Source of the DNA: Alphaproteobacteria bacterium UBA3635
GTDB lineage: Bacteria > Pseudomonadota > Alphaproteobacteria > Rs-D84
Assembly: GCA_002373935.1 (NCBI GenBank)
Contig: DFKW01000004.1
Span: 27,704-91,703 of the forward strand
DNA length: 64,000 bases
Reading direction: 5' to 3'
Shown: piece by piece, positions 1 to 64,000 of the stretch
Position numbering within the stretch: the stretch's first letter is position 1
How the letters are laid out: every line of letters begins with the position of its first letter
The notes under the pieces: model-generated
Database searches by the model: none
What the model saw: the letters and a program-made list of their open reading frames with translations, nothing else
Told to the model about the DNA's origin: nothing
Position numbers and translations under genes: made by a program

Positions 1-800
1 TGGGGTCAGACGTCTGAATTTAGAGCATGCGGATTTAACCGATGTTCATGATATTAAATTTAATCCAAATGCAGATTATATAAATTTACGCGGCACCAAA
101 ACCAAATTACACGGTGATTTGGATTTTTCTGGTGTAATACTGCTGAATTTAGAGCGTGCAGATTTAACCGATGTTCATGATATAAAATTTAACCCAAATG
201 CAGATGAAATAAATTTGATCAACACCAAATTACATGGCGATTTGGATTTTTCTGGGGTTCAGTCATTAAATATAGAGTATGCAGATTTAACCGATGTTCG
301 CGATATTAAATTTAACCCAGAACGATTTCACAAAAATGCCGGTTTAATCGGCACAAAATTATCGGGCGATTGGGATTTTGGTAATGCTGCAGATTTGTAT
401 TTGCGCGACACCGATTTAACCCGTGTTCGCCGCATTAAATTTAATCCAAATGCCCACACCATAGATTTGGCCGGCGCGACATTGGGTGGCGATTTGGATT
501 TTTCTGGTGTTAGACGTCTGAATTTGATGCATGCGGATTTAACCGGCGTTCGCAGTATAAAATTAAAATCAAACGAATATGTGAATCTAAAGGTCGCAAA
601 ATTATCCGGCGATTGGGATTTCAGCACTGTGAAAGCCGTAGATTTGAATGACGCCGATTTAACAGATGTTCACGAGATTAAATTTAATCCGAATACAGAT
701 ATAGATTTGCGCGGGGCAAAATTATCGGGTGATTTGGATTTTAGTGATAGGGAATATATAGATATTCGCAATGCCGATTTAACCCGTGTCCGCAGTATTA
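1..800. repeat. Tandem ~123-bp coding repeats (>=6 units), near-identical at the DNA level
   Basis: e.g. nt 8-70 vs nt 503-565 (gacgtctgaatttagagcatgcggatttaaccg...) and the recurring gatttggatttttctggtgt. Confidence 0.8.
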
Positions 801-1021
801 AACTAAACCCGCAATTATACAAAAAAATAAAAAAACACTATGTGACCATAAAATACGATAATACGGTTGTTGAAATGCCTTTGTTTGCGGTGCAAAAACA
901 CGGTATTACCCTGGAAAACAAAAACGCGTTCAAAATTGCAACAAACAAAATCAAGGAATTGGGAATACGAAAAACATTATCAAATATGATGGGCAAAATC
1001 GCGAACAAGACAAATAATTAG
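2..1021 (+). CDS. Pentapeptide-repeat (A[DN]LxX-type) protein, 5' truncated at window edge; built from ~41-aa super-repeats
   Basis: Frame 2 is open from nt 2 with no upstream stop. The unit ADLTDVHDIKFNPNA..GDLDFSGV recurs at least 6 times. The C-terminal ~80 aa are unique. Confidence 0.6.
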   Translation, partial: GVRRLNLEHADLTDVHDIKFNPNADYINLRGTKTKLHGDLDFSGVILLNLERADLTDVHDIKFNPNADEINLINTKLHGDLDFSGVQSLNIEYADLTDVRDIKFNPERFHKNAGLIGTKLSGDWDFGNAADLYLRDTDLTRVRRIKFNPNAHTIDLAGATLGGDLDFSGVRRLNLMHADLTGVRSIKLKSNEYVNLKVAKLSGDWDFSTVKAVDLNDADLTDVHEIKFNPNTDIDLRGAKLSGDLDFSDREYIDIRNADLTRVRSIKLNPQLYKKIKKHYVTIKYDNTVVEMPLFAVQKHGITLENKNAFKIATNKIKELGIRKTLSNMMGKIANKTNN

Positions 1022-1076
1022 GTTGAAAATTCGCTTTTTATCGTGTATTTTTCATCTGTCACTAAAAGGATTTGTT

Positions 1077-1280
1077 ATGGCAGACGAAATGGATAAAAAA
1101 TTGACTTTTGAAGAGGCGTATAAACAGTTGACCGAATTGGTTAAAAAAATGGAATCGGGGGAATTGCCGTTGGCGGATTCTGTTGCGGCATACGAACAAG
1201 GAATCAAGTTAAAGGCATACTGTGAACAATTATTAAAAGAAGCCGAATTGAAAATCGAAACATTAAAGGTTTCTGCATAA
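1077..1280 (+). CDS. xseB: Exodeoxyribonuclease VII small subunit
   Basis: 68 aa, MADEMDKKLTFEEAYKQLTELVKKMESGELPL matches the XseB family. RBS aaaagga 8 bp upstream. The ORF-track start at 1023 is an in-frame N-extension. Confidence 0.8.
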   Translation: MADEMDKKLTFEEAYKQLTELVKKMESGELPLADSVAAYEQGIKLKAYCEQLLKEAELKIETLKVSA

Positions 1281-1293
1281 AGCGGGGCAAATC

Positions 1294-3828
1294 GTGGCGG
1301 CAAAAGAAAAACTTTCACCGGTAATGCAGCAATATTTGGATATGAAATCCGAAAATCCGGATGCGTTGTTGTTGTTTCGATTGGGCGATTTTTACGAGGC
1401 ATTTTTTGACGATGCAAAAACTATTAGCAATGCACTGAGTTTGGTTTTAACCCATCGTGGGACGGATGGTGCGGGCACCGATATTCCAATGTGTGGTATT
1501 CCATGGCATGCGGCGGACAATTATTTTGGGCGACTGGTAAAATCGGGTTTTAATGTCGCGTTGGTTGAACAAATGGAAACCCCGGCCCAGGCAAAACAAC
1601 GCGGGCATAAATTTATAGAACGCAAAATTGTGCGTGTTTTGACGCCTGGAACATTGACCGATGAAAATTTGTTAAATCCAAAAAACTCTAATTTTTTAAT
1701 TGCGGTTGTGCCGATTCAAAATGGCGATTTTGATGTTGCAGGTTGCGATATTTCAACCGGTGAATTTTTCATTGGAAAAACTCATGATATTATCGATGAT
1801 TTGGTGCGGTTAAACCCGGCCGAGGTTATTTACCCCGCATCATATGCAGAAAACGATACTGTATTCCACATGCGCACAATTTTCAAAACAACACCGGTAT
1901 ATGAAAAATTATATATTCGGTCCGATATAACACAAATTGTGTCGCGTGTGTTTGGTGGTGCGGTGGATGTAGTGCAATCTGAAAACATGGACAATGCAAC
2001 ATATTTGTTGGCGGGCTATTTATTTAACACCGGACGCGGGGCAACAACAACATTTCGTGCGCCGCGGCAATTAAAATCCGGCGCACAATTATTGATTGAT
2101 TCGGCAACATGGAAAAGTTTGGAAATAGATGCGCCGATAAATCCGGGTGGCACATGTTTGATTGATGTGTTGGATAAAACAAAAACCGCGGCGGGGGCGC
2201 GAAAATTGCGCGCTTATTTGCGGACGCTGTCGGGCGATATTGATGAAATAAATTTGCGCCAAACACATATTGCATATTTTTTATCTAATCGGGCAACAAT
2301 GTTAAGCGTTGTTCACGAATTATCATCTATGCCGGATGCCGGACGGTCACTGGCACGATTGATATCGGGACGCGGAACGCCGCGCGACATGGCGCATATA
2401 CGCGATTTTATTTTGAATTTGCCACGGCTAAAAATAATGGCGGCGGCATTTGATTCTGATTTTTCTGCACGCATTGGTGCGATTGATACGCATGATACAT
2501 TGGGCGCAAAATTAAAATCCGCATTGGCCGATAACCTGCCGACATTTTTCCGCGATTTTAATGTAATACGCGATGGATACGATGTCGCATTGGACCGCAT
2601 GCGCGAATTGTCGCATGGTGCAAAAAACACTATTGCCGGACTCCAGGCGCAATATATTGAACAAACAGGTATTCACACATTAAAAATTAAATTTAACAAT
2701 ATATTGGGTTATTTTATCGAGGTTCCATCCACCCGCGCCGATGACATGATGCGCCCTGATTCTGGATTTATACATCGTCAGACATTGGCGGGGAACATGC
2801 GTTTTACAACCGCACAATTGATTGATTTGGACAATGATGTTCGCAGCGCGGTTGAAAAATCTAATGCAATCGAAGAAGAAATCGTCAATGGTTTTATCGA
2901 CAACATTCGTGAAATCGCCGACGATTTATTGGCAACGGCGGATTTGTTGGCTGATTTAGATGTATGGGTGGCATTGGCAATGGTTGCCGATGAATATAAC
3001 TGGGTGCGACCAAAACTGACCCGTGGGTTTGAATTTGATGTTATTGGCGCGCGTCACCCGGTAATTGAATATGTGTTGCGTGCGCATGGCGATAACTTTG
3101 TTAAAAACGATTGTAATTTATCGACAAAAAAAATTGCGTTGTTGACCGGGCCAAACATGGCGGGAAAATCAACATACCTGCGTCAAAATGCGATAATTGT
3201 TGTGTTGGCACATTTGGGGGCTTTTGTTCCGGCGGAAACCGCAACGATTGGCGTTTGTGACCAATTATTCAGTCGCGTTGGTGCGTCAGATAACCTGGCG
3301 GCGGGACAATCAACATTTATGGTGGAAATGAGTGAGACCGCCAATATTTTGCGTCGCGCAACAAATCGTTCGTTTATTATTTTCGATGAAATCGGGCGTG
3401 GAACCGCGACATATGACGGGATGGCGATTGCACAATCTGTACTGGAATTTTTGAACGAACTGGCGCCACGGACTTTGTTTGCAACGCATTATCATGAATT
3501 GACCGCGTTGACCGGTGATAACAATGGCGCGTTGCAAAATGTGTCGTGTTTAACGATTGATGTGCGCGAATACAATAATGAAATTATATTTATGCATAAA
3601 ATCATCCCCGGGGTTGCAAATCGTTCGTATGGTATTCATGTGGCAAAAATGGCGGGTATGCCGGAATCTGTGGTTGCGCGTGCCGCGGTTGTGTTGGCCG
3701 AATTGGAAAACGGCGCAAAATCCAAAACCACAACACCCACAGATGTGAAAAAGCCCGCGCATACCGGTAAAACAAATATGCATATGCATGATGATACACC
3801 GCAATTATCGCTGTTTGGTGAAAAATAA
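1294..3828 (+). CDS. mutS: DNA mismatch repair protein MutS (GTG start)
   Basis: 844 aa. N-terminal mismatch-binding motif GDFYE.F, Walker A GPNMAGKST, MutS domain V TFMVEMSETA...FDEIGRGT. Confidence 0.95.
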   Translation: MAAKEKLSPVMQQYLDMKSENPDALLLFRLGDFYEAFFDDAKTISNALSLVLTHRGTDGAGTDIPMCGIPWHAADNYFGRLVKSGFNVALVEQMETPAQAKQRGHKFIERKIVRVLTPGTLTDENLLNPKNSNFLIAVVPIQNGDFDVAGCDISTGEFFIGKTHDIIDDLVRLNPAEVIYPASYAENDTVFHMRTIFKTTPVYEKLYIRSDITQIVSRVFGGAVDVVQSENMDNATYLLAGYLFNTGRGATTTFRAPRQLKSGAQLLIDSATWKSLEIDAPINPGGTCLIDVLDKTKTAAGARKLRAYLRTLSGDIDEINLRQTHIAYFLSNRATMLSVVHELSSMPDAGRSLARLISGRGTPRDMAHIRDFILNLPRLKIMAAAFDSDFSARIGAIDTHDTLGAKLKSALADNLPTFFRDFNVIRDGYDVALDRMRELSHGAKNTIAGLQAQYIEQTGIHTLKIKFNNILGYFIEVPSTRADDMMRPDSGFIHRQTLAGNMRFTTAQLIDLDNDVRSAVEKSNAIEEEIVNGFIDNIREIADDLLATADLLADLDVWVALAMVADEYNWVRPKLTRGFEFDVIGARHPVIEYVLRAHGDNFVKNDCNLSTKKIALLTGPNMAGKSTYLRQNAIIVVLAHLGAFVPAETATIGVCDQLFSRVGASDNLAAGQSTFMVEMSETANILRRATNRSFIIFDEIGRGTATYDGMAIAQSVLEFLNELAPRTLFATHYHELTALTGDNNGALQNVSCLTIDVREYNNEIIFMHKIIPGVANRSYGIHVAKMAGMPESVVARAAVVLAELENGAKSKTTTPTDVKKPAHTGKTNMHMHDDTPQLSLFGEK

Positions 3829-4700
3829 TGTCGTCTGGATGGATTATTTTGGATAAATTGTCGGGCGTATTCAGCCGAACCGCCGGCGCACGCATCGCGC
3901 GTTTATTTGACACAAAAAAATTCGGACACATTGGAACACTGGACCCGATGGCGACCGGTGTTTTGCCGATTGCGTTGGGAAATGCTACAAAAATGATTCC
4001 GTTTGTGACGGACGCAAATGGCGATGAAAAAGAATACCTGTTTTCATTAAAATTTGGAATTGATACAGATACGCTGGATGTGACCGGAAATATTATTTCG
4101 CGCAACGATATTGTGCCAACGGACGATAAAATCCGTGCGGCAACCCATGAATTGATTGGCGATATTATGCAAATTCCACCGAAATACAGTGCGGTTCACA
4201 TCGATGGTGCGCGTGCGTATAAAATGGCGCGCAATGGTGCGGATATTGAATTACCACCCCGCCCGGTACATATTTATGACATACAATACAACGGTTTTAA
4301 TGGCACATCGTGGACTTTTTCGGTTCGATGCAGCAGTGGGACATATGTGCGTTCTTTGGCGTGTGACATCGCAAAAAAATGCGGTGCAATTGCATCAGTC
4401 GATATGATTCGCCGAACACGGACAACGGGTTTTGATATAAAAAATGCCGTCACACTTGATTTTTTGGAAAATCTGTATAATAATGGGGCGGACATCGGGA
4501 AATTTCTGATGCCGATTGATTTGGGACTGGGGGACATTCCGGTTTTGAATCTGGGTGATAAAGACACCGAATTATACAAACACGGTGGATTTATCAAAAC
4601 CGCAATATCAAACGGTTTGGTGCGTGTGTATAACAACGACACTTTTATCGGAATTGGTGTTGCAGAAAATAAACAACTGCGTCCAAAACGCACAATATAA
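3828..4700 (+). CDS. truB: tRNA pseudouridine(55) synthase TruB
   Basis: HIGTLDPMATGVLPIALGNATK catalytic motif. Start overlaps the mutS stop (TAATG). Confidence 0.9.
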   Translation: MSSGWIILDKLSGVFSRTAGARIARLFDTKKFGHIGTLDPMATGVLPIALGNATKMIPFVTDANGDEKEYLFSLKFGIDTDTLDVTGNIISRNDIVPTDDKIRAATHELIGDIMQIPPKYSAVHIDGARAYKMARNGADIELPPRPVHIYDIQYNGFNGTSWTFSVRCSSGTYVRSLACDIAKKCGAIASVDMIRRTRTTGFDIKNAVTLDFLENLYNNGADIGKFLMPIDLGLGDIPVLNLGDKDTELYKHGGFIKTAISNGLVRVYNNDTFIGIGVAENKQLRPKRTI

Positions 4701-4712
4701 AGGAAAAATGTA

Positions 4713-4985
4713 ATGTCCATTACAAAAGCAAAAAAAACAGAATTGATTTCTGCGTTCAAAACATCTGATGCCGACAACGGCGGCAGTGCCGCATCCCAGG
4801 TTGCGGTTTTAACAGAACGTATTCGCAATTTAACAGAACACATGAAAAACAACCACAAAGACGAACACAGCAAACGCGGTTTGTTATTGATGGTTAATCG
4901 TCGTAAAAAATTGTTGGCATATATCAAACGCCGCAATGAAAAAGATTACGAAGAACTGATTAAAAAATTAGGTTTGCGTAAATAA
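4713..4985 (+). CDS. rpsO: 30S ribosomal protein S15
   Basis: 90 aa, GSAASQVAVLTERIRNLTEHMKNNHKDEHSKRGLL is typical S15. Confidence 0.95.
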   Translation: MSITKAKKTELISAFKTSDADNGGSAASQVAVLTERIRNLTEHMKNNHKDEHSKRGLLLMVNRRKKLLAYIKRRNEKDYEELIKKLGLRK

Positions 4986-4993
4986 TAATTTTT

Positions 4994-5022
4994 CACCGTC
5001 CAATTTTGGACGGTGTTTTTTC
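4994..5022 (+). terminator. Rho-independent terminator after rpsO
   Basis: caccgtccaattttggacggtg followed by a T6 tract. Confidence 0.7.
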
Positions 5023-5026
5023 GCAT

Positions 5027-5057
5027 AAAAAACGCACCAAAATTTGGTGCGTTTTTA
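5027..5057. terminator. Bidirectional terminator hairpin between convergent rpsO and the TPR gene
   Basis: aaaaaacgcaccaaaatttggtgcgttttta: A-tract, stem, T-tract. Confidence 0.6.
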
Positions 5058-5078
5058 TTGTGTGTTGGGGACGCGGGG

Positions 5079-6140
5079 TTATTGCGAAACCGTTTCGTCC
5101 GATGTGGATACCGCGTTTTCATCCGACAATTCGGTCGCAGGCATCGCATCCGGTGTTGCCATGGTGACCTGGTCCATGGTGACGGTTTTGCCGCGTTCGG
5201 AATCGATACTGCGTTGCAAATCTGAAACCAATTTTTCCAAACGTTCAACAGAATCCGTATCGTTCAATGCCGTCGCGATTTGTAATGCGCCCTGTAAATT
5301 GGTCAGTGCCGCATCTTTGTTATCCAATTTCAAATATAACGCCGCACTTTTTTCCGTGTACAACATTACATCGTGGGATAATTTTTCACCCAAATCTATG
5401 TCGGTCACGCCGTTTAATTGTTCTTTGATAACCTGCATAGCGGATGCATAATCATTTATCGCATCGGCATAATCGCCACGGGCGGTGTATGCCTCGGCCC
5501 GTTCGGCATAAACATCCGCCGACACCGTGCCATCAGGATGTGACAAAGAATTTGTATAATCGGCAATCGCACCATCCCAATTTTTTTGCCACAAATTCAA
5601 CTGACCACGTTTGGCGTATAAATCACGCAACGCAACCGGGGAATTTTCAGATGTCGCCGCCACAACCAGCGCATTGTTGATATCAACCATGGCCGCGTCG
5701 TAATCTTCCAAACGCATTTCCAACAATGCCTTGTCATAAAATGCCAGGGCACTGGTCGAATCGTGTTCAATCGCAGAATTGAAATCAGCCATCGCCTTTT
5801 TATAATCGCCGATTAACATATATGCCTCGCCCCGGGCCAGGTATGCCGTGTTCGACACCGCGCCAGAATCAACAACCGCGGTTAAATCGGCAATTGCACC
5901 CTCGATATCGCCAGACGCCAATTTTTCACGACCGGAATTAAAATAATCATTTGCCTGCATCAAAATTTCTTCGTTCAATGTCGCCGGATTGTGAATCATA
6001 CCGTGACTGCGTCCCAAGATATAAAATGTTGCCGCAATGAAAAATAAAATTATAAACCAATAAACATATATTGGCGCAGACCACCCGGTTCCCGCCGGTT
6101 TGGTTGTAATTGGTTTTGTTTTTGGTGATGATTTACGCAT
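5079..6140 (-). CDS. Membrane-anchored TPR-repeat protein
   Basis: N-terminal TM helix, then repeated A..Y.....G.Y..A TPR-like units. Acidic C-terminal tail. Confidence 0.6.
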   Translation of the reverse strand: MRKSSPKTKPITTKPAGTGWSAPIYVYWFIILFFIAATFYILGRSHGMIHNPATLNEEILMQANDYFNSGREKLASGDIEGAIADLTAVVDSGAVSNTAYLARGEAYMLIGDYKKAMADFNSAIEHDSTSALAFYDKALLEMRLEDYDAAMVDINNALVVAATSENSPVALRDLYAKRGQLNLWQKNWDGAIADYTNSLSHPDGTVSADVYAERAEAYTARGDYADAINDYASAMQVIKEQLNGVTDIDLGEKLSHDVMLYTEKSAALYLKLDNKDAALTNLQGALQIATALNDTDSVERLEKLVSDLQRSIDSERGKTVTMDQVTMATPDAMPATELSDENAVSTSDETVSQ

Positions 6141-6179
6141 CGACGCCCCCCTTTTGTGTGTTCTCTTACACTAGCAATA

Positions 6180-6881
6180 TTAAAGAGTTTTCAAAAGCAG
6201 GTCAACATCTTTCTGAGGCACTTTTTTAATTTTTCCCGATTCCAAATTTCCAATGTGTAAATTACCAAAAGATTCGCGATGTAATTTTTGAACCGGCGCA
6301 CCACATGCACGCAGAACAATACGGATTTCGTTCTTTTTACCCTCGGTCACGGTTATACGCAATTTGTTTTTTCCAATTTCGGTAATTTCCATTGGACGAT
6401 ATTTTATACCATCAATTGTCGCACCATGACGCGCAATATCAAACTGATGCTTTTCACCACCGACGCGCGCAACATAAGTTCGCGGAATTTTATTTGACGG
6501 TAATGATAATTTTTGCACCAAATCACCATCATTGGTCAGCAATAATAATCCAGTTGTTTTATAATCCAATCGCCCAACATATCGCAAATGTTTATATTCG
6601 TTTGGCAAAATATCATAAATTGTTGTGCGGCCCTCTGGGTCACGCGCAGTTGTCATAACATTTAACGGTTTGTTGAAAATATATAATGCTAAATTTGATT
6701 GTGGTTGTATTTTTTTCCCATTTAATGTCACAACATCCACCGCATCATCGACGATTGTTGCCGGTGTTGTGACAACAACATCGTTTATCGCAACCGCGCC
6801 AGACGCAATTATTTTCTCGGCATCCCGTCGGGATGCAACACCGGATGCCGCAATAAATTTTGCAATTCGTTGTTTTGTCAT
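6180..6881 (-). CDS. RluB/RsuA-family rRNA pseudouridine synthase (S4 domain plus catalytic domain)
   Basis: N-terminal S4 motif RIAKFIAASGVASRRDAEKII. RsuA-family motif RLDYKTTGLLLLTNDG. Confidence 0.8.
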   Translation of the reverse strand: MTKQRIAKFIAASGVASRRDAEKIIASGAVAINDVVVTTPATIVDDAVDVVTLNGKKIQPQSNLALYIFNKPLNVMTTARDPEGRTTIYDILPNEYKHLRYVGRLDYKTTGLLLLTNDGDLVQKLSLPSNKIPRTYVARVGGEKHQFDIARHGATIDGIKYRPMEITEIGKNKLRITVTEGKKNEIRIVLRACGAPVQKLHRESFGNLHIGNLESGKIKKVPQKDVDLLLKTL

Positions 6882-7534
6882 TTTACCACCCGCGATATTG
6901 CAATTGCCGCCGCCAATTCGGCACGCAAAATTGTTTTTCCCAATGACATGCCACGCGCACCATTTTTATCCAGCGCATTAAATTCATCATCGGAAAAACC
7001 GCCCTCGGGTCCAACCAGGATATTTTTCGCACCAATAAATTCGTGTGGCAAATCCGCACCGTATGCCGCACGCTCGTCGGCAAATACTAAATCCGCAAAC
7101 GGTAAATCGGCAAATTTAATTGGTGTCGCAATTTCCGGCACAGAATTACGATTGGATTGTTCGGCGGCCTCGGTTACTATTTTTTTCATACGGTCCCAAT
7201 TTATGTGATGTGCAACGGTGCGTTCGGTAATAACCGGGACAAACCGCATGACCCCCATCTGGGTTGCCATGTTTAACATATCGTCCGTCTTTTTTATTGG
7301 GGCAAAATACAAACACACATCATTTGATGGGTCGGCGTGTGGCGTTTGATTGCCAATCGTCAAAAAATTCCCGTCGCCCGATAAATTCGCCGTGTATTCA
7401 TGTCCGTCGCCAAACACCAAACAATTATCGCGCCGCATGACGTGTACCAAATAGTGCGATACAGATTTATCAATCGCAACTTTGTCGCCCGGGGTAATAT
7501 TTTTGCCAATAAAAATTCGCGGTATGTTTTTCAT
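6878..7534 (-). CDS. rsmE: 16S rRNA (uracil1498-N3)-methyltransferase RsmE
   Basis: N-terminus RIFIGKNI...HYLVHVMR and C-terminal GPEGGFSDDE..LGKTILRAELAAAIA are typical RsmE. Confidence 0.8.
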   Translation of the reverse strand: MKNIPRIFIGKNITPGDKVAIDKSVSHYLVHVMRRDNCLVFGDGHEYTANLSGDGNFLTIGNQTPHADPSNDVCLYFAPIKKTDDMLNMATQMGVMRFVPVITERTVAHHINWDRMKKIVTEAAEQSNRNSVPEIATPIKFADLPFADLVFADERAAYGADLPHEFIGAKNILVGPEGGFSDDEFNALDKNGARGMSLGKTILRAELAAAIAISRVVK

Positions 7535-7590
7535 ATATTTTTTTATTTCTGATTTATTTTGTTGGTTTTTTCTGGTATAATAATAACACC

Positions 7591-9864
7591 ATGGCTGAGA
7601 AATTCAATATTTTATCTGCGGGCGGGTCGTCCAAAGGACTGAACATTTTCAAATCGACGGCGTATAAAGAACACGAAGCCGGCCCGATGGCGCAAATGTT
7701 TTGGGTTTTTCGTTGGAACGCGGCGATGTGGATTATTTGCGCCGTGGCATTTGCATTGGCGTTTATTTTAGAACACATGTTTCGATATGGTTGGTCGCCG
7801 GCAACCGCACAATGGGCAAAATTATTTCTGCAAAACGCATTACATTCGGGTGGTATGTCGGTTATCGCGGCGGTGCCAGGGTGGTTTTTTGGTGCAATTG
7901 TCAGGCCGGATTTTGCGGCGATTATGCCTCTGTTGCCAATTATCGCGTTTTATTTTGTGTCGGACGATACATTAACCAAAGAATTTAATCCGCATGGTGA
8001 TAAAATTTATGATGAAAAATCTTCGCGCAAGGCAACCGCCGACGATATTCGCAAAATGAAACAAAATTTCAAAAACAAAGATGGTTTGTTCAACGGATTT
8101 ATGATGGTGTTGGGCTATTTCAAAGATGGTAAAAAAACAAAACCATTGATGTTGGATGAAACATTGTCTGTATTGTGTGTTGCGCCCCCGGGGGCCGGTA
8201 AAACCGCCGGCGTTGTTATTCCAACAATCGTTGATTGCGATAATGTTTCAATGATTATCAATGACCCAAAACCTGAATTAAAGCAAAAAACATCCGGGTA
8301 TCGTGCGACGATTGGGCCGGTGTTTATTATGAATTGGGCGGGTCAAGATGACCCGGAACGCGGTATATTTTACCCGTCATGGAATCCATTGTCACCGGAA
8401 CATGTGCCGTTCGAAACCGAACAACGCGATTTGTATGTTGATACGATTTGCAAGGTTTTGGTCCCGGATGCCACAGGCACATCGGCGGACCCGCATTGGT
8501 CGATTTCTGGGCGCGCGGGATTGTCCGGATTTATTCAATATATTATTTCCAAGGTTGAACGCGCCAAGGCCGATGATTATTTTTATTCGCGTCTGCAATC
8601 GGGTGAATTTAACCAGGAAGATTCCAATGTGTTGTTGGAATATTACCTGAATATGTCCAGTAATCCAAACGCATATGCGGCGATGGGGTTATTGCAACGC
8701 GGTGAATTAAATACGATGAATTATGTCCATGTCGGGACATGGAAAAATATTCCTGATGCATGGGTCGGGCACGAGGCATCGTTATCCATGATTTTGGATT
8801 GGTTAAATTCGGCACAACTGGCAAACGCCGCCGAAATGGAAGAACGCCGCAGACAAGGCGACCAAATGGTTGCATTGGCCGACCCAATGAAGGATGTGTT
8901 AGAGGCCGCCGTGAACGAGGCCGTAGAATTCGCATATTCACACCGTGCGGTGTTGGAATTGACGCAATTGGCAAACACACCGGACAAAGAACGCGGGTCA
9001 ATATTGTCCACAATTATGGCGGGATTGGGCGTGTTCCGTAATGCGGCGGTGCGCAATCGGACATCACATTCTGATTTCCATTTCGAAGATTTGCGCGGAC
9101 TGCGTGATCCAAGGGACGGAAAAATCAAACCGGTCACCGTATATTTATCAATCAACATGGTTGATGCCCAGGCATTAAACCCAATCACCGGAATATTTAT
9201 CGAATTGATGTCGAATTATTTATTGGTAAATACCCCCGATGGCATTACATCGAACGGCAAACAGTTGGGGCCATATCCGGTGTTGTTCGTATTGGACGAA
9301 ATGCCAAAAATGCAAAAATTGGATGCCGTTATCCAAGGGCCTGATTTGGGACGCGGACAAAAAATTTCTTATTTAATTATCGGTCAAGATTTACACCAGA
9401 TTCAGGAAAAATACGGTGCGGATGCCGCCGCCACAATTATTTCAACAACGGCGGCAAAAATTGTTATGCGTCAAAACGACCCAGAAACCGCAAAACGTTT
9501 TTCCGAAATGATTGGTAATGAAATCAAAAAAGAAAAAAAGAAAAATAAAGATACCGGCGAAGAAACCGAAGAAACCAAGGCACCAAAACCGTTGTATTCG
9601 GAAATGGATATTATGACATTGGGCGAAGGCAAACAAATCGTTATATACCAAGGTTGGTATCACAGACCTATTGAAGCAACCCAAGAAAGATACTTTTTGG
9701 GCAAATCTGATATTGAAAAGAAATTATTGGCCAAGGTTGAAATGGGCGAATCTGCGCCGATGCCGGAATTTTTGGTTGCAAATCATTGTCGTGCGATGGG
9801 TTATACCGGGCAAATTCGATTTATGGACCCAACAACAAAAACTATCCGTGTTTTATCTGAATAA
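7591..9864 (+). CDS. TraG/VirD4/TrwB-family type IV secretion coupling protein (T4CP), orphan
   Basis: N-terminal TM helices. VLCVAPPGAGKTAGVVIPTIV Walker A and IINDPKPEL. Walker B VLFVLDEM. GQDLHQIQEKYG...RQNDPETAKRFSEMIG matches the TraG/VirD4 C-terminal signature. Lys/Glu-rich tail. Confidence 0.75.
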   Translation: MAEKFNILSAGGSSKGLNIFKSTAYKEHEAGPMAQMFWVFRWNAAMWIICAVAFALAFILEHMFRYGWSPATAQWAKLFLQNALHSGGMSVIAAVPGWFFGAIVRPDFAAIMPLLPIIAFYFVSDDTLTKEFNPHGDKIYDEKSSRKATADDIRKMKQNFKNKDGLFNGFMMVLGYFKDGKKTKPLMLDETLSVLCVAPPGAGKTAGVVIPTIVDCDNVSMIINDPKPELKQKTSGYRATIGPVFIMNWAGQDDPERGIFYPSWNPLSPEHVPFETEQRDLYVDTICKVLVPDATGTSADPHWSISGRAGLSGFIQYIISKVERAKADDYFYSRLQSGEFNQEDSNVLLEYYLNMSSNPNAYAAMGLLQRGELNTMNYVHVGTWKNIPDAWVGHEASLSMILDWLNSAQLANAAEMEERRRQGDQMVALADPMKDVLEAAVNEAVEFAYSHRAVLELTQLANTPDKERGSILSTIMAGLGVFRNAAVRNRTSHSDFHFEDLRGLRDPRDGKIKPVTVYLSINMVDAQALNPITGIFIELMSNYLLVNTPDGITSNGKQLGPYPVLFVLDEMPKMQKLDAVIQGPDLGRGQKISYLIIGQDLHQIQEKYGADAAATIISTTAAKIVMRQNDPETAKRFSEMIGNEIKKEKKKNKDTGEETEETKAPKPLYSEMDIMTLGEGKQIVIYQGWYHRPIEATQERYFLGKSDIEKKLLAKVEMGESAPMPEFLVANHCRAMGYTGQIRFMDPTTKTIRVLSE

Positions 9865-9867
9865 AAT

Positions 9868-11127
9868 TTGATGAAAAAATTTGCATTTATTTTTGCGTGT
9901 TTGTTTATGCTGGCGGGGTGTGCGGGCGTCACATCCACGCGATTGGACAATGTGCGCGCGTCATTTGCAAATAATAATTTCACGGCATCTGCACAACAAT
10001 TTTCATCATCGAACAACATCGCCGAACAAACAGATTTGGAATTGTTGATAACGGGATATGCTCAATTTTTAGACGGCGATTACGCATCCAGTGATGAAAC
10101 ATTTGAAGAATTTAACAAACGAAATATTGATACCACATCGGGCAGTTTTGTGCGTGAGGCAACAAACATAATTGCGGGTCGTATGTCAACACCGTATCGA
10201 CCATATATGATGGATTCTTTGTTTGTGTCGTATTATCAGATTTGGGATGCAATCGGTGAAAACCGGCGCGATGATGTGCGGGTGATTATAAATCAATCAT
10301 ATGCGCGGCAACAAAAAATGTCACGCGAGTATGCCGATTTAGTGCAAAAAAATTCTGCACGCGGGGCGGATGAAAATAATTCTGAATTGATGTCCGAACT
10401 GGACCGGGCGAAATCAACATGGGGCGCGTATCGCGATATTATGAATCCGGCATTGATGTATTTGTCGGGCATTTGGTTTTTGAATGCGGGTGATTTTAGT
10501 GACGCCGAAACTTATTTGAAACGCGCCGCGGGCATGGTGCAAAACAATTCGTTTATCGCATTGGATTTAGATTTGGCGCAAAAAAATACTCGTCCCAAAG
10601 ACACAACATGGATATTTATTGAATCGGGGTTTGCACCACGTTTACGTGAACAAACAATTTCTTTGCCGGTGATAACGGGTGGTGGCATTATTTGGTCATC
10701 AATCGCGATTGCGGTTCCGGAATTTGGACGCAGCAATATTTCTATCCGTGGGGCAAAACCGTTGGCGGATGTGAATGCGATGTTTATGACCGAATTTAAC
10801 GAATACAATGTAAATGACGCACTGCGCGCGTGGGGTGCGGCATCCGCCCGCACGATTGCCCAGGCCGCCGCCTATAATTCAAACAGCAAATATTCCGGTT
10901 TAATCGGGTTGACATCAACAATATTTTCAATCGCCACAACCGATGCCGAGGTTCGTTCGTGGGCAACATTACCCGAAAATATCAGTGTTCTGCGCATGAA
11001 TACAGGCGACTTGATTACCGGTGGTTTTGGTGATATGTTAAATACAGAATTACCAAAATCTGGAAATTATTTGATATATGTGCGATTGACGGGCGGCACC
11101 CCGGTTGTGCATGTGTTCAAAATTTAA
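9868..11127 (+). CDS. Lipoprotein of unknown function
   Basis: Lipobox MLAGCAG. 419 aa, no motif recognised. Confidence 0.55.
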   Translation: MMKKFAFIFACLFMLAGCAGVTSTRLDNVRASFANNNFTASAQQFSSSNNIAEQTDLELLITGYAQFLDGDYASSDETFEEFNKRNIDTTSGSFVREATNIIAGRMSTPYRPYMMDSLFVSYYQIWDAIGENRRDDVRVIINQSYARQQKMSREYADLVQKNSARGADENNSELMSELDRAKSTWGAYRDIMNPALMYLSGIWFLNAGDFSDAETYLKRAAGMVQNNSFIALDLDLAQKNTRPKDTTWIFIESGFAPRLREQTISLPVITGGGIIWSSIAIAVPEFGRSNISIRGAKPLADVNAMFMTEFNEYNVNDALRAWGAASARTIAQAAAYNSNSKYSGLIGLTSTIFSIATTDAEVRSWATLPENISVLRMNTGDLITGGFGDMLNTELPKSGNYLIYVRLTGGTPVVHVFKI

Positions 11128-11146
11128 TTAAACCAAAGGAGAAAAC

Positions 11147-11752
11147 ATGAAAAAATTATTACCGATTGCACTGTGTGCGGTATTGGCCGGGTGCGGTGGG
11201 ACTCGCGTTGTTGATTTGGACAATGCCCGCGATGTTGCAACCATGCAAGATGTTATGGAATTAGAATATCGCGATTGGGAAAAAACCGCGGCAAATATGA
11301 CCGATTCTATGTTGAAAAGTAATGCGTTGACCGGGGTAAAAAAACCGGTGATTGCGGTGGCGAACATTAAAAACGATACTATGCAACGGTTTGATACGGA
11401 TATTTTAATTAAAAAAATCCGCACGACAATTTTGAAATCGGGTCGCGCCCAGATTGCAACAAACTTTACCGGCGAAGACACCACATCAAACAAAATGCGC
11501 AATTTGCGTGGCAATGACGAATATGATGCGGCAACATTTGCGGCAAAAGGAACATTGGTTGCACCAAACATGTCACTGTCGGGAAAAATGTTGCAACGCA
11601 ATTTGAAATTGGAATCCGGGTGGTTTTCATCGGTTGACACACGCGTAGAATATTATCTGCAACTGACATTGACTGATTTGAAAACAGGCCTTGCCGTATG
11701 GGAAGACGAACAGCCGATTGTCAAAGAAGGCACACATGCCCCAACATGGTAA
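11147..11752 (+). CDS. Lipoprotein, LpoB-like (COG3417, penicillin-binding-protein activator family)
   Basis: Lipobox LAGCGG. VIAVANIKNDT...GRAQIA and YYLQLTLTDLKTGLAVWEDEQ parallel the E. coli LpoB C-domain as I remember it. Confidence 0.45.
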   Translation: MKKLLPIALCAVLAGCGGTRVVDLDNARDVATMQDVMELEYRDWEKTAANMTDSMLKSNALTGVKKPVIAVANIKNDTMQRFDTDILIKKIRTTILKSGRAQIATNFTGEDTTSNKMRNLRGNDEYDAATFAAKGTLVAPNMSLSGKMLQRNLKLESGWFSSVDTRVEYYLQLTLTDLKTGLAVWEDEQPIVKEGTHAPTW

Positions 11753-11790
11753 TCCGTCTCTGCGTCCCGCAGAGCCGCGATATATCAAAC

Positions 11791-11826
11791 AAAAAACACC
11801 GGCAAACACCGGTGTATTTTTTTTTA
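11791..11826. terminator. Bidirectional terminator, CACCGGTG-family hairpin
   Basis: aaaaaacaccggcaaacaccggtgtattttttttt. Confidence 0.7.
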
Positions 11827-12420
11827 CAGCAAGCACGCTAGCGTTGCGCCGGCGTTTTTCAACATAAACCATCCCGGTCTGTAATCACTGATATAAATAG
11901 TCATAATAAATACAGCCAAGATTCCAATTACAATCATAACATTTATGCGGTTGCCGCGCATGCAATAAACCGATATACAATACAGCATATACAACACCCA
12001 CGCATCGACAAAGATACTAATCACCCATATTGACCAACAATTAAATGCGCAAGAATTTAACAGCAATATCGCCGGATACATGAAAAACACGGATGCCAGA
12101 CCCTTAATCGCGATTTCCCAATCGCGTTCACCACCCGTGATTTCGGATATCAACATCAACAATCCACCCATCACAAACAGCAACGCCACCGCCAACACCG
12201 GCACAATTATCAACGCGGTAAACACCGATGTAATTGTCACCGTCGCGCCACCAATCAATCGAAATGCCAATACCAGCACCCCACCAATCAAACCATAGAT
12301 AAACGCGCGCAACATGGATTCTTCCAAATCACCATCGGCAACGATTTTTTTGAAAAAACTTTTGGGGTTTAATACCGCATCGCGAATATTTGTGAAAAAT
12401 TTTTTTGTTTTGTAATGCAT
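11824..12420 (-). CDS. Yip1-like integral membrane protein
   Basis: 198 aa, about 5 TM helices, N-terminal cytosolic segment. Fold call by topology only. Confidence 0.45.
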   Translation of the reverse strand: MHYKTKKFFTNIRDAVLNPKSFFKKIVADGDLEESMLRAFIYGLIGGVLVLAFRLIGGATVTITSVFTALIIVPVLAVALLFVMGGLLMLISEITGGERDWEIAIKGLASVFFMYPAILLLNSCAFNCWSIWVISIFVDAWVLYMLYCISVYCMRGNRINVMIVIGILAVFIMTIYISDYRPGWFMLKNAGATLACLL

Positions 12421-12490
12421 ATTTACCTCCCCTGGGATTTGCTTATTTATATTTTTGCTTTATAATTATAAAAAATCAATGGAAAAAAAC

Positions 12491-13828
12491 ATGATGAAAG
12501 TTATAATCACGGGTCGTCCAAACACGGGCAAATCAACATTATTTAACGCGCTGACAGGGTCGCGCGACGCGATTGTGCATGACCGTCCGGGTGTCACGCG
12601 CGATGTTGTTGGTGGACGCTTTCATGACCGACCGTATGAATTATTTGATACCGCCGGATTGGAAAATGCAAAAAATGGTATTGCATTGGATTCGACAAAT
12701 ATGGCGTTAAATGCCATCGCGACGGCGGACGCGGTTTTGTTCATGGTTGATGGACGCGTGGGTTTGACCGCCGCGGATATTAGTTGGGCAAAATTGATTC
12801 ATCGCAAAACAAAATCGCCAATATTGTTGTTGGTGAATAAATCTGAATCTGCAAAAAGATTGGGCGATGTGAACGAATTTTATAAACTGGGGTGTGGCGC
12901 GCCACACATGATTTCGGCGGAACATAAACGCGGAATTGATGATATTTATGAATTTTTGGATAAAATCGCCGCGGACAAAAATATCAATATCGATGCAGAT
13001 GTGACGGATTTGGACCCACGCATTAAAATCGCGGTTTTGGGTCAACCAAATGTTGGAAAATCTACATTTGTAAATCGCGTGTTGGGGGAACGGCGTCAAA
13101 TTGTGATGGATGCGCCCGGCATTACGCGCGACACGGTTAAAATACCAACGCATTTTTATGGTCGCGACATTGTGTTGATGGACACCGCCGGTTTGCGGCG
13201 AAAATCGGGCGTGACCGACGATGTTGAAACATTGTCTGCATTAAAGGCATTGGACGCGATTGAAAAATCGGATGTTGTGATATTGGTTGTGGACGCAACA
13301 AAAAATATCGAGAACCAGGCACTGGGTATCGCGGCGCGTGTGTATGACGCGGGAAAAATTTTATGTGTTGCGTTGAATAAATGGGATTTAATTGAACCAG
13401 AGATTCGGGACGAAAAATTACTGAAATTAAAACATCAGTTTTCAAATTCTTTTCATCAAATTATCAAACCGTTAATTTTGGCGATGTCGGCGGAACGCGG
13501 CACGGGTGTTCAAAATATGTTCAAACGAATTTATGAACAATACGATATTGCATCCGCCCCGGTCCCAACCAGTTTGTTAAACCGGATTGTTGAAAAATTG
13601 GTAGAACAACGCCAGCCACCCATGTCGCGATTAAAACGCGCGATGAAAATCAAATTTGCGCGCCAGGTTGGTCGTTATCCAATGCGTGTGCGCATAAATG
13701 TTGGTGGCGCGTCCGATATACCGGAATCTTATACACGGTATTTGCGGCGCGGGATTGCGACGGCGTTGCACTGGGAACACTTACCGATTGTGATTGAATA
13801 TGAAAAGGCGGAAAATCCGTTTGATTGA
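12491..13828 (+). CDS. der: Ribosome-associated GTPase Der (EngA), tandem GTPase domains
   Basis: Two G1 motifs GRPNTGKSTLFN and GQPNVGKSTFVN, DTAG twice, KH-like C-terminus. Start taken at MMKVIITG; the ORF track has a 12-aa extension. Confidence 0.9.
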   Translation: MMKVIITGRPNTGKSTLFNALTGSRDAIVHDRPGVTRDVVGGRFHDRPYELFDTAGLENAKNGIALDSTNMALNAIATADAVLFMVDGRVGLTAADISWAKLIHRKTKSPILLLVNKSESAKRLGDVNEFYKLGCGAPHMISAEHKRGIDDIYEFLDKIAADKNINIDADVTDLDPRIKIAVLGQPNVGKSTFVNRVLGERRQIVMDAPGITRDTVKIPTHFYGRDIVLMDTAGLRRKSGVTDDVETLSALKALDAIEKSDVVILVVDATKNIENQALGIAARVYDAGKILCVALNKWDLIEPEIRDEKLLKLKHQFSNSFHQIIKPLILAMSAERGTGVQNMFKRIYEQYDIASAPVPTSLLNRIVEKLVEQRQPPMSRLKRAMKIKFARQVGRYPMRVRINVGGASDIPESYTRYLRRGIATALHWEHLPIVIEYEKAENPFD

Positions 13829-13863
13829 TATAGAAAAATCTATATCAATTCGTCTATCCGTCT

Positions 13864-13898
13864 AAAAAAAACACCGGTGTTTATCGGTGTTTTTTTTG
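13864..13898. terminator. Bidirectional terminator, CACCGGTG-family hairpin
   Basis: aaaaaaaacaccggtgtttatcggtgtttttttt. Confidence 0.7.
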
Positions 13899-13934
13899 AC
13901 CCCCGCAAAATTCAAACAGAATTTTGTATAAAAC

Positions 13935-14234
13935 CTAGAACGGTAAATTGACGCCATTTGTTGCGTCAGCCATCGTTTTGTCGATTATGGTATCTGCCTT
14001 GGCCTTGGCATCAATAAACGCGTCACGGACGATTTTTGACAGGTTTTCAGCCCCATTTTTCATCGCCGCATCCGATATAATAACATCCACCACATCATAT
14101 TTCGCCGTCATATCGATGATAACCGCACCATTTCCGGCGATACCTTTGACATTTATTTTGCCTAAATTATCCTGGGCGGCGGCAACACGCGATTGCAGTT
14201 CGCGCGCCTGGGCCATCATTGCATCTAAATCCAT
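13935..14234 (-). CDS. ybaB: Nucleoid-associated protein YbaB/EbfC
   Basis: 99 aa, MDLDAMMAQARELQSRVAAAQDNL...GNGAVIIDMTAKYDV is the YbaB family. Confidence 0.85.
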   Translation of the reverse strand: MDLDAMMAQARELQSRVAAAQDNLGKINVKGIAGNGAVIIDMTAKYDVVDVIISDAAMKNGAENLSKIVRDAFIDAKAKADTIIDKTMADATNGVNLPF

Positions 14235-14280
14235 TATTTTGTCCTTTGTTTTTTTATATATGTTTTTTTATATAAAACTC

Positions 14281-14308
14281 CAAAAACAAAGCCCACCGGG
14301 GTGGGCTT
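14281..14308 (-). terminator. pnp terminator
   Basis: agcccaccccggtgggct followed by ttgtttttgg on the minus strand. Confidence 0.6.
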
Positions 14309-14316
14309 AGGTTTCT

Positions 14317-16524
14317 TTATTTTGCCGGCTTTTTGATTTCTTCACCTGTTTCTTGGTCAATGCCCTTCATACTCAGGTGAGTTTTGCCGCGTTCGTCCGT
14401 ACCGTCAAACCGGACCCAAACGCTATCGCCCTCTTTCAAATTGGCATCTTCAATTTTTTTCAGATGCTTTCCGGTAATATCGGAAATATGCACCATCGAT
14501 TCATTATTACCCATGAATTTCACGAAAATACCAAAGTTTTTCACACCACTGACAACACCGCGGTATATTTTGCCGGCCTCGGGTTCGGCGACAATTTCCT
14601 TGATACGCGCCATTGCGGCATCGGCATCTTCGGATGTTGTTGCCAAAATTTTGACCGTGCCGTCATCATCCAAATCGATGGTTGTGTTTGTATCACGAAC
14701 CAATGCCTGGATAACAACACCGCCCTTGCCAATAACATCGCGGATTTTTTCAGGATTGATTTGCATTGTGTAAACCTGGGGTGCGAATTCAGACACATTT
14801 TCACGTGGCGCCGCAATCGCATTTTCGATTTTACCCAAAATGTGCATACGACCGTCGCGTGCCTGGGCCAATGCATGTTTCATAATATCAAAAGTAATTG
14901 ATGTAATTTTGATATCCATTTGCAACGCGGTGATACCGTCCTTGGTTCCGGTGACCTTGAAATCCATATCGCCCAAGTGGTCTTCGTCGCCCAAAATATC
15001 GGTCAAAATGGCGTAATCATCACCCTCTTTGATTAAACCCATGGCGATACCGGCAACCGGGCGGGTAAGAGGCACACCACCATCCATCATCGCCAATGTT
15101 GCACCACATGTTGTCGCCATAGATGACGAACCATTTGATTCCAAAATATCGGAACATACGCGCACAACATAATCAAACTTTTCGCGCGATGGCATCATTG
15201 GGTGCAACGCACGCCATGCCAAATTACCATGTCCCAATTCACGACGACCGGGGGATTTCAGACCCTTGGCCTCGCCCACGGAATAACCCGGGAAATTATA
15301 GTTCAAAATGAAATCGCGTTCATCGGAACCATCCAAAGATTCAATTGGCAATGCGTCTTTGCCGCCACCCAATGTCATGGACACCAATGCCTGGGTTTCA
15401 CCACGTGTGAATAATGCAGACCCGTGTGCACGCGGTAATACACCCAATTCAATTTCAATCGGACGCACGGTTTTTGTATCGCGGCCATCAATACGCGGTT
15501 TGCCCGCCAAAATGTTGCCACGCATAATGCGCGCCGTCAAAGATTCCACAATTTCATCCGCCCATGATTCCAATGTTGATGTTGCGGTTGTGGTTTCCGG
15601 AAACAATTCCGGTATGCGCGATTTTGCCGCACTGTGAATTTCCGCCAATGTTTCCAAACGATGCAGTTTTTCTTTAATCAATAACGCATCCGTGATTTGT
15701 TTTTCAAATGACGCAAAATCTTTTTCCATGGCGATATATTCGTCAGAATGTGTCGGTATTTCCCAACGTTCTTTGCCGGCTTTTTTCACCAATTCATTGA
15801 TTGCATCAATAACCGTTTGTTGCGCGTCAAAACCAAATTTAACCGCGCCCAGGGTTGTTTCTTCGTCCAATTCACCGATTTCAGATTCAACCATCAATAC
15901 GCCGTCTTTGGTCGCAGCCACAACCAAATCCATTTCAGAACGCATATCAACATCGCGACGCGATGGATTCAAAACATATTGCCCATCAATGTATCCGACA
16001 CGTGCCGCACCAATTGGGCCGGCAAACGGAACACCCGACAACGCCAACGCCGCAGATGACGCAATCATCGCCAAAATATCAGGTTGGTTTTTACGGTCAT
16101 ATGAAAATACCTGGGCAATAATTTGCACTTTGTTTTTGAAAGTATCCGGGAATAACGGACGAATTGGGCGGTCAATCAAACGCGCGGTCAATGTCTCGGC
16201 GGTTGATGGTTTGCCCTCGCGACGGTCACGGGAACCCGGGATACGGCCAGACGACGCGAATTTTTCCTGGTAATCAACGGTCAATGGAAAGAAATCTTGA
16301 CCTTCGACCGCACTTTTTTCCGCGCATACGGTTGCCAAAACCATTGTGCCACCCATTGTCGCCAAAACCGCACCGTTGGCCTGTTTTGCCATACGACCGG
16401 TTTCCAGGCGCAATGTTTCATCACCATATTTAATTTCAACGGCAACCGGGTGATTTAACGGATGTGCCGCCACATTTTCTTTGTCATTTTTGTCAAATAA
16501 ACCAAATAACATATTTTTCTCCAT
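14317..16524 (-). CDS. pnp: Polyribonucleotide nucleotidyltransferase (PNPase)
   Basis: 735 aa, two RNase PH domains, KH (GKGGVVIQAL) and S1 (GKIYRGVVSGVKNFGIFV) at the C-terminus. Confidence 0.95.
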   Translation of the reverse strand: MEKNMLFGLFDKNDKENVAAHPLNHPVAVEIKYGDETLRLETGRMAKQANGAVLATMGGTMVLATVCAEKSAVEGQDFFPLTVDYQEKFASSGRIPGSRDRREGKPSTAETLTARLIDRPIRPLFPDTFKNKVQIIAQVFSYDRKNQPDILAMIASSAALALSGVPFAGPIGAARVGYIDGQYVLNPSRRDVDMRSEMDLVVAATKDGVLMVESEIGELDEETTLGAVKFGFDAQQTVIDAINELVKKAGKERWEIPTHSDEYIAMEKDFASFEKQITDALLIKEKLHRLETLAEIHSAAKSRIPELFPETTTATSTLESWADEIVESLTARIMRGNILAGKPRIDGRDTKTVRPIEIELGVLPRAHGSALFTRGETQALVSMTLGGGKDALPIESLDGSDERDFILNYNFPGYSVGEAKGLKSPGRRELGHGNLAWRALHPMMPSREKFDYVVRVCSDILESNGSSSMATTCGATLAMMDGGVPLTRPVAGIAMGLIKEGDDYAILTDILGDEDHLGDMDFKVTGTKDGITALQMDIKITSITFDIMKHALAQARDGRMHILGKIENAIAAPRENVSEFAPQVYTMQINPEKIRDVIGKGGVVIQALVRDTNTTIDLDDDGTVKILATTSEDADAAMARIKEIVAEPEAGKIYRGVVSGVKNFGIFVKFMGNNESMVHISDITGKHLKKIEDANLKEGDSVWVRFDGTDERGKTHLSMKGIDQETGEEIKKPAK

Positions 16525-16840
16525 TTTTAGTTTTTTTTCAGATTTTGCGGAGAAAAATCATTCGTTTTTACACTCTGGGAATACGCATTTTTGTGAATAA
16601 AAGTGCAAAAATGAATAATTACCCTCCGCGGTTGGGAATATTATAAATACAAAAATCCCCATTTGCAAATTTTTATTGAATTCTGGATGTTTTTTTAATA
16701 AAATTGCTGTGCATTGGTGTGTTGCCAGTGTGGGTCAAGAAAACCCTTAAAGATATAACTCCGCCACCATGTGGTTGGAGGGTTGCGAATATATTGAATA
16801 AGCGACACTACTTTATATCTTTGTAGTTTTCTTGCCTCCA

Positions 16841-16870
16841 ACCGCGCTTTTTCCGCGGTATTTTTTATTT
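16841..16870 (+). terminator. Plus-strand intrinsic terminator ending a candidate small RNA (about 16740-16870)
   Basis: accgcgctttttccgcggt plus a T7 tract. Upstream, ggttggagg (16773) pairs with cctccaacc (16841). Confidence 0.4.
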
Positions 16871-16883
16871 CAAAGGAGGAGAG

Positions 16884-17102
16884 ATGTCTATTGTTTTAAT
16901 TGATGCGCGTGCCTATGGACAACAGTTGCGCCGGGCGCGCAAATCATTGCATATGAATAAATCGACCGTGGCGGAAATTTTGAAAATATCGTCGCATGAT
17001 TTGTACTTGTATGAAATTGGGCGATTACCAATTCCGCCGGATTTGCTGTGTGCGTTGCTGCATCGTGGATTGGCGTTGACCGCCGTCAAAACACGCAAAT
17101 GA
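16884..17102 (+). CDS. Small XRE-family HTH protein
   Basis: 72 aa. QQLRRARKSLHMNKSTVAEIL is HTH-like. Strong RBS aaggagga. Confidence 0.5.
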   Translation: MSIVLIDARAYGQQLRRARKSLHMNKSTVAEILKISSHDLYLYEIGRLPIPPDLLCALLHRGLALTAVKTRK

Positions 17103-17253
17103 ACACCCCGATTATATTCCCGGCATTTTTGATTTAATTTTTGCCGGGAAATTTATTTTTTCCCGGCTTTTTTAATTTCTTTTTTGCCGGCATTTTTTAT
17201 AAAAAACATTAAAAAAAGCCGGCAAATGCCGGCAAAAATATATTTTTTCAATT

Positions 17254-18132
17254 TTATTTAGTTAATTTATCAACCAATTCTTGCATTTCAATACGCGTTG
17301 CAAATTTTAACACAATCTGCCCTGCCCCGCCACGGCGTTCCACCAATTTTGCCGGAACATGTAATGATTTTTGAATATCTGATTCAATCTTTTTTACATC
17401 CGCCGCCGCAATCGTTTTTGACACATATTCACGGGATTTGCCGGCACGACGAACATTTTTTACGGCAACCGCAGCATCCGCCACCGACATTTTTTTCGCA
17501 ACAATTTCGTTTGCCAATTCGGTTGGGTTTTCCGCCACCGCAATTGTGCGCGCGTGAGATGCCGATATTTCACCACGCGACACCATTTCACGCACGGCAT
17601 CCGGCAAATCAATCAGGCGCATAGAGTTGCGAATATAACTGTCCGATTTGCCGATTAAACGCGATACATCCGCCATATCATAACCGCATTTATCAATCAG
17701 ATTTTTGTACGCGGCGGCCTCTTCAATCGGGTCCAAATTTTCGCGTTGCACGTTTTCAATCAACGCAATTTCCATCGCGTTATTATCATCTAGTTTTTTT
17801 ACAACCGCCGGAATTTCCGTCAGTCCCGCCAATTTAGACGCACGAAAACGGCGTTCGCCCGCCACAATCTCATAATTGTATGGCCGCCCCATTACCGCAC
17901 GCAATAAAATCGGTTGCAAAACACCCTTTTCACGAATAGATGCCGCCAAATCGTTCAATTCGGCGTCTTTGAAAGTTTTGCGCGGCTGGTCCGGGTTGGC
18001 ACCAATTTGCGCCAATGGAATTTGTTTGATAACCACGCGTTCGCCACCGGTTAAAATCGATATATCCGGTATCGCACCCATACCCGCCTGGATATCCGCC
18101 AGACCACGTCCCAATCCAAATTTTGATGCCAT
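17254..18132 (-). CDS. parB: Chromosome partitioning protein ParB
   Basis: ParB box LQPILLR...YEIVAGERRFRASKLAGL, HTH, C-terminal dimerisation domain. Confidence 0.9.
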   Translation of the reverse strand: MASKFGLGRGLADIQAGMGAIPDISILTGGERVVIKQIPLAQIGANPDQPRKTFKDAELNDLAASIREKGVLQPILLRAVMGRPYNYEIVAGERRFRASKLAGLTEIPAVVKKLDDNNAMEIALIENVQRENLDPIEEAAAYKNLIDKCGYDMADVSRLIGKSDSYIRNSMRLIDLPDAVREMVSRGEISASHARTIAVAENPTELANEIVAKKMSVADAAVAVKNVRRAGKSREYVSKTIAAADVKKIESDIQKSLHVPAKLVERRGGAGQIVLKFATRIEMQELVDKLTK

Positions 18133-18137
18133 TTTTG

Positions 18138-18911
18138 TTATTCCCCCTGCTCTAGTTTATTAACAATTTCGGTCGCAACGCGCAAATAACTCTGTGCGCC
18201 GGCCGAATTAAAATCATAAAACAACGCCGGTTTGCCATGGCTGGGTGCCTCGGCCACACGGACATTACGCGGAATCACCGTTTTGAATACCGCATCACCA
18301 AAAGTTTTGCGCACATCGTTTTCAACATCACGCGTCATAGAATACCGTTTATCATACATCGTCAACAACACACCTAAAATATGCAGTTTTGGATTCCATT
18401 TCTGTTGTACAATATTGATAGTACTGACCAATTGACGAATACCCTCCAGTGCAAAAAATTCGCACTGTAGTGGGATTATAACACTGTCGGCGGCATTTAA
18501 CGCATTTAATGTCAAATGTCCCAATGCCGGCGGACAATCCAGTAAAATAAAATCATAATAATCCAATACCGGTGTCAATGCGTCGCGCAAACGATACTCG
18601 CGATTTTCCACATCCAACAAATCAACCTCGGCCCCGGCAAGTTCAATACCGGATGGCAACAAGTGTAAATTTGGCACCGCCGTTGTTAAAATATTATCGG
18701 CGATATTGTCCGTTCCCATAATAACACCGTAAACACTTTGCGAATGCTGGGCCCGAACAAAACCCAACCCCGTCCCGGCATTACCCTGTTGATCCAAATC
18801 AACCAACAGCACACGTTTTTTAATTGCCGCCAATGACGCACCAATATTTATTGCCGTTGTGGTTTTACCCACCCCGCCCTTTTGATTTGCAAATGCGATT
18901 ATTTTAGCCAT
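18138..18911 (-). CDS. parA: Chromosome partitioning ATPase ParA/Soj
   Basis: Deviant Walker A KGGVGKTTTAINIGASLA, LVDLDQQGN. Confidence 0.9.
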   Translation of the reverse strand: MAKIIAFANQKGGVGKTTTAINIGASLAAIKKRVLLVDLDQQGNAGTGLGFVRAQHSQSVYGVIMGTDNIADNILTTAVPNLHLLPSGIELAGAEVDLLDVENREYRLRDALTPVLDYYDFILLDCPPALGHLTLNALNAADSVIIPLQCEFFALEGIRQLVSTINIVQQKWNPKLHILGVLLTMYDKRYSMTRDVENDVRKTFGDAVFKTVIPRNVRVAEAPSHGKPALFYDFNSAGAQSYLRVATEIVNKLEQGE

Positions 18912-19019
18912 AAAATTTCACTTCCTTTTTTCGGTTTTGATGATTGGCAATTTTCCCGATTCGGTCAAGCAATATAAAAATTAAATATAAATTACGCGTA
19001 AATTCAACAAATTAAAACC

Positions 19020-19035
19020 AATTTCACATGAAACA
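19020..19035. promoter_or_regulatory. parS-like centromere site, 14/16 match to TGTTTCACGTGAAACA
   Basis: aatttcacatgaaaca, 110 bp upstream of parA. Confidence 0.45.
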
Positions 19036-19138
19036 AACATATTTTATAAAAAATCACTCTGCCCGGCTTTTTTGTTATTTTTTATCAAAAAGACCGGTAA
19101 AGCCGGTCTTTTTGAATATTTTTATCGTTTTTGCCGGG

Positions 19139-19154
19139 AATTTCATATGAAATT
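19139..19154. promoter_or_regulatory. Perfect 16-bp palindrome AATTTCATATGAAATT, a second parS-like or operator site
   Basis: Seen directly. Shares AATTTCA/TGAAA half-sites with the site at 19020. Confidence 0.4.
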
Positions 19155-19229
19155 ACACACAATCATTTGATTATATTGTGTTTTTTGATTTTTTGTAAAA
19201 AAAATTCCCGGCATTTTTGATAAAAAACA

Positions 19230-19793
19230 TTAAATTGGCCGGTAATTTTTAACATTTATTATAAAACCATCGCCGGTTTTCGAACGATATAATTCAAAAT
19301 CAAAGTTATATTTTTGTTTAGCCGCGTTGATCTCTTCCCGAACATGCGCGCCCTTTAATAAAAACAATTCGTTTTTGCGGCCGCGAACATAATCCAAAAT
19401 TCGCAACAGTGGCGCAAACGCACGCGCGGTAAAAACCGTTTTTTTGCCCCGCCCCATTGTTGCAATATAATCTTCGACACGGCCATGATATATCGTTAAA
19501 TTATCCAAATTTAATTGGGTTTTAACCGCGGTCAAGAAAGATACTTTTTTTGCAATTGATTCAATACATGTGACGCGCCGCCCCAATATTGCCAAAACAA
19601 CGCCCGGAAATCCCGCCCCAGACCCCAAATCGATTATATCCGCATCGTCGGGCAAATATTCCAACAATTGCGCCGAATCGGCAAAATGACGATTTTCAAT
19701 ATCGGCCAAAGTGCTGGGCGCGACCAAATTCATACGCGTTGACCAATCGCACAATAAAATTTTATATGTTTCAAATTTGTCTTTGTTTTCCAT
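19230..19793 (-). CDS. rsmG: 16S rRNA (guanine527-N7)-methyltransferase RsmG (GidB)
   Basis: IIDLGSGAGFPGVVLAI SAM motif, 187 aa, located next to parAB. Confidence 0.85.
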   Translation of the reverse strand: MENKDKFETYKILLCDWSTRMNLVAPSTLADIENRHFADSAQLLEYLPDDADIIDLGSGAGFPGVVLAILGRRVTCIESIAKKVSFLTAVKTQLNLDNLTIYHGRVEDYIATMGRGKKTVFTARAFAPLLRILDYVRGRKNELFLLKGAHVREEINAAKQKYNFDFELYRSKTGDGFIINVKNYRPI

Positions 19794-19819
19794 AAAAATT
19801 ATTTTATCATATAAAAATC

Positions 19820-21439
19820 ATGAAACCAATAAAAACATTTTTATTTGTGTCGGGTGGATTGGCCGCCGGTTTGGTGGCGATTCATTTAATGCGCACAACG
19901 CCCCCAACCACGAATACGGTCGGGAAAATACCAACAACAAATTATGGTGCTTTCTTGGCGGCACAACACGCGTTATACACCAATAATTTTGACCGGGCCG
20001 AGGAATTTTTAGACCAAATCGATACCGCATCCCGCGATTATAAATCTGTCGCAGAAATGCGCGTTTTAACCGATTTTTTGAACGGCAAAATACCCGACGA
20101 TATTTCGAATTTGAAAAAACAAAAAACCATCGCATCACGGATTATTGTTGATGCAAACCTGGTACAAAATGGCAAATGGGTTGATGTTTATGCACGACAC
20201 AAAAATGACACCATGCGATTGATGGCACCTTTTCGTATTTGGGGTGGGGTCGCAAATAATTACATAACAAAAAGTTTCAAATTTATTGATTCTTTGGGAA
20301 CAAATCCGTCGTGGCAGGCGTTTCTGCGCGGGCAGATTTATGCCGAACAAGGCAGGGCGGAAAAGGCCGCCGCCGCATTTGATGGGGTGAAACCTGAATT
20401 TTTGAATATAAATGATTATTTGTATTTGATGTCTTTTTATAAACATCACAATATGGATGCGCGCGCAAACAGTTTGCGAACAAAATTCACAACCAAACCC
20501 GGCAGTATGTTTATGATTGGATATAATAATATTCCCGATTGGTCGGTGTTTTCGGGGTATAAAAACCAATTGGCATTTAATCTGGTTCAAACGGTTGCAC
20601 ACACGCAATCTTTGGCACATTCTGATTTGTCTTTGATTTTGCTGCGGTTTGCGGAAAATGTTGCCGATAAAAACCAAATCCAAAGCGACGCAATAAATTA
20701 TCATTCGGGTTTGTATATGATGGCAAATATGGGTAATTATGATAAATATTTTTCTACCATAACCGAGGCCAGCCCGTATTATCCGTTTGTAAAATTGCGT
20801 TTGGCGGAATTAAACCATAATGAATCTGATGTGCGGCATGCCGTACGCGCGCAACCGTTGTTTATACCGGCGATAAATTTATTGGTTGGATGGGAAACTC
20901 AGCGCGGAAACAAAAACGCCGCATTGCGCGTAATTGACGACACATTGAAAAACCCGGATATTTCAACCGCGGCACGTGCGTATATGTACAAAATGCGGGC
21001 CGAGGTGAATTTTATATTCCAAGATATCCCCGCATCACAACACGATATTGATGCCGCATTAAGATTGATTGAAAAACCGGACCCTGATATTTTCAGTATC
21101 CAGGCACGCATTTGGGCGGCACAAAACACCAATTTGGACCGCGCATACGCGTACAGTTTGGCATTGGTGCAATTTGCGCCCGGTGACATGTGTTCGTGGG
21201 ATACATTGGGATATGTTATCCACGCCCGTGAAGGAGTGGTTGCCGCATTGGATGTAATGGAACGCGTTGGCGAAATTTCTAATTCTTGTTCGGCATTATT
21301 CGAACATTTGGGTGATTTGTATGTCGAAAACGGCGACGAAAAATTGGCCCGTGATGCGTATAGTCGCGCGATTGAATTGTCTGATGACGGGTTGGTTGTA
21401 AAACCTGTTTTGGAAAAGAAATTAAAAAAGGTTCAATAA
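19820..21439 (+). CDS. Exported or membrane-anchored TPR-like helical-repeat protein of unknown function
   Basis: N-terminal hydrophobic segment, then helical repeats (e.g. GDLYVENGDEKLARDAYSRAIEL). Confidence 0.5.
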   Translation: MKPIKTFLFVSGGLAAGLVAIHLMRTTPPTTNTVGKIPTTNYGAFLAAQHALYTNNFDRAEEFLDQIDTASRDYKSVAEMRVLTDFLNGKIPDDISNLKKQKTIASRIIVDANLVQNGKWVDVYARHKNDTMRLMAPFRIWGGVANNYITKSFKFIDSLGTNPSWQAFLRGQIYAEQGRAEKAAAAFDGVKPEFLNINDYLYLMSFYKHHNMDARANSLRTKFTTKPGSMFMIGYNNIPDWSVFSGYKNQLAFNLVQTVAHTQSLAHSDLSLILLRFAENVADKNQIQSDAINYHSGLYMMANMGNYDKYFSTITEASPYYPFVKLRLAELNHNESDVRHAVRAQPLFIPAINLLVGWETQRGNKNAALRVIDDTLKNPDISTAARAYMYKMRAEVNFIFQDIPASQHDIDAALRLIEKPDPDIFSIQARIWAAQNTNLDRAYAYSLALVQFAPGDMCSWDTLGYVIHAREGVVAALDVMERVGEISNSCSALFEHLGDLYVENGDEKLARDAYSRAIELSDDGLVVKPVLEKKLKKVQ

Positions 21440-22312
21440 ATGGTATTTCAAACGGTTGGTATTATCGGCGCAGGCGCGTGGGGAACGGCGTTGGCGATAA
21501 ATATTGCACGGGGCGGCAAAAAAGTCGTCCTGTGGTCGTTTGATGGCGAATACAAGCATTTTGACGGGGTTGATACACCCGCAAATTTAACCGTGGTTCA
21601 AAAATCGTATGATATTGCAAATACGGATGTGTGGCTGTGCGTGACACCGGCGGCGTTTTTCAAAGACACATTGAAAAAATTTGCACCGATTTATAACAAC
21701 CAACCGATTATTATCTGTACCAAGGGCGCAGACAGCAAAACGCATGAATTTATGGGCGAAATTTTGGCATATGTATTACCGCAATGCATGGATTTCGGCG
21801 TTTTATCGGGTCCACAATTCGCCGCCGAGGTGGCGTGCGGCGTTCCCACCGGTTCGACTTTGGCGGGAACGAAACGCGTGTTGGACGCGGGCAGGGCGGT
21901 TTTGAATTTGGCACACCTGGACGAAACAGATGATGTTATTGGCGCACAAATTTGTGGTGTTGGAAAAAATGTTATGGCGTTGATTGCCGGGTTTTTATCA
22001 ATCAAAACGGCCGGCGAAAATGAACGCGCGATGATATTTACGCGGTGCTGTAATGAAATTATAAACATCGGTATTGCCATGGGGGCAAAATTACAAACAT
22101 TTACCGGTCTGTGTGGGTTGGGTGATTTGTTTTTATCGGCAACATCCACAACCTCTCGTAATTTTTCGGGTGGTGTTGCAATTGCAAACGGGACACAATT
22201 GGTTGGCACGGTCGAAGGCATTTTTGCATTTGACACGATATTAAATCGTGCCGAAAGATTGGGTATAAAAACACCGGCACTGACCCAAATAAAGAGCAAA
22301 ATGAAAATATAA
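21440..22312 (+). CDS. gpsA: NAD(P)H-dependent glycerol-3-phosphate dehydrogenase
   Basis: GIIGAGAWGTALA Rossmann motif; GpsA-type central and C-terminal regions. Confidence 0.85.
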   Translation: MVFQTVGIIGAGAWGTALAINIARGGKKVVLWSFDGEYKHFDGVDTPANLTVVQKSYDIANTDVWLCVTPAAFFKDTLKKFAPIYNNQPIIICTKGADSKTHEFMGEILAYVLPQCMDFGVLSGPQFAAEVACGVPTGSTLAGTKRVLDAGRAVLNLAHLDETDDVIGAQICGVGKNVMALIAGFLSIKTAGENERAMIFTRCCNEIINIGIAMGAKLQTFTGLCGLGDLFLSATSTTSRNFSGGVAIANGTQLVGTVEGIFAFDTILNRAERLGIKTPALTQIKSKMKI

Positions 22313-22345
22313 AAAAACGCCGGTCAATACCGGTGTTTTTTTTTA
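22312..22345. terminator. Bidirectional terminator, CACCGGTG-family variant
   Basis: aaaaaaacgccggtcaataccggtgttttttttt. Confidence 0.65.
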
Positions 22346-22363
22346 ACTTTTTTATTATTTATA

Positions 22364-23293
22364 TCAAAACAAATAGGCAATATAAAACCCATATACACAT
22401 AAAAACAATGCGCCCATCCAACGCGGAATTTTACCCGCCAAGCCACACAAAATCATCGCAATTGTTGCGGCAACCATAACCCAAAAACTGTCCCATAATG
22501 GTGGGATTGGGGTAGGGCGTATCAATCCAATAGCACCCATAATTAAAAATATGTTGGCGATATTACTGCCGATGATATTGCCGTACGCAACTGACGCGTG
22601 TTTATGTATTGCCGCAATGATTGATACCGTCAATTCAGGCAGAGATGTTCCAAACGCAATCAATGTCAATCCCACAACAGATTCTTTTACCCCCCAAATG
22701 CGCGCCAATTTTGATGCAGACGCCACCAACAAATCGGCACCATATACGATTGCCGCAATTGATAAAATCGACAATGTGCTATATATCAAAACCGATATTT
22801 CTTTGCGTCGTGTTAAATGCAGGTCTTCGGGTTCGGGTTCTTTGTCATAACAAATAACAAAATACCCCAATATAAACAGAATAAAAAATATGCCGATAAT
22901 TGTGTCCAGATACCCAAACCACATAGTTAAACCCAACAAAAATACCGACATTATTAAAAACAGCCCATCACGACGAAAACCGGCGCGTTCAATGCGTACA
23001 GGCGACAACAATGCCGACAGACCTAATATAAGTAAAATATTTGAAATGTTTGACCCAATGATATTACCAAACGCAATCCCCGGCACCGGTGGCGTTGCCG
23101 ATAACGCGGTCAATGATGCGGACAATTCCGGCAGAGATGTTCCGCATCCCATTAAAACAATGCCAATTACCAATGGTGACAGGTGTAATTTTTTTGCCAG
23201 TTTTACACCAGAGTGGACCAAGACCTCGCCACCACCAACCAATAATGCCAAACCAACAATAAACAACAAATATATCATTTTTTCACCCATCAT
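22364..23293 (-). CDS. CaCA-family cation/Ca2+ antiporter (YrbG-like)
   Basis: Two alpha-repeat motifs GNIIGSNI.N. Ten predicted TM helices. Confidence 0.75.
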   Translation of the reverse strand: MMGEKMIYLLFIVGLALLVGGGEVLVHSGVKLAKKLHLSPLVIGIVLMGCGTSLPELSASLTALSATPPVPGIAFGNIIGSNISNILLILGLSALLSPVRIERAGFRRDGLFLIMSVFLLGLTMWFGYLDTIIGIFFILFILGYFVICYDKEPEPEDLHLTRRKEISVLIYSTLSILSIAAIVYGADLLVASASKLARIWGVKESVVGLTLIAFGTSLPELTVSIIAAIHKHASVAYGNIIGSNIANIFLIMGAIGLIRPTPIPPLWDSFWVMVAATIAMILCGLAGKIPRWMGALFLCVYGFYIAYLF

Positions 23294-23328
23294 ATTTGCA
23301 ATATTTTGCCATCGTGACGCGCGTTTTT

Positions 23329-24546
23329 TTATTCATAACGCAAACTATCAATCGGGTTTAATTTCGCCGCCTTGATTGCCGGAAAAACGCCAGACGCCAA
23401 ACCAACAACGATAGCGACCGTCACCGACAACACAACCGGCCAAATACTTAACGGGACATTATAACCCAACCACAAACGACCGACACCTTGGGCCAATAAC
23501 TCGCCCAATAACAACCCGGTCATAGAACCAATAAACGAAATCAAAACAGATTCCGACAGGAATTGTATAATAATATGTTTTTCGCGCGCACCAATGGCCT
23601 TGCGCACACCAATTTCGCGCGTTCTTTCCGCGACAGACACCAACATCATATTCATAATACCAATCGAACCCACCAACAAAGACACCGCCGCAATCGCCAC
23701 CAGTAATAATTTGATATAACCCGTCACCGTTGACATTGTTTCCATAACCTGTTTCATGTCGGTAATTTGAAAATCGTCTTCATCGGTGTCTTTTAACCGG
23801 TGACGCGAACGGAGCAGGGCGGTTATTTGTTCGGTTGCGATATTGTTATCGGCATCTTGGTATAATTTCAAAACAATTGATTGAACGGCGTTGGGAAAAC
23901 GACTGCCCGACAGGCGTTTTTTTAATGTTGTAATTGGAATTAAAACCAAATCATCGGCACTGCCCATTACGGAATCACCTTTGGCTTTTGTGATGCCGAT
24001 AACAACAAATGGCGTGTTTTGTATTCTGATTATTTCACCAACCGGATTTGCCCCCATACCCAATTCAGACGCCGTTTCCGGCCCAATCACCGCGTATGTC
24101 GCCGCGTTTTTTACCGCATCCATATCAAAAAATGTGCCGTGTTCTATTTCGACATTTTGGACGGTTTGATAATCCGGATACACACCAATCATTGATGTGG
24201 ACCAATTTTTATTACCAAAAACAACCTGGGCACCGGACATCTGCATAGGAGTCACGGCGGCAACATCAGGTAATTTTGCCAAAAATTCTGCGTCATCGGT
24301 GGTCAATGTTTGTTTATTTCCGGTTCGCACGCCCGCAACACGCGCCGCACCCGCACGAATAACAATTGTGTTTGTCCCCAGTGACGAAAATTGGTCGTTG
24401 ATTGATTGTTGCACGGTTTCGCCAACCGCAACCATTATCACCACCGCCATAACACCAATAATAATACCCAACACGGTCAAAAAAGAACGCAATTTATTAC
24501 CACTGATTGACAGCCAAGATTCTTTCATAATATCGTTAAAGGTCAT
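23329..24546 (-). CDS. ABC transporter permease, MacB/FtsX-family
   Basis: N-terminal TM helix, large periplasmic domain, C-terminal FtsX 3-TM module ending AAKLNPIDSLRYE. Confidence 0.8.
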   Translation of the reverse strand: MTFNDIMKESWLSISGNKLRSFLTVLGIIIGVMAVVIMVAVGETVQQSINDQFSSLGTNTIVIRAGAARVAGVRTGNKQTLTTDDAEFLAKLPDVAAVTPMQMSGAQVVFGNKNWSTSMIGVYPDYQTVQNVEIEHGTFFDMDAVKNAATYAVIGPETASELGMGANPVGEIIRIQNTPFVVIGITKAKGDSVMGSADDLVLIPITTLKKRLSGSRFPNAVQSIVLKLYQDADNNIATEQITALLRSRHRLKDTDEDDFQITDMKQVMETMSTVTGYIKLLLVAIAAVSLLVGSIGIMNMMLVSVAERTREIGVRKAIGAREKHIIIQFLSESVLISFIGSMTGLLLGELLAQGVGRLWLGYNVPLSIWPVVLSVTVAIVVGLASGVFPAIKAAKLNPIDSLRYE

Positions 24547-25304
24547 TTTGATTCCCTTTTGTGTTTTGGCATTAAATCAGATTCAGAGCGTGGGATTTTT
24601 CCGTCGTATGTGACACGCCCGTCGTAAATGTGAATCAGGCGGTCCGAATATTTTGCAATATCAAATTCGTGGGTAATCATCACGATTGTTATTCCCATAT
24701 CACGATTTAATTTTTTGAAAAACTGTAAAATTTCATTTCCCATTTTGGAATCTAACGCGCCGGTCGGTTCGTCCGCCAAAATCAACTTTGGTGTTCCCGC
24801 CAGTGCGCGCGCAATCGCAACGCGTTGTTTCATACCGCCCGATAATTGCGTCGGCAAATATGTTTCAAATTCAGACAACCCCACCAATTTCAGCATTTCG
24901 CGCGATTTTGATACGCGTTCAGACATCGGCAATCCACGATACATCAATGGCAACATTACATTATCCAAAATGTTTCTTTTGGGTAATAAATTAAAGTTTT
25001 GAAAAACAAATCCTATATATTCATTACGCACGATAGCCAATTCATCCGCCGTCATGGTTGATATGTCGCGGCCATATAATTCGTATGTTCCCGATGTCGC
25101 AGAATCCAGCGCACCAATTATATTCATACATGTTGATTTTCCGGACCCCGATGGCCCCATAATTGATACAAATTCCCCGGATTTAATGTTGATATCAATA
25201 TCAAACAACACCTGTTGAGTGCCACCAATTTCCAACGGAAAACTTTTGCAAATTTTATGTAATGATATGATGTCGGTCTGAGTTGCCATCTGATTTTTTC
25301 CCAT
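24543..25304 (-). CDS. ABC transporter ATP-binding protein (MacB/LolD-like)
   Basis: Walker A GPSGSGKST, signature LSGGMKQRVAIARAL, Walker B ILADEPTGALD. Confidence 0.9.
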   Translation of the reverse strand: MGKNQMATQTDIISLHKICKSFPLEIGGTQQVLFDIDINIKSGEFVSIMGPSGSGKSTCMNIIGALDSATSGTYELYGRDISTMTADELAIVRNEYIGFVFQNFNLLPKRNILDNVMLPLMYRGLPMSERVSKSREMLKLVGLSEFETYLPTQLSGGMKQRVAIARALAGTPKLILADEPTGALDSKMGNEILQFFKKLNRDMGITIVMITHEFDIAKYSDRLIHIYDGRVTYDGKIPRSESDLMPKHKRESK

Positions 25305-26533
25305 TACATTGGACCGCCACCCATTGGACGCCCACGCATTGTTGATTTTTTACCGGACGATACCTGGCCAACACGACCCACGATGATTTTATCACCAAAT
25401 TGAATTTCGTCTGACACAATCTGGGTTTCGGTTGCAGTCACCAGGCCTTTTTCAAACGGAATAATTACAACCTGTTTATCACGCAACACCGCCAGATGAT
25501 TTTCCGGTGACACATTGGCGGCCGCCGGGTCGATATTTGCAAACGATTTTACCAAAAACGCCGAATTTGGCGCATACCACGCGTCTTCGGCACGATTGAC
25601 AACAATTGTGACAAATGCGGTCATGCCCGGCATCAATAATAATTGTTCATTATCAACATCTATCACCACGGTATATACCACAACATTAGATGTCGTTGTT
25701 GGCGACAGGCGAATTTGACGAACAACACCAACAAATGTATTACCCGGATATGCATCAACCGTAAAATGCACAGATTGTCCTTGCTGAATCATGCCGATAT
25801 CGGCCTCGGATACCGCGGTTTCAATTTGCATTTTGGTTAAATCTTCGGCAATTTCGAATAAATCAGGGGTTTGGAAAGATGCCGCAACCGTTTGACCTTT
25901 ATCAACCTTGCGCGATATAACCGTACCATCAACCGGGGATGTAATTGTTGCATACCCAAGGTTTGTCACGGCCTTGTCATATTGGGATTGCGCACGAGTC
26001 ACGGCGGCGACAGATTGTTCGTATTGTGATTGCGATTGTTCCATTTCGGCGCGCGCAATAAAACCGTCGGCGTATAAAGATTTGTTGCGAACATAATCAG
26101 ATTTCGCCAAATTCATTTGTGATTTCGCAGAATCCAATGCGGCCTGGGCCTCGGTCACAGATGATTGCAAAACCGACGGTTCAATTTTCAATAAAATATC
26201 ACCTTGTTTTACACGGGAATTAAAATCAACAAATATATCCTCGATTGTGCCGGAAACCTGGGAACCAACACTGACAGTGTTGACGGGACTGATTTCGCCG
26301 GTGGCACTGACGACCTGTTCCATGTCACCACGCGATACATCAATCGTCACAAATGCGCCGCGTGCACCCGATTTTTTTGCACCACCCAAAAATATAAAAC
26401 CCAAAACAACAACAACGATTATTATAATCGTCCACCATTTGTGGCGCCACATCCACGAAAAAAATCCCTTGATTTTATTCCACATCAGAACCCCCATCCA
26501 ATTTTGATTGTATATCACCAATCGCCAGCGCAA
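25304..26533 (-). CDS. HlyD/MacA-family periplasmic adaptor (membrane-fusion protein)
   Basis: TM anchor, coiled-coil with lipoyl and beta-barrel domains, C-terminal GGGPM. The true start is probably an internal Met near 26485-26497, because the ORF overlaps the upstream gene by 59 bp. Confidence 0.75.
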   Translation of the reverse strand: MRWRLVIYNQNWMGVLMWNKIKGFFSWMWRHKWWTIIIIVVVVLGFIFLGGAKKSGARGAFVTIDVSRGDMEQVVSATGEISPVNTVSVGSQVSGTIEDIFVDFNSRVKQGDILLKIEPSVLQSSVTEAQAALDSAKSQMNLAKSDYVRNKSLYADGFIARAEMEQSQSQYEQSVAAVTRAQSQYDKAVTNLGYATITSPVDGTVISRKVDKGQTVAASFQTPDLFEIAEDLTKMQIETAVSEADIGMIQQGQSVHFTVDAYPGNTFVGVVRQIRLSPTTTSNVVVYTVVIDVDNEQLLLMPGMTAFVTIVVNRAEDAWYAPNSAFLVKSFANIDPAAANVSPENHLAVLRDKQVVIIPFEKGLVTATETQIVSDEIQFGDKIIVGRVGQVSSGKKSTMRGRPMGGGPM

Positions 26534-27800
26534 CCGCCGCGCGTTTTATATATAAATCATATTTTGCCGCATTGTGTTGGTTGCGTGCATCAACCAATTC
26601 AGATTGCGCCGTTTGCCAATCCAACATTGTTGCGCGTCCAACCCGATACATCCCCGATGTCACGCGTTCTGATTCCGTTGCAGATTTTAACAATGCCGCC
26701 GTTTGTTCCAATACTGTTTTTGCGGTTTTATAATTTTGATACGCCGTGAACACATCCATCATCGCGTTGTTTGACACCGCACGTTCATTGTCAGACGCCG
26801 CATCATATTGCGCAACCGCCGCACGCGCGTTATACATATTGGCAAAACCCGCAAATATCGGCATTGATACAGATATACCAATCCGACCATCGGCACGGGA
26901 ACGCACATCATCAAACAACCCACCAACATTTTGCGCATTGGTGCCAATACTGGCCGATGCAGAAATCGATGGCAAATTTTTCAAAAACGCGATATTACGG
27001 CGATGCCACGCGGCGTCTTTATTCGCCGTCGCACGCAGCAAATCAGGCCGCTGTTTACGCGCAATTTCAATCAATTTATCAATATTTTCACTTTCCGCAT
27101 CACTGCCAAAAGATGCCGGCATATCGGCGATTGTAATTTCGTTATCCGCCGGGAAAGATAATTTTGTCAGCAAGTTGCCCTTGGTAATTTCACGATTGTT
27201 TTTTGCGCGTTCTAATTTTAATTCGGCGGATGCAAGCGTCGTGTCGGCTTTATACACATCGGCCTTGGCCACGGCACCGGCCTTGAACTTTTTATCGGCG
27301 GTATCTTTGGCGGTTTGCGCAACCGTCAATGCCATTTTCGCAGATTCAACATTTGCATTTGCGTTTAACAATTCATAATACGCACCAATCACAGAATATA
27401 TATAATTTTGCACCGTTTCATCATAATCAAAACCCGCCGCACGATATGTCGCCAATGCCGCCGCAACATCAGATGTCCGCCGCCCAAAATCAAATATCAA
27501 ATATCGGGCGGATAAAGACGCCCCATATTCCCAATCTTTGTGCGATTTAATACTGGCACGCGATGCAGAAACACCCGCATCCACCGTCGGTAAATACGAT
27601 GCATACGCCGCGTTTTTTGTAAAATGTGATGCACGATATGATGCATACGCCGCGGATGTTTGTGGATTGCGACATAAACCATAATCAATAACTTGTTGTA
27701 ATGTTAAAACCATATCGGGGACCGTGCGCAATTTTGCACAATCGTCGGCACCATATACCGCACATGGAAACACCGCAAAAAACAGCAAAAATTTCCTCAT
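26475..27800 (-). CDS. TolC-family outer-membrane efflux channel
   Basis: Signal peptide, two OEP repeats with coiled-coil segments. First gene of the efflux operon. Confidence 0.8.
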   Translation of the reverse strand: MRKFLLFFAVFPCAVYGADDCAKLRTVPDMVLTLQQVIDYGLCRNPQTSAAYASYRASHFTKNAAYASYLPTVDAGVSASRASIKSHKDWEYGASLSARYLIFDFGRRTSDVAAALATYRAAGFDYDETVQNYIYSVIGAYYELLNANANVESAKMALTVAQTAKDTADKKFKAGAVAKADVYKADTTLASAELKLERAKNNREITKGNLLTKLSFPADNEITIADMPASFGSDAESENIDKLIEIARKQRPDLLRATANKDAAWHRRNIAFLKNLPSISASASIGTNAQNVGGLFDDVRSRADGRIGISVSMPIFAGFANMYNARAAVAQYDAASDNERAVSNNAMMDVFTAYQNYKTAKTVLEQTAALLKSATESERVTSGMYRVGRATMLDWQTAQSELVDARNQHNAAKYDLYIKRAAVALAIGDIQSKLDGGSDVE

Positions 27801-27951
27801 AAAACATTCTCTCTATTTTAATAAAATATATCAAAAATCATAATGTTGCGCAATAAAAAACGACGGGCAAAAACCCGCATTTATTCAGGCAAAATTTTAT
27901 GTTGCAAACACGGCTTTTTTTGTTTAACATGCAAGCACACAACGCATCAAA

Positions 27952-28025
27952 GGCCAGGTGGCAGAGTGGTTATGCAGAGGACTGCAAATCCTTGTATGCC
28001 GGTTCGATTCCGACCCTGGCCTCCA
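27952..28025 (+). tRNA. tRNA-Cys (GCA)
   Basis: GGCCAGGTGGCAGAGTGGTTATGCAGAGGACTGCAAATCCTTGTATGCCGGTTCGATTCCGACCCTGGCCTCCA. Cloverleaf with anticodon GCA and an encoded CCA end. Confidence 0.9.
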
Positions 28026-28037
28026 ATTTTTTTCAAA

Positions 28038-29120
28038 ATGATTGATTGTTTAACTCTGACCGATTTTAGAAACCACAAAACATCGCGCATAAATACACAT
28101 GGCGCAAAAAACATTGTTATCATTGGCGAAAATGGTGCCGGCAAAACCGCCGTACTGGAGGCGATATCCATGTTATCCGGGGACCGTGGTATGCGCGGGG
28201 CGGACATGTCTGATATTGCGCGATTTGGTGGCACGGGTGGTTTTTCGGTGTTTTGTGAAACCACGGGCGACGATTTAATATCTGTATATTTTAACCCGGG
28301 CGAAAATAATCGGCACGCAAAAATAAATGACGAAAATGCCGCATTGGGGGAATTGGGAAAAATATTGCGCATTGTGTGGATTTCCCCACGCGAAGACCGT
28401 TTGTTTGTGGATAATGTCGCCGACCGGCGCGCATTTTTTGACCGCATGGCATCTAACTTTGACCCGGCACACATTGGGCGCACCGCACGATTTTCAAAAC
28501 TGTTATCGGAACGGGCGGCGGCATTAAAATCGGGCGCAGATGCACATTGGTTGGACGCATTGGATGACCAATTGGCGGGTGTTGCGGTTGCGGTGGCGAC
28601 GGGGCGCGTGCAATATGCGGGCGAATTAAATTTCTTTTTGGAAAAATTTAGTGTGTCGGTTGACGGCATTATCGAAAAAATGATAATTGCGGGCACGCCT
28701 GCGGCGGCGGCAGAACGCGAATATCGTAATTATTTGGCACAAAATCGCGAGTTGATATATGACAAAATGGTTTTGGATGGGCCACATAAATCTGATTTCG
28801 GGATGTTTAACAACGAATTAAATTTGCCGGTAAAAACCACCAGTACCGGTCAACAAAAAAACGCGTTATTTGATTTGGTTTTGGCACACACAGATTTATT
28901 ACACACAAAAACAAAACAAAACAGTATTGTATTGCTGGACGAGGCCGCCGCCCACCTGGACGCGGGGACGCGCGCAAAAATTTTCAAAAAATTAAACGAT
29001 ACACATACCCAGGTTTGGGCAACCGGATTGGATGCCGGGGCGTTTGTTGATGTGCCGGACGCCGTATTTGTCACTTGCGCGGACGGCGAAATTAGTTCTA
29101 TAATCCATCCGGAGATTTAA
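28038..29120 (+). CDS. recF: DNA replication and repair protein RecF
   Basis: LTLTDFRNHK followed by Walker A GENGAGKTAVLEAI. C-terminal signature and Walker B LLDE. Start set at MIDCLTL, downstream of the tRNA. Confidence 0.85.
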   Translation: MIDCLTLTDFRNHKTSRINTHGAKNIVIIGENGAGKTAVLEAISMLSGDRGMRGADMSDIARFGGTGGFSVFCETTGDDLISVYFNPGENNRHAKINDENAALGELGKILRIVWISPREDRLFVDNVADRRAFFDRMASNFDPAHIGRTARFSKLLSERAAALKSGADAHWLDALDDQLAGVAVAVATGRVQYAGELNFFLEKFSVSVDGIIEKMIIAGTPAAAAEREYRNYLAQNRELIYDKMVLDGPHKSDFGMFNNELNLPVKTTSTGQQKNALFDLVLAHTDLLHTKTKQNSIVLLDEAAAHLDAGTRAKIFKKLNDTHTQVWATGLDAGAFVDVPDAVFVTCADGEISSIIHPEI

Positions 29121-29121
29121 C

Positions 29122-29589
29122 ATGGCAAAAATTGATTATCAATTATTACTGGATGGGGCGTTAAAATCTGTGGTCAAAGACGCGTTGATTTATGCCCAAA
29201 TAAACGGTCTGGGCGACGGGGCGCATTTTTTCATTACTTTCAAAACCCGTGACCCGGGGGTCCAGTTGCCTGATTTTTTACGCATGCGGTATCCCGACAT
29301 TATGACGATTGTATTACAGTATTCTTATACAAACCTGCATGTGTCGGACAAAGAATTTGGTGTGCAGTTGACATTTGATGGGCGGCCGTTTTTTATTCGC
29401 GTGCCATTTTCCGCATTGGTTGAATTCAAAGACCCGTCGGTTGATTTTATTTTAACATTTCAACACAAATCTATGCCGGAATCTGCGGATAACGATATGG
29501 AATTGCCGTTGGATGAAAATAAAAATTCTGTGCCGGACGATAAACGCGTCGTGTCATTGGATGAATTTAGAAAGAAAAAAATGCAATAA
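29122..29589 (+). CDS. sspB: ClpXP adaptor SspB (stringent starvation protein B)
   Basis: 155 aa. HFFITF...PGVQLP...MTIVLQ...FGVQLTFDGRPFFIRVPFSALV parallels the SspB substrate-binding fold. Disordered acidic tail ends in a hydrophobic ClpX-binding-like segment. Confidence 0.6.
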   Translation: MAKIDYQLLLDGALKSVVKDALIYAQINGLGDGAHFFITFKTRDPGVQLPDFLRMRYPDIMTIVLQYSYTNLHVSDKEFGVQLTFDGRPFFIRVPFSALVEFKDPSVDFILTFQHKSMPESADNDMELPLDENKNSVPDDKRVVSLDEFRKKKMQ

Positions 29590-29618
29590 AAATCGTCCAA
29601 ATGGACGTTTTTTATTTT
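29590..29618. terminator. Bidirectional terminator
   Basis: aaaatcgtccaaatggacgttttttatttt. Confidence 0.6.
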
Positions 29619-29624
29619 AACATG

Positions 29625-30125
29625 TTATTTATTGAAAATTTCGCCGCGAAAGTCCGGGTCACCCAAAAAATTATATGAACAACGATATGTGCACAGGTTT
29701 GCACATTCGGCGGTATTGCGGAACTCACCACGATATGCCCATTTTGTCGGTGTTGTTTTATGTATATCGGATGTAGTCGCAATTATTTTACACCAACAAT
29801 GCGGACCGCGTTTTTCCGCCGCAATAAACATCCCATCGGTGTTTTTGTCGTTGCATGTACTGGTCCCCAGGACATTTGTTTCATCATAAAACGCGCGCCA
29901 ATCACCCGGATTTAATCCCGTTGCATGATTTTTCGCACTTTCGTCCAATTGGTAATAGCCCGAACCAAATCGAAACCAATCGATATTCGTGTCATCAACA
30001 TATTGCGGAATATTTTCCGCCACCGCATCGGCAAAATCGTTCGTGACATTTCCATATTCGTCGTATTCAGCAAACGCCGGTACGCATACAAACATCAATA
30101 AAAACGCGATAATTTTATTTTTCAT
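29625..30125 (-). CDS. Secreted cysteine-rich protein with the CWCK/CxxxCxYxCxY/PDFR C-terminal module
   Basis: Signal peptide MKNKIIAFLLMFVCVPAFA. C-terminus ..HCWCKIIA..KWAYRGEFRNTAECANLCTYRCSYNFLGDPDFRGEIFNK. Confidence 0.6.
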   Translation of the reverse strand: MKNKIIAFLLMFVCVPAFAEYDEYGNVTNDFADAVAENIPQYVDDTNIDWFRFGSGYYQLDESAKNHATGLNPGDWRAFYDETNVLGTSTCNDKNTDGMFIAAEKRGPHCWCKIIATTSDIHKTTPTKWAYRGEFRNTAECANLCTYRCSYNFLGDPDFRGEIFNK

Positions 30126-30195
30126 AATTCATATTATATCACAAAAAATATAATAAAAAAAGGGGGGCATGCCCCCAATTTTTATTTTTTTATTT

Positions 30196-32610
30196 TTACA
30201 GTTCTGCACGAACCTCGGTCACCTCGTAACATTCGACACGGTCGCCTTCTTTGATATCGTTATATTTATCAAAACTCATACCAAATTCGACACCACCGGA
30301 CACTTCTTTGACCTCGTTCTTTTCACGACGCAATTCACCGATTTTACCATCGTAAATCACGACATTGTCGCGCAACAGGCGCACAAACGCATCTTTTTTA
30401 ATTGTGCCCTCGGTCATGCGGCAACCGGCAACACGCGTACCTTTGCCAACCGTGAACAATGCGATAACATCGGCGTATCCGATAAAGTTTTCACGATGTT
30501 CCGGCGCCAATTTACCAGACAAAATTTCTTTGATTTCGTCGGTAATGCGGTAAACAACACTGTGATAGCGAATATCAACGCCACACGCACGCGCCATATC
30601 ACGCACCACGCTGTCGGCACGAACATTAAACGCGATAATAACCGCACCCGATGCCGTCGCCAGGCGGATGTCGCCTTCGGTAATTTGACCAACCCCGGAC
30701 GATATAATATCAACGGCGGCTTTATCAGAATTGATGCCACGCAACATATCGGTAATCGCCTCGACAGAACCTTGGACATCGGCACGCAAAATAACCGGCA
30801 AAGTCAATTTTTTCGTTTCGTCGCGCGCCGCAAATAAATCTTGCAGTGACGAACGTTTAACCGCGTTGGCCTTGTCACGCGCCAATTGAGTGCGATATGC
30901 GGCAACCTCGCGCGTTTGGGATTCTGTTTCCATAACGCGCAATTCATCACCGGCGTTTGGCACCGCATCCAGCCCCAAAACCATAACCGGTTGACCGGGG
31001 TGGACCGATTTTACGCGTTCACCAAATGAATTTATCAGCCCGCGCACGCGGCCAAATGTTTCACCAACAACAAATACATCACCGATTTTCAATGTACCTT
31101 GGCGAATAATCATGGTTGCAACCGCGCCCAGGCCACGTTCTTGTTTGGCCTCGACCACGTTGGCAACCGCCGGCATATCATAATCGGCACGCAAATCCAT
31201 CATGGCGGCCTGTAATAAAATGGCCTCTTCTAATTTATCCAGATTTATTTTTTTCTTGGCAGAAATTTCAACACATTGAACATCACCACCCATGGATTCA
31301 ACCTGGACCTCTTGTTGAAGTAAGTCAATTTTAACCTTTTCCGGATTTGCCTCGGGCAGGTCGCATTTATTGATTGCAACAATAAACGGAACATGTGCCG
31401 CACGGATGTGGTTTATCGCCTCGATAGTTTGGGGCATGATTGAATCGTTTGCCGCAACAACCAACACAACGATATCCGCCATTTGCGCACCACGCGCACG
31501 CATCGCGGTAAATGTTTCATGACCGGGTGTATCCAAAAATGTAATCATTTGACCCGACGATGATTTAACCTCGTACGAAGAAATGTGTTGGGTGATACCG
31601 CCCGCCTCGCCGGCGACAACATTGGCATTACGAAACGCGTCCAACAGTGATGTTTTACCGTGGTCAACATGTCCCACAACCGTCACAATTGGCGCACGCG
31701 GTTTCAAATTTTCCGGATTTGGTTCGCGTTCTAATTGGTCGGCATAGGGTTTAACAACAACGCGTTTTACCGTTGCACCAAATTCACCCGCAATCAATTC
31801 TGCGGTATCGGCATCAATCGATTGGTTGATTGATACCATCATACCCATTTCCATCAATTTTTTGACAACATTACCAACCTTTTCCGCCATGGCATTTGCC
31901 AAATCTTTGACAACGATGGTTTCGCCCAAATTCACAACACGTTCAACCTTTTGCGGGGCAGAAAACACCGCACGCGCCTTTTCACGGAAACGTTTTAACG
32001 ATGCCTCGGACCGACGGCGATTTGCACCACGCAATTCGATTTCGTCGTCGTCATCGTCGTCACCACCGCCGATAATAATATCGTTGATAGAAATTTTCCC
32101 AGATTTTTTGAAATCTTTTTTGAACGATTTGTTTGACGGTTTGCGGGACATATCTTCGTCATCATTGCCCGCACGCGCCGGTTTTGTGTAATTGGCAAAT
32201 TGCTGTGATTTTTTCGCATTATTGTTGCGTTCCGGCATTGGTACACTCGGCACATCCACAACATCTGTTTCGCCACCCGCGTTTTCGGCACCGCGTGCGT
32301 TTAATTGGTTTTTAACCTGTTCATATTCGGCGGCCTCGCGCGCAATTTCGGCCTCGCGTGCGGCGGCGGCCTCGGCCTCGGCGGCCTGGCGGCGTTTTTG
32401 TTCTTCTTCGCGGGCACGCGCCGCCTCTAGGACGGCACGCAATTTTTCGTCCGCCGCATTATGTGGCTGTGCGGGCTTTGCCGGTTCGTCACGCAATTCG
32501 CGACTGCCGGGGGCGACAATACGGCGACGGCGTTCAACGAATACCGCATCGCCTTTCTTGCTGTGCACTGCATCCAATGTAACAGATTTTCCAAGTGTCA
32601 ATGTTGCCAT
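30196..32610 (-). CDS. infB: Translation initiation factor IF-2
   Basis: [13 protein letters not shown]-domain. Charged, Ala/Glu-rich N-terminal region. 804 aa. Confidence 0.95.
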
Positions 32611-32633
32611 TAAATTTGTCCCTTTGGTAATTA

Positions 32634-34184
32634 TTATTCGTTGTCTGGGGTTTCATCATCACTAATGCCGTATGCCAATTCGCGTGCCTTCATAATTATG
32701 CGGCCCGCCAAATGCGTGGACATTGTGTCTTCGCCCAAAATTTCCACCAATTCATCGGACGCCAAATCCGCCAAATCAGACAATGTCTTGATTCCGTTTT
32801 CACCCAATTTAATCAATATCGGGCGTTGAACAAATGTAAAGTTCAACAAATCGTCCGTCATACCCATCGCATGACCCGTATCGATATAGTTTTGTTCTTG
32901 TTTGTCCAAATAATCTTTGGCACGTTTTTGCAATTCAGCCGCCAATTCCGGATTGAAACTGTCGATTGATTCTAATTCAGATATATCAACAAACGCGATT
33001 TCTTCGATTGTGCGGAAACCTTCGTTTATCAAAATTTGTGCAATCATTTCATCAACATCCAAACCATTGATAAACAATTCTGTTTTTTCTTTGGCCTCTT
33101 TGGCACGACGTTCTTGTTCTTCTTCCTCGCTTAACACATCGATTTCCCATCCGGTCAATTGAGATGCCAGACGCACATTTTGACCGCGACGACCAATCGC
33201 CAAAGATTGTTGATCAGGGTTCACAACAACCGCGGCCTTGTGATTATCTTCGTCGATGATGATTTTGGCAACCTTGGCCGGTTGCATTGCGTTCACGATA
33301 AACACCGCCGGGTCTTCGGAATACAAAATAACATCGATTTTTTCACCGTGGCATTCGTTGATAACCGGTTGAATACGCGTTCCCTTGATACCAACAGTCA
33401 TACCAACCGCATCAATCGACGGGTCGGATGTTTCAACCGCAACCTTGGCATGAGAGCCCGGTGCACGCGACACAGAACGAATTTTAATGATGCCTTCGTA
33501 AATTTCAGGCACTTCTTGGAAAAACAATTTTTCCATAAACATCGGGTGCGTGCGGGTTAAAAATATTTGTGGACCGGAATTAGACCGTTCAACATCCATA
33601 ATCAACGCACGAACACGGTCACCAACCACCAACCGTTCGCCCGGAATCATTTCGGTACTTTTAATATAACCTTCGGCCTTGCCATTGATGTCAACATAAA
33701 CATTACCAAATTCAATGCGTTTAATAATACCATTGATAATTGTGCCAACATCATCTTTGAATTCTTCGTATTGATGACCGCGTTCGGCATCACGAACACG
33801 CCCCATCATAATTTGACGCGCCATTTGGAACGCAACACGACCAAATTCGGGTTCCGGCAATGTATCAACAACCGTATCACCAACAACCGGGTTTTCGGCA
33901 TATTTTTTTGCCTGGGCCACCGTCAGCATTGTGTTCGGGTCATATTCTTCACCCACAGATTCCGGGGATTCAATAACACTGAACAAACGCATTGTGTGAA
34001 TTGCGCCATTTTTACGGTCAATAGATGCACTGATATTAAATTCTTCGCCATATTTGTGTTTTGCGATTTTTGCGATTGCGGCCTCTAACGCTTCGAATAC
34101 GATTTCTTGATCAATATTTTTTTCTTCGGCCAAAGATTTGATACCTTCTAATAAATCCTGACGCGGCATAGATACAAACGCCAT
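32634..34184 (-). CDS. nusA: Transcription termination/antitermination factor NusA
   Basis: N-terminal domain, S1, two KH domains, two C-terminal HhH acidic repeats. 516 aa. Confidence 0.95.
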   Translation of the reverse strand: MAFVSMPRQDLLEGIKSLAEEKNIDQEIVFEALEAAIAKIAKHKYGEEFNISASIDRKNGAIHTMRLFSVIESPESVGEEYDPNTMLTVAQAKKYAENPVVGDTVVDTLPEPEFGRVAFQMARQIMMGRVRDAERGHQYEEFKDDVGTIINGIIKRIEFGNVYVDINGKAEGYIKSTEMIPGERLVVGDRVRALIMDVERSNSGPQIFLTRTHPMFMEKLFFQEVPEIYEGIIKIRSVSRAPGSHAKVAVETSDPSIDAVGMTVGIKGTRIQPVINECHGEKIDVILYSEDPAVFIVNAMQPAKVAKIIIDEDNHKAAVVVNPDQQSLAIGRRGQNVRLASQLTGWEIDVLSEEEEQERRAKEAKEKTELFINGLDVDEMIAQILINEGFRTIEEIAFVDISELESIDSFNPELAAELQKRAKDYLDKQEQNYIDTGHAMGMTDDLLNFTFVQRPILIKLGENGIKTLSDLADLASDELVEILGEDTMSTHLAGRIIMKARELAYGISDDETPDNE

Positions 34185-34230
34185 TTTTAATACTCCTGTG
34201 GTTGGTTTTGTTAAATCCGTTCGGTTTACT

Positions 34231-34277
34231 AAAAGGGCGGGGCTTTTGGCCCCGCCCTTAAAAAAACTTTTTTTAAG
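34231..34277. promoter_or_regulatory. GC-rich hairpin flanked by A- and T-tracts in the nusA leader region; candidate attenuator or bidirectional terminator
   Basis: aaaagggcggggcttttggccccgcccttaaaaaaactttttttaa. Confidence 0.45.
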
Positions 34278-34368
34278 AACATTTGTATTATGACATTAAA
34301 TTTTACGATTGCAAGAAAAATTATAAATAATTTGACGGTTTGACTTTTGGACTCTATACTTATTTATT

Positions 34369-35430
34369 ATGAAGATTATAGACAGGTATTTTTCCCGGCA
34401 ATTGGTTGCAATATTTGTGATGCTGTTGCTGATTTTAACGGGGCTGGCGTGGACAATGCAAATTATGTCCATGATGAAGTTTTTGTTAAATTATGGCATC
34501 AATTTTGCAAGTTTTATCGGACTGGTTGCGTTGTTGATACCGTTTATTATTTCAATAATTATTCCGTTTGTGACATTTATCGCAATTATTTTTGTGTATA
34601 ACAAAACCATTTCTGATAACGAGGCATCGGTTATGATGGCGTCTGGCCTGTCGCCGGCGCAACTGGCGCGGCCGGCATTGTGGTTTGCCGGAATATTGAC
34701 GGCATTAAATTTGGTTTTGAATTTATGGTTGGTCCCTATCAGCCAGAATTATTTTTATGATACACAATGGAATCTGCGGTATGGATTGGCGCATTTAAAG
34801 GTTCAAGAATCTGCATTTACAAATATTACCGATGGTTTGGTTGTGTATGTTGATAAGGTTTCGGGCCATGACATGTCCCAGGTTATGTTGTCTGATACAC
34901 GCAACCCAAATACCGAAATGGTGATTTTTGCCGAAACCGGAAAATTGGTGACAACACCGCGAGGGCTGTCGATTGTTATGGAAAATGGGTCTTTACAGGC
35001 GCGCAATAATTCCATGATAACCGGAACATTTGACACATTTGATATGGATTTAAATGTTGCAACACGCGAGAATTCGTCTTCGTTCCGCGTGCGTCGTCAT
35101 TCAACGCGTGAATTGATAGAATTTTTAGATACGCCGGGGTTGCCTGAAAAAAATACAAAAATGATTTTCAACGAATTGGCAAATCGGATTTGCATGCCGT
35201 TTATGAATTTGATATTGGCGATTGTTTGCACCGCGGTTTTATTAAAAACTTCGCTGTTGCGGCGACGCGCCAGTTTTTCACCCGCGTTGGCGGTATTATT
35301 GATGGCGGTTTTGATGACTTTGTTTATGACATCGGCGAATATGTTGGCATCTTGGCATGATTTTTATATGTTTGCGGCGGGAATTGTTGTGGTGTTGGTG
35401 ATATCTGGGGTAATATTATATAAAAAATGA
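34369..35430 (+). CDS. lptF: LPS export ABC permease, LptF/LptG (YjgP/YjgQ) family
   Basis: MKIIDRYFSRQ N-terminus, six TM helices with a central periplasmic domain. Overlaps lptD start. Confidence 0.75.
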   Translation: MKIIDRYFSRQLVAIFVMLLLILTGLAWTMQIMSMMKFLLNYGINFASFIGLVALLIPFIISIIIPFVTFIAIIFVYNKTISDNEASVMMASGLSPAQLARPALWFAGILTALNLVLNLWLVPISQNYFYDTQWNLRYGLAHLKVQESAFTNITDGLVVYVDKVSGHDMSQVMLSDTRNPNTEMVIFAETGKLVTTPRGLSIVMENGSLQARNNSMITGTFDTFDMDLNVATRENSSSFRVRRHSTRELIEFLDTPGLPEKNTKMIFNELANRICMPFMNLILAIVCTAVLLKTSLLRRRASFSPALAVLLMAVLMTLFMTSANMLASWHDFYMFAAGIVVVLVISGVILYKK

Positions 35431-37433
35431 AGAAATTAAATTGGTGGATTTTTTGTGTGTTTTGTTGTGCGAACGCATTTGCGTTGCCGGGCACGGTTGA
35501 TGTTGACGGGCCAAAAAACATTACCGCCGATAAAATTGAATACGATGTAAAAAATGCCCAGATTAAAACCGTTGGAAAAACAACAATCACAAATCAATCG
35601 GGTCAAACATTAAAATTAAACAATTCTGATTTTTCAGAACGCGGCGAAAAAATCGCCGGGTCTGACATTGAATTATGGTTGGGCGACCATATTTATATCA
35701 CGGCGGAAACAATATCTCGCGATGGCAATATAACGGTTGCAGATGATGCAATGTTCACCGCGTGTGAGGGGTGTGATTCATACGGCAACGCATGGGAAAT
35801 TTTTGCAACAACAATTAAACACGATAAACAAGAACGCAATTTATATTTTCATAATCCTATATTGTGGATGTATGATTTGCCGGTGTTTTGGTTTCCGTAC
35901 TATTACATGCCGGACCCGGGTGTTAAATATCGCAGTGGTTTATTGATGCCGGATTTTAATTCCACTAATAATATGGGAACACAAATAAATTTACCAATTT
36001 ATATTTCGTTTTCCGAATATCACGACGCAACCGTCACGATGTCTTATTTAACAGATGAAAATCCGTTGGTGCAAATCGAACATCGGTTAAATATGGAACA
36101 TTCTAAATTCAGAACAAACGGTTCATACACCCATAACAAGGCCGGCAAAGACCGTTGGAGTATTTTTAACAATGATGTTATCGAATTGGGCGAATATGCA
36201 CGCGCGGAAATTTCATTGGAGCGCGTATCTGATAAAACATATTTGCAAAAATACGGATTTTATAATTATCAACCTTATTTGGATTCGGGCGCACAAATTG
36301 AATTGTTTGGGCAATCGGGATATGTCGTGGCGGACACTCATTTTTTCCAAGAATTACGCACCGCCGGCCGCACAGAATCATCCATGGATGGAAATATTTT
36401 GCCAAATGTGCGTGGTGTGTATCAAACCGCACCAATTTATCGTGAAACATATGTTTTGTTAAACAGTGATATTTTGGGTGTTGATGGGCATAACAATACC
36501 GGCATGCAACGCGTGATTGGTGATGCGCGAATTGTGTCACCATGGACGATATGGGGTGGAAATCGTATAACTTTGTCAATGGACACGCGTTATGATGTGT
36601 ATAATTTTCAAAATTATGATTTGGTCGATAATCCCGATTTTACCGGTGTTAAAAATCGATTTTTACCCAGTGGATATGTCGAGTGGGGTCTGCCACTGTT
36701 CCGGCCGGGCGAAAATTGGACACATGTGTTAGAACCGCGCGCACGGATAACAATGATGCGACACACAAAATCGGACGAGGTTTTTGCCACCACAAATGAT
36801 TCTGCGGGTGCGTTGTTGTCAGACATGACATTGTTTTCAAACAACCGATTTGCCGGATACGATTTGTGGGAAAACGGCACATTTGCAGATTATGGTCTGC
36901 GTTGGGCAACATATGGCGCGAACGCGGAATCGGCGGAAATATTTTTCGGACAAAGTTATGATTTATCGGGTCGTTCGGACACCGATGCCAACAGTGGATT
37001 TCACAAGGGCGCATCTGATTGGGTTGGACGCGTTGGGTTAAACAATGGGTCTTGGTTGGGATTAAATTCTCGATTCCGTTTTGACCGCGACACATTTGCA
37101 CTGCGCCACATTGAAACAGATGTAAATTTGGGAACTTCGCGCAATTATGTATCGGTTGGACACATTTGGTCCGAACAATTAGACGAGGCATTTTTAGGTC
37201 AAGACATAAACGAAACCACCACCGGGGTCAGAATCCAATTGACAGAACGCTTGTCATTGAACTTTAATGCAGTTTATAACAATACATATCATCAATTCCA
37301 AAATCATTCTGGATTGTTGTTTTATCAACATCCGTGTTATTTCTTGTCTTTGGGATATCGAACCGATAACGCAATTCGACAAGAATATGCCGGAAACACA
37401 ACATTTCAATTTAGATTTGGTTTGAATTATTAA
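35427..37433 (+). CDS. lptD: LPS-assembly outer membrane protein LptD (OstA)
   Basis: Signal peptide, N-terminal OstA domain (ITADKIEYDVKNAQIKTVG), large C-terminal beta-barrel region. Confidence 0.8.
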   Translation: MKKLNWWIFCVFCCANAFALPGTVDVDGPKNITADKIEYDVKNAQIKTVGKTTITNQSGQTLKLNNSDFSERGEKIAGSDIELWLGDHIYITAETISRDGNITVADDAMFTACEGCDSYGNAWEIFATTIKHDKQERNLYFHNPILWMYDLPVFWFPYYYMPDPGVKYRSGLLMPDFNSTNNMGTQINLPIYISFSEYHDATVTMSYLTDENPLVQIEHRLNMEHSKFRTNGSYTHNKAGKDRWSIFNNDVIELGEYARAEISLERVSDKTYLQKYGFYNYQPYLDSGAQIELFGQSGYVVADTHFFQELRTAGRTESSMDGNILPNVRGVYQTAPIYRETYVLLNSDILGVDGHNNTGMQRVIGDARIVSPWTIWGGNRITLSMDTRYDVYNFQNYDLVDNPDFTGVKNRFLPSGYVEWGLPLFRPGENWTHVLEPRARITMMRHTKSDEVFATTNDSAGALLSDMTLFSNNRFAGYDLWENGTFADYGLRWATYGANAESAEIFFGQSYDLSGRSDTDANSGFHKGASDWVGRVGLNNGSWLGLNSRFRFDRDTFALRHIETDVNLGTSRNYVSVGHIWSEQLDEAFLGQDINETTTGVRIQLTERLSLNFNAVYNNTYHQFQNHSGLLFYQHPCYFLSLGYRTDNAIRQEYAGNTTFQFRFGLNY

Positions 37434-37451
37434 AGGAAAAGGTCGGGAAAA

Positions 37452-38270
37452 ATGAAAAAATATTTTATTGCAATTTTATGTTTATTGGTACTGCCGGCGC
37501 ATGCCACAACGGTTGTCGCAACCGTCAATGGTAATGCCATCACCGATGCCGATATTACCGCGCGAACAAAATTGATGTCATACCAAGGGAAAACATCAAC
37601 CGACAATCGGCGTGTCGCATTACAAAACATAATTGATGATGCGGTCAAATTAAACTATGCGGCAAATTTTGGTATTAAACCCAGTGATACAGATGTCGAT
37701 AATGAATTAAAGCGCATGGGGCTGCCGGAACTGACACAAAACGAAAAACAAATGGCGCGTGATGCGGTGCGTGCAAATATTGCGTGGCAAATTGTTGTTG
37801 GTCGAACCGTGTTACCAATGGTCGATGTGACGGATTCAGATATCGCCGCCGAACGGGCGGATTTGGTGCGCGGGCGCGGTTTGCCAATTGATATGACAAT
37901 TGTGCGATTGGTTGATGTGCCGGATGATGTGCGCGCAAAACTGACCCGTCCCGCCGATTGTGACGACGCGATACGTATGGCGGAAAATTTTGGTGGTGCA
38001 CCGCAAAAGTTCACGGCGAAACAATATGAATTGGCGGCGGATGTGCGCGACGCGATTGCAGAATTACCAAAACTGACCTGGTCACGCCCGGTGAACAATT
38101 CTGTATTTTTGGTTTGCGACACAAAAAAGACCCCAGAATACGGAAAATTGGATAAAATCATTAAACAAAATGCCGAATATAAACAGGCGATGTTTATGGC
38201 CGAACAACAATTAAAACAACTGCGCCGGCGGGCGGTTGTTGTTATCAAGGACGACAGATATAAATTATGA
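37452..38270 (+). CDS. SurA-like periplasmic chaperone (N-terminal domain only, no obvious PPIase domain)
   Basis: Signal peptide. ATVNGNAITDADI...LQNIIDDAVKLNYA resembles the SurA N-domain. Position after lptD matches the usual lptD-surA order. Confidence 0.55.
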   Translation: MKKYFIAILCLLVLPAHATTVVATVNGNAITDADITARTKLMSYQGKTSTDNRRVALQNIIDDAVKLNYAANFGIKPSDTDVDNELKRMGLPELTQNEKQMARDAVRANIAWQIVVGRTVLPMVDVTDSDIAAERADLVRGRGLPIDMTIVRLVDVPDDVRAKLTRPADCDDAIRMAENFGGAPQKFTAKQYELAADVRDAIAELPKLTWSRPVNNSVFLVCDTKKTPEYGKLDKIIKQNAEYKQAMFMAEQQLKQLRRRAVVVIKDDRYKL

Positions 38271-39358
38271 AAACTATTTTATTTTCTTTGAGCGACGCCG
38301 AATTACAAAAATTCGTGATGGATTTAGGCCAACCAAAATTTCGCGCCGCACAAATTCGTGATTGGTTAAATTGTGGTGCGCCTGATTTTGGCGCGATGAA
38401 AAATTTGCCGGAATCACTGCGTACACAACTGGATGCGATGGCGCAAACATTGCCTCTAAAAATTGTAAAAAAATTGCAATCGGCGGATGGGGAAACAACT
38501 AAATTTTTATTAGAATTAAACGACACTGAACAAATCGAGTGTGTTTTAATGCGCACAACATACGGAAATTCCGTATGTGTATCCAGCCAGGCCGGATGCG
38601 CCATGGGTTGTAAATTCTGTGCCAGTACACTACTCGGGTTAAAACGCAATTTGACGGTTGATGAAATTTATTCGCAAATCTTGGTTGCACAATGGGAACT
38701 GCGCCATGGGGATGTAAAAATCCACGCGAACGGCGACCCTAATAATAATGATGTATCGCATATTGTTGTTATGGGAACCGGCGAACCATTACAGAATACC
38801 GAAAATGTTATCGGGTTTTTGGAACGCGCAAATCGCGATATGAACATTTCTTGGCGGCGAATGACGGTGTCAACATGTGGAATTGTTCCGGGAATTTATG
38901 ATTTGATTAAATGGGGGCGGCCAATAAATTTGGCGATATCTTTGCATGCACCAGACGATGCGTTGCGTTCAACGATTATGCCAATAAATAATAAATATAA
39001 AATTGCAGAGGTATTGGCGGCGGCGGACGAATTTACAAAACTGCATAATCGCCAGTTGATGATTGAATATATTTTGTTGGGCAAACGCGGTGAAAATGGC
39101 GAAACGGTTTTATATAACTGCACACCGGAATACGCGGAACAATTATCAAAATTATTGGCGGGTAAAAACGCAATGGTGAATTTAATTCCGTGGAACGCGG
39201 TTGACGAACGCGATTTTGCATCGCCGTCTGGAAACGCCGTGCATCGTTTCCAGGATATTTTAATTAAAAACGGAATACACACACGCATACGGCGCGAACG
39301 CGGCACAGATATTGGTTCGGCGTGTGGGCAACTGCGATTGAATAATAAAAAGGATTAA
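38267..39358 (+). CDS. rlmN: 23S rRNA/tRNA m2A methyltransferase RlmN (radical SAM)
   Basis: CxxxCxxC radical-SAM cluster motif QAGCAMGCKFCAST; GTGEPL; C-terminal conserved Cys (GSACGQL). Confidence 0.9.
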   Translation: MKTILFSLSDAELQKFVMDLGQPKFRAAQIRDWLNCGAPDFGAMKNLPESLRTQLDAMAQTLPLKIVKKLQSADGETTKFLLELNDTEQIECVLMRTTYGNSVCVSSQAGCAMGCKFCASTLLGLKRNLTVDEIYSQILVAQWELRHGDVKIHANGDPNNNDVSHIVVMGTGEPLQNTENVIGFLERANRDMNISWRRMTVSTCGIVPGIYDLIKWGRPINLAISLHAPDDALRSTIMPINNKYKIAEVLAAADEFTKLHNRQLMIEYILLGKRGENGETVLYNCTPEYAEQLSKLLAGKNAMVNLIPWNAVDERDFASPSGNAVHRFQDILIKNGIHTRIRRERGTDIGSACGQLRLNNKKD

Positions 39359-39360
39359 AT

Positions 39361-40104
39361 ATGGATATACGGTATATTACTTGTTCTGACCCACGCAATT
39401 ATAACAAAATCTCAAATTTATACGATTTGTGGGATATTGACCCCCGCGTTGAAATCGCGGTTCAAATGCACCCAGGCAAAGTTTCACCCGATACCGAACG
39501 GTATAAATGGATTAGGGCATTGGTTGATAGTTTATACATCCGTAAACCAGAATATAATTTGGCGATTCATGTGAATAACGATTGGTGCGATGATATTTGT
39601 AATGGCATAATTCCCAATGCTTTGGAACCATTGTTTAATGCGTCGTCATATTATAAATCTCGCCCGCTGGTACAACGCATACAATTAAACATGCCACAAA
39701 AAACCGCTGAAAATTTTAATCCACAAAAATTGAACAAAGTGATTGAATATTATAACGATAAAGAATTTATTATTCAATACAAACCGACAACCGTCGCCGC
39801 GGTTGATGCGTTGCATAAATCGGGCGCAAGATTTAGTTTGCTGTTTGATGAATCGGGCGGCACGGGGCGTGACGCGGGTGTATGGCGTGCGCCGGTATAT
39901 CCATATTTTCACCTCCAGGGTTATTCGGGCGGTATGTCACCGGAAAATGTTGCCGAAAATTTAACAAAAATATCGCGGGTTGCCGGTGCGCATGATATTT
40001 GGATTGATGCCGAGGGTAAATTAAAACGCGATGATAAATTTGATGTAAATCGCGCGAAACAATATATTCAAAATGCTTTGCGTTGGGATGAAAAACAACG
40101 ATAA
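39361..40104 (+). CDS. Hypothetical protein, TrpF (PRAI)-like TIM-barrel C-terminal region
   Basis: LLFDESGGTGRDAGVW...LQGYSGGMSPENV parallels TrpF's L.D..GGSG..FDW...LAGGL...NV. There are no other trp genes nearby. Confidence 0.35.
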   Translation: MDIRYITCSDPRNYNKISNLYDLWDIDPRVEIAVQMHPGKVSPDTERYKWIRALVDSLYIRKPEYNLAIHVNNDWCDDICNGIIPNALEPLFNASSYYKSRPLVQRIQLNMPQKTAENFNPQKLNKVIEYYNDKEFIIQYKPTTVAAVDALHKSGARFSLLFDESGGTGRDAGVWRAPVYPYFHLQGYSGGMSPENVAENLTKISRVAGAHDIWIDAEGKLKRDDKFDVNRAKQYIQNALRWDEKQR

Positions 40105-40174
40105 AAAACATCTGGATTTAATTTTTGTTTTGCACCACAATTAGGCCGATAAAAAAAATAAAGGAGAGAAATCG

Positions 40175-40891
40175 ATGAAAAAAATATCACTGTGGTATGT
40201 TGGTATAATTGCGATTGGGTTATTGTTTGTGGGATTTTTCCCGGGGTATTATTATTATAAATCTAAATTTAATTACAATGCCGTAACGGTCAAGGGCCTG
40301 GCTGAACAAGATGTCGAGGCAAATTTGGCAATTTGGGAAATTAAATTTGTCGCCACAGATAATGATTTAATGCGGGCAAAAAACGATTTGGAAAAACAAA
40401 CCGATGCAATCATTACTTTCTTGCACGATAATAATTTCAGCGATAACGAAATTGAAATGGGTGGCACCGATACAAACGATTTAATGGCAAATCCATATCG
40501 TGGAAATGAAGATATCAAATCGCGCTTTATTTTGACACGCACATTGACGGTGCGTTCGGCCCAGGTGCACAATGTCGCGGAAACATATACAAAAACCGGC
40601 GATTTAATAAGCGCGGGCGTTGTGTTTGAAAATCGGTACGATTCACCGGTGTCGTATATATTTACGAATTTAAATGAAATCAAACCGCAAATGTTGGAAA
40701 CGGCGACGAAAAATGCGCGCCAGGCGGCATTGGAATTTGCAAAATCATCAGACAGCCGCGTTGGCAAAATACATTCTGCAAACCAAGGTGTGTTTTCAAT
40801 TTTACCACGCGATAACGCCAACGCCCCCGAGGCACAACAGATAAATAAAAAGGTTCGTGTTGTTGCAACGGTTGAATATTTCTTGGAATAA
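40175..40891 (+). CDS. SIMPL-domain periplasmic protein (BP26/Omp28-like)
   Basis: N-terminal TM/signal segment. VTVKGLAEQDVEANLAIWEIKFVATDNDL...LTRTLTVRS matches the SIMPL (DUF541) pattern. Confidence 0.65.
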   Translation: MKKISLWYVGIIAIGLLFVGFFPGYYYYKSKFNYNAVTVKGLAEQDVEANLAIWEIKFVATDNDLMRAKNDLEKQTDAIITFLHDNNFSDNEIEMGGTDTNDLMANPYRGNEDIKSRFILTRTLTVRSAQVHNVAETYTKTGDLISAGVVFENRYDSPVSYIFTNLNEIKPQMLETATKNARQAALEFAKSSDSRVGKIHSANQGVFSILPRDNANAPEAQQINKKVRVVATVEYFLE

Positions 40892-40919
40892 AAAAAACGG
40901 CGAAAGCCGTTTTTTTATT
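40890..40919 (+). terminator. Intrinsic terminator
   Basis: aaaaaaaacggcgaaagccgttttttt. Confidence 0.7.
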
Positions 40920-40920
40920 C

Positions 40921-40944
40921 CAAAGTTCAAAGTTCAGAGTTCAC
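40921..40944. repeat. AGTTCAAAGTTCA-family dispersed repeat, copy 1
   Basis: caaagttcaaagttcagagttcac. A partial copy (gagttcagttg) lies at about 40975. Confidence 0.7.
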
Positions 40945-41195
40945 CCCGTCGCCCGTTAGGCTATGGGGCGCAGGCAGAGTTCAGTTGTTGTAACATTTAT
41001 TTCGTTCTCGGATATTCCCCGTCTTTTCTGTCGCAACGGAGCGCAAGCGCAGACAGACAAAAAGAAGGGGTGGCACGAAACCGCAACGCGGTTGAGTGAC
41101 GGGGCAGTTAATATTATTTTCACAAATACTACATCCAATGATAAATTAAAACTAGACAACGCAAAATTTTTTTCTATAATCAAAATACCTTTGTT

Positions 41196-41272
41196 GGATG
41201 TTTAGCTCAGTTGGCTAGAGCATCTGCTTTACACGCAGAGGGTCAGGGGTTCGAGTCCCTTAACATCCACCA
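41196..41272 (+). tRNA. tRNA-Val (TAC)
   Basis: GGATGTTTAGCTCAGTTGGCTAGAGCATCTGCTTTACACGCAGAGGGTCAGGGGTTCGAGTCCCTTAACATCCACCA. Anticodon loop TT-TAC-AC. Confidence 0.9.
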
Positions 41273-41291
41273 TCGTTTGGTTGTTTGTATT

Positions 41292-41323
41292 CCGCCCGGG
41301 TATCGCCTGGGCGGTTTTTTTTA
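41292..41323 (+). terminator. Intrinsic terminator after tRNA-Val
   Basis: ccgcccgggtatcgcctgggcgg plus a T8 tract. Confidence 0.75.
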
Positions 41324-41330
41324 CAGAGTG

Positions 41331-41357
41331 CAGTTTTCAGAGTTCAGAGTTCAGTTG
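41331..41357. repeat. AGTTCAAAGTTCA-family dispersed repeat, copy 2
   Basis: cagttttcagagttcagagttcagttg. Confidence 0.7.
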
Positions 41358-41371
41358 TGGCGTAATCAAAC

Positions 41372-41606
41372 AAAAACGCGGATGCGTTTTTGTCATCCTG
41401 AGCGGAGTGAGTCCAACTTGGCGGAACGCCAAAGCCGGACGAACGCAGTCGAAAGTGAGTCACCAATGGTGACGAACGCGGATCCAGGCATATTTGATGT
41501 CGGGCGTATACGCGCCAACAAATTTGTCTTTGCCAAACCTTAGATCCACGCGGTCTAACGACCGCTTTCGACTGGCGCTCAGGATGACAAAATGCTGGCG
41601 CATTTT
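41372..41606. repeat. About 200-bp multi-hairpin palindromic element with 13-bp terminal inverted repeats (MITE-like or structured ncRNA)
   Basis: TIR gtcatcctgagcg (41392-41404) pairs with cgctcaggatgac (41576-41588). Inner pairing cgcagtcgaaag with ctttcgactggcg. Internal hairpins gtcaccaatggtgac and ggcgtatacgcgcc. Flanking hairpins aaaaacgcggatgcgttttt and aaaatgctggcgcatttt. Confidence 0.5.
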
Positions 41607-41627
41607 GTCGGTTTGGCAAAAATATTC

Positions 41628-41657
41628 TTGCAATAAATAAATTCCATTTTCTATAAT
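41628..41657 (+). promoter_or_regulatory. Consensus-like sigma70 promoter (TTGCAA, 18-bp spacer, TATAAT)
   Basis: ttgcaa at 41628-41633, tataat at 41652-41657. The downstream leader carries the gggag/ctccc long-range pair and a cccgc...gcggg hairpin. Confidence 0.5.
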
Positions 41658-42108
41658 GACATCAGAAATCACCAGGGAGTTGATTTCGGAAAGGCACTTC
41701 AAAAGCCTGAACATAACCGGTGCAAAGTTTGCATCGTGACTCTCCCGCACTCGTCCGATTCGATTCGGCGGGGCTGTGTTTGTTGCATACATATTTTGCA
41801 CCGACATTTATTTGTCGATTTTTTTGATTTATAAATGTAAATTTTTATTCCCACTATGTGAACCCCATCGTTGTATTTGGCGGGGGTGCTGCATACAGTA
41901 ATGTATGTGGGATCATTGTTATGTTTGGTTTTTGAACACCCTAGCCGCGCTCTTCCTGATGATGGCGGTGTTTTTTTTGTGTTTTGTTTTACTGCGGGAT
42001 TTTTTCAAACCGAATCCAATTCCCAGTAAAAAAACTAAGGCCATAAAAAGTTCCGATAAAACAAAACACATCCACCGCACTAATAAAACAACGAACGGGG
42101 AGAAAGAA

Positions 42109-43644
42109 ATGAAAAAAATTTTATGTGCGATGTTGGGAATAATCGGGATGTTCATAACACCGGCTTACGCATTACCGGCGGGGTATACAGAGTTAGAGTA
42201 TATCAAATCCACCGGGACACAGTATATTGACGATATAATAAAACCTAATCAAAGATATTCATTTGAAATTAAATACAAGCATACTGTATCAGAAGGTTAT
42301 CAACCATTGTTTGCATTATACGATGGTACTTCAGGTTATTCGTATGGTTTTATGGAAGGTAGTGCAGAAAAAGGAAATTATGCCTATAGCGGCAATAGCG
42401 AAACTTTTACATTAGCATATGATACCAGCACTATATATACATTATATTACGATGGAATAAATAAAAAGGTGTTTCGTAATGGAACAGAAATTGTAGATTT
42501 TAGTGATACAACAGGTTTTTCTGGAACAACAGGTGTTGCACCAAGACTTTTCCAAATAAGAAACGGAGAACATTATAGTAGTACTTTTAGTTATTCGTTT
42601 AAAGGTTACGCATACAGTTTTAAGGTATACGATGATAATAATAATTTAGTTCGCAATATGATTCCTGCTAAACGCAACAGCGATAATGCGATTGGTATGT
42701 ACGATACGGTTGGCGGGCGGTTTTATGAAAATGCAGGTTCGGGTTCTTTCATTGCCGGCCCGGTTGCAGAAATCAAAGTTGCAACCACAAAGTATGTGGA
42801 AACGCAGTTTAGTGATTTGGGCACGCGGTTGGCGGCGGCGGTGGCGACAGTGAATACGGTCGTGACCCAGACGATTGCCCAGGCGGGGAGTATTGCAACT
42901 TTGCAGAGTGGCAAGCAAACCCGCCCAGATGAAACCTGTCCCGCCGGTAAAAAGTGCCTGCTGGTTGAGGGGACCGACGGCCAACCCCATTGGTATGAAA
43001 TATTTGACCCGATAAACCGCTGGTTAGAGGCATTTTTCAAAACAAACCCGAACGGACAACTTGTCGATGGTGGCGCAGATTTCCGCCGGTGGCAGGGTAA
43101 CCCAGATTTCCGCGAAACATATATTGATGGTTCAACATCGGTCTATGCCCGTCAATGGACGGCGGCATCGCCCGCACGCTCGATTGGTGGCTTGTATCAA
43201 ACATTGCCTGCGGGCGACATTGAAAACGCCGGCACATGGGCGGTTGAATTTGATGGCACCGAGGGCGACGGCGTAAACGCGGGCGCGGTGTATGGTATTG
43301 CAAAATGCACGTCTGTGGTGGGGACAATTGCCACAAAATTGACATCGGCGCAAGAGAGTGCGTTCTATACATTACCGGCACCGGTGGGTCAAACGGACAA
43401 TGCAAATTATCCGCGGGAAAACTTTAAAAACTGCTGGTGCAAGATGACGGCGGTGGGTGTGCCTGGTGCGGATGGAACGGCTGCAAACGGTTCTGTGTAC
43501 CCTGTAAATGCGTCGTCCTCTGCGTGGGTCTTCAGCCCCACGTTCGGTTCGGCCGCCGCTTGTGCGGGCAACTGTGCGTACGACTGCGCGTACCGCGTCC
43601 GTGCTAACGCAGATTTTAGAACCGCAGTTTTTGGTTTGGATTGA
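42109..43644 (+). CDS. Secreted protein: signal peptide, AT-rich lectin/ConA-like N-domain, GC-rich C-terminal region ending in the CWCK/CxxxCxYxCxY/DFR module
   Basis: RBS ggggagaaagaa then ATG; MKKILCAMLGIIGMFITPAYA. C-terminus ..NCWCKMTA..AWVF..AAACAGNCAYDCAYRVRANADFRTAVFGLD. ORF-track start 41905 is an upstream in-frame extension. Confidence 0.65.
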   Translation: MKKILCAMLGIIGMFITPAYALPAGYTELEYIKSTGTQYIDDIIKPNQRYSFEIKYKHTVSEGYQPLFALYDGTSGYSYGFMEGSAEKGNYAYSGNSETFTLAYDTSTIYTLYYDGINKKVFRNGTEIVDFSDTTGFSGTTGVAPRLFQIRNGEHYSSTFSYSFKGYAYSFKVYDDNNNLVRNMIPAKRNSDNAIGMYDTVGGRFYENAGSGSFIAGPVAEIKVATTKYVETQFSDLGTRLAAAVATVNTVVTQTIAQAGSIATLQSGKQTRPDETCPAGKKCLLVEGTDGQPHWYEIFDPINRWLEAFFKTNPNGQLVDGGADFRRWQGNPDFRETYIDGSTSVYARQWTAASPARSIGGLYQTLPAGDIENAGTWAVEFDGTEGDGVNAGAVYGIAKCTSVVGTIATKLTSAQESAFYTLPAPVGQTDNANYPRENFKNCWCKMTAVGVPGADGTAANGSVYPVNASSSAWVFSPTFGSAAACAGNCAYDCAYRVRANADFRTAVFGLD

Positions 43645-43709
43645 TGAAACTTGCATATTAGAAATATTTGGCTATAATCAAATCTGAACTGTAAAAAGGA
43701 TTTGGTATA

Positions 43710-45701
43710 ATGGCACAGAAATATTTAATTACATCGGCGTTGCCCTATGTGAACAATGTGTTACATATTGGGCATTTGATTGGATGTTTATTGCCAAGTG
43801 ATGTTTATGCGCGTTTCTGTCGCGCGTTGGGTCGCGATGTGTTATATATTGGTGGTTCTGATGAACATGGAACCCCGTCCGAGGTTGGTGCCCAAAAAGA
43901 AAATATGCCGGTCGAAGATTATGTCGAAAAATACCGCGCAAAACATCTGGACGCGGTGCGGGATTTTAATTTGTCTTTTGATTTATATGGTCGCACGCAT
44001 ACAAAATTGCACGAAAAATTAATTCATGAATTGTTTGAACGGTTGGACTCGATGGGTATGGTTTATGAAAAATCGTCAATGCAGCCGTATTCAATAAATG
44101 AAAAAAAATTCTTGGCGGACCGGTATGTTATTGGGACTTGCCCGCGGTGCGGATATGATGGCGCGTATGGGAACGAGTGCGATAAATGTGGCGCGTCACT
44201 GGACCCGGATCAATTGATAAATCCGCACAGTGCCGTTGACCCGTCGTCCCCGGTTGAAATGCGTGAAACAAAGCATTTGTATTTTAGATTAAGTGCCATG
44301 CAGGATAAATTACGCGCATGGATAAATTCACGCCAGGGGTGGCCAAAAACCGCAATCGCAATCGCAAATAAATGGTTGGACGAAGGACTGCGCGATAATC
44401 CAATTACTCGTGATTTGAAATGGGGAATTCCGGTTAATAAACCCGGTTTCGAAGACAAAGTTTTCTATGTTTGGTTTGATGCGCCGTGGGGTTATGTTTC
44501 AATTTCCCAGGCGGCAACGGACAATTGGGCCGATTGGTGGAAAAACCCGGATTGTAAATATGTGGAATTTATGGGCAAAGATAATGTATCTTTCCATTCT
44601 GTATTTTTCCCGGCCCAAGAATTGGCAATGGATGATGGATGGAAAACCGTCGATGTGTTAAAAGCGTTCAATTTTATGAATTTTAATGGTGAAAAAATTT
44701 CTAAATCACGCGGCAACGGTATATTTTTAGACAATGCGTTATCAATCGCGCCAAGTGATTGCTGGCGGTATGCGTTGCTGGCATCGGCACCGGAAACAGA
44801 CGATACCGATTTCACCGTGCAAAAATTTGCAGAAATCGTGAATAAAGATTTGAACGGTATGTTGGGGAACTTTGTTTCACGCGTTTGCAAACTGACCGAG
44901 AAAAATTTTGGATTGGTGGTCCCAAATCAAAGTTCAAAGTTCAAAGTTCAAAGTTCAGTTATAGCAGATAAAATAAACAAAAAATTAAACGATTTAACCA
45001 CTGCATTGGATCAATGCGAATTTCGTGCGGCGATTTTTGCGCTGCGTTCGCTGTATGCGATTGGTAATGAATATATGACGGAAACGGCACCTTGGGCATT
45101 GGTCAAAGACGGTAAAATGGACGATGCCGGTTCTGTGTTGAATAACTGTTTTCAAATGATTGATTTATTTGCACGCGTGTCGGCACCGTTTATGCCAACT
45201 ACCGCCGCAAAGATGCAAAATATTTTTGGCGCGACGCATGATTTGTCGTGGCCGACATGTTTTGAACACAGAATCGCAAACGGTGAAAAATTTGCCGTGC
45301 CGGAAAATCTGTTCGAAAGAATTGACGATGCGCGTGTCGCAGAAATCAACGAAAAATATTCGGCAAAGCCAAAAACAGCCGCCCCGGTTGTCGCAAAAAT
45401 TTTGGATATTAAATCACATCCCCGGCGCGATGATTTACACATTTTGACGGTGGACAGTGGCAACGACAAATTACAAATCGTTTGTGGTGCGCCAAATGTG
45501 CGCGTGGGGATGGTTGGGGTTTTGGCACCGGTTGGGTGCGTTTTACCGGGCATGACAAAACCATTGGCGGCGCGTAATGTCGGCGGGGTAAAATCCAATG
45601 GCATGATGTGCAGTGCGCAAGAATTAGGTGTTGGGGGGGATGCCACAAAAATTATTGAATTGGATGATACATATAAAATTGGTTCGGAATATAAAGGATA
45701 A
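43710..45701 (+). CDS. metG: Methionyl-tRNA synthetase with C-terminal tRNA-binding (EMAP/Trbp111-like) domain
   Basis: HIGH as NVLHIGHLIG, zinc knuckle CPRCGY..CDKCG, KMSKS as KISKSRGN, C-terminal tRNA-binding domain. Confidence 0.9.
   Translation: MAQKYLITSALPYVNNVLHIGHLIGCLLPSDVYARFCRALGRDVLYIGGSDEHGTPSEVGAQKENMPVEDYVEKYRAKHLDAVRDFNLSFDLYGRTHTKLHEKLIHELFERLDSMGMVYEKSSMQPYSINEKKFLADRYVIGTCPRCGYDGAYGNECDKCGASLDPDQLINPHSAVDPSSPVEMRETKHLYFRLSAMQDKLRAWINSRQGWPKTAIAIANKWLDEGLRDNPITRDLKWGIPVNKPGFEDKVFYVWFDAPWGYVSISQAATDNWADWWKNPDCKYVEFMGKDNVSFHSVFFPAQELAMDDGWKTVDVLKAFNFMNFNGEKISKSRGNGIFLDNALSIAPSDCWRYALLASAPETDDTDFTVQKFAEIVNKDLNGMLGNFVSRVCKLTEKNFGLVVPNQSSKFKVQSSVIADKINKKLNDLTTALDQCEFRAAIFALRSLYAIGNEYMTETAPWALVKDGKMDDAGSVLNNCFQMIDLFARVSAPFMPTTAAKMQNIFGATHDLSWPTCFEHRIANGEKFAVPENLFERIDDARVAEINEKYSAKPKTAAPVVAKILDIKSHPRRDDLHILTVDSGNDKLQIVCGAPNVRVGMVGVLAPVGCVLPGMTKPLAARNVGGVKSNGMMCSAQELGVGGDATKIIELDDTYKIGSEYKG
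44927..44959. repeat. AGTTCAAAGTTCA repeat (4 tandem units) inserted in frame within metG
   Basis: caaagttcaaagttcaaagttcaaagttcagtt encodes ..NQSSKFKVQSSVIADK.. in the anticodon-binding region. The reading frame is preserved. Confidence 0.75.
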
Positions 45702-45704
45702 AAT

Positions 45705-46058
45705 ATGGTTAAGAAAAATGTAAGACATCGTGAGGAAAATTATTATTCTGTGCGTGTGGTTGGCGAAAACAATCGTGATTTGTTTATTGTGCCATGGCAT
45801 GGAAATGTTGAATCTTTGGCGCGTGATGTAAATGAAATAACAAACAAAAAATGGACCCGGATTAAAGTTTTGAAATATACTCAATATGTCGATTTATATA
45901 AAAAATCCGGTTCGCCTATCGTTTGTCAGCGGCGCGCAATGTTAAAAATTGACCGTATGGGCAGTGGTTCTTTGTGTACCAAGGTTGATGAAAATTTAAT
46001 GCGAAATGGCGCGATACCGCAAAATATTTTGGCTTTCTTTGGCGAACATCAAAAATAA
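45705..46058 (+). CDS. Hypothetical protein (117 aa), low-GC
   Basis: RBS aaagga 7 bp upstream. No recognisable motif. Confidence 0.5.
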   Translation: MVKKNVRHREENYYSVRVVGENNRDLFIVPWHGNVESLARDVNEITNKKWTRIKVLKYTQYVDLYKKSGSPIVCQRRAMLKIDRMGSGSLCTKVDENLMRNGAIPQNILAFFGEHQK

Positions 46059-46074
46059 AAAAAAGGATACACCC

Positions 46075-46632
46075 ATGCCCAGACATAAAATCGTTTATAA
46101 ATATTCTTGTAAAATTTATTCGGTAAATTCACGCGATGCAAAAAATATAGATTTGCCGGAAAATATGTCCGGGGATGAATTTGCAAAAATTATCGAACGA
46201 CAAAATTTAATTGATGTCACAAAAATATCACTGGTGCGGACAAAGTGTGTTTATGATTTGCGCGCAAAAACACATAATAATTTTGTTGGGAAAAATACGG
46301 TATTAAATATCTATGTCGATGATACGGTGAGAACAGAACGCGATATTCGCAATATGCTGGAACGAAAATACAAATCAAATATATATGGCGTTCCAAACAC
46401 AAATACAAATTTACCGTTTGTTTTGACGCGGGTTATACCACAAACCAAATATGGGGTTGTTTATGGAACAGACTGTGAAAAATCATGGACAGAAAATCAC
46501 GCAACCGTTGAAAAACCAAATCCAAAACGCGATGTGATTATAAATCGGTCGGGGAAACAAATTTGGCCACGCAACACCGACGCGTTGCCTCGCGTTGTCC
46601 AAGAATTTTTTATCAAACGACAAAAGGACTAA
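46075..46632 (+). CDS. Hypothetical protein (185 aa), low-GC
   Basis: RBS aaaagga then ATG at 46075. The ORF-track start at 46006 is an extension overlapping the previous gene. Confidence 0.5.
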   Translation: MPRHKIVYKYSCKIYSVNSRDAKNIDLPENMSGDEFAKIIERQNLIDVTKISLVRTKCVYDLRAKTHNNFVGKNTVLNIYVDDTVRTERDIRNMLERKYKSNIYGVPNTNTNLPFVLTRVIPQTKYGVVYGTDCEKSWTENHATVEKPNPKRDVIINRSGKQIWPRNTDALPRVVQEFFIKRQKD

Positions 46633-46639
46633 TTTTAAC

Positions 46640-47347
46640 ATGGCAACAAAATATAAACTGTTTGGGGTTTTGCAAAATGGCGATAAACGTGCGTTGTTTA
46701 ACGGCGCAACTTTTTCACAAAAACAAAATGCGATAAAAAGATTAGAGACGGCGGCAAACAAAAATAAACTGTCCGAGTTTACAAAAATTATTTTCCAAGA
46801 AATTAAATTTTTTGAACGCGGACCAAATGTGGCAAAGTGGCCCGATGGTCAAACAACAGATATAACTTTTGATGTTATGGATGGAAAAATACCGTTGGAA
46901 AAAAATAAATCTGTGTTGATAAAACCACGGGTGGTGGTAAAAAAATCTGAAAAATTTGTGCGCTATTCTTATATTGAAAAATACGCAATTGCACATCGGT
47001 CGTCGATCAAATATTTGCCCAAAAATGTCGATGTGGTCGATTTTATTAAACGATTGCAAAAATTGGATTTCAAATATCTGAATTGCGTTTTGTTGGTGCG
47101 CGAGGTTTTTGATACAGATACAAACGATGCTATATTTTACGAACAAATGTTATATAACCCGGTGTATTTATTACATGACATGTCGGGAATTACAATCGGG
47201 GCGTTGAATACTAAACAAAATACAACCATACGCTATATCAACAAACGCGATTTGCCAATCACAAAAACTATTTTAAAACATTGGATAGATAATAGTGATA
47301 AAATCAATCCAAAACTGATAAAATTTTTGGGACAAAATGAACGATAA
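46640..47347 (+). CDS. Hypothetical protein (235 aa), low-GC, lysine-rich
   Basis: RBS aaaagga then ATG at 46640. Overlaps the queH start by 11 bp. Confidence 0.5.
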   Translation: MATKYKLFGVLQNGDKRALFNGATFSQKQNAIKRLETAANKNKLSEFTKIIFQEIKFFERGPNVAKWPDGQTTDITFDVMDGKIPLEKNKSVLIKPRVVVKKSEKFVRYSYIEKYAIAHRSSIKYLPKNVDVVDFIKRLQKLDFKYLNCVLLVREVFDTDTNDAIFYEQMLYNPVYLLHDMSGITIGALNTKQNTTIRYINKRDLPITKTILKHWIDNSDKINPKLIKFLGQNER

Positions 47348-47876
47348 ACGCCGCTTGGTTTTGATGTCTTGTTGTGCGCCGTGTTCTGCGGGCGCAATTC
47401 GTCAGTTGGCAGACGGCGCGGTGTCGGGCGTTGGTGATTTTATCGTTTTGTTTTATAATCCAAATATATATCCCGATTTCGAATACCAAAAACGATTGAC
47501 CGAACAAATTAAATACTGTGAAAAATTGGGTGTGAAATATGCGGTCGGCGATTATAATCACGACGCATGGCGGGAATGTGTGCGTGGGTTGGAGGATGCA
47601 CCCGAACGCGGCGCGCGATGCAGTAAATGTTTTGCATTTCGGTTTGCGTATGCACGCGAATTTGCCGCGCAACACGGATACGATGCCGTTGGGTCTGTGT
47701 TTGGTGTGTCGCGATTCAAAGACCAATCCCAGGTTGATGCCGCCGGGCGGGATGCGTGTGGCGAAATTATTTATATGCCAATCGATTGGGACGAAAGTTT
47801 GCGCCAAAAAATCAACCATGAATCCGATTTTTACCGGCAAAAATATTGCGGTTGCGAATTTTCCATGCGCAAATAA
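47337..47876 (+). CDS. queH: Epoxyqueuosine reductase QueH (DUF208)
   Basis: Hallmark CCAPCS N-motif, conserved CSKC, and C-terminal YCGCEFS. Confidence 0.8.
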   Translation: MNDKRRLVLMSCCAPCSAGAIRQLADGAVSGVGDFIVLFYNPNIYPDFEYQKRLTEQIKYCEKLGVKYAVGDYNHDAWRECVRGLEDAPERGARCSKCFAFRFAYAREFAAQHGYDAVGSVFGVSRFKDQSQVDAAGRDACGEIIYMPIDWDESLRQKINHESDFYRQKYCGCEFSMRK

Positions 47877-47941
47877 TAAAAATTTGATTTTTCGCGGATT
47901 TTTTCTATAATTTTTATAAATTTTAACAAAGGTAGAAAATT

Positions 47942-48817
47942 ATGTCATCGATATTTGTTTTTCCGGGTCAGGGCGCACAAATCGTTGGTATGGGTGCGGA
48001 ACTGTATAAAAACAACGCCGCGGCGCGTGCCGTGTTTGATGCGGTTGATGATGCTCTGTCGGAAAAATTGACCGATATTATTTTTAATGGTCCAATGGAA
48101 GATTTAACATTGACGCGCAATGTGCAACCGGCGATTATGGCGACATCGGTGGCGATGTTCCGGGCATCTGGATTGGATTTGCCTGAATTTGTTGCGGGGC
48201 ATTCTTTGGGTGAATATACCGCGTTATGTGTCGCCGGCGCGATTGATGTGGCGGATGCGGCACGATTGCTGCGCGCACGCGGGGATGCAATGCAAACGGC
48301 GGTGCCGGTGGGTGCAGGTTTGACATCGGTTGTGTTGGGATTGGATACGGATGTTGTTCGTAAAATTTGTGATGAATCCGGTTGTGATATTGCAAATGAT
48401 AACTGTCCTGGTCAGGTTGTGATTTCTGGATTAAAAGAAAATGTTGATGCCGCAAGTGAAAAATTAAAATCGGCGGGCGCACGGCGCGTTATGCCGCTTG
48501 CGCTTTCTGCGCCGGTGCATTGTCGGGTCCAAGAACCGGCGGCGGCGGCAATGCGTGATGCGTTTGCGCATGTGCAAATAAAACAACCAAATGCAAAATG
48601 GATTTCTAATAAAACATGTTCGGTAATTGATGACCCGGATGAAATAAAAAATGCGTTGATTTATCAAATGACGCATACTGTGCGGTGGCGCGAAAGTGTT
48701 TTGGAAATGGTGAATTTGGGTATTACCGATGCCGTGGAAATCGGGCCGGGAAATGTGTTGGGGGGACTGATTTCGCGCACCACAGATAAAATCAATGTTC
48801 AAAAGTTAGAGGTTTAA
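47942..48817 (+). CDS. fabD: Malonyl-CoA:ACP transacylase
   Basis: FVFPGQGAQ, active-site GHSLGEY, 291 aa. Confidence 0.9.
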   Translation: MSSIFVFPGQGAQIVGMGAELYKNNAAARAVFDAVDDALSEKLTDIIFNGPMEDLTLTRNVQPAIMATSVAMFRASGLDLPEFVAGHSLGEYTALCVAGAIDVADAARLLRARGDAMQTAVPVGAGLTSVVLGLDTDVVRKICDESGCDIANDNCPGQVVISGLKENVDAASEKLKSAGARRVMPLALSAPVHCRVQEPAAAAMRDAFAHVQIKQPNAKWISNKTCSVIDDPDEIKNALIYQMTHTVRWRESVLEMVNLGITDAVEIGPGNVLGGLISRTTDKINVQKLEV

Positions 48818-48821
48818 TTTC

Positions 48822-58466: not shown

Positions 58467-59559
58467 ATTAAAAGAAGTAACTATTCGTGAACTTGCCAAA
58501 GGTTATGTTGATAATATGGAAGACGGTGTTGTCGCGTATTCTGGGCGATTGGATGTTCGCCCGGCATATCAACGGGAATTTGTATATAAAGACAAACAAC
58601 GCGATAATGTTATTGATTCTGTTCGTAAAAATTATCCGTTAAATGTTATGTATTGGGTTGATAATGGAAATGACCAATATGAAATTTTAGACGGTCAACA
58701 ACGCACAGTTTCTATATGCCAGTATGTTAACGGGTATTTTTCAATAAACGACAGACAATTTGATTCTTTGGAACAAGACGAACAAGATAAAATTTTAGAT
58801 TATCAATTACAAGTTTATGTTTGTTCAAATGGAACAGATTCTGAAAAATTAGAATGGTTCAGGACTATAAATATTGCTGGCGAAAAATTATCTGACCAAG
58901 AATTACGTAATGCCACATATCGTGGGCCATGGTTGACCGAGGCAAAAAAACATTTCTCTAAAACCAATAATCCTGCCCAGGCAATCGGCGATAAATACAT
59001 TTCTGCAAAATGGAACAGACAAGAAGGTTTAGAAACGGTTTTATCTTGGATATCAGATGATAAAATAGAAAGGTATATGAACGAACACCAAAAAGATTCT
59101 AACGATAATGAATTATGGTTATATTTTCAATCTGTAATTGCTTGGGTAAAAACATTATTTCCAAATTACCGAAAAGAAATGAAATCTGTTAATTGGGGAT
59201 TGTTATATAATACATATCATACAAAATCGTTTGATGCCACAGAATTGGAAAAACAAATCTCTGTTTTGATGCAAGATAGCGAAGTTGAAAATAAACGTGG
59301 TATTTATGAGTATATATTTGATAACAACCAAAAACACCTTAATTTACGACAATTTGATGATAATATAAAACGCACTGTTTATGAAAAACATGGCGGTATT
59401 TGCCCAATGTGTCGTGGAACCGTAAATGAAAATAAAAAATGGGAAATCAGCGAAATGGAAGCTGATCATAATATTCCTTGGTCAAAGGGTGGAAAAACAG
59501 TAGAAGAAAATTGTGTAATGTTATGCAGACAACACAATCGTGAAAAAAGCGACAAGTAA
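58456..59559 (+). CDS. DUF262 (ParB/Srx-like, DGQQR motif) protein fused to a C-terminal HNH nuclease; GmrSD-like putative restriction endonuclease
   Basis: ILDGQQRTVSI. C-terminal CPMCRG...ADHNIPWSKGG...CVMLCRQHN (CxxC...H-N-H...CxxH). Overlaps the MTase gene by 11 bp. Confidence 0.65.
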   Translation: MEIKLKEVTIRELAKGYVDNMEDGVVAYSGRLDVRPAYQREFVYKDKQRDNVIDSVRKNYPLNVMYWVDNGNDQYEILDGQQRTVSICQYVNGYFSINDRQFDSLEQDEQDKILDYQLQVYVCSNGTDSEKLEWFRTINIAGEKLSDQELRNATYRGPWLTEAKKHFSKTNNPAQAIGDKYISAKWNRQEGLETVLSWISDDKIERYMNEHQKDSNDNELWLYFQSVIAWVKTLFPNYRKEMKSVNWGLLYNTYHTKSFDATELEKQISVLMQDSEVENKRGIYEYIFDNNQKHLNLRQFDDNIKRTVYEKHGGICPMCRGTVNENKKWEISEMEADHNIPWSKGGKTVEENCVMLCRQHNREKSDK

Positions 59560-59594
59560 AAAAAACACCGGTAAACACCGGTGTTTTTTTAATA
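59560..59594. terminator. Bidirectional terminator, CACCGGTG-family hairpin
   Basis: aaaaaaaacaccggtaaacaccggtgttttttt. Confidence 0.7.
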
Positions 59595-59606
59595 TTTTGA
59601 TTTATT

Positions 59607-61925
59607 TTATGCGCGCAAGGTTGCGTGGCATTTTGTTGTCACCGCAGTAATTACTTTATTTTGCAATTCTGTCAATTCGGCGTCGCCCATATTTGATGTT
59701 GGATAAATCGTGATTGTAAATGCCACAGATTTATTTCCGCTACCCATATCAAACGAGTCAAAAATCACAACATCGCCAATGCGATTATCCGCACCGCGCG
59801 CCGTCGCAACCAATTTTTCCGCGGGGAATTTTGCGTCCGTCACAAATGCAAAATCACGCGTGATTGGTTGAAATTCTGTGATTGGTGTTTTTGCATGTTT
59901 TGGCGCATCCGGCAGATTTTTTATATCATCAATAATCGCGATGACCGTTGGTGATTTTATATGCAACGCGTGCGCAATATTGGGATGCAATTCGCCAAAT
60001 TCTGCAATCCGTTTTGGACCCTGGGTTATGCGACCATATTTATATGGGTGCGCCCATTTTGGTGCATCGGTTGTGTCTATTGTATATTTTTGATTTCCAA
60101 TCAATGACAAAATATCAGATTTTACATCAAATACATCAACCGTGCGATTGCGTTTCATCCAATGTTTCGGTGATGTTGCGCCCGAACGCACGATACAAAT
60201 TTGTGTATGTTCGTCACCCGGCATATCACCATCAAATACCGTTCCCAATTCGAACATTGCGACATTTGGATAGCCGCGTTTGATATTGCCCGTCAACGCA
60301 ATCAATAAATTCCCCAATAAATTATTCCGCATGCAATCAAATTCAACCGTGATTGGATTTGATACCGGAATAATTGGTTTGTCGGTCAACATACCATCTA
60401 TTTTAGAATTACCAAAACCAAACGATATATTTTCGTTCAATCCCATATTCGCCAGGCGGCGTTTTAATCCAACACACCCGCGTGATTCTATTTTATCAGC
60501 GTTTTCTGATTTGGTTTCAACAACACCCGACAATCCCACACGGTCATAACCATAAATCCTGATTAGGTCAGACACAATGTTTTCCGGTGCGGTCATATCA
60601 ACACGCGCACTGCGTGGGGTGACGGTCCAAATTCCACCTTTGCCTTCGCTGACACTAAATTGCAAAGATTCCAAAATTTCGCGTTGTGTTGAAATCGGCA
60701 TATCAACACCCGTCCGTTGCAGGCAAAACGCCGGATTGTATGCAATTTTGTTCGGTGTAAATTCTGTGCGCCCGGCATTTACAACCGATACAATTTCACC
60801 GCCACACGCATCCATTATAATTTCCGCCGCCGCCGCCAATGCAGGTCCCGATACATTTGGGTCAATGCCGCGTTCATATCGATATGACGCGTCCGTTGAC
60901 AATCCCAACCGTTTTGCAGTTTTACGGATGCCCACCGGTTCAAAATACGCGGATTCTAAAATAATGTTTTTTGTGTCGTCCGTTGTCATTGCACGCGCAC
61001 CACCGATAATCCCCGCCAGTGCCAAAACACCCGACATATCGGCGATAACCAAATCTTTATCGGTCAATTCGTGTATGGCACCAAACAGGTCGGTAAACTT
61101 CTCGCCGTTTTGTGCCGTGCGAACGATAATTGGGCCGTCAACTTTGTCTGCATCAAAACAATGCAGGGGCTGCGACATATCATAACAGATATAATTTGTT
61201 GCATCCACACACGCGTTTTTCGGGTTTATGCCTGCCGCAGACAGACGACATGCAATCTTGTCAGATGACGGCGCATTTTTAATACCATGAATTTCCGCCA
61301 TGCGGTATGTCGGGCAACGGTCAGACATTATTTGCACACCGCGCGCACCCGGTTTTTCCGCCAAAATTTTTGGTGCTTTTGCGATATAACGCCCCACACC
61401 GCACGCCGCCAAATCCAGTGCAATCCCACGCACCGCCAAATAATCCGGACGGTTTGGTGTAATGCCGGTATCAAAAATTTCCGATGCATAAACACCCGCA
61501 ATCGGTGTTCCGGGATTGGTGTCAGAATCCAATTCCATAATACCGTCGTCATCTGGCCCAATGCCCAATTCTTGTTCACTGCACATCATGCCGTTTGATA
61601 CAACACCGCGCAATTTTCCAACCTCGATTTTATGCCCGTCGATTATGCAACCCGGGCGCGCCAATGCAGACACCATACCCACACGCACATTTGGCGCACC
61701 ACATACAACCTGGCGTAATTTACCAGACCCGTCGTCAACCATCAACACATGCAAATGGTCAGAATTTTCATGCGGGCGACACTCAACAATTTTTGCCGCA
61801 ATCGGTGGCGTGGGCGACACGAAATCTTCGACCTCGAGTCCGGTACGATTTAATGTTTCACAAATTTGTTCGGCGGAATAATCCGTATCCAGATATTCGC
61901 GCAACCATTCATATGTCCATTTCAT
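59607..61925 (-). CDS. pheT: Phenylalanyl-tRNA synthetase beta subunit
   Basis: 772 aa, N-terminal tRNA-binding domain, B3/B4, B5, FDX-ACB C-terminal domain. Confidence 0.9.
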   Translation of the reverse strand: MKWTYEWLREYLDTDYSAEQICETLNRTGLEVEDFVSPTPPIAAKIVECRPHENSDHLHVLMVDDGSGKLRQVVCGAPNVRVGMVSALARPGCIIDGHKIEVGKLRGVVSNGMMCSEQELGIGPDDDGIMELDSDTNPGTPIAGVYASEIFDTGITPNRPDYLAVRGIALDLAACGVGRYIAKAPKILAEKPGARGVQIMSDRCPTYRMAEIHGIKNAPSSDKIACRLSAAGINPKNACVDATNYICYDMSQPLHCFDADKVDGPIIVRTAQNGEKFTDLFGAIHELTDKDLVIADMSGVLALAGIIGGARAMTTDDTKNIILESAYFEPVGIRKTAKRLGLSTDASYRYERGIDPNVSGPALAAAAEIIMDACGGEIVSVVNAGRTEFTPNKIAYNPAFCLQRTGVDMPISTQREILESLQFSVSEGKGGIWTVTPRSARVDMTAPENIVSDLIRIYGYDRVGLSGVVETKSENADKIESRGCVGLKRRLANMGLNENISFGFGNSKIDGMLTDKPIIPVSNPITVEFDCMRNNLLGNLLIALTGNIKRGYPNVAMFELGTVFDGDMPGDEHTQICIVRSGATSPKHWMKRNRTVDVFDVKSDILSLIGNQKYTIDTTDAPKWAHPYKYGRITQGPKRIAEFGELHPNIAHALHIKSPTVIAIIDDIKNLPDAPKHAKTPITEFQPITRDFAFVTDAKFPAEKLVATARGADNRIGDVVIFDSFDMGSGNKSVAFTITIYPTSNMGDAELTELQNKVITAVTTKCHATLRA

Positions 61926-61937
61926 TTCTGTGTTCCT

Positions 61938-62894
61938 TTAAGCATCAAAACCACTATTTTTTAACCAGCGCACATCGCCATCGTAAAATTGCCGTATGTC
62001 GTTCAGGCCAAATTTCAACATCGCCAATCTGTCCCAACCAAAGCCAAATGCAAAACCCTGAAATTCATCCGGGTTCACACCACAATTACGCAATACATTT
62101 GGATGCACCATACCCGCACCCATAATTTCCAACCATTTATCGCCCCATTTAATATCAACCTCGATAGATGGTTCGGTGAACGGGAAATATGATGGACGGA
62201 TGCGCATTTCCAATTTTCTTTCAAAAAACCGTTCCAACAACACACGAATTGTCGCAACCAAATCAGACATTGTTATATGAGTGTCGATTTTATCAACATA
62301 TAACCCCTCAATCTGACCGAACATCGGGCTGTGTGTTGCGTCCATTTCTTTGCGATATGTGCGCCCGACACCAAACATTTTAATTGGCACACCATGTGTT
62401 TCCATCGCGCGAATTTGAATTGCCGATGTTTGTGTGCGCAATACATTGCCATTGTCCAAAAAGAAACTGTCCTGCATGTCACGCGCCGGATGATATGACG
62501 GAGTATTTAATGCGGTAAAGTTATGCCAGTCATCTTCAATCTCGGGTCCGGTCCACATTTCAAAACCCAACGATTCCAAAATTGTTCCAACCTGTAATAA
62601 TGTTTCGGTCAATGGATGAATTGTGCCACGATTTTTGGGTTCCGTATCCAATGTCACATCAACATATTCGGTTTTTAATTTTTGATTCAATGCCGCGGTT
62701 TCTAATTCAGATTGACGGATTTTGAACGCATCACGCAAAGCCGCATTTTCTTTATTTAATTTGGCACGCGCATCCGGCGCCATTTTCGACATTTCTTTTA
62801 ATTTTGCCGTCATGGTTCCGTTTTTACCGAATACGGATGTGTATAATTCCTGTAATTCTTCCAAAGTATTGATGTTTTTAATCTGTTCCTGCAT
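61938..62894 (-). CDS. pheS: Phenylalanyl-tRNA synthetase alpha subunit
   Basis: Class II motifs (FRPSYFPFTEPS, GFAFGFGWDRLAML). Start taken at MQEQIKN with RBS aaagg; the ORF-track start is 16 aa further upstream. Confidence 0.9.
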   Translation of the reverse strand: MQEQIKNINTLEELQELYTSVFGKNGTMTAKLKEMSKMAPDARAKLNKENAALRDAFKIRQSELETAALNQKLKTEYVDVTLDTEPKNRGTIHPLTETLLQVGTILESLGFEMWTGPEIEDDWHNFTALNTPSYHPARDMQDSFFLDNGNVLRTQTSAIQIRAMETHGVPIKMFGVGRTYRKEMDATHSPMFGQIEGLYVDKIDTHITMSDLVATIRVLLERFFERKLEMRIRPSYFPFTEPSIEVDIKWGDKWLEIMGAGMVHPNVLRNCGVNPDEFQGFAFGFGWDRLAMLKFGLNDIRQFYDGDVRWLKNSGFDA

Positions 62895-62976
62895 AACATA
62901 ACCTTTTATTATATATAAAAGCCGCCAAACACTTGACGGCATTTATTATTACAAAACAAACGACCACCGCCAAGGA

Positions 62977-63345
62977 TTATTTTGCATCCCCACCGTTAAA
63001 TCGTTTTGCAGTATCAATCAATTTTGTGAAGTTTTCATCACCCGCAAATGCCATTTCGGCCAAAACCTTGCGGTCCAGGGCGACGCCCGCCTTGCGCAGG
63101 CCGTTCATAAATTGAGAGTATGTCATACCGTTATTACGCACCGCGGCGTTGATACGGACAATCCACAAACCACGAAATTCGCGTTTTTTGACACGACGGT
63201 CGCGATATGCATATTGGCCCGCCTTTTCTGTTTTTTCGCGTGCCGCACGGTATGTTGAATGATGACGGCCCAAATAACCCTTGGCGCGCGCCAAAATTTT
63301 ATTATGTTTTTGTTTAACTGTTGTTCCACGTTTTACTCTTGCCAT
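62977..63345 (-). CDS. rplT: 50S ribosomal protein L20
   Basis: MARVKRGTTVKQKHNKILARAKGY is typical L20. Confidence 0.95.
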   Translation of the reverse strand: MARVKRGTTVKQKHNKILARAKGYLGRHHSTYRAAREKTEKAGQYAYRDRRVKKREFRGLWIVRINAAVRNNGMTYSQFMNGLRKAGVALDRKVLAEMAFAGDENFTKLIDTAKRFNGGDAK

Positions 63346-63357
63346 AATTGCCCCCTA

Positions 63358-63561
63358 TTATTTCAAACCGTATGGCGCCAAGATTTTCGCCTGGCCCATC
63401 ATGTTTTCGTTCAAATACTGTGGCTTGGACCCCGCGTTATTCGCGCGTTTGGATTTATGACGCAGTAATTTTTTGTGAGCATTTCTGGCAACACGGATTT
63501 TCCCAGTTGCAGTCATAGATGCACGTTTTTTCAAATATGACTTTGTTTTTAATTTTGGCAT
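63358..63561 (-). CDS. rpmI: 50S ribosomal protein L35
   Basis: MPKLKTKSYLKKRASMTATGKIRVARN, 67 aa, RBS aaagga. The ORF-track start at 63627 is an extension. Confidence 0.85.
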   Translation of the reverse strand: MPKLKTKSYLKKRASMTATGKIRVARNAHKKLLRHKSKRANNAGSKPQYLNENMMGQAKILAPYGLK

Positions 63562-63701
63562 TTTTAATCCTTTTGTTTTATGTCCTGATGGCAATGCCTC
63601 GATGCCATTTTGGACGGTTATGCCCATATTTTGGCATATAAAAAAGAAAAATCAAGTTTTTATTGAATATTGGGTTTTTAGACATTAAACTTACGGTGAA
63701 A

Positions 63702-64000
63702 ATGAACAAAAACACATTATCTTTGCGGACCGGAAAATTATTAAAGTCGGTTGCGGCCGCCGCCGCCGTGCCGTTGGTATTTATTTATGTGTTGGTTGCA
63801 AAACCGGATTTTTACCTGATAAATTGGGCGGGACATGTTATTTTGCCGGTGGCGCATTTTGTCGGTGATGTAATTACTTGGCCGGTGCGGGCGTTGGGTG
63901 AATCGTTTGAAAATATTTACGATTTGGCAAACTTACGCGCGGAAAATGAAAAATTACGCATGGAATTGGACGCATTGCGCGAAAATCAAAACTCTTGCGC
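63702..64000 (+). CDS. Partial CDS (3' truncated by window): N-terminal TM helix then coiled-coil; MreC-like or septation-type membrane protein
   Basis: MNKNTLSLRTGKLLKSVAAAAAVPLVFIYVL...LANLRAENEKLRMELDALREN. No stop codon before the window end. Confidence 0.35.
   Translation, partial: MNKNTLSLRTGKLLKSVAAAAAVPLVFIYVLVAKPDFYLINWAGHVILPVAHFVGDVITWPVRALGESFENIYDLANLRAENEKLRMELDALRENQNSC

What the first reader, a model, noticed from the sequence alone, without database searches (positions are those of the whole stretch)
7591..11752. Orphan TraG/VirD4-family coupling protein with no T4SS channel genes, followed by two lipoproteins
A 757-aa T4CP has two N-terminal TM helices, Walker A and B motifs, the conserved C-terminal QLxxxYG...TAxxxSxxxG block and a charged tail. 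It is flanked by rsmE on one side and two lipoproteins on the other. One lipoprotein is 419 aa and unknown; the other is 201 aa and LpoB-like. There are no VirB/Dot/Tra channel genes in the window. An orphan T4CP could serve a T4SS encoded elsewhere, as in split T4SS loci of intracellular bacteria. It could also be a relic of an integrated conjugative element.
Basis: partly seen in the sequence, partly recalled or inferred. Interest (0 to 1): 0.55.

Follow-up and report, generated by a model that had tools for sequence, protein, structure and literature searches.

The report
Core coupling ATPase of split T4SS
This is a genuine type IV secretion coupling ATPase, kept as a strictly conserved chromosomal gene in a tiny-genome gut bacterium (Candidatus Enterousia); it looks orphan only because other secretion-system genes (VirB3/VirB4 in relatives) lie in separate small islands of the chromosome.

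Summary
Window 7591-9864 encodes a 757-aa VirD4/TraG-type coupling protein (T4CP) with two TM helices, Walker A/B motifs and an all-alpha domain. Two lipobox lipoproteins follow it: a 418/419-aa TPR-like protein and a 201-aa LpoB-family protein. No channel genes lie in the 64 kb.

The organism belongs to Candidatus Enterousia (order Rs-D84, Alphaproteobacteria), gut bacteria with genomes of about 0.7-1 Mb. The T4CP is a core gene. At least 524 species genomes encode a relative. In the best 80 species loci it lies divergent to rsmE-rluB-TPR wherever enough flank is held, at 66-90% identity and dN/dS about 0.08. It is therefore not an ICE relic.

It is not orphan at genome scale. Relatives carry a conserved VirB3-VirB4 islet (78-96% identity), in one case about 30 kb away on the same contig. 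A more distant relative has VirB8-VirB9 about 2 kb from the T4CP.

The lipoprotein pair adjoins the T4CP in only about half of the related loci, so its link to secretion is unproven.

Verdict: an undescribed member of a known kind, of moderate interest.

The parts
7591..9864 (+). VirD4/TraG-family type IV coupling protein (T4CP), 757 aa
   Evidence: Pfam PF02534 2e-54, PF12696, PF10412. Foldseek matches to Cagbeta and TrwB. More than 1600 homologs, with hundreds at 68-94% identity and full length.
7714..7770 (+). T4CP transmembrane helix 1 (aa 42-60)
   Evidence: Kyte-Doolittle window score 2.15; helical in the AlphaFold model.
7894..7962 (+). T4CP transmembrane helix 2 (about aa 102-124)
   Evidence: Kyte-Doolittle 1.6-1.7; helical in the model.
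8182..8205 (+). Walker A / P-loop APPGAGKT (aa 198-205)
   Evidence: Read from the translation; G201 and K204 are invariant across the wider family. The Walker A regular expression did not match it.
9280..9300 (+). Walker B VLFVLDE (aa 564-570)
   Evidence: D569 is invariant.
9868..11127 (+). Outer-membrane-type lipoprotein Lp419 (lipobox LAGC), with an N-terminal TPR-like helical domain and a C-terminal alpha/beta domain of unknown fold
   Evidence: No Pfam or NCBIfam family. 473 homologs found, all in this group of Alphaproteobacteria MAGs as far as they are named. Model pLDDT 79.8 with only generic TPR matches in the PDB. It starts 3-6 nt after the T4CP stop.
11147..11752 (+). LpoB-family lipoprotein, 201 aa (lipobox LAGC)
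   Evidence: PF13036 1e-31; TIGR02722 122.5 bits, above the cutoff of 110.55. dN/dS 0.07-0.11.
11796..11815 (.). Bidirectional intrinsic-terminator-like hairpin closing the T4CP-Lp419-LpoB unit and the convergent 198-aa membrane-protein gene
   Evidence: A near-identical hairpin recurs at 13864-13897.
6878..7534 (-). rsmE, the divergent neighbour of the T4CP conserved across the related loci (56-nt intergenic region 7535-7590)
   Evidence: PF04452 3e-32. Adjacent and divergent to the T4CP in every related locus with enough flank.
5079..6881 (-). Membrane-anchored TPR protein (5079-6140) and an RluB-like pseudouridine synthase (6180-6881), the rest of the conserved divergent block

Best explanation
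The 757-aa protein is the substrate-receptor ATPase (VirD4-type coupling protein) of a chromosomal, vertically inherited VirB/VirD4-type type IV secretion system. In Candidatus Enterousia (order Rs-D84) the genes of that system are dispersed in small islets among housekeeping genes.

Shown:
- It has the full T4CP architecture.
- It is a core gene of the clade, in fixed synteny next to rsmE and under strong purifying selection.
- Relatives carry an equally conserved VirB3-VirB4-(207-aa secreted protein) islet elsewhere on the chromosome.
- A more distant member of the same T4CP subfamily sits 2 kb from VirB8-VirB9.
- The nearest plasmid homologs of both the T4CP and the VirB4 come from one canonical VirB4-B8-B9-B10-B11-T4CP cluster.

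Inferred:
- The window's own genome also carries the VirB islets.
- The inner-membrane-anchored ATPase, presumably a hexamer, recruits substrates and passes them to that channel.
- The substrates are more likely proteins than DNA. No relaxase was seen, and the gene is a core gene of a bacterium with a genome below 1 Mb that is suspected to depend on a partner organism.
- Recruitment is probably helped by a conserved accessory set that flanks the T4CP in other lineages and is unlinked in Enterousia: a membrane protein, a 168-320-aa protein and a SUKH-fold protein.
- The two lipoproteins are co-transcribed with the T4CP here, but they are most likely an independent envelope module (an LpoB-family protein plus a TPR lipoprotein) that shares the transcription unit.
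For: T4CP identity:
- Pfam, TM helices, Walker B and the invariant P-loop residues.
- Fold match to Cagbeta and TrwB.

Clade and genome size:
- Record titles name Candidatus Enterousia, and one complete chromosome is 716,531 bp.
- Genomes mostly below 1 Mb, with reduced metabolism and a suspected partner-dependent lifestyle (PMC12306168).

Core-gene status:
- 524 species genomes encode a relative.
- TPR-rluB-rsmE lies divergent to the T4CP in every locus with enough flank. T4CP identity of 66-90% is comparable to Der (68-91%) and higher than rsmE or rluB.
- dN/dS 0.075-0.094.

VirB genes in the clade:
- L073 has VirB3 (PF05101, weak) and VirB4 (phmmer 6.5e-121; PF03135; TIGR00929 6.5e-107) 5.5 kb from the T4CP.
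- VirB4 has at least 1462 homologs, and the top 120 are 78-96% identical.
- In GCA_017475605.1, contig JAFVFD010000005.1 carries the T4CP (locus range 340,719-362,992) and VirB3-VirB4 (locus range 308,701-331,121).
- The same islet occurs in L174-L176.
- L162 has the T4CP followed within 2 kb by VirB8 (PF04335 5e-19) and VirB9 (PF03524 7e-16).
- The nearest plasmid T4CP (33% identity) lies in a VirB4/8/9/10/11 cluster with a MobA/MobL relaxase. The Enterousia VirB4 is 31% identical to that plasmid's VirB4 over its full length, with the Walker A motif intact.

Accessory set.

Precedent for a dispersed, vertically inherited vir system: the Rickettsia archipelago of five islets (PMC2653234).
Against: - Only VirB3 and VirB4 (plus an unknown 207-aa secreted protein) were seen in Enterousia-type genomes. 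VirB6, B8, B9, B10 and B11 were not found in about 2.9 Mb of related loci, and whole genomes could not be scanned.
- The window's own genome could not be examined beyond the 64 kb.
- The T4CP scores far below the cutoffs of every NCBIfam VirD4/TraG equivalog, so it is a separate clade whose partners need not be canonical.
- No substrate, relaxase or effector is identified.
- The tight T4CP-Lp419-LpoB spacing here, with no internal terminator, would also fit a functional link that this explanation plays down.
Confidence: 0.7

Rival explanations
1. Relic of an integrated conjugative element: a leftover T4CP decaying after loss of the rest of the element.
For: Channel genes and a relaxase are absent locally. 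The nearest characterised homologs are on conjugative or mobilizable plasmids.
Against: - The chromosomal position is the same in the 80 species loci kept and in deeper termite-gut relatives.
- The ORF is intact and full length in hundreds of genomes.
- dN/dS is about 0.08.
- GC and GC3 match the neighbouring genes.
- The nearest tRNA is 18 kb away, and no flanking direct repeats exceed chance-level short matches.
- No integrase was seen among the window proteins examined.
Confidence: 0.03
2. The T4CP, the 419-aa lipoprotein and the LpoB-like lipoprotein form one functional unit. The lipoproteins would be lineage-specific outer-membrane or periplasmic parts of the secretion apparatus, for example replacing or docking a VirB7/9/10-type core.
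For: - Same strand, with gaps of 3-6 nt and 19 nt, and a single terminator after the third gene.
- The arrangement is kept in the window's sublineage, in other Enterousia groups, in a Hadza-gut relative and in a termite-gut 'Rickettsiales bacterium' MAG.
- No VirB7/9/10 has yet been seen in Enterousia-type loci.
- The Lp419 family appears restricted to this clade.
Against: - The pair is adjacent in only about 41 of 86 loci, with several independent losses of adjacency.
- It lies 8.9 kb away, beside der, in L166.
- It is absent from the T4CP cluster of the second lineage and of L162.
- Lp419 has far fewer detected homologs (473) than the T4CP (more than 1600) or VirB4 (more than 1400).
- LpoB-family lipoproteins occur widely in Proteobacteria without a T4SS (family knowledge: TIGR02722/PF13036).
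- Lp419 evolves three times faster than the T4CP.
Confidence: 0.15
3. The system moves DNA (conjugation, DNA release or uptake) rather than proteins, with the T4CP acting as a relaxosome receptor.
For: Pfam family names and the nearest plasmid relatives are conjugative. The Sphingosinicella cluster has a MobA/MobL relaxase.
Against: - phmmer with that relaxase fragment found nothing in 2.7 Mb of related loci.
- The gene is fixed in a core housekeeping context, with no mobile-element features.
- The conserved partners next to the T4CP in relatives are a SUKH-fold protein and small proteins of unknown fold, not relaxosome proteins.
Confidence: 0.12
4. A T4SS-independent job for a domesticated T4CP, for example an FtsK-like DNA pump or another membrane ATPase role in a reduced genome.
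For: The gene is isolated among translation and ribosome-biogenesis genes. It is conserved as strongly as an essential GTPase. It forms a distinct clade below all equivalog cutoffs.
Against: VirB3 and VirB4 are co-conserved in the same genomes. Members of the same subfamily lie beside VirB8 and VirB9. The fold and motifs are those of VirD4 and TrwB, not FtsK.
Confidence: 0.07

Closest known systems
Rickettsiales vir homolog (rvh) type IV secretion system
   Same: Both are chromosomal and vertically inherited vir-type T4SS in a reduced-genome alphaproteobacterium, with genes split into several islets among housekeeping genes (PMC2653234). Here there is a T4CP islet and a separate VirB3-VirB4 islet.
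   Different: In Rickettsia virD4 sits with virB8-virB11 in one islet, whereas here the T4CP stands alone next to rsmE. The Rickettsia-type VirD4 model NF010472 gives only 92 bits against a cutoff of 728. The rvh hallmarks (virB6 proliferation, duplicated virB4/8/9) were not tested. The organism is a gut bacterium of order Rs-D84, not Rickettsiales.
VirD4/TraG coupling proteins of alphaproteobacterial conjugative plasmids (e.g. Sphingosinicella sp. BN140058 plasmid p1, NZ_CP035502.1)
   Same: It is the best plasmid match (33% identity over 78% of the protein). The same plasmid's VirB4 is the best-matching VirB4 (31% identity over the full length). The domain order is the same.
   Different: The plasmid gene lies in a contiguous VirB4-B8-B9-B10-B11-T4CP cluster with a MobA/MobL relaxase. 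The window gene is chromosomal, isolated and core, about 70 aa longer (757 against about 686 aa), and has no relaxase nearby.
Helicobacter pylori Cagbeta (Cag5, PDB 8dol) and R388 TrwB (PDB 1e9r/1e9s/1gki)
   Same: The nucleotide-binding domain plus inserted all-alpha domain is shared: Foldseek E 3e-15 (Cagbeta) and 6e-12 (TrwB), target TM 0.61-0.72. A profile search hits Cag5 at 1.4e-9 and TrwB at 5.5e-3.
   Different: Sequence identity is only 12-15%. A single-sequence search of the PDB finds nothing. The functions of the known proteins (CagA delivery, plasmid DNA transfer) cannot be transferred.
Escherichia coli LpoB (activator of PBP1B), family TIGR02722 / PF13036
   Same: The 201-aa protein is a lipobox lipoprotein of the same size that scores above NCBI's equivalog cutoff.
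   Different: The LpoB function is known from enterobacteria and depends on the UB2H domain of PBP1B (established knowledge, not tested here). Here the gene is paired with a clade-specific TPR lipoprotein and often follows a T4CP. No PBP1B was looked for.
Legionella DotL-DotM-DotN-IcmSW coupling complex (type IVB)
   Same: The resemblance is one of idea only. In related lineages the T4CP is flanked by a conserved membrane protein upstream and two small cytoplasmic proteins downstream, much as dotM precedes dotL and small adaptor proteins bind its tail.
   Different: There is no sequence relation. DotL is a weak structural match (6sz9_A, target TM 0.48). One accessory protein is SUKH-like, which is not an IcmS/IcmW fold. 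These genes are not in the window.

Membership tests
Type IV coupling protein (VirD4/TraG/TrwB; Pfam PF02534, PF10412, PF12696) | Family HMMs matched above their curated thresholds | tested here: met
   PF02534 185.7 bits (gathering score 20.1), PF12696 76.9 bits (22), PF10412 66.7 bits (20.5).
Type IV coupling protein (VirD4/TraG/TrwB; Pfam PF02534, PF10412, PF12696) | N-terminal membrane anchor of two TM helices | tested here: met
   Hydropathy peaks at aa 42-60 and 102-124; both are helical in the model.
Type IV coupling protein (VirD4/TraG/TrwB; Pfam PF02534, PF10412, PF12696) | RecA-like nucleotide-binding domain with Walker A and Walker B | tested here: met
   APPGAGKT at aa 198-205 (read from the translation) and VLFVLDE at aa 564-570. 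G201, K204 and D569 are invariant in the wider family.
Type IV coupling protein (VirD4/TraG/TrwB; Pfam PF02534, PF10412, PF12696) | All-alpha domain inserted in the NBD; overall fold like TrwB | tested here: met
   The model has a helical block at about aa 276-490. Foldseek matches Cagbeta and TrwB over 560-640 aligned columns, target TM 0.61-0.72.
Type IV coupling protein (VirD4/TraG/TrwB; Pfam PF02534, PF10412, PF12696) | Encoded with, or in the same genome as, a T4SS channel (at least VirB4) | tested here: inconclusive
   Not met within the 64-kb window. Met in relatives: the same contig in GCA_017475605.1, L073 and L162. The window's own genome could not be scanned.
Type IV coupling protein (VirD4/TraG/TrwB; Pfam PF02534, PF10412, PF12696) | Hexameric ATPase that binds substrates | not testable with these tools
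   Needs biochemistry.
Specific orthologous groups: Agrobacterium/Rickettsia VirD4, IncP TraG, F TraD (NCBIfam equivalogs) | Score at or above the curated equivalog cutoff | tested here: not met
   Best scores: NF045973 141.9 bits (cutoff 250); NF010450 102 (674); NF010472 92 (728); NF010424 73 (681); TIGR02759 36 (521). It is a distinct T4CP clade.
   No FtsK family appears in the Pfam or NCBIfam hits. All significant structural matches are T4CPs, followed by DndH, DotL and VirB4.
Integrative conjugative element or its remnant | Integrase, tRNA or att borders, deviant composition, patchy distribution | tested here: not met
   No tRNA within 18 kb. Only short imperfect repeats. GC 0.444 against 0.428 for the window. 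Fixed synteny in the 80 species loci kept.
Dispersed chromosomal vir-type T4SS (Rickettsiales rvh-like organisation) | Vertical inheritance, with vir genes in at least two separate islets | tested here: met
   The T4CP islet and the VirB3-VirB4 islet lie about 30 kb apart on one contig. Both are conserved across the clade.
Dispersed chromosomal vir-type T4SS (Rickettsiales rvh-like organisation) | Complete scaffold (VirB6, B8, B9, B10, B11) present in the genome | not tested
None were found in the loci held, apart from VirB8 and VirB9 in the distant L162.
LpoB family (TIGR02722 / PF13036) | Lipobox lipoprotein with an HMM score above the cutoff | tested here: met
   Lipobox LAGC; 122.5 bits against a cutoff of 110.55; PF13036 110 bits.
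LpoB family (TIGR02722 / PF13036) | Acts on a PBP1B with a UB2H domain | not tested
   No class A PBP was searched for in this genome.

The most novel reading that the evidence does not exclude
Rs-D84/Enterousia bacteria have genomes below 1 Mb, lack standard nutrient transporters and are suspected to live off partner cells. They may run a stripped-down, vertically inherited T4SS as their main cell-to-cell interface.

Its parts would be VirD4, VirB3/B4, a clade-specific set of accessory proteins (including a SUKH-type immunity-like protein paired with an unknown 168-320-aa protein) and possibly the clade-specific lipoproteins Lp419 and LpoB-like standing in for a canonical VirB7/9/10 outer-membrane core. 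The bacteria would use it to attack or tap neighbouring gut microbes.

The evidence does not exclude this. No VirB7/9/10/11 was seen in Enterousia-type loci, the T4CP and the lipoproteins share an operon in half the related loci, and the SUKH pairing resembles toxin-immunity modules.
Probability: 0.12. Interest if true: 0.75.

Novelty: new member of a known kind. Interest (0 to 1): 0.4.

Why it matters
Candidatus Enterousia (order Rs-D84) is a widespread, uncultured gut lineage found in humans, ruminants, birds, mice and termites. Its genomes are below 1 Mb. The one genomic survey I could read says it lacks standard transporters and may depend on a partner organism, but that survey names no interaction machinery (PMC12306168).

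A coupling ATPase and a VirB4 that are both as conserved as essential GTPases point to a type IV secretion system as a core organelle of these bacteria. That gives a concrete, testable handle on how they interact with other cells.

For annotation, it shows that an 'orphan T4CP' in a reduced genome should be read as one islet of a dispersed system before it is called a mobile-element relic. NCBI currently labels the clade's VirB4 'hypothetical protein'.

Tried and rejected
- Single-sequence PDB searches with all three proteins found nothing. Only a family profile reached Cag5 and TrwB.
- Exact-sequence look-ups of the window's T4CP and pheT, intended to identify or extend the source contig, and of representative P0245, found nothing on record. 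The window could therefore not be extended.
- The flanks of the second lineage and of Enterousia were searched for VirB6, VirB10, VirB11 and a relaxase with plasmid queries. Nothing was found beyond VirB3/4 in L073 and VirB8/9 in L162. A 545-aa T2SSE ATPase in L064 is a pilus-type ATPase, not VirB11.
- By eye, the 168-320-aa accessory family seemed to carry an HNH-like motif. hhalign against the window's own HNH domain gave a probability of 0.3%, and Pfam gave nothing. I do not claim it.
- jackhmmer with all accessory and VirB-islet proteins found no homologs inside the window.
- Literature searches for Enterousia and Rs-D84 found no description of a T4SS. The 2023 Enterousia paper is not held.
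- DotL-like (type IVB) and FtsK-like readings were considered and rejected on profile and fold evidence.

Full report
**1.
The 419-aa ORF runs 418 aa from the ATG at 9871, which is the form in the databases (P0121).
- The 757-aa protein matches T4SS-DNA_transf (2e-54), TraG-D_C and TrwB_AAD_bind, all far above Pfam's thresholds.
- It has two hydrophobic helices (aa 42-60 and about 102-124) and a Walker B motif VLFVLDE. A P-loop APPGAGKT is read from the translation, with G201 and K204 invariant in the wider family. A lysine/glutamate-rich stretch follows.
- An AlphaFold model (pLDDT 74) matches H. pylori Cagbeta (E 3e-15) and R388 TrwB (target TM 0.66-0.72). DotL and VirB4 match much more weakly, and no FtsK is listed.
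- Both downstream proteins have an L-A-G-C lipobox. The 201-aa protein scores above the NCBIfam LpoB cutoff (122.5 against 110.55) and hits PF13036 at 1e-31. The 419-aa protein has no family.
- The rest of the window is housekeeping: mutS, truB, der, pnp, parAB, rsmG, infB, nusA, lptF/D, rlmN, metG, fabDG, mnmG, ileS, pheST. This rests on N-terminal translations read by eye and on Pfam for 26 window proteins.
- phmmer with VirB4/6/8/9/10/11 from a plasmid finds nothing in the window.

**2. The organism.**
- The T4CP has more than 1600 database relatives. Hundreds are full length at 68-94% identity, all from Alphaproteobacteria MAGs.
- A scan of one genome per GTDB species found 524 genomes with a relative. 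The record titles of the best 80 name Candidatus Enterousia. They come from rumen, horse, chicken, mouse and human gut, and include a complete 716,531-bp chromosome.
- A 2-kb human-gut contig (SRR873603) is identical to the window at every codon compared.
- The literature places Enterousia in the order Rs-D84. It describes genomes mostly below 1 Mb, no respiratory chain, missing glycolytic steps, no standard transporters and a suspected partner-dependent lifestyle. It mentions no type IV secretion system (PMC12306168). Other papers that mention the clade add nothing on this point.

**3. It is not a relic.**
- In every related locus with enough flank, the T4CP lies divergent to rsmE-rluB-TPR. 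This includes termite-gut MAGs at 59-65% identity.
- Across the 80 species loci the T4CP is 66-90% identical to the window protein. That is comparable to the GTPase Der (68-91%) and higher than rsmE (53-83%) or rluB (44-82%).
- Against three relatives, dN/dS is 0.075-0.094 for the T4CP, 0.07-0.11 for the LpoB-like protein and 0.23-0.25 for Lp419.
- GC and GC3 match the neighbours. The nearest tRNA is 18 kb away. Repeats around the block are short and imperfect.
- A gene kept this tightly in a genome below 1 Mb is functional and vertically inherited.

**4. It is not orphan at genome scale.**
- The closest plasmid T4CP is from Sphingosinicella plasmid p1 (33% identity). It sits in a textbook VirB4-VirB8-VirB9-VirB10-VirB11-T4CP cluster with a MobA/MobL relaxase.
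- I used that cluster's proteins as queries against all loci fetched. Two results followed.
  - In L073, an Enterousia-type MAG with a T4CP 66% identical to the window's, an 805-aa VirB4 lies 5.5 kb from the T4CP. The evidence is phmmer 6.5e-121, PF03135, TIGR00929 at 6.5e-107, and 31% identity over the full length with Walker A intact. A 98-aa VirB3-like protein precedes it.
  - In L162, a termite-gut contig whose T4CP is of the same subfamily (47%), VirB8 (PF04335, 5e-19) and VirB9/CagX (7e-16) follow the T4CP cluster within 2 kb.
- The Enterousia VirB4 has at least 1462 homologs, and the 120 best are 78-96% identical and full length.
- In GCA_017475605.1, one contig carries the T4CP (locus range 340,719-362,992) and VirB3-VirB4 plus a 208-aa secreted protein (locus range 308,701-331,121).
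- The same three-gene islet, embedded among ychF, rpmJ and lpx genes, recurs in three further assemblies.
- The 207-aa protein has homologs about 6.5 kb from the T4CP in a second lineage (phmmer 5e-8).
- The T4CP is therefore one islet of a dispersed vir-type system. This is the organisation described for Rickettsia as an archipelago of islets (PMC2653234). The difference is that there virD4 stays with virB8-11.
- I could not show VirB6 or VirB8-11 in Enterousia itself, nor examine the window's own genome beyond 64 kb. Both gaps lower my confidence to about 0.7.

**5. The T4CP subfamily and its companions.**
- At 50% clustering the family has 220 representatives below 1e-30. Full-length relatives at 33-49% identity share the N-terminal region and distinctive motifs such as SGYR..GPVF, PSWNPL and KVE.A.ANDYF.
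- NCBIfam places it below every VirD4/TraG/TraD equivalog cutoff. A family profile reaches Cag5 and TrwB in the PDB but not DotL.
- A metagenome scan recovered a second gut/rumen lineage (43-51% identity). There the T4CP lies in a conserved cluster: two unknown proteins, two paralogous membrane proteins, the T4CP, a 200-350-aa protein and a 140-175-aa protein.
- The 140-175-aa family is SUKH-like: 12 of 20 members hit SMI1_KNR4, with a best E-value of 1.6e-5. The others have no family.
- L162 has the same flanking genes.
- In Enterousia L047 the two small proteins, preceded by a 294-aa membrane protein, form their own islet 9 kb from the T4CP.
- None of these genes is in the window. They are candidates for receptor-associated or substrate proteins. 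The pairing of an unknown protein with a SUKH protein recalls toxin-immunity modules, but the HNH-like motif I thought I saw is not statistically supported.

**6. The two lipoproteins.**
- In the window they start 3-6 nt and 19 nt after the preceding stop codons. A bidirectional terminator-like hairpin at 11796-11815 follows, so the three genes look like one transcription unit.
- The order T4CP-Lp-LpoB-(198-aa membrane protein)-der is found in the window's sublineage, in other Enterousia groups, in a Hadza-gut contig and in a termite-gut MAG. It is probably ancestral.
- The pair is adjacent in only about 41 of 86 loci. Adjacency was lost several times within the T4CP tree.
- In L166 the pair lies 8.9 kb away, beside der. 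The other lineages' T4CP clusters lack it.
- Lp419 has about a third as many detectable homologs as the T4CP or VirB4.
- The Lp419 model (pLDDT 80) is an N-terminal TPR-like solenoid plus a C-terminal alpha/beta domain. It has only generic TPR matches.
- My reading is that the pair is an envelope module, an LpoB-family lipoprotein with a clade-specific TPR partner, that shares a transcript with the T4CP. A role in the secretion apparatus is possible (about 0.15) but not needed to explain the data.

**7. Verdict.**
- The 'split T4SS' interpretation is supported through relatives, and the 'ICE relic' interpretation is rejected.
- Mechanistically this is a VirD4-type receptor ATPase feeding a VirB-type channel encoded elsewhere. 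The architecture, core status and co-conserved VirB3/B4 are shown. The rest of the channel, the substrate class and the presence of the islets in this very genome are inferred.
- It is a new, undescribed member of a known kind. Interest is moderate (0.4). A small chance (about 0.12) remains that the system is an unusually reduced or re-tooled T4SS used for interbacterial parasitism, which would be considerably more interesting.

Noticed in passing
L171 19390-22421; L174 17394-22433 (Enterousia relatives, about 6 kb downstream of the VirB3-VirB4 islet): A gene run of a 321-aa unknown protein, a PAP_PilO-family protein (420 aa), a 223-aa protein, a T2SSE ATPase (544 aa) and a T2SSF membrane protein. 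From memory, this resembles the pilN-O-P-Q-R order of the IncI plasmid R64 thin (type IVb) pilus. It could be a contact organelle for these reduced bacteria.
   Followed up: partly
L133 5559-13238; L102 6662-13875; L162 8333-13565; L047 19975-21813: Conserved companions of this T4CP subfamily in other lineages: paralogous membrane proteins upstream, and an unknown 168-350-aa protein plus a SUKH (SMI1/KNR4)-like protein downstream. In Enterousia they form a separate islet. The arrangement looks like an effector-immunity or adaptor pair, and the function is unknown.
   Followed up: partly
window 57444-59559: An EcoRI-type adenine methyltransferase (PF13651, 5e-121) is followed by a GmrSD_N + HNH nuclease. 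The stretch has low GC (0.34 for 58-60 kb against 0.43 overall) and lies between nth and pheT. It is probably a small acquired restriction or defence islet.
   Followed up: partly
window 46006-47347, 48822-49736, 52237-52695: Four ORFs with no family (208, 250, 304 and 152 aa) are wedged into the metG-queH-fabD-fabG-mnmG block. That block has only a 55-aa ORF between metG and queH and is otherwise uninterrupted in relative L001. They are lineage-specific insertions of unknown function in a very compact genome.
   Followed up: no
window 27843-29120 and tRNA-Cys 27952-28025: The mechanical recF ORF runs across tRNA-Cys on the same strand. The Pfam match begins near residue 66, so the real recF start is probably the Met at about 28035, just after the tRNA.
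   Followed up: no
window 11791-11822 and 13864-13897: Nearly the same G+C-rich hairpin with T/A runs on both sides (AAAAAACACCGG...CCGGTGTTTTTT) closes two convergent gene pairs, LpoB-like/198-aa protein and der/ybaB. It appears to be a recurring bidirectional terminator motif.
   Followed up: no
window 11824-12420 (-) with der 12455-13828 (+): A 198-aa protein with about 5 predicted TM helices and no family lies divergent to der in the window and next to der in almost all related loci. It may be a conserved partner or co-regulated gene.
   Followed up: no
L066 (OZ246409.1) and L088 (CAVGNU010000002.1): The public records are titled 'Muribaculaceae bacterium' (a complete 716,531-bp chromosome) and 'Bacteroides fragilis'. 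Both carry the Enterousia-type rsmE/T4CP/Lp/LpoB locus at 66-67% identity, so they look taxonomically mislabelled.
   Followed up: no
window 119-1021 and 41905-43644: There is a 300-aa protein made of degenerate repeats of about 40 aa (weak pentapeptide-repeat hit). There is also a 579-aa ORF whose likely true start is an internal signal peptide (MKKILCAMLGIIGMF...), with no family. Both are possible surface or secreted proteins.
   Followed up: no

Follow-up and report, generated by a model that had tools for sequence, protein, structure and literature searches.

Two secreted proteins encoded in the 64-kb stretch of DNA analysed here, called the window throughout, end in similar cysteine-rich sequences, which raises the question of what kind of module they share and what it is used for. 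Copy 1 is the gene of a 166-aa secreted protein on the reverse strand (29625..30125, stop codon included) with 16 orthologs, and copy 2 is the gene of a 511-aa secreted modular protein on the forward strand (42109..43644, stop included). A sequence-only reading had proposed that both carry a common C-terminal module, which was thought to be either a disulfide-stabilised domain or a sorting or secretion signal.

The module shared by both proteins

The two reading frames and their common module were confirmed by the ORFs themselves, by BLASTP and by hhalign. BLASTP of the C-terminus of copy 1 versus that of copy 2 gives an E-value of 1e-7 with 29% identity over 68 columns, and the alignment of a 17-ortholog copy-1 profile with a 37-relative copy-2 profile by hhalign reaches 98.4% probability (E=8.4e-15) over copy-1 residues 84-165. 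A six-frame motif scan revealed no third copy in the window. The homology with the module reaches back to about residue 42 of copy 1, therefore the mature protein consists almost entirely of one domain. The length of the module is about 100-175 aa.

Six cysteines are invariant in all 97 diverse module instances of alignment A3, and W76, G87, W111, W129 and R160 (copy-1 numbering) are near-invariant among them. The sequence-only reading had miscounted the cysteines by placing all six in a stretch of about 60 aa, since this stretch holds five (CWC and CxxxCxxxC), and the sixth conserved one lies upstream (C91 in copy 1, the cysteine of 'AKC' in copy 2). What had been taken for a '4-Cys knot' contains three cysteines, namely CxxxCxxxC.

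Copy 1 is a fixed single-domain protein

The signal peptide of copy 1 comprises residues 1-19 (30069..30125, reverse strand; MKNKIIAFLLMFVCVPAFA followed by EY) with predicted cleavage after AFA, and its hydrophobic core as well as P16 and A19 are kept in the orthologs. The module extends over about residues 40-166 (29628..30008, reverse strand), as delimited by hhalign, alignment A3 and the AF2 model. Its invariant cysteines are residues 91, 110, 112, 141, 145 and 149, with CxxxCxxxC located in the C-terminal helix. The 16 orthologs are 54-89% identical to copy 1 (40 invariant columns in 17 sequences). Rumen and gut MAGs, among them that of Candidatus Enterousia onthequi, encode orthologs of copy 1. 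Copy 1 is a single-copy gene, and its position after nusA-infB and before sspB-recF is conserved in related genomes. A 157-aa gene beside the copy-1 ortholog in locus L001 was considered as a paralog and rejected, as it encodes an unrelated membrane protein.

Comparison with the ortholog in L005 reveals 39 synonymous and 17 non-synonymous codon differences over the whole gene and 25 synonymous and 8 non-synonymous changes within the module. Copy 1 is under purifying selection. It contains no hypervariable adenine-templated variable region of the kind described below for copy 2, its helix being invariant or near-invariant in the 17 sequences and containing K and E, and its DNA has no similarity to the template repeat. 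As the helix is fixed and the gene is under purifying selection, copy 1 presumably binds one constant ligand.

Upstream of copy 1 the strong infB terminator hairpin (GGGGGCATGCCCCCC plus T-run; 30155-30176, reverse strand) and an extended -10 box (TGATATAAT; 30133-30141, reverse strand), 7 nt before the ATG, can be read from the sequence. A terminator-like hairpin (CGTCCA..TGGACG plus T-run; 29586..29610, reverse strand) follows the gene and is common to the convergent sspB. Copy 1 looks like a separate, terminator-flanked transcription unit, and its mRNA may be leaderless. No obvious Shine-Dalgarno sequence is seen at the ATG of copy 1. In the same neighbourhood the mechanical recF ORF (27843..29120) is extended at its 5' side over a tRNA-Cys gene (27952-28025), so that the true start of recF must lie downstream of this tRNA gene.

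Copy 2 belongs to a modular family with a hypervariable C-terminus

The mechanical ORF of copy 2 starts at 41905. The ATG at 42109 was chosen as its start because of the RBS GGAGA (42098-42102), the signal peptide and the match to a database protein of 511 aa (P0017, 100% identical). In the encoded protein the signal peptide is followed by an N-terminal module rich in β-structure, then by a linker that contains a CPAGKKCLLVE motif, and finally by the C-terminal cysteine domain. The latter comprises the last 180 aa (43102..43641, forward strand), as seen in the AF2 model and in alignment A4, which has seven invariant columns, the six cysteines among them. Copy 2 belongs to a modular family of at least 440 members with many paralogs per genome. 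The protein encoded at the same position in MAG GCA_046881955.1 (L015) is its syntenic ortholog.

The N-terminal module of copy 2 (42172-43100, residues 22-331) ends with AIGMYDTVGGRFYENAGSGSFIAGPVAE, and the linker motif reads KQTRPDETCPAGKKCLLVEGTDGQPHWYEI. Both recur in hundreds of relatives in varying combinations, and many relatives end after the N-terminal module or the linker motif in place of the cysteine domain. There is no Pfam model for either of them.

The near-identical copy-2 paralogs P0017-P0023 diverge right after 'SSAWVF', inside the CxxxCxxxC stretch, and only NNC-encodable residues occur in the divergent part. At the DNA level, the variable codons of the window, L013 and L014 change at positions 1 and 2 and position 3 stays C or T; the Cys, Ala, Val and Arg codons in between do not differ among the three, synonymous sites included. 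In the 84 nt of the variable region (VR) the window and L014 differ by 0 synonymous and 15 non-synonymous changes, with 11, 9 and 1 differences at the first, second and third codon positions. In the 93 nt immediately upstream the corresponding numbers are 12 and 4, with 3, 1 and 15 differences. The pattern is characteristic of adenine-specific mutagenesis by a diversity-generating retroelement (DGR). In the family as a whole, the residues at all 12 variable sites can be encoded by NNY codons in 72 of 132 instances at the C-terminus and in 19 of 73 internal ones, compared to an expectation of 16.5%.

Template repeat and reverse transcriptase

A template was predicted by writing A at each variable site, and the resulting 36-mer GCCGCCAATTGTGCGAACAACTGTGCGAACAACTGC was matched exactly in two JGI metagenome contigs (L016 and L017). 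The template of L016 translates to AAWVFNNTNSSAANCANNCANNCANNVRNNAGFRAAVFG. Downstream of it come a 122-aa ORF and, at a distance of 0.6 kb, the gene of a 341-aa reverse transcriptase (RT). The RT (L016:1407-2432) matches PF00078 with an E-value of 1.3e-11, contains the motifs IGNLTSQ and YCDD, and has a group II intron RT as its nearest NCBIfam model. IGNLTSQ fits [LIV]GxxxSQ, which we take to be the signature of DGR RTs. The contig also holds a target gene ending in the module. In L017 the target, template repeat (TR), a 108-aa ORF and an RT with 79% identity to that of L016 are encoded on a single strand. An RT gene is found beside the template repeat in both contigs. The cognate TR/VR pairs differ by 16 mismatches in 110 nt (L016) and 13 mismatches in 115 nt (L017), and all 16 and all 13 of them fall on template adenines. 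The organisms from which the two templates originate are related to that of the window and have a higher GC content (0.48-0.50 vs 0.43).

The template contains 26 adenines in twelve AAY codons, one ACG and one AGT, reads ...WVF NNTNSSAAN CANN CANN CANN VR NN AGFR... and permits about 2e15 protein variants. The scaffold residues Cys, Ala, Val, Arg, Phe and Gly never change because their codons are free of adenine.

By comparison with the template repeats the VR of copy 2 could be delimited to 43525..43634 (forward strand), ending 10 nt short of the stop codon. It consists of a core matching the template (43525-43608, mutable codons 43534-43608) and a 3' constant stretch (43609-43634, forward strand), which is a putative IMH (initiation of mutagenic homing) region. 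Over the 84 nt of the core, the 17 mismatches to the L017 template all coincide with template adenines and the 58 non-A positions are free of mismatches, a pattern with a chance probability of p=1.2e-11, in which 17 of the 26 adenine sites differ. In its last 26 nt, the VR has 8-10 non-A differences from the L016 and L017 templates. On these sequence comparisons, the last helix of copy 2 is a DGR variable region, with template repeats known from related metagenome contigs. Neither a template repeat nor an RT was found in the 64-kb window and in 15 other loci. The window sequence alone is insufficient to recognise the DGR hypervariation of copy 2 and its paralogs, for which comparative data were needed.

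The ORFs between TR and RT (L016:1020-1388, forward strand, 122 aa; L017:918-1241, reverse strand, 108 aa) are 81% identical. They have no match in Pfam or NCBIfam and are unlike Avd, of which no homolog was recognised in the two cassettes. This conserved ORF could be a new DGR accessory gene.

Distribution and architecture of the domain family

A profile search in 1.84 billion representative proteins gave 1,238 clusters at E<=1e-3, of which 284 also pass E<=1e-10; clusters are defined at 50% identity, and both numbers are lower bounds. With at least 1,238 clusters matching the profile, a recent local duplication, named beforehand among the findings that would undo the idea of a domain, is ruled out. 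A further search with the domain alignment yielded 19 proteins, most of which were known already. No match of the module to Pfam or NCBIfam was found in the two window proteins, in 17 other members and in the 76 rows of alignment A4, PHROGs returned nothing useful for the module proteins, and a PDB sequence profile search with the module gave 0 matches. The impression that the module belongs to no known domain family was therefore right, and it is an undescribed family, absent from Pfam and NCBIfam. Cys_rich_CWC (PF14375), which resembles the module in its CWC motif and its several cysteines, was rejected as there is no match at E<=1 in the window proteins and none at E<=0.01 in 76 members.

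The proteins of the family contain one to seven copies of the module, including internal tandem arrays. Some of them have a length of 2,000-6,200 aa, with 6,218 aa as the maximum. From internal and tandem copies and from the spread over clusters it follows that the module is a mobile extracellular domain, and neither a sorting signal nor a local duplication. In giant relatives of 1,000-6,000 aa it alternates with Listeria-Bacteroides repeats (Flg_new, PF09479), as in P0143 with six module copies and a PF09479 match of E=2e-109. This arrangement supports an extracellular adhesin-type role. Unlike in those proteins, no Flg_new repeat is present in the window proteins, and the module is not covered by PF09479. 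The giant proteins look non-diversified because K, E and Q occur in their helix regions.

P0142 (6,218 aa), P0148 (4,750 aa), P0143 (2,382 aa) and others have five to seven module copies among Listeria-Bacteroides repeats. Seven further proteins (P0025, P0026, P0032, P0051, P0053, P0092 and P0141) contain two copies, one at about residues 95-225 and one at the C-terminus. The variable sites of both copies in these seven have NNY-only residues, and these proteins are possibly targets with two VRs, one of them internal.

The record titles of copy-2 relatives include 'MAG: Alphaproteobacteria bacterium'. The lineage of order Rs-D84 has genomes below 1 Mb and a fermentative, dependent lifestyle (PMC12306168).

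Predicted fold and disulfides

The AF2 model of mature copy 1, built from the 97-row alignment, has a pLDDT of 88.9 and a pTM of 0.79. Five β-strands precede a long helix (model residues 119-136), after which a short one follows. The two cysteines of CWC are located in strand 90-98, the sixth cysteine at the end of strand 64-73, and the remaining three at positions i, i+4 and i+8 of helix 119-136. The last 180 aa of copy 2 were modelled with a pLDDT of 84.3 and a pTM of 0.81 and are ordered from about segment residue 28 on. The order of elements is the same in both models, which come from two independent AF2 runs, and the VR of copy 2 spans the loop after WVF and helix 151-168.

In the models, the C-A-x-x periodicity would place Cys and Ala on the packing face of the helix and two variable residues on its exposed face. 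The helix cysteines are predicted to pair with the three sheet cysteines as disulfides. The presence of signal peptides and of a DsbA-family gene in a related MAG fits with periplasmic oxidation. The module is probably disulfide-stabilised and occurs in Sec-exported proteins, so that from the two options proposed at the outset that of a cysteine-rich globular domain stands, with disulfides being probable, and that of a sorting signal does not.

No structural similarity of the module to C-Lec or FGE-type domains was found, and judged from the models we lean towards a scaffold that is truly not a C-type lectin. CSαβ peptides such as defensins and scorpion toxins combine a C-x-C strand with a C-x3-C helix, where two disulfides staple the helix to the sheet. 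The module resembles this CSαβ or CSH motif with its CxC in a strand and CxxxC in a helix, an analogy drawn from motifs and predicted secondary structure.

Proposed mechanism

Taken together, we regard it as very probable that the module is an exported, cysteine-stapled binding domain, which is rewritten by a DGR in copy 2 and its paralogs and is fixed in copy 1. In the domain, a C-terminal α-helix would lie across a small β-sheet, where C-x3-C-x3-C on one face of the helix would bond three sheet cysteines, one at a strand end and two in the C-W-C strand. The loop and the helix after the 'WVF' strand would form the VR in copy 2 and many paralogs. The paralogs serving as DGR targets would belong to Alphaproteobacteria of the gut and rumen whose genomes are reduced (Candidatus Enterousia / order Rs-D84). 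The transcript of a template repeat located at another site of the genome would be copied by a reverse transcriptase that is error-prone at adenines, and the resulting cDNA would replace the 3' end of the target gene. In this way twelve AAY codons, one ACG and one AGT would be randomised, and the variable side chains would point to the solvent from the stapled helix and from the loop before it. Copy 1 would be a single-domain, single-copy paralog with a fixed helix.

Most likely the diversified proteins are variable surface adhesins or receptors. The homology, the breadth of the family, the A-only TR/VR pattern, the RT beside the template repeat and the conservation of copy 1 are seen directly in the data, and the disulfide pairing, the surface display and the ligand binding are inferred from them, as is any statement on whether the window locus is still rewritten. 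We also find it somewhat more probable than the opposite that the module constitutes a second DGR scaffold, structurally unrelated to the known one, in which three invariant disulfides fasten a helix to a sheet, randomisation affects two helix residues out of every four, and multiple remote targets are served in uncultured gut Alphaproteobacteria whose genomes are smaller than 1 Mb.

Comparison with known DGR systems

In Mtd of a Bordetella phage, TvpA of Treponema, LdtA of Legionella and TaqVP of Thermus a C-terminal VR is likewise rewritten from a TR by an adenine-mutagenic RT. The module shares with these C-type lectin proteins an AAC-dominated template, an invariant scaffold interspersed with variable residues, the exported or surface location and the presence of several remote targets for one element. 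It differs from them in its predicted fold of β-sheet and helix with apparently three disulfides, and in its variable residues, which are mostly on the helix and not on a β-hairpin and loops. Unlike those systems, the cassettes have no recognised Avd and carry the 108/122-aa ORF between TR and RT.

The classes of DGR variable regions listed in surveys are C-type lectin (CLec1-3), putative Ig, and unknown classes from bacteria of the candidate phyla radiation (CPR) (PMC5758913). In the largest survey (Roux et al. 2021) the Ig cases were re-assigned, and annotated VRs were 'systematically associated' with C-Lec folds, which were called 'near-universal' (PMC8144416). The same conclusion was reached for phage tentaclins (PMC10743442) and in a 2024 survey of Bacteroides (bioRxiv 2024.11.15.621889). 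We found no literature which links DGRs with Rs-D84 or describes a non-lectin DGR scaffold. The JGI contigs Ga0310690_10037297 and Ga0247611_10081279 may already be contained in the 2021 DGR catalogue as an unannotated cluster. While the DGR mechanism is known, what would be new here is the scaffold, and the domain family is undescribed.

Alternative readings

The notion of a C-terminal sorting or secretion signal draws on the position of the module, since 146 of 187 proteins have no more than 10 residues between the end of their last copy and the C-terminus. This preference is explained by the fact that a DGR requires a 3' VR (PMC8144416). Internal and tandem copies with up to seven per protein, Listeria-Bacteroides repeats which follow the module in many proteins, and a confidently predicted globular fold of more than 100 aa speak against such a signal, which we consider highly improbable. 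T9SS CTD, PEP-CTERM, GlyGly-CTERM and similar signals were rejected because of the internal copies and the absence of any match to NCBIfam or Pfam sorting domains. No more credit can be given to hypervariability that arises from diversifying selection or from cassette recombination (gene conversion) and not from a retroelement. Many modular paralogs are present per small genome, a setting in which gene conversion is common. However, the changes keep away from third codon positions and from every non-A site of the template, 72 of the 132 C-terminal instances have no K, E, Q, M or W at their variable sites, and the predicted all-adenine template was then found beside an RT twice. For the module family, hypervariability without a retroelement is refuted by these template finds and the A-only TR/VR pairs.

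More weight has to be given to the possibility that copy 2 of the window is a fossil target, whose VR is old or was recombined from an active paralog and is no longer rewritten. Besides the absence of TR and RT from the window, its 3' flank points in that direction. GC-rich hairpins (67-74% GC, dG -21 to -31 kcal/mol) are found at the stop codon of the targets in L013 (2911-2980), L014 (11833-11902) and L016 (4739-4809). The AT-rich 3' flank of copy 2 (43642-43711, 26% GC) has no such hairpin. The syntenic ortholog in L015 is also followed by AT-rich DNA without a hairpin, and its VR (L015:11537-11686) is decayed, with 23 non-A mismatches to the template, NNT codons and replaced scaffold Ala. 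For the lack of a GC-rich hairpin, which it shares with L015 and its decayed VR, the window copy is possibly a poor or former target, and copy 2 may be a weak or recently retired one. On the other hand, all 58 non-A core positions are identical to a template from another metagenome with 17 of 26 adenine sites changed, and any loss of activity must be recent because neutral decay as in L015 would blur the A-only pattern. Remote targets without adjacent cassettes are moreover normal for DGRs (PMC5758913). We hold a fossil to be less likely than not. The VR is pristine in the window and in the L013 and L014 paralogs, which come from the same MAG as L015, and this suggests a turnover of the paralogs that serve as DGR targets. 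One MAG has at least four apparently diversified VR-bearing paralogs. Finally, the scaffold could be a variant of the C-Lec type, as proposed in 2021 for uncharacterised VR domains, and the module a structurally ordinary DGR target. So far, every solved or modelled DGR variable protein has a C-Lec fold, and new variants keep emerging (PMC8144416, PMC10743442, bioRxiv 2024.11.15.621889). As in those proteins, the VR of the module is C-terminal, and it ends in a conserved 'FR'. This ending loosely resembles the 'GFR' with which CLec1 VRs presumably end. We judge a C-Lec variant to be quite improbable, though less so than the signal or the gene conversion.

Implications of the predicted helical scaffold

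If the stapled scaffold is confirmed, the C-type lectin fold would no longer be the near-universal and perhaps uniquely suited target scaffold of DGRs. Such a helical scaffold, confidently predicted and lacking structural neighbours, would mean that an architecture of another type has been recruited by DGRs. To our knowledge, DGRs are the only natural system of targeted protein hypermutation in prokaryotes. For protein engineers the module would offer a compact scaffold for helix display, with about 1e15 variants encoded by the use of A-free versus AAY codons. The use of DGRs for directed evolution is currently being established in E. coli (bioRxiv 10.64898/2026.07.21.739853). For uncultured gut Alphaproteobacteria (Enterousia/Rs-D84) our results suggest a route by which they might vary their surface, be it for the attachment to partners or for the evasion of phages or hosts.

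The flanks of copy 2

Copy 2 is flanked by tRNA-Val (41196-41272) and metG. In the gene-poor stretch of 840 bp between tRNA-Val and copy 2, perfect inverted repeats of 17 nt (TTTTGTCATCCTGAGCG and CGCTCAGGATGACAAAA) surround 171 nt (41388-41592). This element has the appearance of a MITE (miniature inverted-repeat transposable element). Repeats with comparable 'HPERSE'-type translations are present in L016 and L017.

Follow-up and report, generated by a model that had tools for sequence, protein, structure and literature searches.

A strain-variable palindrome beside tRNA-Val in an alphaproteobacterial genome and its relation to a dispersed hairpin-repeat family linked to Ssn-type nuclease genes

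The tRNA-Val spacer and its nested palindrome

The window, i.e., the whole 64-kb stretch of an alphaproteobacterial metagenome-assembled genome (MAG) analysed here, carries a palindromic element at 41388–41592, in the spacer between a tRNA-Val gene and the promoter of a conserved leader. Its left neighbour is a conserved tRNA-Val(TAC) with an intrinsic terminator (41196–41314, + strand; tRNA 41196–41272, terminator 41292–41314), followed by an array of AGAGTTC heptamers, ACAGAGTGCAGTTTTCAGAGTTCAGAGTTCAGTTG (41320–41358, + strand), which marks the left edge of a segment of about 41358–41614 that varies between strains. On the right, the conserved downstream leader begins with a promoter-like site, TTGCAA-18-TATAAT (41628–41657, + strand); none that could drive the element was found in front of it on either strand. 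A sequence-only reading of this region had already placed the element directly downstream of tRNA-Val, its terminator and the heptamer repeats, and this position is confirmed. The span it gave, 41372–41606, covers the element and its flanks, because the flanking hairpins overlap the element ends.

The element is bounded by a perfect 17-nt inverted repeat, with 171 nt between its arms: the left terminal inverted repeat TTTTGTCATCCTGAGCG (41388–41404, + strand), which forms the 5′ arm of stem P1, and the right one, CGCTCAGGATGACAAAA (41576–41592, + strand), its 3′ arm. By our own estimate, about 7e-4 perfect 17-nt inverted repeats within 200 nt are expected per 64 kb. The 13-bp terminal repeats recognized earlier (41392–41404 and 41576–41588) are the core of this longer pair. 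The left arm contains a TGTCAT head, common to CGTC/TGTC-tagged REPs and to NTS/SRM repeats, and TGTC-AT is present at both ends of the element, on both strands. The arms are self-complementary over no more than ATCC(T)/(A)GGAT and pair mainly with each other, about 170 nt apart.

Inside P1 lie a GAG junction and hairpin P2 (GTCC..TTGGCG-GAA-CGCCAA..GGAC; 41405–41443, + strand), at a position equivalent to the variable P2 hairpin of the repeat family described below; as the first hairpin of the element, it begins 14 nt past the TGTCAT head rather than directly after it. The next stem, P3, consists of a 5′ arm CGCAGTCGAAAG (41444–41455, + strand; family consensus CGCAGTCGAAGGA) and a 3′ arm CTTTCGACTGG (41565–41575, + strand), within which CAGTCGAAAG (41446–41455) pairs with CTTTCGACTG (41565–41574), bearing out the long hairpin with inner pairing proposed before. 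P3 encloses a variable centre (41456–41564) with a GGATC/GATCC stem (41480–41484/41543–41547) and three small hairpins, GTCACCAATGGTGAC (41459–41473), GGCGTATACGCGCC (41503–41516) and GGTCTAACGACC (41552–41563), so that the predicted internal stem-loops were recovered as well. A multi-hairpin centre of this style also occurs in copies from gut Clostridia (L010, L110 and L160). At the outer edges, a left flanking hairpin, ACAAAAACGC-GGAT-GCGTTTTTGT (41370–41393), offers an alternative pairing for the TTTTGT extension, and a right one, GACAAAATGC-TGGC-GCATTTTGTC, occupies 41586–41609.

Folding energies set the element apart from dinucleotide shuffles, both as RNA (z = -6.6 for the + strand and -9.2 for the - strand) and as single-stranded DNA (z = -7.0 and -8.6, respectively; 0 of 200 shuffles as stable). 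The short open reading frames across the element matched neither Pfam nor NCBIfam, in keeping with the earlier judgement that no convincing ORF covers it. The Rfam scan proposed in that reading returned no covariance-model match over the element, either at gathering threshold or at E values up to 10. A literature search with the element's sequence strings retrieved unrelated primers only, and blastn against plasmids gave chance matches only.

Other assemblies of the organism were reached through a SIMPL-family protein encoded upstream of tRNA-Val. One assembly (L003) is identical to the window and carries the element intact. In the near-identical strain L001 (GCA_046881955.1), the flanks are the same and about 300 nt of different sequence replace approximately 41358–41614. 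Scanning metagenomes with the 3′ end of the tRNA as anchor added 13 more loci. In one of them, L133, a different local repeat stands in place of the left part; what remains starts at 41524 and amounts to the right third of the element, with the right flanking hairpin kept in altered form. Two assemblies thus carry the whole element, one carries a truncated form and one lacks it. Most loci of related species show tRNA-Val(TAC) followed by a second tRNA-Val and then MetRS, with that tRNA inverted in L126; four others (L127, L134, L136 and L138) have unrelated sequence downstream of tRNA-Val(TAC). The element is absent from all related-species loci sampled. This pattern of presence, truncation and replacement across strains indicates that the element is dispensable and decaying at this locus. 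The idea that tRNA-adjacent sites are insertion hot spots is compatible with this locus, which differs in every strain and species sampled; tRNA adjacency, however, is not a property of the family to which the element is compared below.

A dispersed repeat family with a DNA-level signature

One genome per species was scanned for the window's ends at the same spacing (GTCATCCTGAGCG-N156-186-CGCTCAGGATGAC). This 13-nt end pair, at 156–186 nt spacing, was found in at least 120 genome stretches from many phyla, against about 0.01 expected by chance (our own estimate). The matches listed come mostly from Terriglobia MAGs, several of which have multiple matches; other hosts among them are Chthoniobacter (including the isolate C. 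flavus Ellin428), Gemmatimonadales, Phycisphaerales, Eremiobacterota, Bifidobacterium, Gordonibacter, Lachnospiraceae, Eubacteriales, Ca. Avispirillum, [Flexibacter], Pseudobacteriovorax and the isolate Granulicella paludicola. Isolates in this set include Granulicella, Chthoniobacter flavus, Bifidobacterium, Gordonibacter and [Flexibacter]. A scan of viral contigs gave one match only, and the family is therefore not phage-borne. The window holds a single copy and Rfam gave no match, as would befit a chance local palindrome of no wider significance; that reading is refuted by the recurrence of the ends at the same spacing in other genomes, by inner motifs shared among those copies and by fold z-scores of -6.6 to -9.2, and we regard its probability as negligible.

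The matches share a nested-palindrome plan that was no part of the query. P1, (T)GTCATCCTGAGCG(GAG), is closed by (CTC)CGCTCAGGATGAC(A); a hairpin of about 33 nt, P2, follows its 5′ arm; P3, (CGC)AGTCGAAGGAyCCCTA with its complement, encloses a variable centre of about 87 nt; and a second hairpin of about 33 nt, P4, is usually present. The inner motifs AGTCGAAGGA and TCCTTCGACT, likewise outside the query, both occur in 113 of the 131 matches listed, and the window copy has CGCAGTCGAA at the place expected for the family inner motif. Owing to these nested inverted repeats, either single strand would be able to fold into a branched hairpin resembling a four-way junction. Beyond the matches themselves, carrier genomes contain about 24 further arms per Mb according to an arm profile, and the Terriglobia carriers roughly a dozen TGTCATCCTGAGCG...AGTCGAAGGA nested palindromes per Mb. 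Copies within one genome differ throughout their centres. At eight family loci, Rfam gave no match at E values up to 0.1. Period-7 tandem repeats are 5-fold enriched near elements, a figure that comes from 8 sites only and is confounded by intergenic location.

Hairpin conservation was measured per element, because a MAFFT alignment breaks the lower stems of P2 and P4. Among the matches listed, 164 P2/P4 hairpins yielded 163 different sequences (medians: 12 bp, z = -4.8). RNAalifold reported covarying pairs in P2, and a compensatory change, G:C to T:A, separates orthologous copies. Each element has one CTTCGC-type and one ATTCGC-type hairpin, and this difference allows elements to be oriented; junction bases proved unreliable as an orientation marker. 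Pairing that persists while sequences vary, a predicted fold far more stable than that of shuffles and a position between a tRNA gene and a promoter are what would be expected of a structured RNA, be it a noncoding RNA gene or a cis-regulatory element, that is made from one strand and works through its several hairpins. The strands are nevertheless equivalent: G·U pairs number 166 versus 155, stability is balanced (18/40), both orientations occur relative to neighbouring genes with no bias between them, and in the window the reverse strand folds even better. The window element also starts past the tRNA terminator with no promoter-like site before it on either strand, is dispensable among near-identical strains and, like the eight family loci, matches no Rfam model. 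A structured RNA, one of the two identities suggested from the sequence alone, is therefore highly improbable.

The other suggested identity, a MITE-like mobile element, fared better in part. The element is non-coding, dispersed, bounded by terminal inverted repeats and variable between strains; no target-site duplication beyond chance was detected at the flanks of the 128 family members listed, and no transposase is associated with the family. What the flanks do show is an extension of the palindrome as T...A (T, directly before GTCAT, in 117 of 128 and A in 112 of 128 members listed). Perfect terminal inverted repeats, multiple copies in many genomes, presence/absence polymorphism and two inverted, REPIN-like arms, each with its own hairpin, would fit a classical MITE or REPIN moved by a transposase, be it a DDE enzyme acting on the terminal repeats or a RAYT/IS200-type HUH enzyme acting on the hairpins. 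Against this stand the missing duplications and the immediate neighbours, in which no protein family recurs (at most 3 members per cluster). The one Y1_Tnp (IS200-like) ORF in 0.89 Mb of family loci (L075) is 1.5 kb away from the element and has other, unrelated palindromes at its borders, and same-genome copies with centres that differ throughout are unlike a recent burst from a master copy. Moreover, CGTC-type REPs, to which the window copy bears some likeness, have been reported without RAYTs (PMC3733652). We consider transposase-driven movement unlikely. The lack of strand preference, together with the lack of target-site duplications, favours a DNA-level repeat over a noncoding RNA or a classical MITE.

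Most family elements are intergenic, at a short distance from a gene end (median 39–60 nt), and they lie more often between convergent genes (37) than between divergent ones (12). These preferences, and the location of the window copy between two transcription units, could point to a host-serving terminator, insulator or mRNA-stabilizing hairpin that separates tRNA-Val from the next unit. On both strands of the elements, however, a T-run comes before the long stem and an A-run after it, an order that does not suit an intrinsic terminator, and tRNA-Val has a canonical terminator of its own. Strains without the element keep identical flanking genes and promoters, and such a role leaves the identity of end sequences across phyla unexplained. 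A function of this kind is very unlikely.

Small GIY-YIG genes beside family members

All ORFs in 0.89 Mb of family loci were searched by motif and HMM. GIY-YIG genes numbered only four, all of them within 100 nt of an element, an arrangement with a chance probability of about 1e-5. One of them, in L008, is enclosed by a complete element, in its P3 loop. A further layout occupies the dnaK-dnaJ interval of Terriglobia, in the order element, 16 nt, gene, 3 nt, element, the two elements being direct copies that are nearly identical, centres included. In a second Terriglobia context, the gene stands downstream of a ResIII-type restriction gene, and a right arm lies 11 nt before its ATG. Clostridia supplied three further contexts: recF-gene-arms-gyrB, NUDIX-gene-element and QueH-gene, the last with an AT-rich variant of the arm flanking the gene. 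Nearly identical GIY-YIG genes are thus found in differing contexts, with arms beside each. The head TGTCATCCTGAGCGGAG naturally flanks Ssn homologues, for example P0006 (dnaK-dnaJ) and P0142 (recF-gyrB).

The association extends to annotated replicons, where tblastn was used and six regions were inspected. Variant GTCAT-headed hairpins flank the gene in Planktothrix, Spirosoma, Azospirillum, Sinorhizobium, Novosphingobium and Neisseria, and in all six regions inspected the flanking hairpins are headed by GTCAT or GTCGC; the Neisseria gonorrhoeae hairpin reads CGTCATTCCCGCGCAGGCGGGAATCC. The gene stands alone between conserved genes, as in sufB-gene-sufC of Azospirillum and gltA-gene-lpxB of Sinorhizobium meliloti. 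Arms lie within about 100 nt of the gene in every ssn-centred context examined, the sample being about 16 contexts that were not chosen at random.

The family-linked protein belongs to PF01541, matches the UPF0213 structures 1ZG2 and 1YWL, and is 48% identical to the gonococcal homologue that is flanked by NTS. On these sequence grounds, the GIY-YIG proteins beside the family are homologues of Ssn, a family of single-domain GIY-YIG proteins (cd10448) described by Chenal et al. (2025, PMC11893778). Many of the ssn genes sit on very short contigs, a sign that family elements may contribute to contig breaks in metagenome assemblies.

Hairpin repeats and Ssn-type genes have been associated before (PMC11893778). 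Ssn binds hairpin repeats, termed NTS or SRM, that have a conserved upstream head, CGTCAT, and it cleaves single-stranded DNA just upstream of the repeat; double-stranded DNA, RNA and the reverse strand are not cleaved (PMC11893778). Binding and cleavage restricted to single-stranded DNA were demonstrated for the Neisseria and Wolbachia enzymes, the typical gene layout is NTS-ssnA-NTS, and in N. meningitidis the Ssn system reduces transformation by NTS-bearing DNA (PMC11893778). The enzyme showed no RNA binding (PMC11893778), which in a partner of this family counts further against a structured RNA. The present analysis adds the structure of the window palindrome, the variation between strains at the tRNA-Val locus, and the repeat family with its DNA-level signature and its link to ssn-type genes.

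Relation to known repeats and origin of the window copy

The family resembles SRM/NTS repeats in having an HGTCWY head (here TGTCAT) followed by hairpin-forming sequence, which in the window copy sets in only 14 nt after the head, in being extragenic and dispersed, and in placing repeats on one or both sides of a single-domain GIY-YIG gene. It also differs from them in several respects. The published SRM search sequence, HGTCWYN(0-2)YYVSBRHN(0-5)WNVSBRGN(0-2)RNCYNB, applied to both strands, has no match in the 64-kb window, the arms of the window copy included, and none among the 131 family elements listed, while the positive controls (NTS and an Azospirillum arm) matched. The SRM/NTS unit is a 20–50-nt hairpin, whereas the family unit is a composite of about 200 nt with two inverted arms, inserted hairpins and a second conserved stem. 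In this analysis, the family came mainly from Terriglobia, Clostridia, Verrucomicrobiota and Actinomycetota; when the main text of the Ssn paper was searched for the terms Acidobacteria and Firmicutes/Bacillota, none of them occurred (PMC11893778). Because the search motif fails and the form of the arms, the composite length and the hosts all differ, the family is a variant rather than a member by the published definition. The association of SRM with an ssn gene is seen in the family but not at the window copy, as hmmsearch detected no ssn gene in the 64 kb.

NTS/SRM repeats correspond to the CGTC/TGTC-tagged REPs of an earlier classification. NTS is a subset of the Neisseria repeat dRS3 (PMC11893778), which is CGTC-1 among the CGTC-tagged REPs, a superfamily of four groups (CGTC-1 to -4) that includes Rickettsia RPE-4 and RPE-6 (Di Nocera et al. 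2013, PMC3733652). In these REPs, the tag is often TGTC, the stem begins with AT and the tail is CCA; they predominate in Alphaproteobacteria, and no dedicated transposase or RAYT has been found for them (PMC3733652). The window copy is similar in its terminal CGTC/TGTC tag with AT as the next bases (here TGTC-AT), in the GGATCCAGG tail of its left arm, which resembles the CCA tail, and in belonging to a MAG of the class in which CGTC-tagged REPs predominate; the family shares with them inverted dimers and the lack of a RAYT. CGTC-tagged REPs, however, have a stem of 8–9 bp and a loop of 4–5 nt, whereas the stem of a window arm is at most ATCC/GGAT, with a very large branched loop. Acidobacteria and Firmicutes are not among the hosts reported for CGTC-tagged REPs (PMC3733652). 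A lead in the same paper to a RAYT/TIRYT partner was followed and dropped: a single Y1_Tnp ORF, not linked to the elements, came of it, and the supplements to the paper offered nothing either.

A third point of comparison is the REPIN, to which the family is similar in its two inverted REP-like arms, variable spacer and long hairpin, in its non-autonomous, extragenic nature and in having a putative partner gene flanked by repeats. Bertels and Rainey reportedly described REPINs, in 2011, as REP doublets that form hairpins and are accompanied by RAYT transposases. The partner of REPINs is an HUH tyrosine transposase, whereas that of the family is a GIY-YIG nuclease. Unlike REPINs, the family lacks a GTAG tag, and its ends are identical across phyla, while REPIN sequences are lineage-specific.

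Taken together, we favour, with a probability of roughly 0.7, the reading that the window palindrome is an orphan, strain-variable copy of this variant Ssn-associated repeat family, and that it serves as a cleavage tag at most, if it is not simply a neutral relic. The family as a whole would be an Ssn-associated, REPIN-like repeat that is recognized at the DNA level and serves as a cleavage tag on single-stranded DNA. Ssn would recognize the TGTCATCCTGAGCG variant of the head, and its activity may spread the elements, perhaps through break repair that duplicates the element around the gene. The spread of the family is probably owed to the Ssn nuclease, although the single cut that Ssn makes, on one strand, is a point against this reading. 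The window copy itself, whose spacer is hypervariable and separates the tRNA-Val terminator from the promoter of the conserved leader, is probably a neutral passenger or relic; at most, an Ssn from another part of the genome could target it.

Several observations weigh against this reading. In addition to the failure of its arms and of all 131 listed elements to match the SRM search sequence, the 64-kb window and 171 kb of sequence from the alphaproteobacterial lineage contain neither an ssn gene nor a second copy of the element, and an arm-profile search of the lineage sequence returned no locus besides the window's own. With the 13-nt ends left out, the arm profile still ranks the window's own site as the top match, but scores it weakly (E = 5.4 window-wide). 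The copy has P1, GAG, P2 and the CGCAGTCGAAAG/CTTTCGACTG pairing; P4 is missing and the centre is atypical.

A wider proposal, which we put forward only tentatively and consider doubtful, is that the palindromes of about 200 nt, with their four-way-junction form, replicate as the units of a non-autonomous mobile element that Ssn drives. They would then be the REPIN counterpart for CGTC/SRM repeats, with Ssn as the 'missing' enzyme of that superfamily. If so, the exact direct element-ssn-element duplication between dnaK and dnaJ would be the footprint of the nuclease gene and its repeats copying themselves. The identical ends in Acidobacteriota, Verrucomicrobiota, Clostridia, Actinomycetota, Bacteroidota and this alphaproteobacterium would likewise reflect repeated inter-phylum transfer, the window copy being one such arrival.

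For the window, these results remove a candidate noncoding RNA or MITE and put in its place what is probably an orphan repeat in a hypervariable tRNA-flanking spacer. More broadly, hairpin repeats linked to Ssn-type nucleases reach beyond the published SRM search motif: the variant family is large and well defined, spans soil and gut phyla, and lies outside both the SRM search sequence and all Rfam models. Its elements account for recurrent spurious ORFs across such repeats. They also provide new candidate pairs of enzyme and site for single-stranded DNA tools and test cases for the idea that Ssn nucleases spread their own repeats. Extended to the family level in this way, the association may serve work on both Ssn nucleases and REP-like repeats.

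Repeats and a conserved stretch around tRNA-Val

The surroundings of tRNA-Val (41196-41272) contain a second local repeat, here called element B (GGAyATTCCCCGTCTTTTCT ... AAAAAGAAGGGGTGG ... GACGGGGCAG), with AGAGTTC heptamers standing 5' of it. Its position and orientation around the tRNA gene differ between strains: the window copy lies at ~41010-41107, the copy in L001, a near-identical strain (GCA_046881955.1), is inverted and downstream of tRNA-Val, and that in L133, an allele keeping only the right third of the palindromic element (41388-41592), occupies the place of the left part. Element B resembles a further small module that moves or recombines.

Downstream of the palindromic element, a ~165-nt stretch (41662-41826) is preceded by a promoter-like site (41628-41657) and ends in a hairpin and T-run resembling a terminator (41802-41825). 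The stretch is near-identical in L001 and L133, despite the variable spacer 5' of it. It is followed by the gene for an exported protein of 511 aa that matches nothing in Pfam; the stretch itself matched no Rfam family, and its fold z-score was only -2.1. We regard it as a candidate leader or small RNA 5' of the exported protein gene.

Elsewhere in the window, a palindrome consisting of an A-run, a hairpin and a T-run (AAAAAACACCGGTnnnnACCGGTGTTTTTTT) occurs in about ten near-identical intergenic copies, including those at 11791-11821, 13866-13896, 22312-22342, 57102-57132 and 59560-59590. These are probably bidirectional intrinsic terminators of unusually uniform sequence. The window start falls within a gene made of 123-129-nt tandem repeats (1-810; at least 5-6 units, 60-90% identical).

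Heptamer arrays in the window and beside family elements

Within the methionyl-tRNA synthetase (MetRS) gene (43710-45701), four tandem CAAAGTT heptamers and an adjoining 3' CAGTT form an in-frame array (44925-44960). It codes for ..NQSSKFKVQSSV.. and makes the window enzyme four residues longer than that of the sister species. The same heptamers are also found between genes at 40921-40944, 40978-40989, 41320-41358 and 50481-50513, and in inverted orientation at 50545-50585.

Period-7 tandem repeats flank some of the dispersed nested-palindrome family elements, in many instances with arrays in inverted orientation on the two sides, and with a heptamer that differs from genome to genome (e.g., L080 5051-5081; L084 4358-4381 and 4600-4622; L086 5370-5391; L018 6300-6320). 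Such repeats were 5-fold commoner within 120 nt of family elements than in the rest of the loci, a comparison comprising only eight cases and confounded by intergenic location.

Rearranged and reiterated family elements

In a Clostridia recF/gyrB interval (L153 1830-2290), a family element is arranged inside-out directly upstream of gyrB: a right half-element, with ...GGATGACA at its end, comes first; AT-rich tandem repeats (~20-nt units, TATCTAAGACAAATATAAC) occupy the next 220 nt and lead into a left half-element beginning with TGTCATCC....

Several simple-hairpin members (L029 2612-2830, L050, L101, L124 and, in Planktothrix, L162) carry tandemly reiterated termini, exemplified by three units of GTCATCCTGAGCGAAGCGAAGCCGTT at the left end and four of CGCTCAGGATGACAAGAGGGGTT at the right end, which suggests repeated partial copying at the element ends.

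In a Terriglobia dnaK/dnaJ interval (L139 2756-3560), an ssn-type gene, encoding a small GIY-YIG ssDNA nuclease homologue, is located between two direct, near-identical element copies of ~225 nt. The duplication extends exactly from TGTCATCC to GGATGACAG and looks like the footprint of joint copying of the ssn-type gene and the element.

Follow-up and report, generated by a model that had tools for sequence, protein, structure and literature searches.

The window analysed here, a 64-kb stretch of DNA, carries on its forward strand an ORF whose product is assembled from exchangeable modules: a signal peptide, a LamG-like module A, a connector module B, and a Cys-rich module C. A candidate promoter and a conserved leader RNA precede the gene, and a diversity-generating-retroelement (DGR) variable region lies near its 3′ end (Table 1). 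The neighboring genes have housekeeping functions and conserved synteny, and include a SIMPL-family gene, a tRNA-Val gene, metG, queH, and fabD/G. The tRNA-Val(TAC) gene (41196 to 41272, forward strand; ARAGORN and Rfam) is separate from the leader and serves as context only, and a scan assigns it its own promoter-like site (41153-41180) and terminator (41292-41314).

The protein belongs to a family with 439 homologues, none of which is annotated. The family is lineage-specific to Candidatus Enterousia (order Rs-D84), which are gut Alphaproteobacteria with genomes under 1 Mb. Its architectures include A-B-A, A-B-A-C, X-B-C, and A-B, and at least 26 family loci are present in one metagenome-assembled genome (MAG). 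Enterousia are uncultured and partner-dependent, with genomes of ~0.75-1.0 Mb (PMC12306168). The window has 96% nucleotide identity and full synteny with Enterousia KS318-84 (PMC12306168), referred to below as the sister genome. A small secreted paralogue of the module C core is encoded elsewhere in the window; the codons of its tail are not of the NNC type, and it matches no Pfam or NCBIfam family.

Table 1. Features of the locus and of a paralogue in the same window (numbering starts at the first nucleotide of the window).
Feature	Position	Strand	Basis or remark
Leader RNA element, family-specific and conserved	41626-41974	+	nhmmer
Candidate sigma-70-type promoter, TTGCAA-18 nt-TATAAT	41628-41657	+	Consensus scan, 10/12 matches
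Leader 5′ switch region	41718-41825	+	Arm pairing in 24 leaders, RNAalifold
Switch segment a, CGGTGC	41718-41723	+	
Switch segment b, GCATCG	41731-41736	+	
Switch segment c, GCACCGAC	41798-41805	+	
Short terminator-like hairpin and T-run	41802-41825	+	Terminator scan
Leader 3′ domain	41884-41978	+	Covariation versus shuffles
P1, enclosing H5 and small hairpin H6	41884-41888 with 41937-41941	+	
GNRA-type hairpin H5	41889-41910	+	
Terminator T2	41944-41969; T-run 41971-41978	+	
Shine-Dalgarno-like GGGGAG	42097-42102	+	Read off the sequence; 6 nt 5′ of the ATG
ORF, 511 aa	42109-43644	+	
Signal peptide MKKILCAMLGIIGMFITPAYA, A-x-A cleavage motif	42109-42171	+	Translation; homologue N-termini align; cleavage predicted
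Module A (aa 22-221), AT-rich LamG/pentraxin-like beta-sandwich, unique and swappable	42172-42771	+	
Module B (aa 222-300), near-invariant connector (IKVATTKYVE...KQTRPDETCPAGKKCLLVE...PHWYEI)	42772-43008	+	Invariant alignment columns
Module C (aa 301-511), GC-rich Cys-rich domain carrying the variable region	43009-43641	+	
DGR variable region	43513-43620 (core 43525-43610)	+	Template comparison; last ~110 nt of the gene
Small secreted paralogue of the C core, 166 aa, degenerate VR-like tail (…CANLCTYRCSYNFLGDPDFRGEIFNK)	29625-30125	-	tblastn E = 9e-5, translation

The initial annotation placed the start codon at 42109 in preference to an in-frame extension reaching 41905. This choice is backed by the GGGGAG sequence, by residue 1 of many homologues, which aligns with residue 1 of the query, by the public gene call (P0001, also 511 aa and a single-member cluster), and by the gene call for the syntenic orthologue. 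The stretch that the upstream extension would add is part of a conserved, terminator-bearing RNA element of non-coding type. The translation and the N-termini of homologues likewise uphold the Sec-type signal peptide that follows from this start.

Module A is predicted to adopt the jelly-roll beta-sandwich fold of the LamG/pentraxin/ConA-like lectin superfamily, in agreement with the fold originally suggested for the N-terminal half. Foldseek matches to its model, in which pLDDT is only moderate for this part, include the ADGRG4 PTX domain, PAPP-A LamG, CRP/SAP, laminin G, neurexin LNS, and CBM40 (E ~6e-6 to 1e-4, probability 1.0, target-normalized TM ~0.5). No Pfam family matches module A, so it is not assigned to this superfamily by sequence. 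Module B is modeled as a long helix and a Cys-Cys beta-hairpin, with low pLDDT for the helix as a monomer.

Compared with the syntenic orthologue of the ~96%-identical sister genome, most of module A (42137-42645) has been wholly replaced and finds no counterpart there at the nucleotide level. Identity between the two is 99% in the leader and signal peptide. A same-genome paralogue at the nucleotide level exists for just 8% of A copies and for 97% of B copies, and the median identity of B copies is 89% within genomes versus 81% between genomes. The closest relatives of the window protein also differ by module, being P0011 for module A (80% identical) and P0005 for B-C (84%).

Base composition changes sharply within the gene, as had been noticed earlier. 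Rather than a uniform profile, sliding 200-nt windows give a GC content of 0.31-0.35 until ~42700 and 0.52-0.59 thereafter. The step holds at third codon positions, with GC3 values of 0.271 (aa 1-221), 0.608 (aa 222-300), and 0.540 (aa 301-511). Among the other 42 genes of the window, GC3 has a mean of 0.414 (sd 0.055), and it lies between 0.23 and 0.515 in all 201 600-nt windows of those genes. A step of this kind at the A/B junction, the replacement of module A relative to the sister genome, and the different best relatives of A and B-C would all suit a single fusion, wherein one recombination or horizontal-transfer event joined an AT-rich lectin-like piece to a GC-rich foreign piece. However, the same contrast goes with the modules in all genomes examined, with GC3 values of 0.29 for A (n=72), 0.50 for B (n=91), and 0.53 for the C core (n=22) from at least 7 MAGs, and its recurrence across the Candidatus Enterousia family contradicts a one-off chimera. 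In addition, the B-C and A-B junctions date back to the ancestor of the family, and the DGR-associated RT and accessory genes of relatives (described below) have host-like GC3 values of 0.30-0.52, which give no sign of a GC-rich donor. We therefore regard a single fusion as improbable. Of the domain shuffling first proposed for this gene, the exchange of module A stands, whereas the idea of one fusion event does not.

Module B, and the leader together with the signal peptide, may serve as homologous 'handles' for cassette exchange. Homogenization of these handles by gene conversion, possibly GC-biased, combined with avoidance of adenines in the variable region, might produce the GC-rich B-C segment, and the unique A cassettes would remain AT-rich. 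As a test for biased gene conversion, GC3 was compared with similarity to other copies within a module, and the correlation was not significant (rho ~0.1).

The promoter proposed in the initial annotation exists as a match to consensus. Matches of this type number 5 in the window versus 5.2 expected from shuffled sequence, so the credibility of this site comes from its invariance across relatives and not from scan frequency. Specifically, the -35 TTGC and a TTTTCTATA(A/C)T block show little or no variation among nine aligned homologous upstream regions. The long structured leader described earlier is likewise real, and is best defined as a covarying RNA of ~320 nt with terminators that lies upstream of about 30 family genes. 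A search with nhmmer gave 33 matches in at least six MAGs, with three loci matched in two pieces. All but two matches are on the same strand as, and 125-1450 nt upstream of, the first recognized module of a family gene. Nucleotide identity of the leader is 69-77% across genomes and 99% to the sister genome, and no Rfam family matches it. A full-length alignment of the leaders had register shifts in the hairpin arms, and so a scripted count of the arms and a sub-block alignment took the place of a covariance model.

In the 5′ switch region, segment a can pair with either of two partners. The a:c pairing is 6/6 in 24 of 24 leaders and passes through three covarying versions, while the a:b pairing is 6/6 in 23 of 24, and the long-range helix found by RNAalifold shows compensatory changes. 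Pairing of c with d forms an 8-bp terminator stem in 13 of 24 leaders but is eroded to 4-6 bp in the subgroup that includes the window copy. Thus, of the two terminators seen in relatives, the first is eroded at this locus and the second (41944-41978) is intact. The 3′ domain has standard pairs in 89.7% of cells, compared with 84.7% in shuffles (0/500 reach this value) and 37-52% for slid partners. Changes on both sides of a pair occur in 40 cells versus 15.7 +/- 5 in shuffles (0/500), and all six inner H5 pairs show compensatory changes. P1 and H6 are invariant and hence uninformative for covariation.

A covarying structure that ends in an intrinsic terminator upstream of an ORF has the hallmarks of a cis-regulatory leader, and on this comparative evidence the element is a candidate for a new cis-regulatory RNA family. 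Like attenuation leaders and riboswitches, it has helices that exclude each other, an intrinsic terminator among them, and a three-way-junction-like domain directly 5′ of a second terminator, with support from covariation. Unlike known riboswitches, the Enterousia leader has no Rfam counterpart, and covariation supports its fold in part only, given the invariant P1 and H6. The terminator-containing RNA might gate expression of the family genes.

Template comparison shows that the 3′ ~110 nt of module C form a DGR variable region (VR). The template (TR) used for this comparison is a conserved core from another genome (L052). Relative to it, the VR core of the window gene differs at 17 of 26 template-adenine sites and at 0 of 60 non-adenine sites (Fisher p = 7.8e-12). 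What characterizes a DGR target is a VR inside the ORF whose mismatches to a TR are confined to the TR adenines, and the window gene shows this pattern. Its variable codons are NNC with a fixed third-position C, its synonymous sites are those of the TR, and the pattern of the VR scaffold is WVF··T··SA··CA··CA··CA··VR··A·FR. The 12 Asn codons of the template would make about 1e14 variants possible. Two motifs had been highlighted in this half of the protein, GNPDFRETY and a terminal ADFRTAVF, and both are found in the translation. The PDFR motif at ~43093 exists, but it is merely a conserved motif of the C domain that is unconnected to the variable region. The Cys-rich module with the ADFR motif is real, although the initial annotation overlooked that its tail is a DGR variable region.

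Cassettes that could supply such templates are found in relatives. In L052, L027, L034, and L013, the order is target-TR-accessory-RT, with the TR just 3′ of the target and adjoined by the RT gene. All VR/TR mismatches in these four are at adenines (18/18, 16/16, 11/11, and 16/16, respectively), and 0 of 102-110 non-A sites differ between a VR and its adjacent TR. The TRs are non-coding and read AAC-AAC at the variable codons. The RTs match RVT_1 (E 9e-12 and 3e-13) and PHROG 1423 (E 5e-102) and carry IGNLTSQ and YCDD motifs. An accessory ORF of 108-132 aa is kept between TR and RT in all four cassettes, and it has no match in Pfam (including Avd, PF05635), PHROG, or NCBIfam, which leaves it unassigned to the Avd family. 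Every cassette-adjacent VR is followed, no more than 15 nt 3′ of the stop codon, by a GC-rich hairpin of -24 to -35 kcal/mol. A hairpin in this position and an (I/L)GxxxSQ-type motif in the RT have roles in known DGRs. One target bears two VRs that are both written from one TR, and five more TRs with the same core are present in JGI metagenomes.

These data bear on two other accounts of the tail. Ordinary diversification of paralogues, through positive selection and gene conversion and without a retroelement, would be in keeping with a large and recombining family and with a window that lacks a cassette. However, it does not account for differences found only at template adenines or for the fixed third-position C of variable codons, since selection would not spare all non-A synonymous sites, nor for non-coding TRs that have AAC at every variable codon and adjoin RT genes in relatives. 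We judge this account to be very improbable. A prophage tail-fibre or receptor-binding protein might be suspected from the ATTKY motif and lectin-like domain, which recall tail fibres, and from the PHROG family matched by the RT. Against this stand the syntenic housekeeping neighbors, the lack of a PHROG match for the protein itself, its Sec signal peptide, and the dozens of copies scattered per genome, and we find a phage origin scarcely credible.

The window itself has no cassette. Neither low-stringency blastn with the VR nor a TR-core regular expression revealed a TR in the 64 kb, and no RT or accessory gene came up when two RTs and two accessory proteins served as tblastn queries. A weak RT match at 11493-11699 (E 0.005) was rejected because it is the antisense strand of an LpoB-family gene, and a minus-strand ORF (41460-41807) considered as an Avd-like gene has no Pfam match and overlaps a repeat element. 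Given the absence of template and RT from the window, the gene would be a remote or an orphan target. The 5′ extension of its VR matches the TR of E. onthequi. The last ~30 nt (GCAGATTTTAGAACCGCAGTT…) match none of the nine TRs compared, and none of the five JGI-metagenome TRs has this 3′ end.

Genes with module C stand among housekeeping genes in the clade, and most remote VRs have adenine-biased differences to the TR of the same genome or to the shared TR core. Where a genome has a known cassette, its remote VRs show 4-11 differences at non-A sites, apart from two whose divergence is too great for a verdict, and trans-targeting at present is therefore putative. The window gene might accordingly be a relic, written by a DGR in the past and evolving in the ordinary way since its cis elements or cassette were lost, and this account differs from the preferred one in present-day activity only. 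In its favor are the missing TR and RT, the unmatched 3′ end of the VR, and the few non-A differences in most remote VRs of other genomes. Target recognition in DGRs involves elements at the VR 3′ end, namely a GC-rich IMH and a hairpin or cruciform beyond it; here the downstream sequence is AT-rich and the GC-rich hairpin is absent. Moreover, the VR of the orthologue in the 96%-identical genome is clearly decayed, its codons being NNT and its non-A differences numbering 24; the burst of differences between the two genes stops at ~43619. On the other hand, the VR core of the window gene keeps the template base at every one of the 60 non-adenine sites, synonymous ones included, which argues for a recent copying event, and other remote VRs of the sister genome are near pristine (one non-A difference for P0018 and four for P0006). 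We give the relic account a chance only somewhat below even.

Module C provides a further reason for interest in this family. Its AF2 model is of high quality (pLDDT 89.1, pTM 0.88), yet Foldseek found no matching fold in the PDB or BFVD, and no match was found in Pfam, NCBIfam, PHROG, or PDB sequences. Among 1.84 billion cluster representatives, 108 match. Six Cys residues are invariant, and the variable residues are located on a helix in the model. They may occupy one face of this C-terminal helix, while the opposite Cys/Ala face would be pinned to the domain core, probably through disulfides to the invariant CWC and AKC cysteines. Every DGR target with a solved structure, and nearly every annotated one, displays its VR on a C-type-lectin (CLec/FGE/DUF1566) fold (PMC6328139, PMC8144416). 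Module C has no lectin signal by fold or by sequence, and its predicted structure is apparently a new variable-domain scaffold for DGR targets.

Taken together, the evidence favors a model where the ORF codes for a secreted, modular, ligand-binding protein of the Enterousia family whose tail was written by a DGR as a remote target, and we assign this reading a probability of about 0.8. The VR would have been written by mutagenic retrohoming from a template elsewhere in the genome, and the gene may still be served in trans or may have been orphaned recently. A more elaborate proposal is that a chromosomal DGR diversifies the helix face of a disulfide-stapled, non-CLec domain and serves several scattered members of the family in trans, including the window gene, with these genes under the control of a new class of leader RNA. 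This proposal is tentative, and we place its chances below even.

The DGR of Bordetella phage BPP-1 (Mtd/avd/TR/Brt) is the prototype of mutagenic retrohoming. The Enterousia system resembles it in the 3′-terminal location of the VR within the target ORF, the adenine-specific differences, the AAC codons of the TR at variable positions, the (I/L)GxxxSQ-type motif of the RT, and the GC-rich hairpin just 3′ of cassette-adjacent VRs. It differs in residing in a bacterium and not a phage, in its target-TR-accessory-RT order, in an accessory ORF without an Avd match, in a VR domain without C-type-lectin signal, and in the lack of a cassette near the window copy. Seven targets, none of them adjacent, belong to a Treponema DGR, and distances to a target of more than 100 kb are documented (Wu et al. 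2017, PMC5758913). The scattered C-module genes parallel the remote targets of Treponema denticola and Legionella, with current trans-targeting being putative here. As with TvpA of T. denticola and LdtA-type DGRs of Legionella, the system is cellular and has several secreted or surface targets, some far from the RT. Those targets have an FGE/CLec fold, whereas the Enterousia targets come from a LamG-like/connector family that shuffles its modules and has another VR scaffold.

Gut Bacteroides DGRs diversify pilus-tip adhesins, according to a preprint (bioRxiv 10.1101/2024.11.15.621889), and they resemble the present system in being gut DGRs that act on the ligand-binding tips of adhesive proteins, whether secreted or on the surface. 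They belong to another phylum and act on another protein family, and no pilus context is seen here. The variable domains of the Bacteroides adhesins are of the C-type-lectin type. Neisseria pilE/pilS and Mycoplasma MgPa are families that undergo cassette-based antigenic or adhesin variation. They share with the Enterousia family conserved segments that flank hyper-diverse cassettes, concerted evolution within a genome, and outright replacement of cassettes between close strains. However, no organization into silent cassettes and an expression site is seen in the Enterousia family. There, each of the copies examined encodes a signal peptide, and many are preceded by a promoter and leader of their own.

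The protein-sequence diversity that DGRs produce is the largest known. Variable residues displayed on a helix, in a confidently modeled domain without lectin signal, would extend the known range of structures that can tolerate massive variation. If the more elaborate proposal is true, module C would be the first well-supported non-CLec scaffold for a DGR and a compact new one for engineering, and the family would combine two tiers of diversification, namely module swapping and codon rewriting. Large DGR surveys are, by their own account, blind to remote targets (PMC8144416), and genes like the window ORF are missed by them. For all their small genomes, Enterousia carry dozens of genes of this family together with a DGR and a regulatory RNA of their own, which points to a large investment in variable binders that are secreted or on the surface. 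A comparable investment is known from CPR and DPANN episymbionts. The family may thus offer concrete handles on how Enterousia attach to their hosts or partners.

The Cys-rich tail of the window protein is a variable region (VR) written by a diversity-generating retroelement (DGR), located at a remote locus in a module-shuffling family and under a new conserved leader. The initial annotation had suggested that the gene is a chimera produced by domain shuffling or recombination. Module shuffling stands, but the explanation has changed in that the tail is retroelement-written.

In a database search the protein had 439 homologues, which belong to uncultured Alphaproteobacteria of the gut and rumen, with each MAG carrying many paralogues; none is annotated and none has a Pfam domain. 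Mapping of local alignments revealed a modular family (see table) whose architectures include A-B-A (the commonest), A-B, A-B-A-C, X-B-C, and the A-B-C of the window gene. A genome scan retrieved 73 family loci, many at contig ends; a single Candidatus Enterousia onthequi MAG accounts for at least 26 of them, and three RUG MAGs have 9-13 each. The 5,692-aa protein P0263 has 19 stretches resembling residues 53-177 of module C, and is apparently a giant protein of repeats derived from the part of the domain that does not vary.

In proteins that share ~80% identity elsewhere, the last ~40 residues consist of a fixed scaffold, WVF··T··SA··CA··CA··CA··VR··A·FR·AVF, with hypervariable pairs between, whose codons are NNC at the DNA level. 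At four homologous loci in related genomes (L052, L027, L034, and L013), a ~130-nt non-coding copy of the tail lies 0.4-1.1 kb 3' of the gene. Wherever the gene has a variable codon, this template repeat (TR) carries AAC or AAT. Gene and TR differ at 18, 16, 11, and 16 positions, respectively, all at TR adenines, and at none of 102-110 non-A sites. An ORF of 108-132 aa follows the TR, and then a ~345-aa reverse transcriptase (RT) with RVT_1 and PHROG 1423 matches and the motifs IGNLTSQ and YCDD. These cassettes are complete DGRs, and metagenomes yielded five further TRs with the same core. The accessory ORF is 82-93% identical among genomes and matches nothing in Pfam (Avd and HRDC included), PHROG, or NCBIfam, and thus may represent a new class of DGR accessory protein. 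The L052 target carries two VRs matching one TR, the C-terminal VR with 18 A-site differences and the internal VR with 13 within the repeat, and neither has a non-A difference.

Of the 26 template-adenine sites in the conserved TR core, the VR core of the window gene differs at 17 (8 to G, 5 to C, and 4 to T); of the 60 other sites it differs at none (Fisher p = 7.8e-12), and synonymous positions are identical too. This adenine-only pattern and the synonymous-site identity indicate that such a template was the source of the tail, and not long ago. A makes up only 10% of the core, as expected if all template adenines can mutate. The 64-kb window yielded no template, RT, or accessory gene, and the final ~30 nt of the VR have no counterpart in any of the nine TRs compared. 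A strong GC-rich hairpin that lies within 15 nt after every cassette-adjacent VR is missing here, where the metG promoter region is found instead. Other C-module genes likewise have housekeeping neighbours and lack a nearby RT. Most remote VRs in cassette-bearing genomes combine the same adenine bias with 4-11 non-A differences, those of L020 and L066 being too diverged for judgement. Two VRs of the sister genome, those of proteins P0018 (1 non-A difference) and P0006 (4), are almost intact. We consider the window gene a remote DGR target, with roughly even odds that it is active at present. Only 65 nt separate its stop codon from metG, and a terminator scan found no terminator after the gene.

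Coordinates of features in the window and at related loci (window positions unless a locus or residues are named)
Feature	Position	Description
Window gene	42109-43644 (+)	511 aa
Module A	residues 22-221	lectin-like domain, often doubled inside one protein
Module B	residues 222-300	near-invariant connector IKIATTKY…KQTRPDE·CPAGKKCLLVE…PHWYEI
Module C	residues 301-511	Cys-rich domain, core ~370-511
VR core	43525-43610	86 nt
Stretch unmatched in sister genome	42137-42645	
Leader	41626-41974	
Promoter-like sequence for metG	within 43650-43700	TTGCAT-N17-TATAAT, read by eye
Tandem heptamers AGTTCA(A/G)	40924-40943, 41341-41353, 44931-44957, 50501-50567	after SIMPL-family gene; after tRNA-Val terminator; between fabG and mnmG; in frame inside metG
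Palindromic repeat element	41311-41618	~300 nt, between tRNA-Val and leader
Inverted repeat TTGTCATCCTGAGCG	41390-41404, 41576-41590	
Low-GC island	57444-59559	GC 0.31-0.33, GC3 ~0.24
tRNA-Cys(GCA), predicted	27952-28025	within mechanically listed ORF 27843-29120 (+)
Syntenic orthologue P0004	L076:9860-11686	608 aa, between SIMPL-family gene and metG
L052 target	L052:20-2053	677 aa, C'-X-B-C
Internal VR of L052 target	L052 ~535-667	
Accessory ORF	L052:3747-4073, L027:11841-12239, L034 ~2721-3044, L013 ~12487-12838	between TR and RT

The sister genome, Enterousia MAG KS318-84 (JBKSMX), matches the window with 96% identity and full synteny. This ~850-kb genome belongs to the order Rs-D84, which has been described as a reduced lineage that depends on partners (PMC12306168). 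Identity is 96-100% in the flanks and 99% in the leader and signal peptide, whereas one stretch of the gene has no nucleotide match and B-C has diverged by 20-50% per 30-nt bin. This contrast identifies the window gene as a hot spot of recombination whose breakpoints fall in conserved 'handles'. The N-terminal module set of the syntenic orthologue differs from that of the window gene. Its VR is decayed (NNT codons and 24 non-A differences from the TR core), and yet the sequence directly 3' of its stop codon is identical to the window.

The sharp shift in GC content described in the initial annotation was confirmed by computation. In 200-nt windows, GC is 0.31-0.35 until ~42700 and 0.52-0.59 from there through the stop codon. 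GC3 shifts too (0.271 for aa 1-221, 0.608 for aa 222-300, and 0.540 for aa 301-511), so the step is more than an amino-acid effect. The 42 other genes in the window have a mean GC3 of 0.414 (sd 0.055), and 0 of their 201 600-nt windows exceed 0.515; the first half of the gene falls in the low tail of this local distribution and the second half above it. Family-wide GC3 is 0.29 for A (n=72), 0.50 for B (n=91), and 0.53 for the C core (n=22), in loci of ~41% GC. The RT and accessory genes are host-like in GC3 (0.30-0.52), which makes a GC-rich donor unlikely. Same-genome nucleotide paralogues exist for 97% of B copies (median identity 89% within and 81% between genomes), 64% of C-core copies (82% and 72%), and 8% of A copies. 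Within a genome, then, B and C undergo concerted evolution, and A copies are essentially unique. Recombining, homogenised modules would stay GC-rich, possibly through GC-biased gene conversion, and unique cassettes would remain AT-rich. The one direct test of this reading was negative, as GC3 within a module had no relation to similarity to other copies.

The promoter and structured leader noticed upstream of the gene are borne out by comparison. Conserved copies of the leader precede ~30 family genes, which span all architectures and at least six MAGs, and all but two of 33 matches share the strand of the downstream family gene. Its promoter, TTGCA-N17/18-TCTATAAT, is invariant, and Rfam holds no match. 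The 5' half can form three mutually exclusive helices with one motif in common: a:b is fully paired (6/6) in 23 of 24 leaders; a:c is fully paired (6/6) in all 24, via three covarying versions; and c:d forms a terminator stem of 8 bp in 13 of the 24, mostly followed by a U-rich tail. This first terminator is eroded in the window's subgroup. The 3' half has an invariant P1 around two hairpins, one of GNRA type that covaries and one that is small, with a second terminator directly after. In this structure 89.7% of cells are paired, compared with 37-52% in slid controls, and double-change cells number 40 versus 15.7 in shuffles (0/500), with compensatory changes in 6/6 inner H5 pairs. The leader looks like a putative attenuator or riboswitch-type control element.

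The proposed start at ATG 42109, rather than 41905, is supported by GGGGAG 6 nt upstream, by many homologues whose residue 1 aligns with that of the window protein, by the public 511-aa call (P0001), and by the equivalent called start of the syntenic orthologue. The in-frame extension to 41905 lies within a conserved RNA element ending in a terminator, and is therefore judged non-coding. The signal peptide suggested for this start also holds: the N-terminal sequence MKKILCAMLGIIGMFITPAYA reads as a typical Sec signal, with cleavage predicted at its A-x-A site.

An AF2 model of the whole protein has a pLDDT of 72. Module A is modelled as a beta-sandwich with Foldseek matches to pentraxins, LamG/LNS domains, and CBM40 (E 6e-6 to 1e-4, TM ~0.5), which backs the LamG-type fold suggested for the N half. 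Module B is modelled as a long helix and a Cys-bridged hairpin; the helix, low-confidence as a monomer, is perhaps an oligomerisation element. Module C alone is modelled confidently (pLDDT 89.1, pTM 0.88) as an alpha/beta domain with the VR on its last two helices. From helical geometry, the CA·· period of four would put Cys/Ala along one side of the helix and the variable pairs along the other, and six invariant Cys suggest disulfide stapling. For this module Foldseek found no match in PDB (best E 0.38) or BFVD, a PDB profile search gave no hit, and 0 of 36 members had a lectin-type Pfam signal. The module is rare, with 108 cluster representatives among 1.84 billion, and the VR scaffold is apparently new.

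Several other elements occur in the window. The tandem heptamers number 9 matches versus 0.05 expected by chance; those inside metG translate as …SSKFKVQSSV…, and similar KVQS-type repeats come after the TR in L052. The palindromic element resembles a mobile repeat of the MITE/REP type. Copies that adjoin family genes in other MAGs (L044 and L062) and a copy between VR and TR in L052 share 74-77% identity with it, and it is missing at the equivalent sister-genome position (alignment gap 41357-41647). The low-GC island, which encodes an EcoRI-type adenine methyltransferase (E 5e-121) and then a GmrSD_N plus HNH endonuclease, is probably a horizontally acquired restriction/defence module. The gene overlapping the predicted tRNA-Cys probably starts downstream of it.

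DGRs and remote targets are already known. The potentially new parts of this system are the scaffold that displays the variable residues and the leader that precedes the family genes.

Follow-up and report, generated by a model that had tools for sequence, protein, structure and literature searches.

How does a tandem array of seven-nucleotide units come to lie, in frame, within the gene of a methionyl-tRNA synthetase (MetRS), and what keeps it there? The question is raised by metG (43710–45701, forward strand; assigned from the open reading frame list, the translation and Pfam), which we analysed within the 64-kb stretch of DNA that contains it, hereafter the window. The gene encodes a protein of 663 amino acids (aa) of the archaeal/eukaryote-like MetRS type with a C-terminal tRNA-binding domain (tRNA-synt_1g, residues 5–392, E 8e-140; Anticodon_3, 412–553; tRNA_bind, 560–659), the closest solved structures being 5gl7/5goy and 1rqg. 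The MetRS gene is generally taken as essential, a second genomic copy being possible.

The array in metG and its family in the window

The metG array, TCAAAGT × 4.4 (also written CAAAGTT), occupies 44927–44957 on the forward strand and is perfect, with period 7, 4.4 copies, 100% matches and a score of 62 in Tandem Repeats Finder (TRF). A preliminary description had reported it at 44927–44959; the letters are as quoted there, and the central observation, an in-frame repeat in an essential aminoacyl-tRNA synthetase, is supported. The repeat unit had been given as a 13-mer, AGTTCAAAGTTCA, which corresponds to two units minus one base, the actual unit being the 7-bp CARAGTT (equivalently AGTTCAR) in direct, head-to-tail order. 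The array is translated in frame as QSSKFKVQSS, residues 406–417 reading N-Q-S-S-K-F-K-V-Q-S-S-V. On the forward strand, CARAGTT is free of stop codons in all frames and encodes only permutations of SSKFKVQ; therefore, any in-frame copy is translatable.

Codon alignments of alleles with and without the array delimit the whole replaced block, NQSSKFKVQSSVI, at 44925–44963 (forward strand, codons 406–418). Array-less alleles hold nine codons at this position, for example AAGKTDTDL, the net change being +12 nt and +4 aa; 31–43 nt stand for 19–31 nt of the array-less alleles, 43 nt being the length with the end motif, as in this clade. The anticodon-binding region, in which the array had been placed, can be refined: the peptide sits where the catalytic and anticodon Pfam models meet, in the loop that links the first and second helices of the anticodon-binding domain. 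The AF2 model with the block has a loop at 401–408 and a helix at 409–434, and that of the array-less protein P0007 a loop at 401–411 and a helix at 412–430. AF2 renders the block as a loop that continues into an extended helix N-terminus, with a pLDDT of 71 versus 95 in the array-less protein.

The repeat is far from confined to metG. With at most one mismatch, the 13-mer occurs 9 times in the window versus 0.04 expected, and none of 100 shuffles reached 9. TRF places 5 period-7 arrays of the CARAGTT family at 4 loci of the window, 4 of the arrays being intergenic and degenerate (72% to 93% matches). Dispersal to intergenic DNA, as claimed in the preliminary description, is borne out by the arrays at 40921–40943, 41324–41354 and 50484–50515, to which we add an inverted array at 50547–50572. 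The array at 40921–40943 (CAAAGTT × 3.3, forward strand) lies right behind a terminator-like hairpin and T-run, an inverted repeat (I2/I4) being recorded at 40882–40925. That at 41324–41354 (CAGAGTT × 4.4, forward strand; TRF and flank comparison) follows directly 3′ of the terminator (41292–41314) of tRNA-Val (41196–41272) and ends with AGTTCAGTTGT, the end motif of this clade's metG block. In the fabG-mnmG spacer, a degenerate array of 4.6 units (50484–50515, forward strand) forms the left arm, and TTGAACT × 3.7 (50547–50572, reverse strand; TRF and inverted-repeat search) the right arm, of an inverted pair enclosing a GC-rich hairpin, GTGTGGCAAAGCCACAC, at 50523–50539; in the relative L130, another hairpin takes this place. 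Together the arms make a long hairpin (RNA fold −30.2 kcal/mol, z −6.0), the only inverted-repeat arrangement among the window arrays.

By contrast, the fold at the metG array (44890–44995) is at chance level, with z −0.78 and 40 of 200 shuffles folding equally well. A promoter and terminator scan at this array returned only one weak promoter-like match (9/12, 44947–44974), and Rfam over 38–52 kb detected tRNA-Val alone and no RNA family at the arrays. Across the roughly 280 kb of clade DNA inspected (the window with its 64 kb and about 220 kb of flanking DNA from relatives), the arrays occur at roughly one per 15–20 kb, any genome-wide copy number being an extrapolation from this density. The 7-nt spacing of the units misfits the LexA GTTC-N7-GTTC box and the CtrA, CcrM (GANTC) and IHF sites, as judged by eye. 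As a side observation, GTTCAAA resembles the tRNA T-loop sequence, a likeness for which support for a link was not found.

Alleles with and without the block

Among 252 MetRS sequences of the family, 233 are without the block and have a conserved loop 4 residues shorter. The block is present in the other 19, comprising 11 codons in 17 alleles of types 1 and 2 and 12 codons in two of the L128 type (P0216 and P0222); that of P0054 has 12 codons. Relative to the 233 orthologs, the preliminary description was right to speak of an insertion, in the sense of an insertion-type allele, but the insertion is not a clean one, since it takes the place of 19–31 resident nucleotides and lengthens the gene by 12. 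An equivalent peptide in orthologs, which had been named as evidence against an insertion, does exist in these 19 sequences, but it is encoded there by the same heptamer array. Being array-encoded and found beside array-less alleles of the same clusters, the 19 peptides represent a shared or recurrent insertion allele rather than an ancestral peptide. On the alignments, the array-less loop is the ancestral state, because its pattern, xxxxxD[TSK]DL, is held family-wide down to 70% identity and the array-bearing alleles are dispersed over the MetRS tree.

Both alleles are present in at least four species-level clusters (protein identity 90% or higher), and in three clusters the block is a minority form (1/12, 2/8 and 3/6 members). 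In one within-species pair, 97.3% identical, the differences concentrate only where ATCAAATGGTATGGATGCC (19 nt) is swapped for CCAAAGTCCAAAGTTCAAAGTTCAAAGTTCA (31 nt), and in a second pair, 96.2% identical, 31 nt are swapped for 43 nt. The flanks are near-identical between the alleles in both DNA pairs compared, and no target-site duplication was found at the block in within-species pairs with and without it. No allele of intermediate length occurs among the 252 sequences, and no donor of the block was observed. At least three junction types can be distinguished (window and L123; L122, L124 and L209; L126; L128), and inside each of these classes the block is constant in length, with no variation in unit number among the array-bearing alleles. 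The end motif AGTTCAGTTGT is common to the metG block and intergenic arrays, and the mix of AGTGCAG and AGTTCAG in the L128 metG array is found in L128 intergenic arrays too. Unlike in metG, the fabG-mnmG spacer of relatives contains 0, 1, 3 or 4.5 units, or an array, a hairpin and an inverted array; further arrays lie at syntenic loci of relatives.

Within the array, codons for the same amino acid are identical between lineages in 7–10 of 7–10 cases, versus 0.55–0.68 gene-wide (P 0.005–0.02 per pair); that is, the array is without synonymous differences between lineages near saturation at other synonymous sites. Among the closely related type-1 alleles, the array was seen to vary only at R, the position that is polymorphic in the family itself: in P0122 and P0131, A/G changes there turn K into E and K into R, and P0025 of type 2 shows the same. 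The charge of the peptide is not conserved, being KFK in some alleles and EFR in others.

Support for a recent transfer of a long patch exists only for L126, the metG of which is 100% identical to that of L127 for 350 codons and then turns into a divergent patch with the array, and for L123, which is L121-like with a patch resembling the window gene. The L126 patch had no matching donor among the sampled lineages. These mosaic patterns rest on metagenome assemblies, and chimeric contigs could account for part of them. For the window gene, L122 and L124, recent interspecies transfer of a long patch was ruled out, because the flanks are no more alike than the gene average. A scan of JGI metagenomes for the metG-type junction CCAAAHCAAAGTTCAAAGTTCA gave 2 unrelated matches, the collection being seemingly without this clade.

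Comparison with known repeat classes

Knowledge of dispersed heptanucleotide repeats goes back to 1990, and the spread of one unit to many loci is still unexplained. In the short tandemly repeated repetitive sequences (STRR) of heterocystous cyanobacteria the units are CCCCAGT, TTGGTCA and CAACAGT, different from the AGTTCAR found here. In many bacteria no class of long simple sequence repeats (SSR) is more abundant than that of heptanucleotides, and dispersed families have been described (PMC4679880, PMC4692102). The metG repeat is best read as a new example of this class. Like STRR and the 'long simple sequence repeats' (LSSR) of Mrazek, its family consists of head-to-tail 7-nt units of one kind at many dispersed, mostly intergenic loci (PMC4692102, PMC4679880), in our case several loci far above chance, and shares with them an unexplained origin for which slippage has been proposed. 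Differences in unit number and sequence between relatives at orthologous sites, a further hallmark of STRR/LSSR, are seen at the fabG-mnmG spacer, the metG copy being constant per junction class. Families of the STRR/LSSR class typically number on the order of 100 or more copies in a genome. Unlike STRR/LSSR, the present family resides in an uncultured gut/rumen alphaproteobacterial clade and includes an in-frame copy in an essential gene, as a presence/absence allele within species.

Two other heptamer families invite comparison. The GGGAATC repeats of Xanthomonas and GGGGAYT repeats of Nostoc form about 180 dispersed arrays per genome, most of about 4 units (Rehm et al. 2015, PMC4692102). 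They resemble the AGTTCAR arrays in that some are inverted pairs able to form stem-loops and in that related species have arrays between corresponding genes, variable in length and sequence, but they are G-rich and G-quadruplex-capable, which AGTTCAR is not, and are reported as intergenic, no in-frame housekeeping-gene allele being described (PMC4692102). The TAACTGA direct repeats of marine Beggiatoaceae, cyanobacteria and Bacteroidetes, usually of 2–6 units (MacGregor 2015, PMC4679880), likewise belong to a heptamer family common to distant phyla, with a few copies inside ORFs. In both families only one strand is open, the other having stops in every frame, and copies inside ORFs accordingly occur in a single orientation. 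TAACTGA repeats, however, cluster just upstream of start codons, their in-ORF copies being mostly at protein ends, whereas the metG block lies in the interior of the protein, within a conserved domain, and single species have alleles with and without it.

The preliminary description had likened the array to the palindromic elements (RPEs) of Rickettsia and classed it as a short mobile palindromic repeat. The resemblance lies in dispersed repeats being tolerated in frame in unrelated alphaproteobacterial housekeeping proteins (PMC10969869), and AGTTCAR arrays are indeed in frame in unrelated conserved genes (metG; MnmE of L102; LeuRS-like and Map-like ORFs of other organisms). RPEs, however, are palindromic, MITE-like elements of about 150 bp with a conserved peptide module, and the metG block consists of 31 nt of direct heptamers replacing codons. 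The metG copy has neither the length of about 100–150 bp and the palindromic stem-loop ends of an RPE or MITE nor a target-site duplication beside an intact resident sequence, and the palindromic classification fails on the lack of inverted termini and of a fold beyond chance in what is a direct heptamer array. As for REP/BIME-type extragenic palindromes, which are imperfect palindromes of 20–40 nt associated with a RAYT transposase, the AGTTCAR unit is not a palindrome, yet inverted pairs occur (50484–50572; 32/147 arrays in other phyla, around a hairpin). Like a contingency-locus SSR, the metG array has a unit that is not a multiple of 3 and lies inside an ORF, where one-unit slippage shifts the frame. 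Unlike phase-variable SSRs, which show frame-switching unit polymorphism in non-essential genes (surface or restriction-modification), it is in an essential housekeeping gene with a unit number fixed within each junction class, and therefore does not act as a switch.

AGTTCAR arrays were found across many phyla. In-frame repeats in coding genes are less rare than initially supposed, 37 of 136 such arrays in other phyla lying in long open frames. In viral contigs, the heptamer is about 4-fold commoner than composition-matched control heptamers. A mode of 4–5 units in the other phyla was dropped as evidence, because most of it can be put down to ascertainment through the 20-nt pattern used in the search.

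Origin and persistence of the metG block

Taken together, it is probable that the metG block is one locus of a lineage-wide (CARAGTT)n family of the STRR/LSSR class, copied from an array, spread by recombination and near neutral. Replacement with a net gain of 12 nt, intermediates being absent, favours copying between arrays over simple slippage. The block would have been copied from another array of the family rather than grown in place. Ectopic gene conversion or template switching may have done so, with short matches such as CCAAA... and ...TTCAGAT as anchors, and further ectopic conversion may keep the metG array close to the family consensus. Segments of metG with the block would then have passed among related gut/rumen alphaproteobacteria by homologous recombination. 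The common position, frame and length across lineages could reflect one old event followed by recombination or, equally, several independent events. The block is probably near neutral for MetRS function and would persist because the surface loop tolerates it, rather than as an adaptive feature. In keeping with such tolerance, AF2 confidence is lower in the block, the peptide charge differs between alleles, and Pyrococcus and human MetRS have loops similar in length.

Growth in place, in which a resident proto-unit (e.g., TCAAATG or GTTCAAT) slipped to four units and compensating changes restored the frame, appears unlikely. Changes in SSR length are commonly attributed to slippage, and the passage of PMC4679880 citing Mrazek 2007 proposes heptamers to be especially prone; unit-like strings exist in array-less alleles (CCAAAATCAAATGG...TTCAGAT in L125 and L131, GTTCAATTTGA in L127), and unit numbers in the fabG-mnmG spacer are stepwise. 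Nevertheless, the net change is not a multiple of 7, every single-unit step would shift the frame of a presumably essential gene, the L130-type ancestor CCGGCGGCCGGAAAAACC is without a proto-unit although the block is present in that species, and the block shares its end motif with other arrays. Quite unlikely, too, is a selected element, be it a DNA or mRNA binding or processing site or a peptide tuning tRNA binding by MetRS. The lack of synonymous change could alternatively result from selection acting at the level of DNA or RNA sequence, and the recurrence of identical position and length in several species, the excess of the heptamer in viral contigs, its presence in many phyla and the regulatory roles proposed for other heptamer families (PMC4679880, PMC4692102) point the same way. 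Against it stand the 233 relatives that do without the block, its dispensability within species, the flips of peptide charge, the lack of RNA structure at the site, the fall in AF2 confidence within the block and the degeneracy of the intergenic arrays.

Transposition into metG of a discrete short mobile repeat of the RPE or MITE kind, tolerated in frame, is very unlikely. Such an element would suit the dispersal of copies within one genome and their in-frame occurrence in housekeeping genes of this and other organisms. The recurrence of the end motifs AGTTCAGTTGT and AGTTCAAATAATG, the identical flanks of alleles with and without the block, and the inverted pairs that some arrays form around a hairpin would fit it as well. 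Its expected termini, however, are missing from the 31-nt pure direct repeat, the resident sequence is replaced rather than interrupted and not duplicated, the fold does not exceed chance, RPEs are about 150 bp long with a conserved encoded peptide (PMC10969869), and copy number at the orthologous spacer varies unit by unit as expected of an SSR; an unsystematic look noticed no transposase nearby. An assembly or sequencing artefact of the low-complexity stretch is extremely improbable: all data are metagenome-assembled, and chimeric assembly also yields mosaic patterns, but a protein identical to the window MetRS is encoded on 3 contigs (NCBI and ENA), and more than 15 independent assemblies, produced by different studies, contain the block, in every case in frame and with one length per junction class.

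A small but appreciable chance remains for a bolder scenario, in which an active process guided by sequence (for instance templated repair or insertion, or a tiny mobile unit) lays down AGTTCAR blocks of about 30 nt in many bacterial phyla and has struck this MetRS loop in several species independently. Under active deposition, the exchange of 19 nt for 31 nt with identical flanks would be its footprint, and the identity at synonymous sites would be due not to conservation but to deposition that is recent and repeated. With matched filled and empty alleles in the same species and a frame-constrained gene, the metG locus makes the origin of such repeats testable. Repeats inside ORFs call for caution in annotation and alignment-based phylogenetics. 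Heptamer repeats can lengthen conserved essential enzymes (MetRS, LeuRS and MnmE), a small but real source of variation in protein length.

The heptanucleotide array in metG and its relatives in the window

The ORF at 43710–45701 (+ strand, 663 codons) encodes methionyl-tRNA synthetase (MetRS; Pfam tRNA-synt_1g at residues 5–392, Anticodon_3 at 412–553 and tRNA_bind at 560–659), for which the human cytosolic and Pyrococcus abyssi enzymes are the closest solved structures. The repeat that a preliminary description had quoted from this gene is present at 44927–44959 and, as stated there, lies in frame, translating as N406-QSSKFKVQSS-V417. Its description as a palindromic 13-mer did not hold: the unit is a 7-bp direct tandem repeat, CARAGTT (AGTTCAR in another phase), which forms a perfect period-7 array at 44927–44957 (4.4 copies, 100% matches), with the highest Tandem Repeats Finder score (62) of any short-period array in the window. 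No RNA structure beyond chance was found in the array region (fold z −0.78).

Allowing at most 1 mismatch, the window contains 9 copies of the 13-mer itself, where 0.04 would be expected. The intergenic copies of the preliminary description are likewise all period-7 CARAGTT arrays, at 40921–40943 (3.3 units), 41324–41354 (4.4 units) and 50484–50515 (4.6 units), and its list lacked an inverted array at 50547–50572 (3.7 units). Terminator-like hairpins adjoin all 4 intergenic arrays: the first lies downstream of a gene ending at ~40890, the second downstream of the terminator of tRNA-Val (41196–41272), and the last two flank the GC hairpin of the fabG-mnmG spacer on both sides, this inverted pair (50484–50572) giving one long predicted hairpin (−30.2 kcal/mol, z −6.0). 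Read forward, the unit (AGT TCA AAG TTC AAA GTT CAA) is free of stop codons in all three frames and always encodes a permutation of SSKFKVQ (SSEFRVQ for the G variant), whereas the reverse strand has TGA in each frame; copies inside genes can therefore persist only in the forward orientation.

Among loci of related alphaproteobacteria (L121 to L131), the fabG-mnmG spacer contains 0 units in L122 and L128, 1 in L125, 3 in L121 and 4.5 in L123. L130 shares the array-hairpin-inverted-array form of the window, with the two flanking arrays conserved and the central GC hairpin wholly different (window 50516–50546, GTGTGGCAAAGCCACAC; L130 16745–16780, GTCCGCCGACGGCGGAC).

The tRNA-Val gene (anticodon TAC) sits between arrays 40921–40943 and 41324–41354, and the unit (GTTCAAA/GTTCAGA) resembles tRNA T-loop sequence, with no link to tRNA-Val established. 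Just downstream of the tRNA-Val-associated array, a perfect 17-nt inverted repeat (41388–41404, TTTTGTCATCCTGAGCG; 41576–41592, CGCTCAGGATGACAAAA) encloses 171 nt and has a MITE-like look, although it is single copy in the window. Its core, GTCATCCTGAGCG, also occurs at two unrelated loci, L051 and L074, in the latter directly beside a heptamer array. A 123-bp tandem repeat at 1–319 (2.5 copies, 81% matches), running past the window start, is probably part of a repetitive coding region.

Array-bearing and array-less MetRS alleles

The ortholog search returned 120 close MetRS at 70–100% identity, several titled 'MAG: Alphaproteobacteria bacterium', with rumen and gut metagenomes as their source going by sample names. 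In most, the loop is 4 residues shorter and has the conserved pattern VP-xxxxx-D-[TSK]-DL; since even the most distant members keep this pattern, the ancestral state is the array-less one. A minority (P0001–3, P0010, P0025, P0026, P0044, P0049 and P0054) carry a heptamer-encoded peptide at exactly the same place, and array-bearing alleles are dispersed across the MetRS tree. Other internal indels are nearly absent from the enzyme core among the 120 orthologs. In codon alignments, the segment lying between VP and DL goes from 7 codons to 11 (12 in L128), all of array sequence, which adds a net 12 nt; in the window clade the replaced segment reaches two codons further.

Both alleles occur together in clusters of ≥90% protein identity. 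The P0026 cluster contains NQSPKFKVQSSDLEAK and KSNGMDADLENK, the P0049 cluster NQSSKFKVQSSVVADK and AAGKTDTDLADK, and the P0004 cluster 11 array-less members and 1 array-bearing member, while EIQS[SA]EFRVQSS is found in two members of the P0089 cluster. The block, that is, the array with the whole replaced segment, is present in 19 of the 252 family MetRS (11 codons in the 17 type 1/2 alleles and 12 in the two L128-type alleles, P0216 and P0222), and no unit-number variants were seen among the 252. Differences in two within-species DNA pairs are almost confined to the block: in L124/L131 (97.3% identical), ATCAAATGGTATGGATGCC (19 nt) is exchanged for CCAAAGTCCAAAGTTCAAAGTTCAAAGTTCA (31 nt), and in L123/L130 (96.2% identical), 31 nt for 43 nt. 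The flanks are identical right to the junction in both pairs, and target duplication is absent.

In AlphaFold models, the block follows the first helix of the anticodon-binding domain, in which N387 and R391 align with N391 and R395 of Escherichia coli MetRS, which we take to be anticodon-recognition residues. The array-less model has a helix at 370–400, a loop at 401–411 and a helix at 412–430 (pLDDT 91–95); the window protein has a loop at 401–408 and a helix at 409–434, with pLDDT down to 71 at 411–420. The models thus render the block, with low confidence, as two additional turns at the N terminus of helix 2.

Origin and spread of the metG block

The metG feature is best explained as an array of a heptanucleotide SSR family that, as an in-frame allele, replaces sequence in a tolerant MetRS loop. 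Simple in-place slippage is unlikely to have made it, because +12 nt is not a multiple of 7, each single-unit step is a frameshift and no intermediates were seen; we therefore infer copying from another array. Such copying would have occurred by ectopic conversion or template switching, aided by short matches (e.g., CCAAA... and ...TTCAGAT) existing in some array-less alleles, and the allele would afterwards have spread by recombination, alongside ongoing homogenisation against the family. CARAGTT arrays are also carried by genomes with array-less metG, so the family predates the metG allele. The block has at least 3 junction types, compatible with one origin or several.

Arrays are 87–100% identical between lineages in which metG third-codon positions are only 50–60% identical, and same-amino-acid codons within the array are all identical (7–10 of 7–10 versus 0.55–0.68 gene-wide; P 0.005–0.02 per pair). 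Recent long-patch transfer was rejected as the cause of this identity in the window lineage, L122 and L124, because similarity in the neighbouring 10–20 codons is not unusual. The variation seen among closely related type-1 alleles falls at the polymorphic R position of the family, with both K-to-E and K-to-R changes in P0122 and P0131, and the same G variants occur in P0025 (type 2). The AGTGCAG/AGTTCAG mix that builds the L128 metG array is also found in L128 intergenic arrays, and AGTTCAGTTGT, which ends the window-clade block, is likewise the end motif of arrays between genes at 41347 and 40979 and in L123. Judging from these sequences, the unit mix and common end motif point to exchange between arrays, by concerted evolution or copying.

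The metG genes of the clade are mosaics, with 100%-identity stretches alternating with 44–80% stretches. L126 matches L127 at 100% identity over 350 codons, after which identity drops to 44–78% across the ~95 codons holding the array, and L123 is L121-like with a window-like patch. Homologous recombination thus also moves the allele, unless the contigs are chimeric; the mosaics would indicate either that related species recombine often or that metagenome contigs were assembled chimerically.

The minority frequency of the block within species, its non-conserved peptide charge and low model confidence, together with natural variation of loop length in other MetRS, suggest that it is near-neutral. 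Less probable alternatives are selection on the nucleotide sequence of the array and an active deposition mechanism.

The finding is real and tidy, and its kind is already known. In many bacterial genomes, heptanucleotide repeats were found to outnumber every other class of long SSR (Mrazek 2007, as cited in PMC4679880 and PMC4692102), and dispersed families have been described in Calothrix and Nostoc (STRR; PMC4679880, PMC4692102), in Xanthomonas (GGGAATC, ~180 arrays, mostly of four units, some in inverted pairs; PMC4692102) and in marine Beggiatoaceae, cyanobacteria and Bacteroidetes (TAACTGA, with some copies in ORFs in the stop-free orientation only; PMC4679880). The literature search found no mention of the AGTTCAR heptamer in bacteria. 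Rickettsia palindromic elements, to which the repeat had been likened, are ~150-bp palindromic MITE-like elements (PMC10969869), features that the metG block lacks; the analogy extends to the result, in that a housekeeping protein gains residues in frame, but not to the element itself. The block is chiefly of value because its filled and empty alleles are matched at one locus, where the spread of heptamer repeat families can be studied.

The heptamer in other phyla and viruses

Scanning one genome per species for AGTTCARAGTTCARAGTTCA gave at least 120 loci, against ~4 expected in random sequence by our own calculation. The matches listed include Acidobacteriota (especially Pyrinomonadaceae), Bacteroidota, Verrucomicrobiota, Planctomycetota, Cyanobacteria, Desulfobacterota, Patescibacteria, Chloroflexota and several Alphaproteobacteria MAGs. 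Among these matches, period-7 arrays number 218 versus at most 18 for any other period, which is partly ascertainment, but ~100 of them have units other than the search unit; an inverted partner accompanies 32 of 147 arrays, and 37 of 136 lie in long open frames. Examples of in-frame AGTTCAR arrays are those in LeuRS-like ORFs (L003, L055), a methionine-aminopeptidase-like (Map-like) ORF (L096) and MnmE (L102, 6655–6682), where QSSEFKVQSS lies between the G-domain motifs ...HVIDGG and NNEIIVINKSDL. The 46% GC and gene content of L102, labelled Bacteroides fragilis, suggest a misbinned contig. In viral contigs, (AGTTCAA)3 occurs at 43 loci versus 11, 9 and 12 for three same-composition control heptamers; AGTTCAA is therefore favoured ~4-fold, yet not unique.

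AGTTCAR arrays often adjoin arrays of related but different units (L007, L042, L080, L094, L099, L109 and others), including GGTTCAA, AGCTCAA, AGTTCGG, GGACTCC and the 8-mer CCAACTCT, many with a common AGT/ACT core; the pattern suggests units that mutate and later expand again. In an Acidobacteriota contig (L028, 2316–2641), four AGTTCAA arrays are spaced at ~100–105 nt, suggesting that the array is part of a larger tandem unit.
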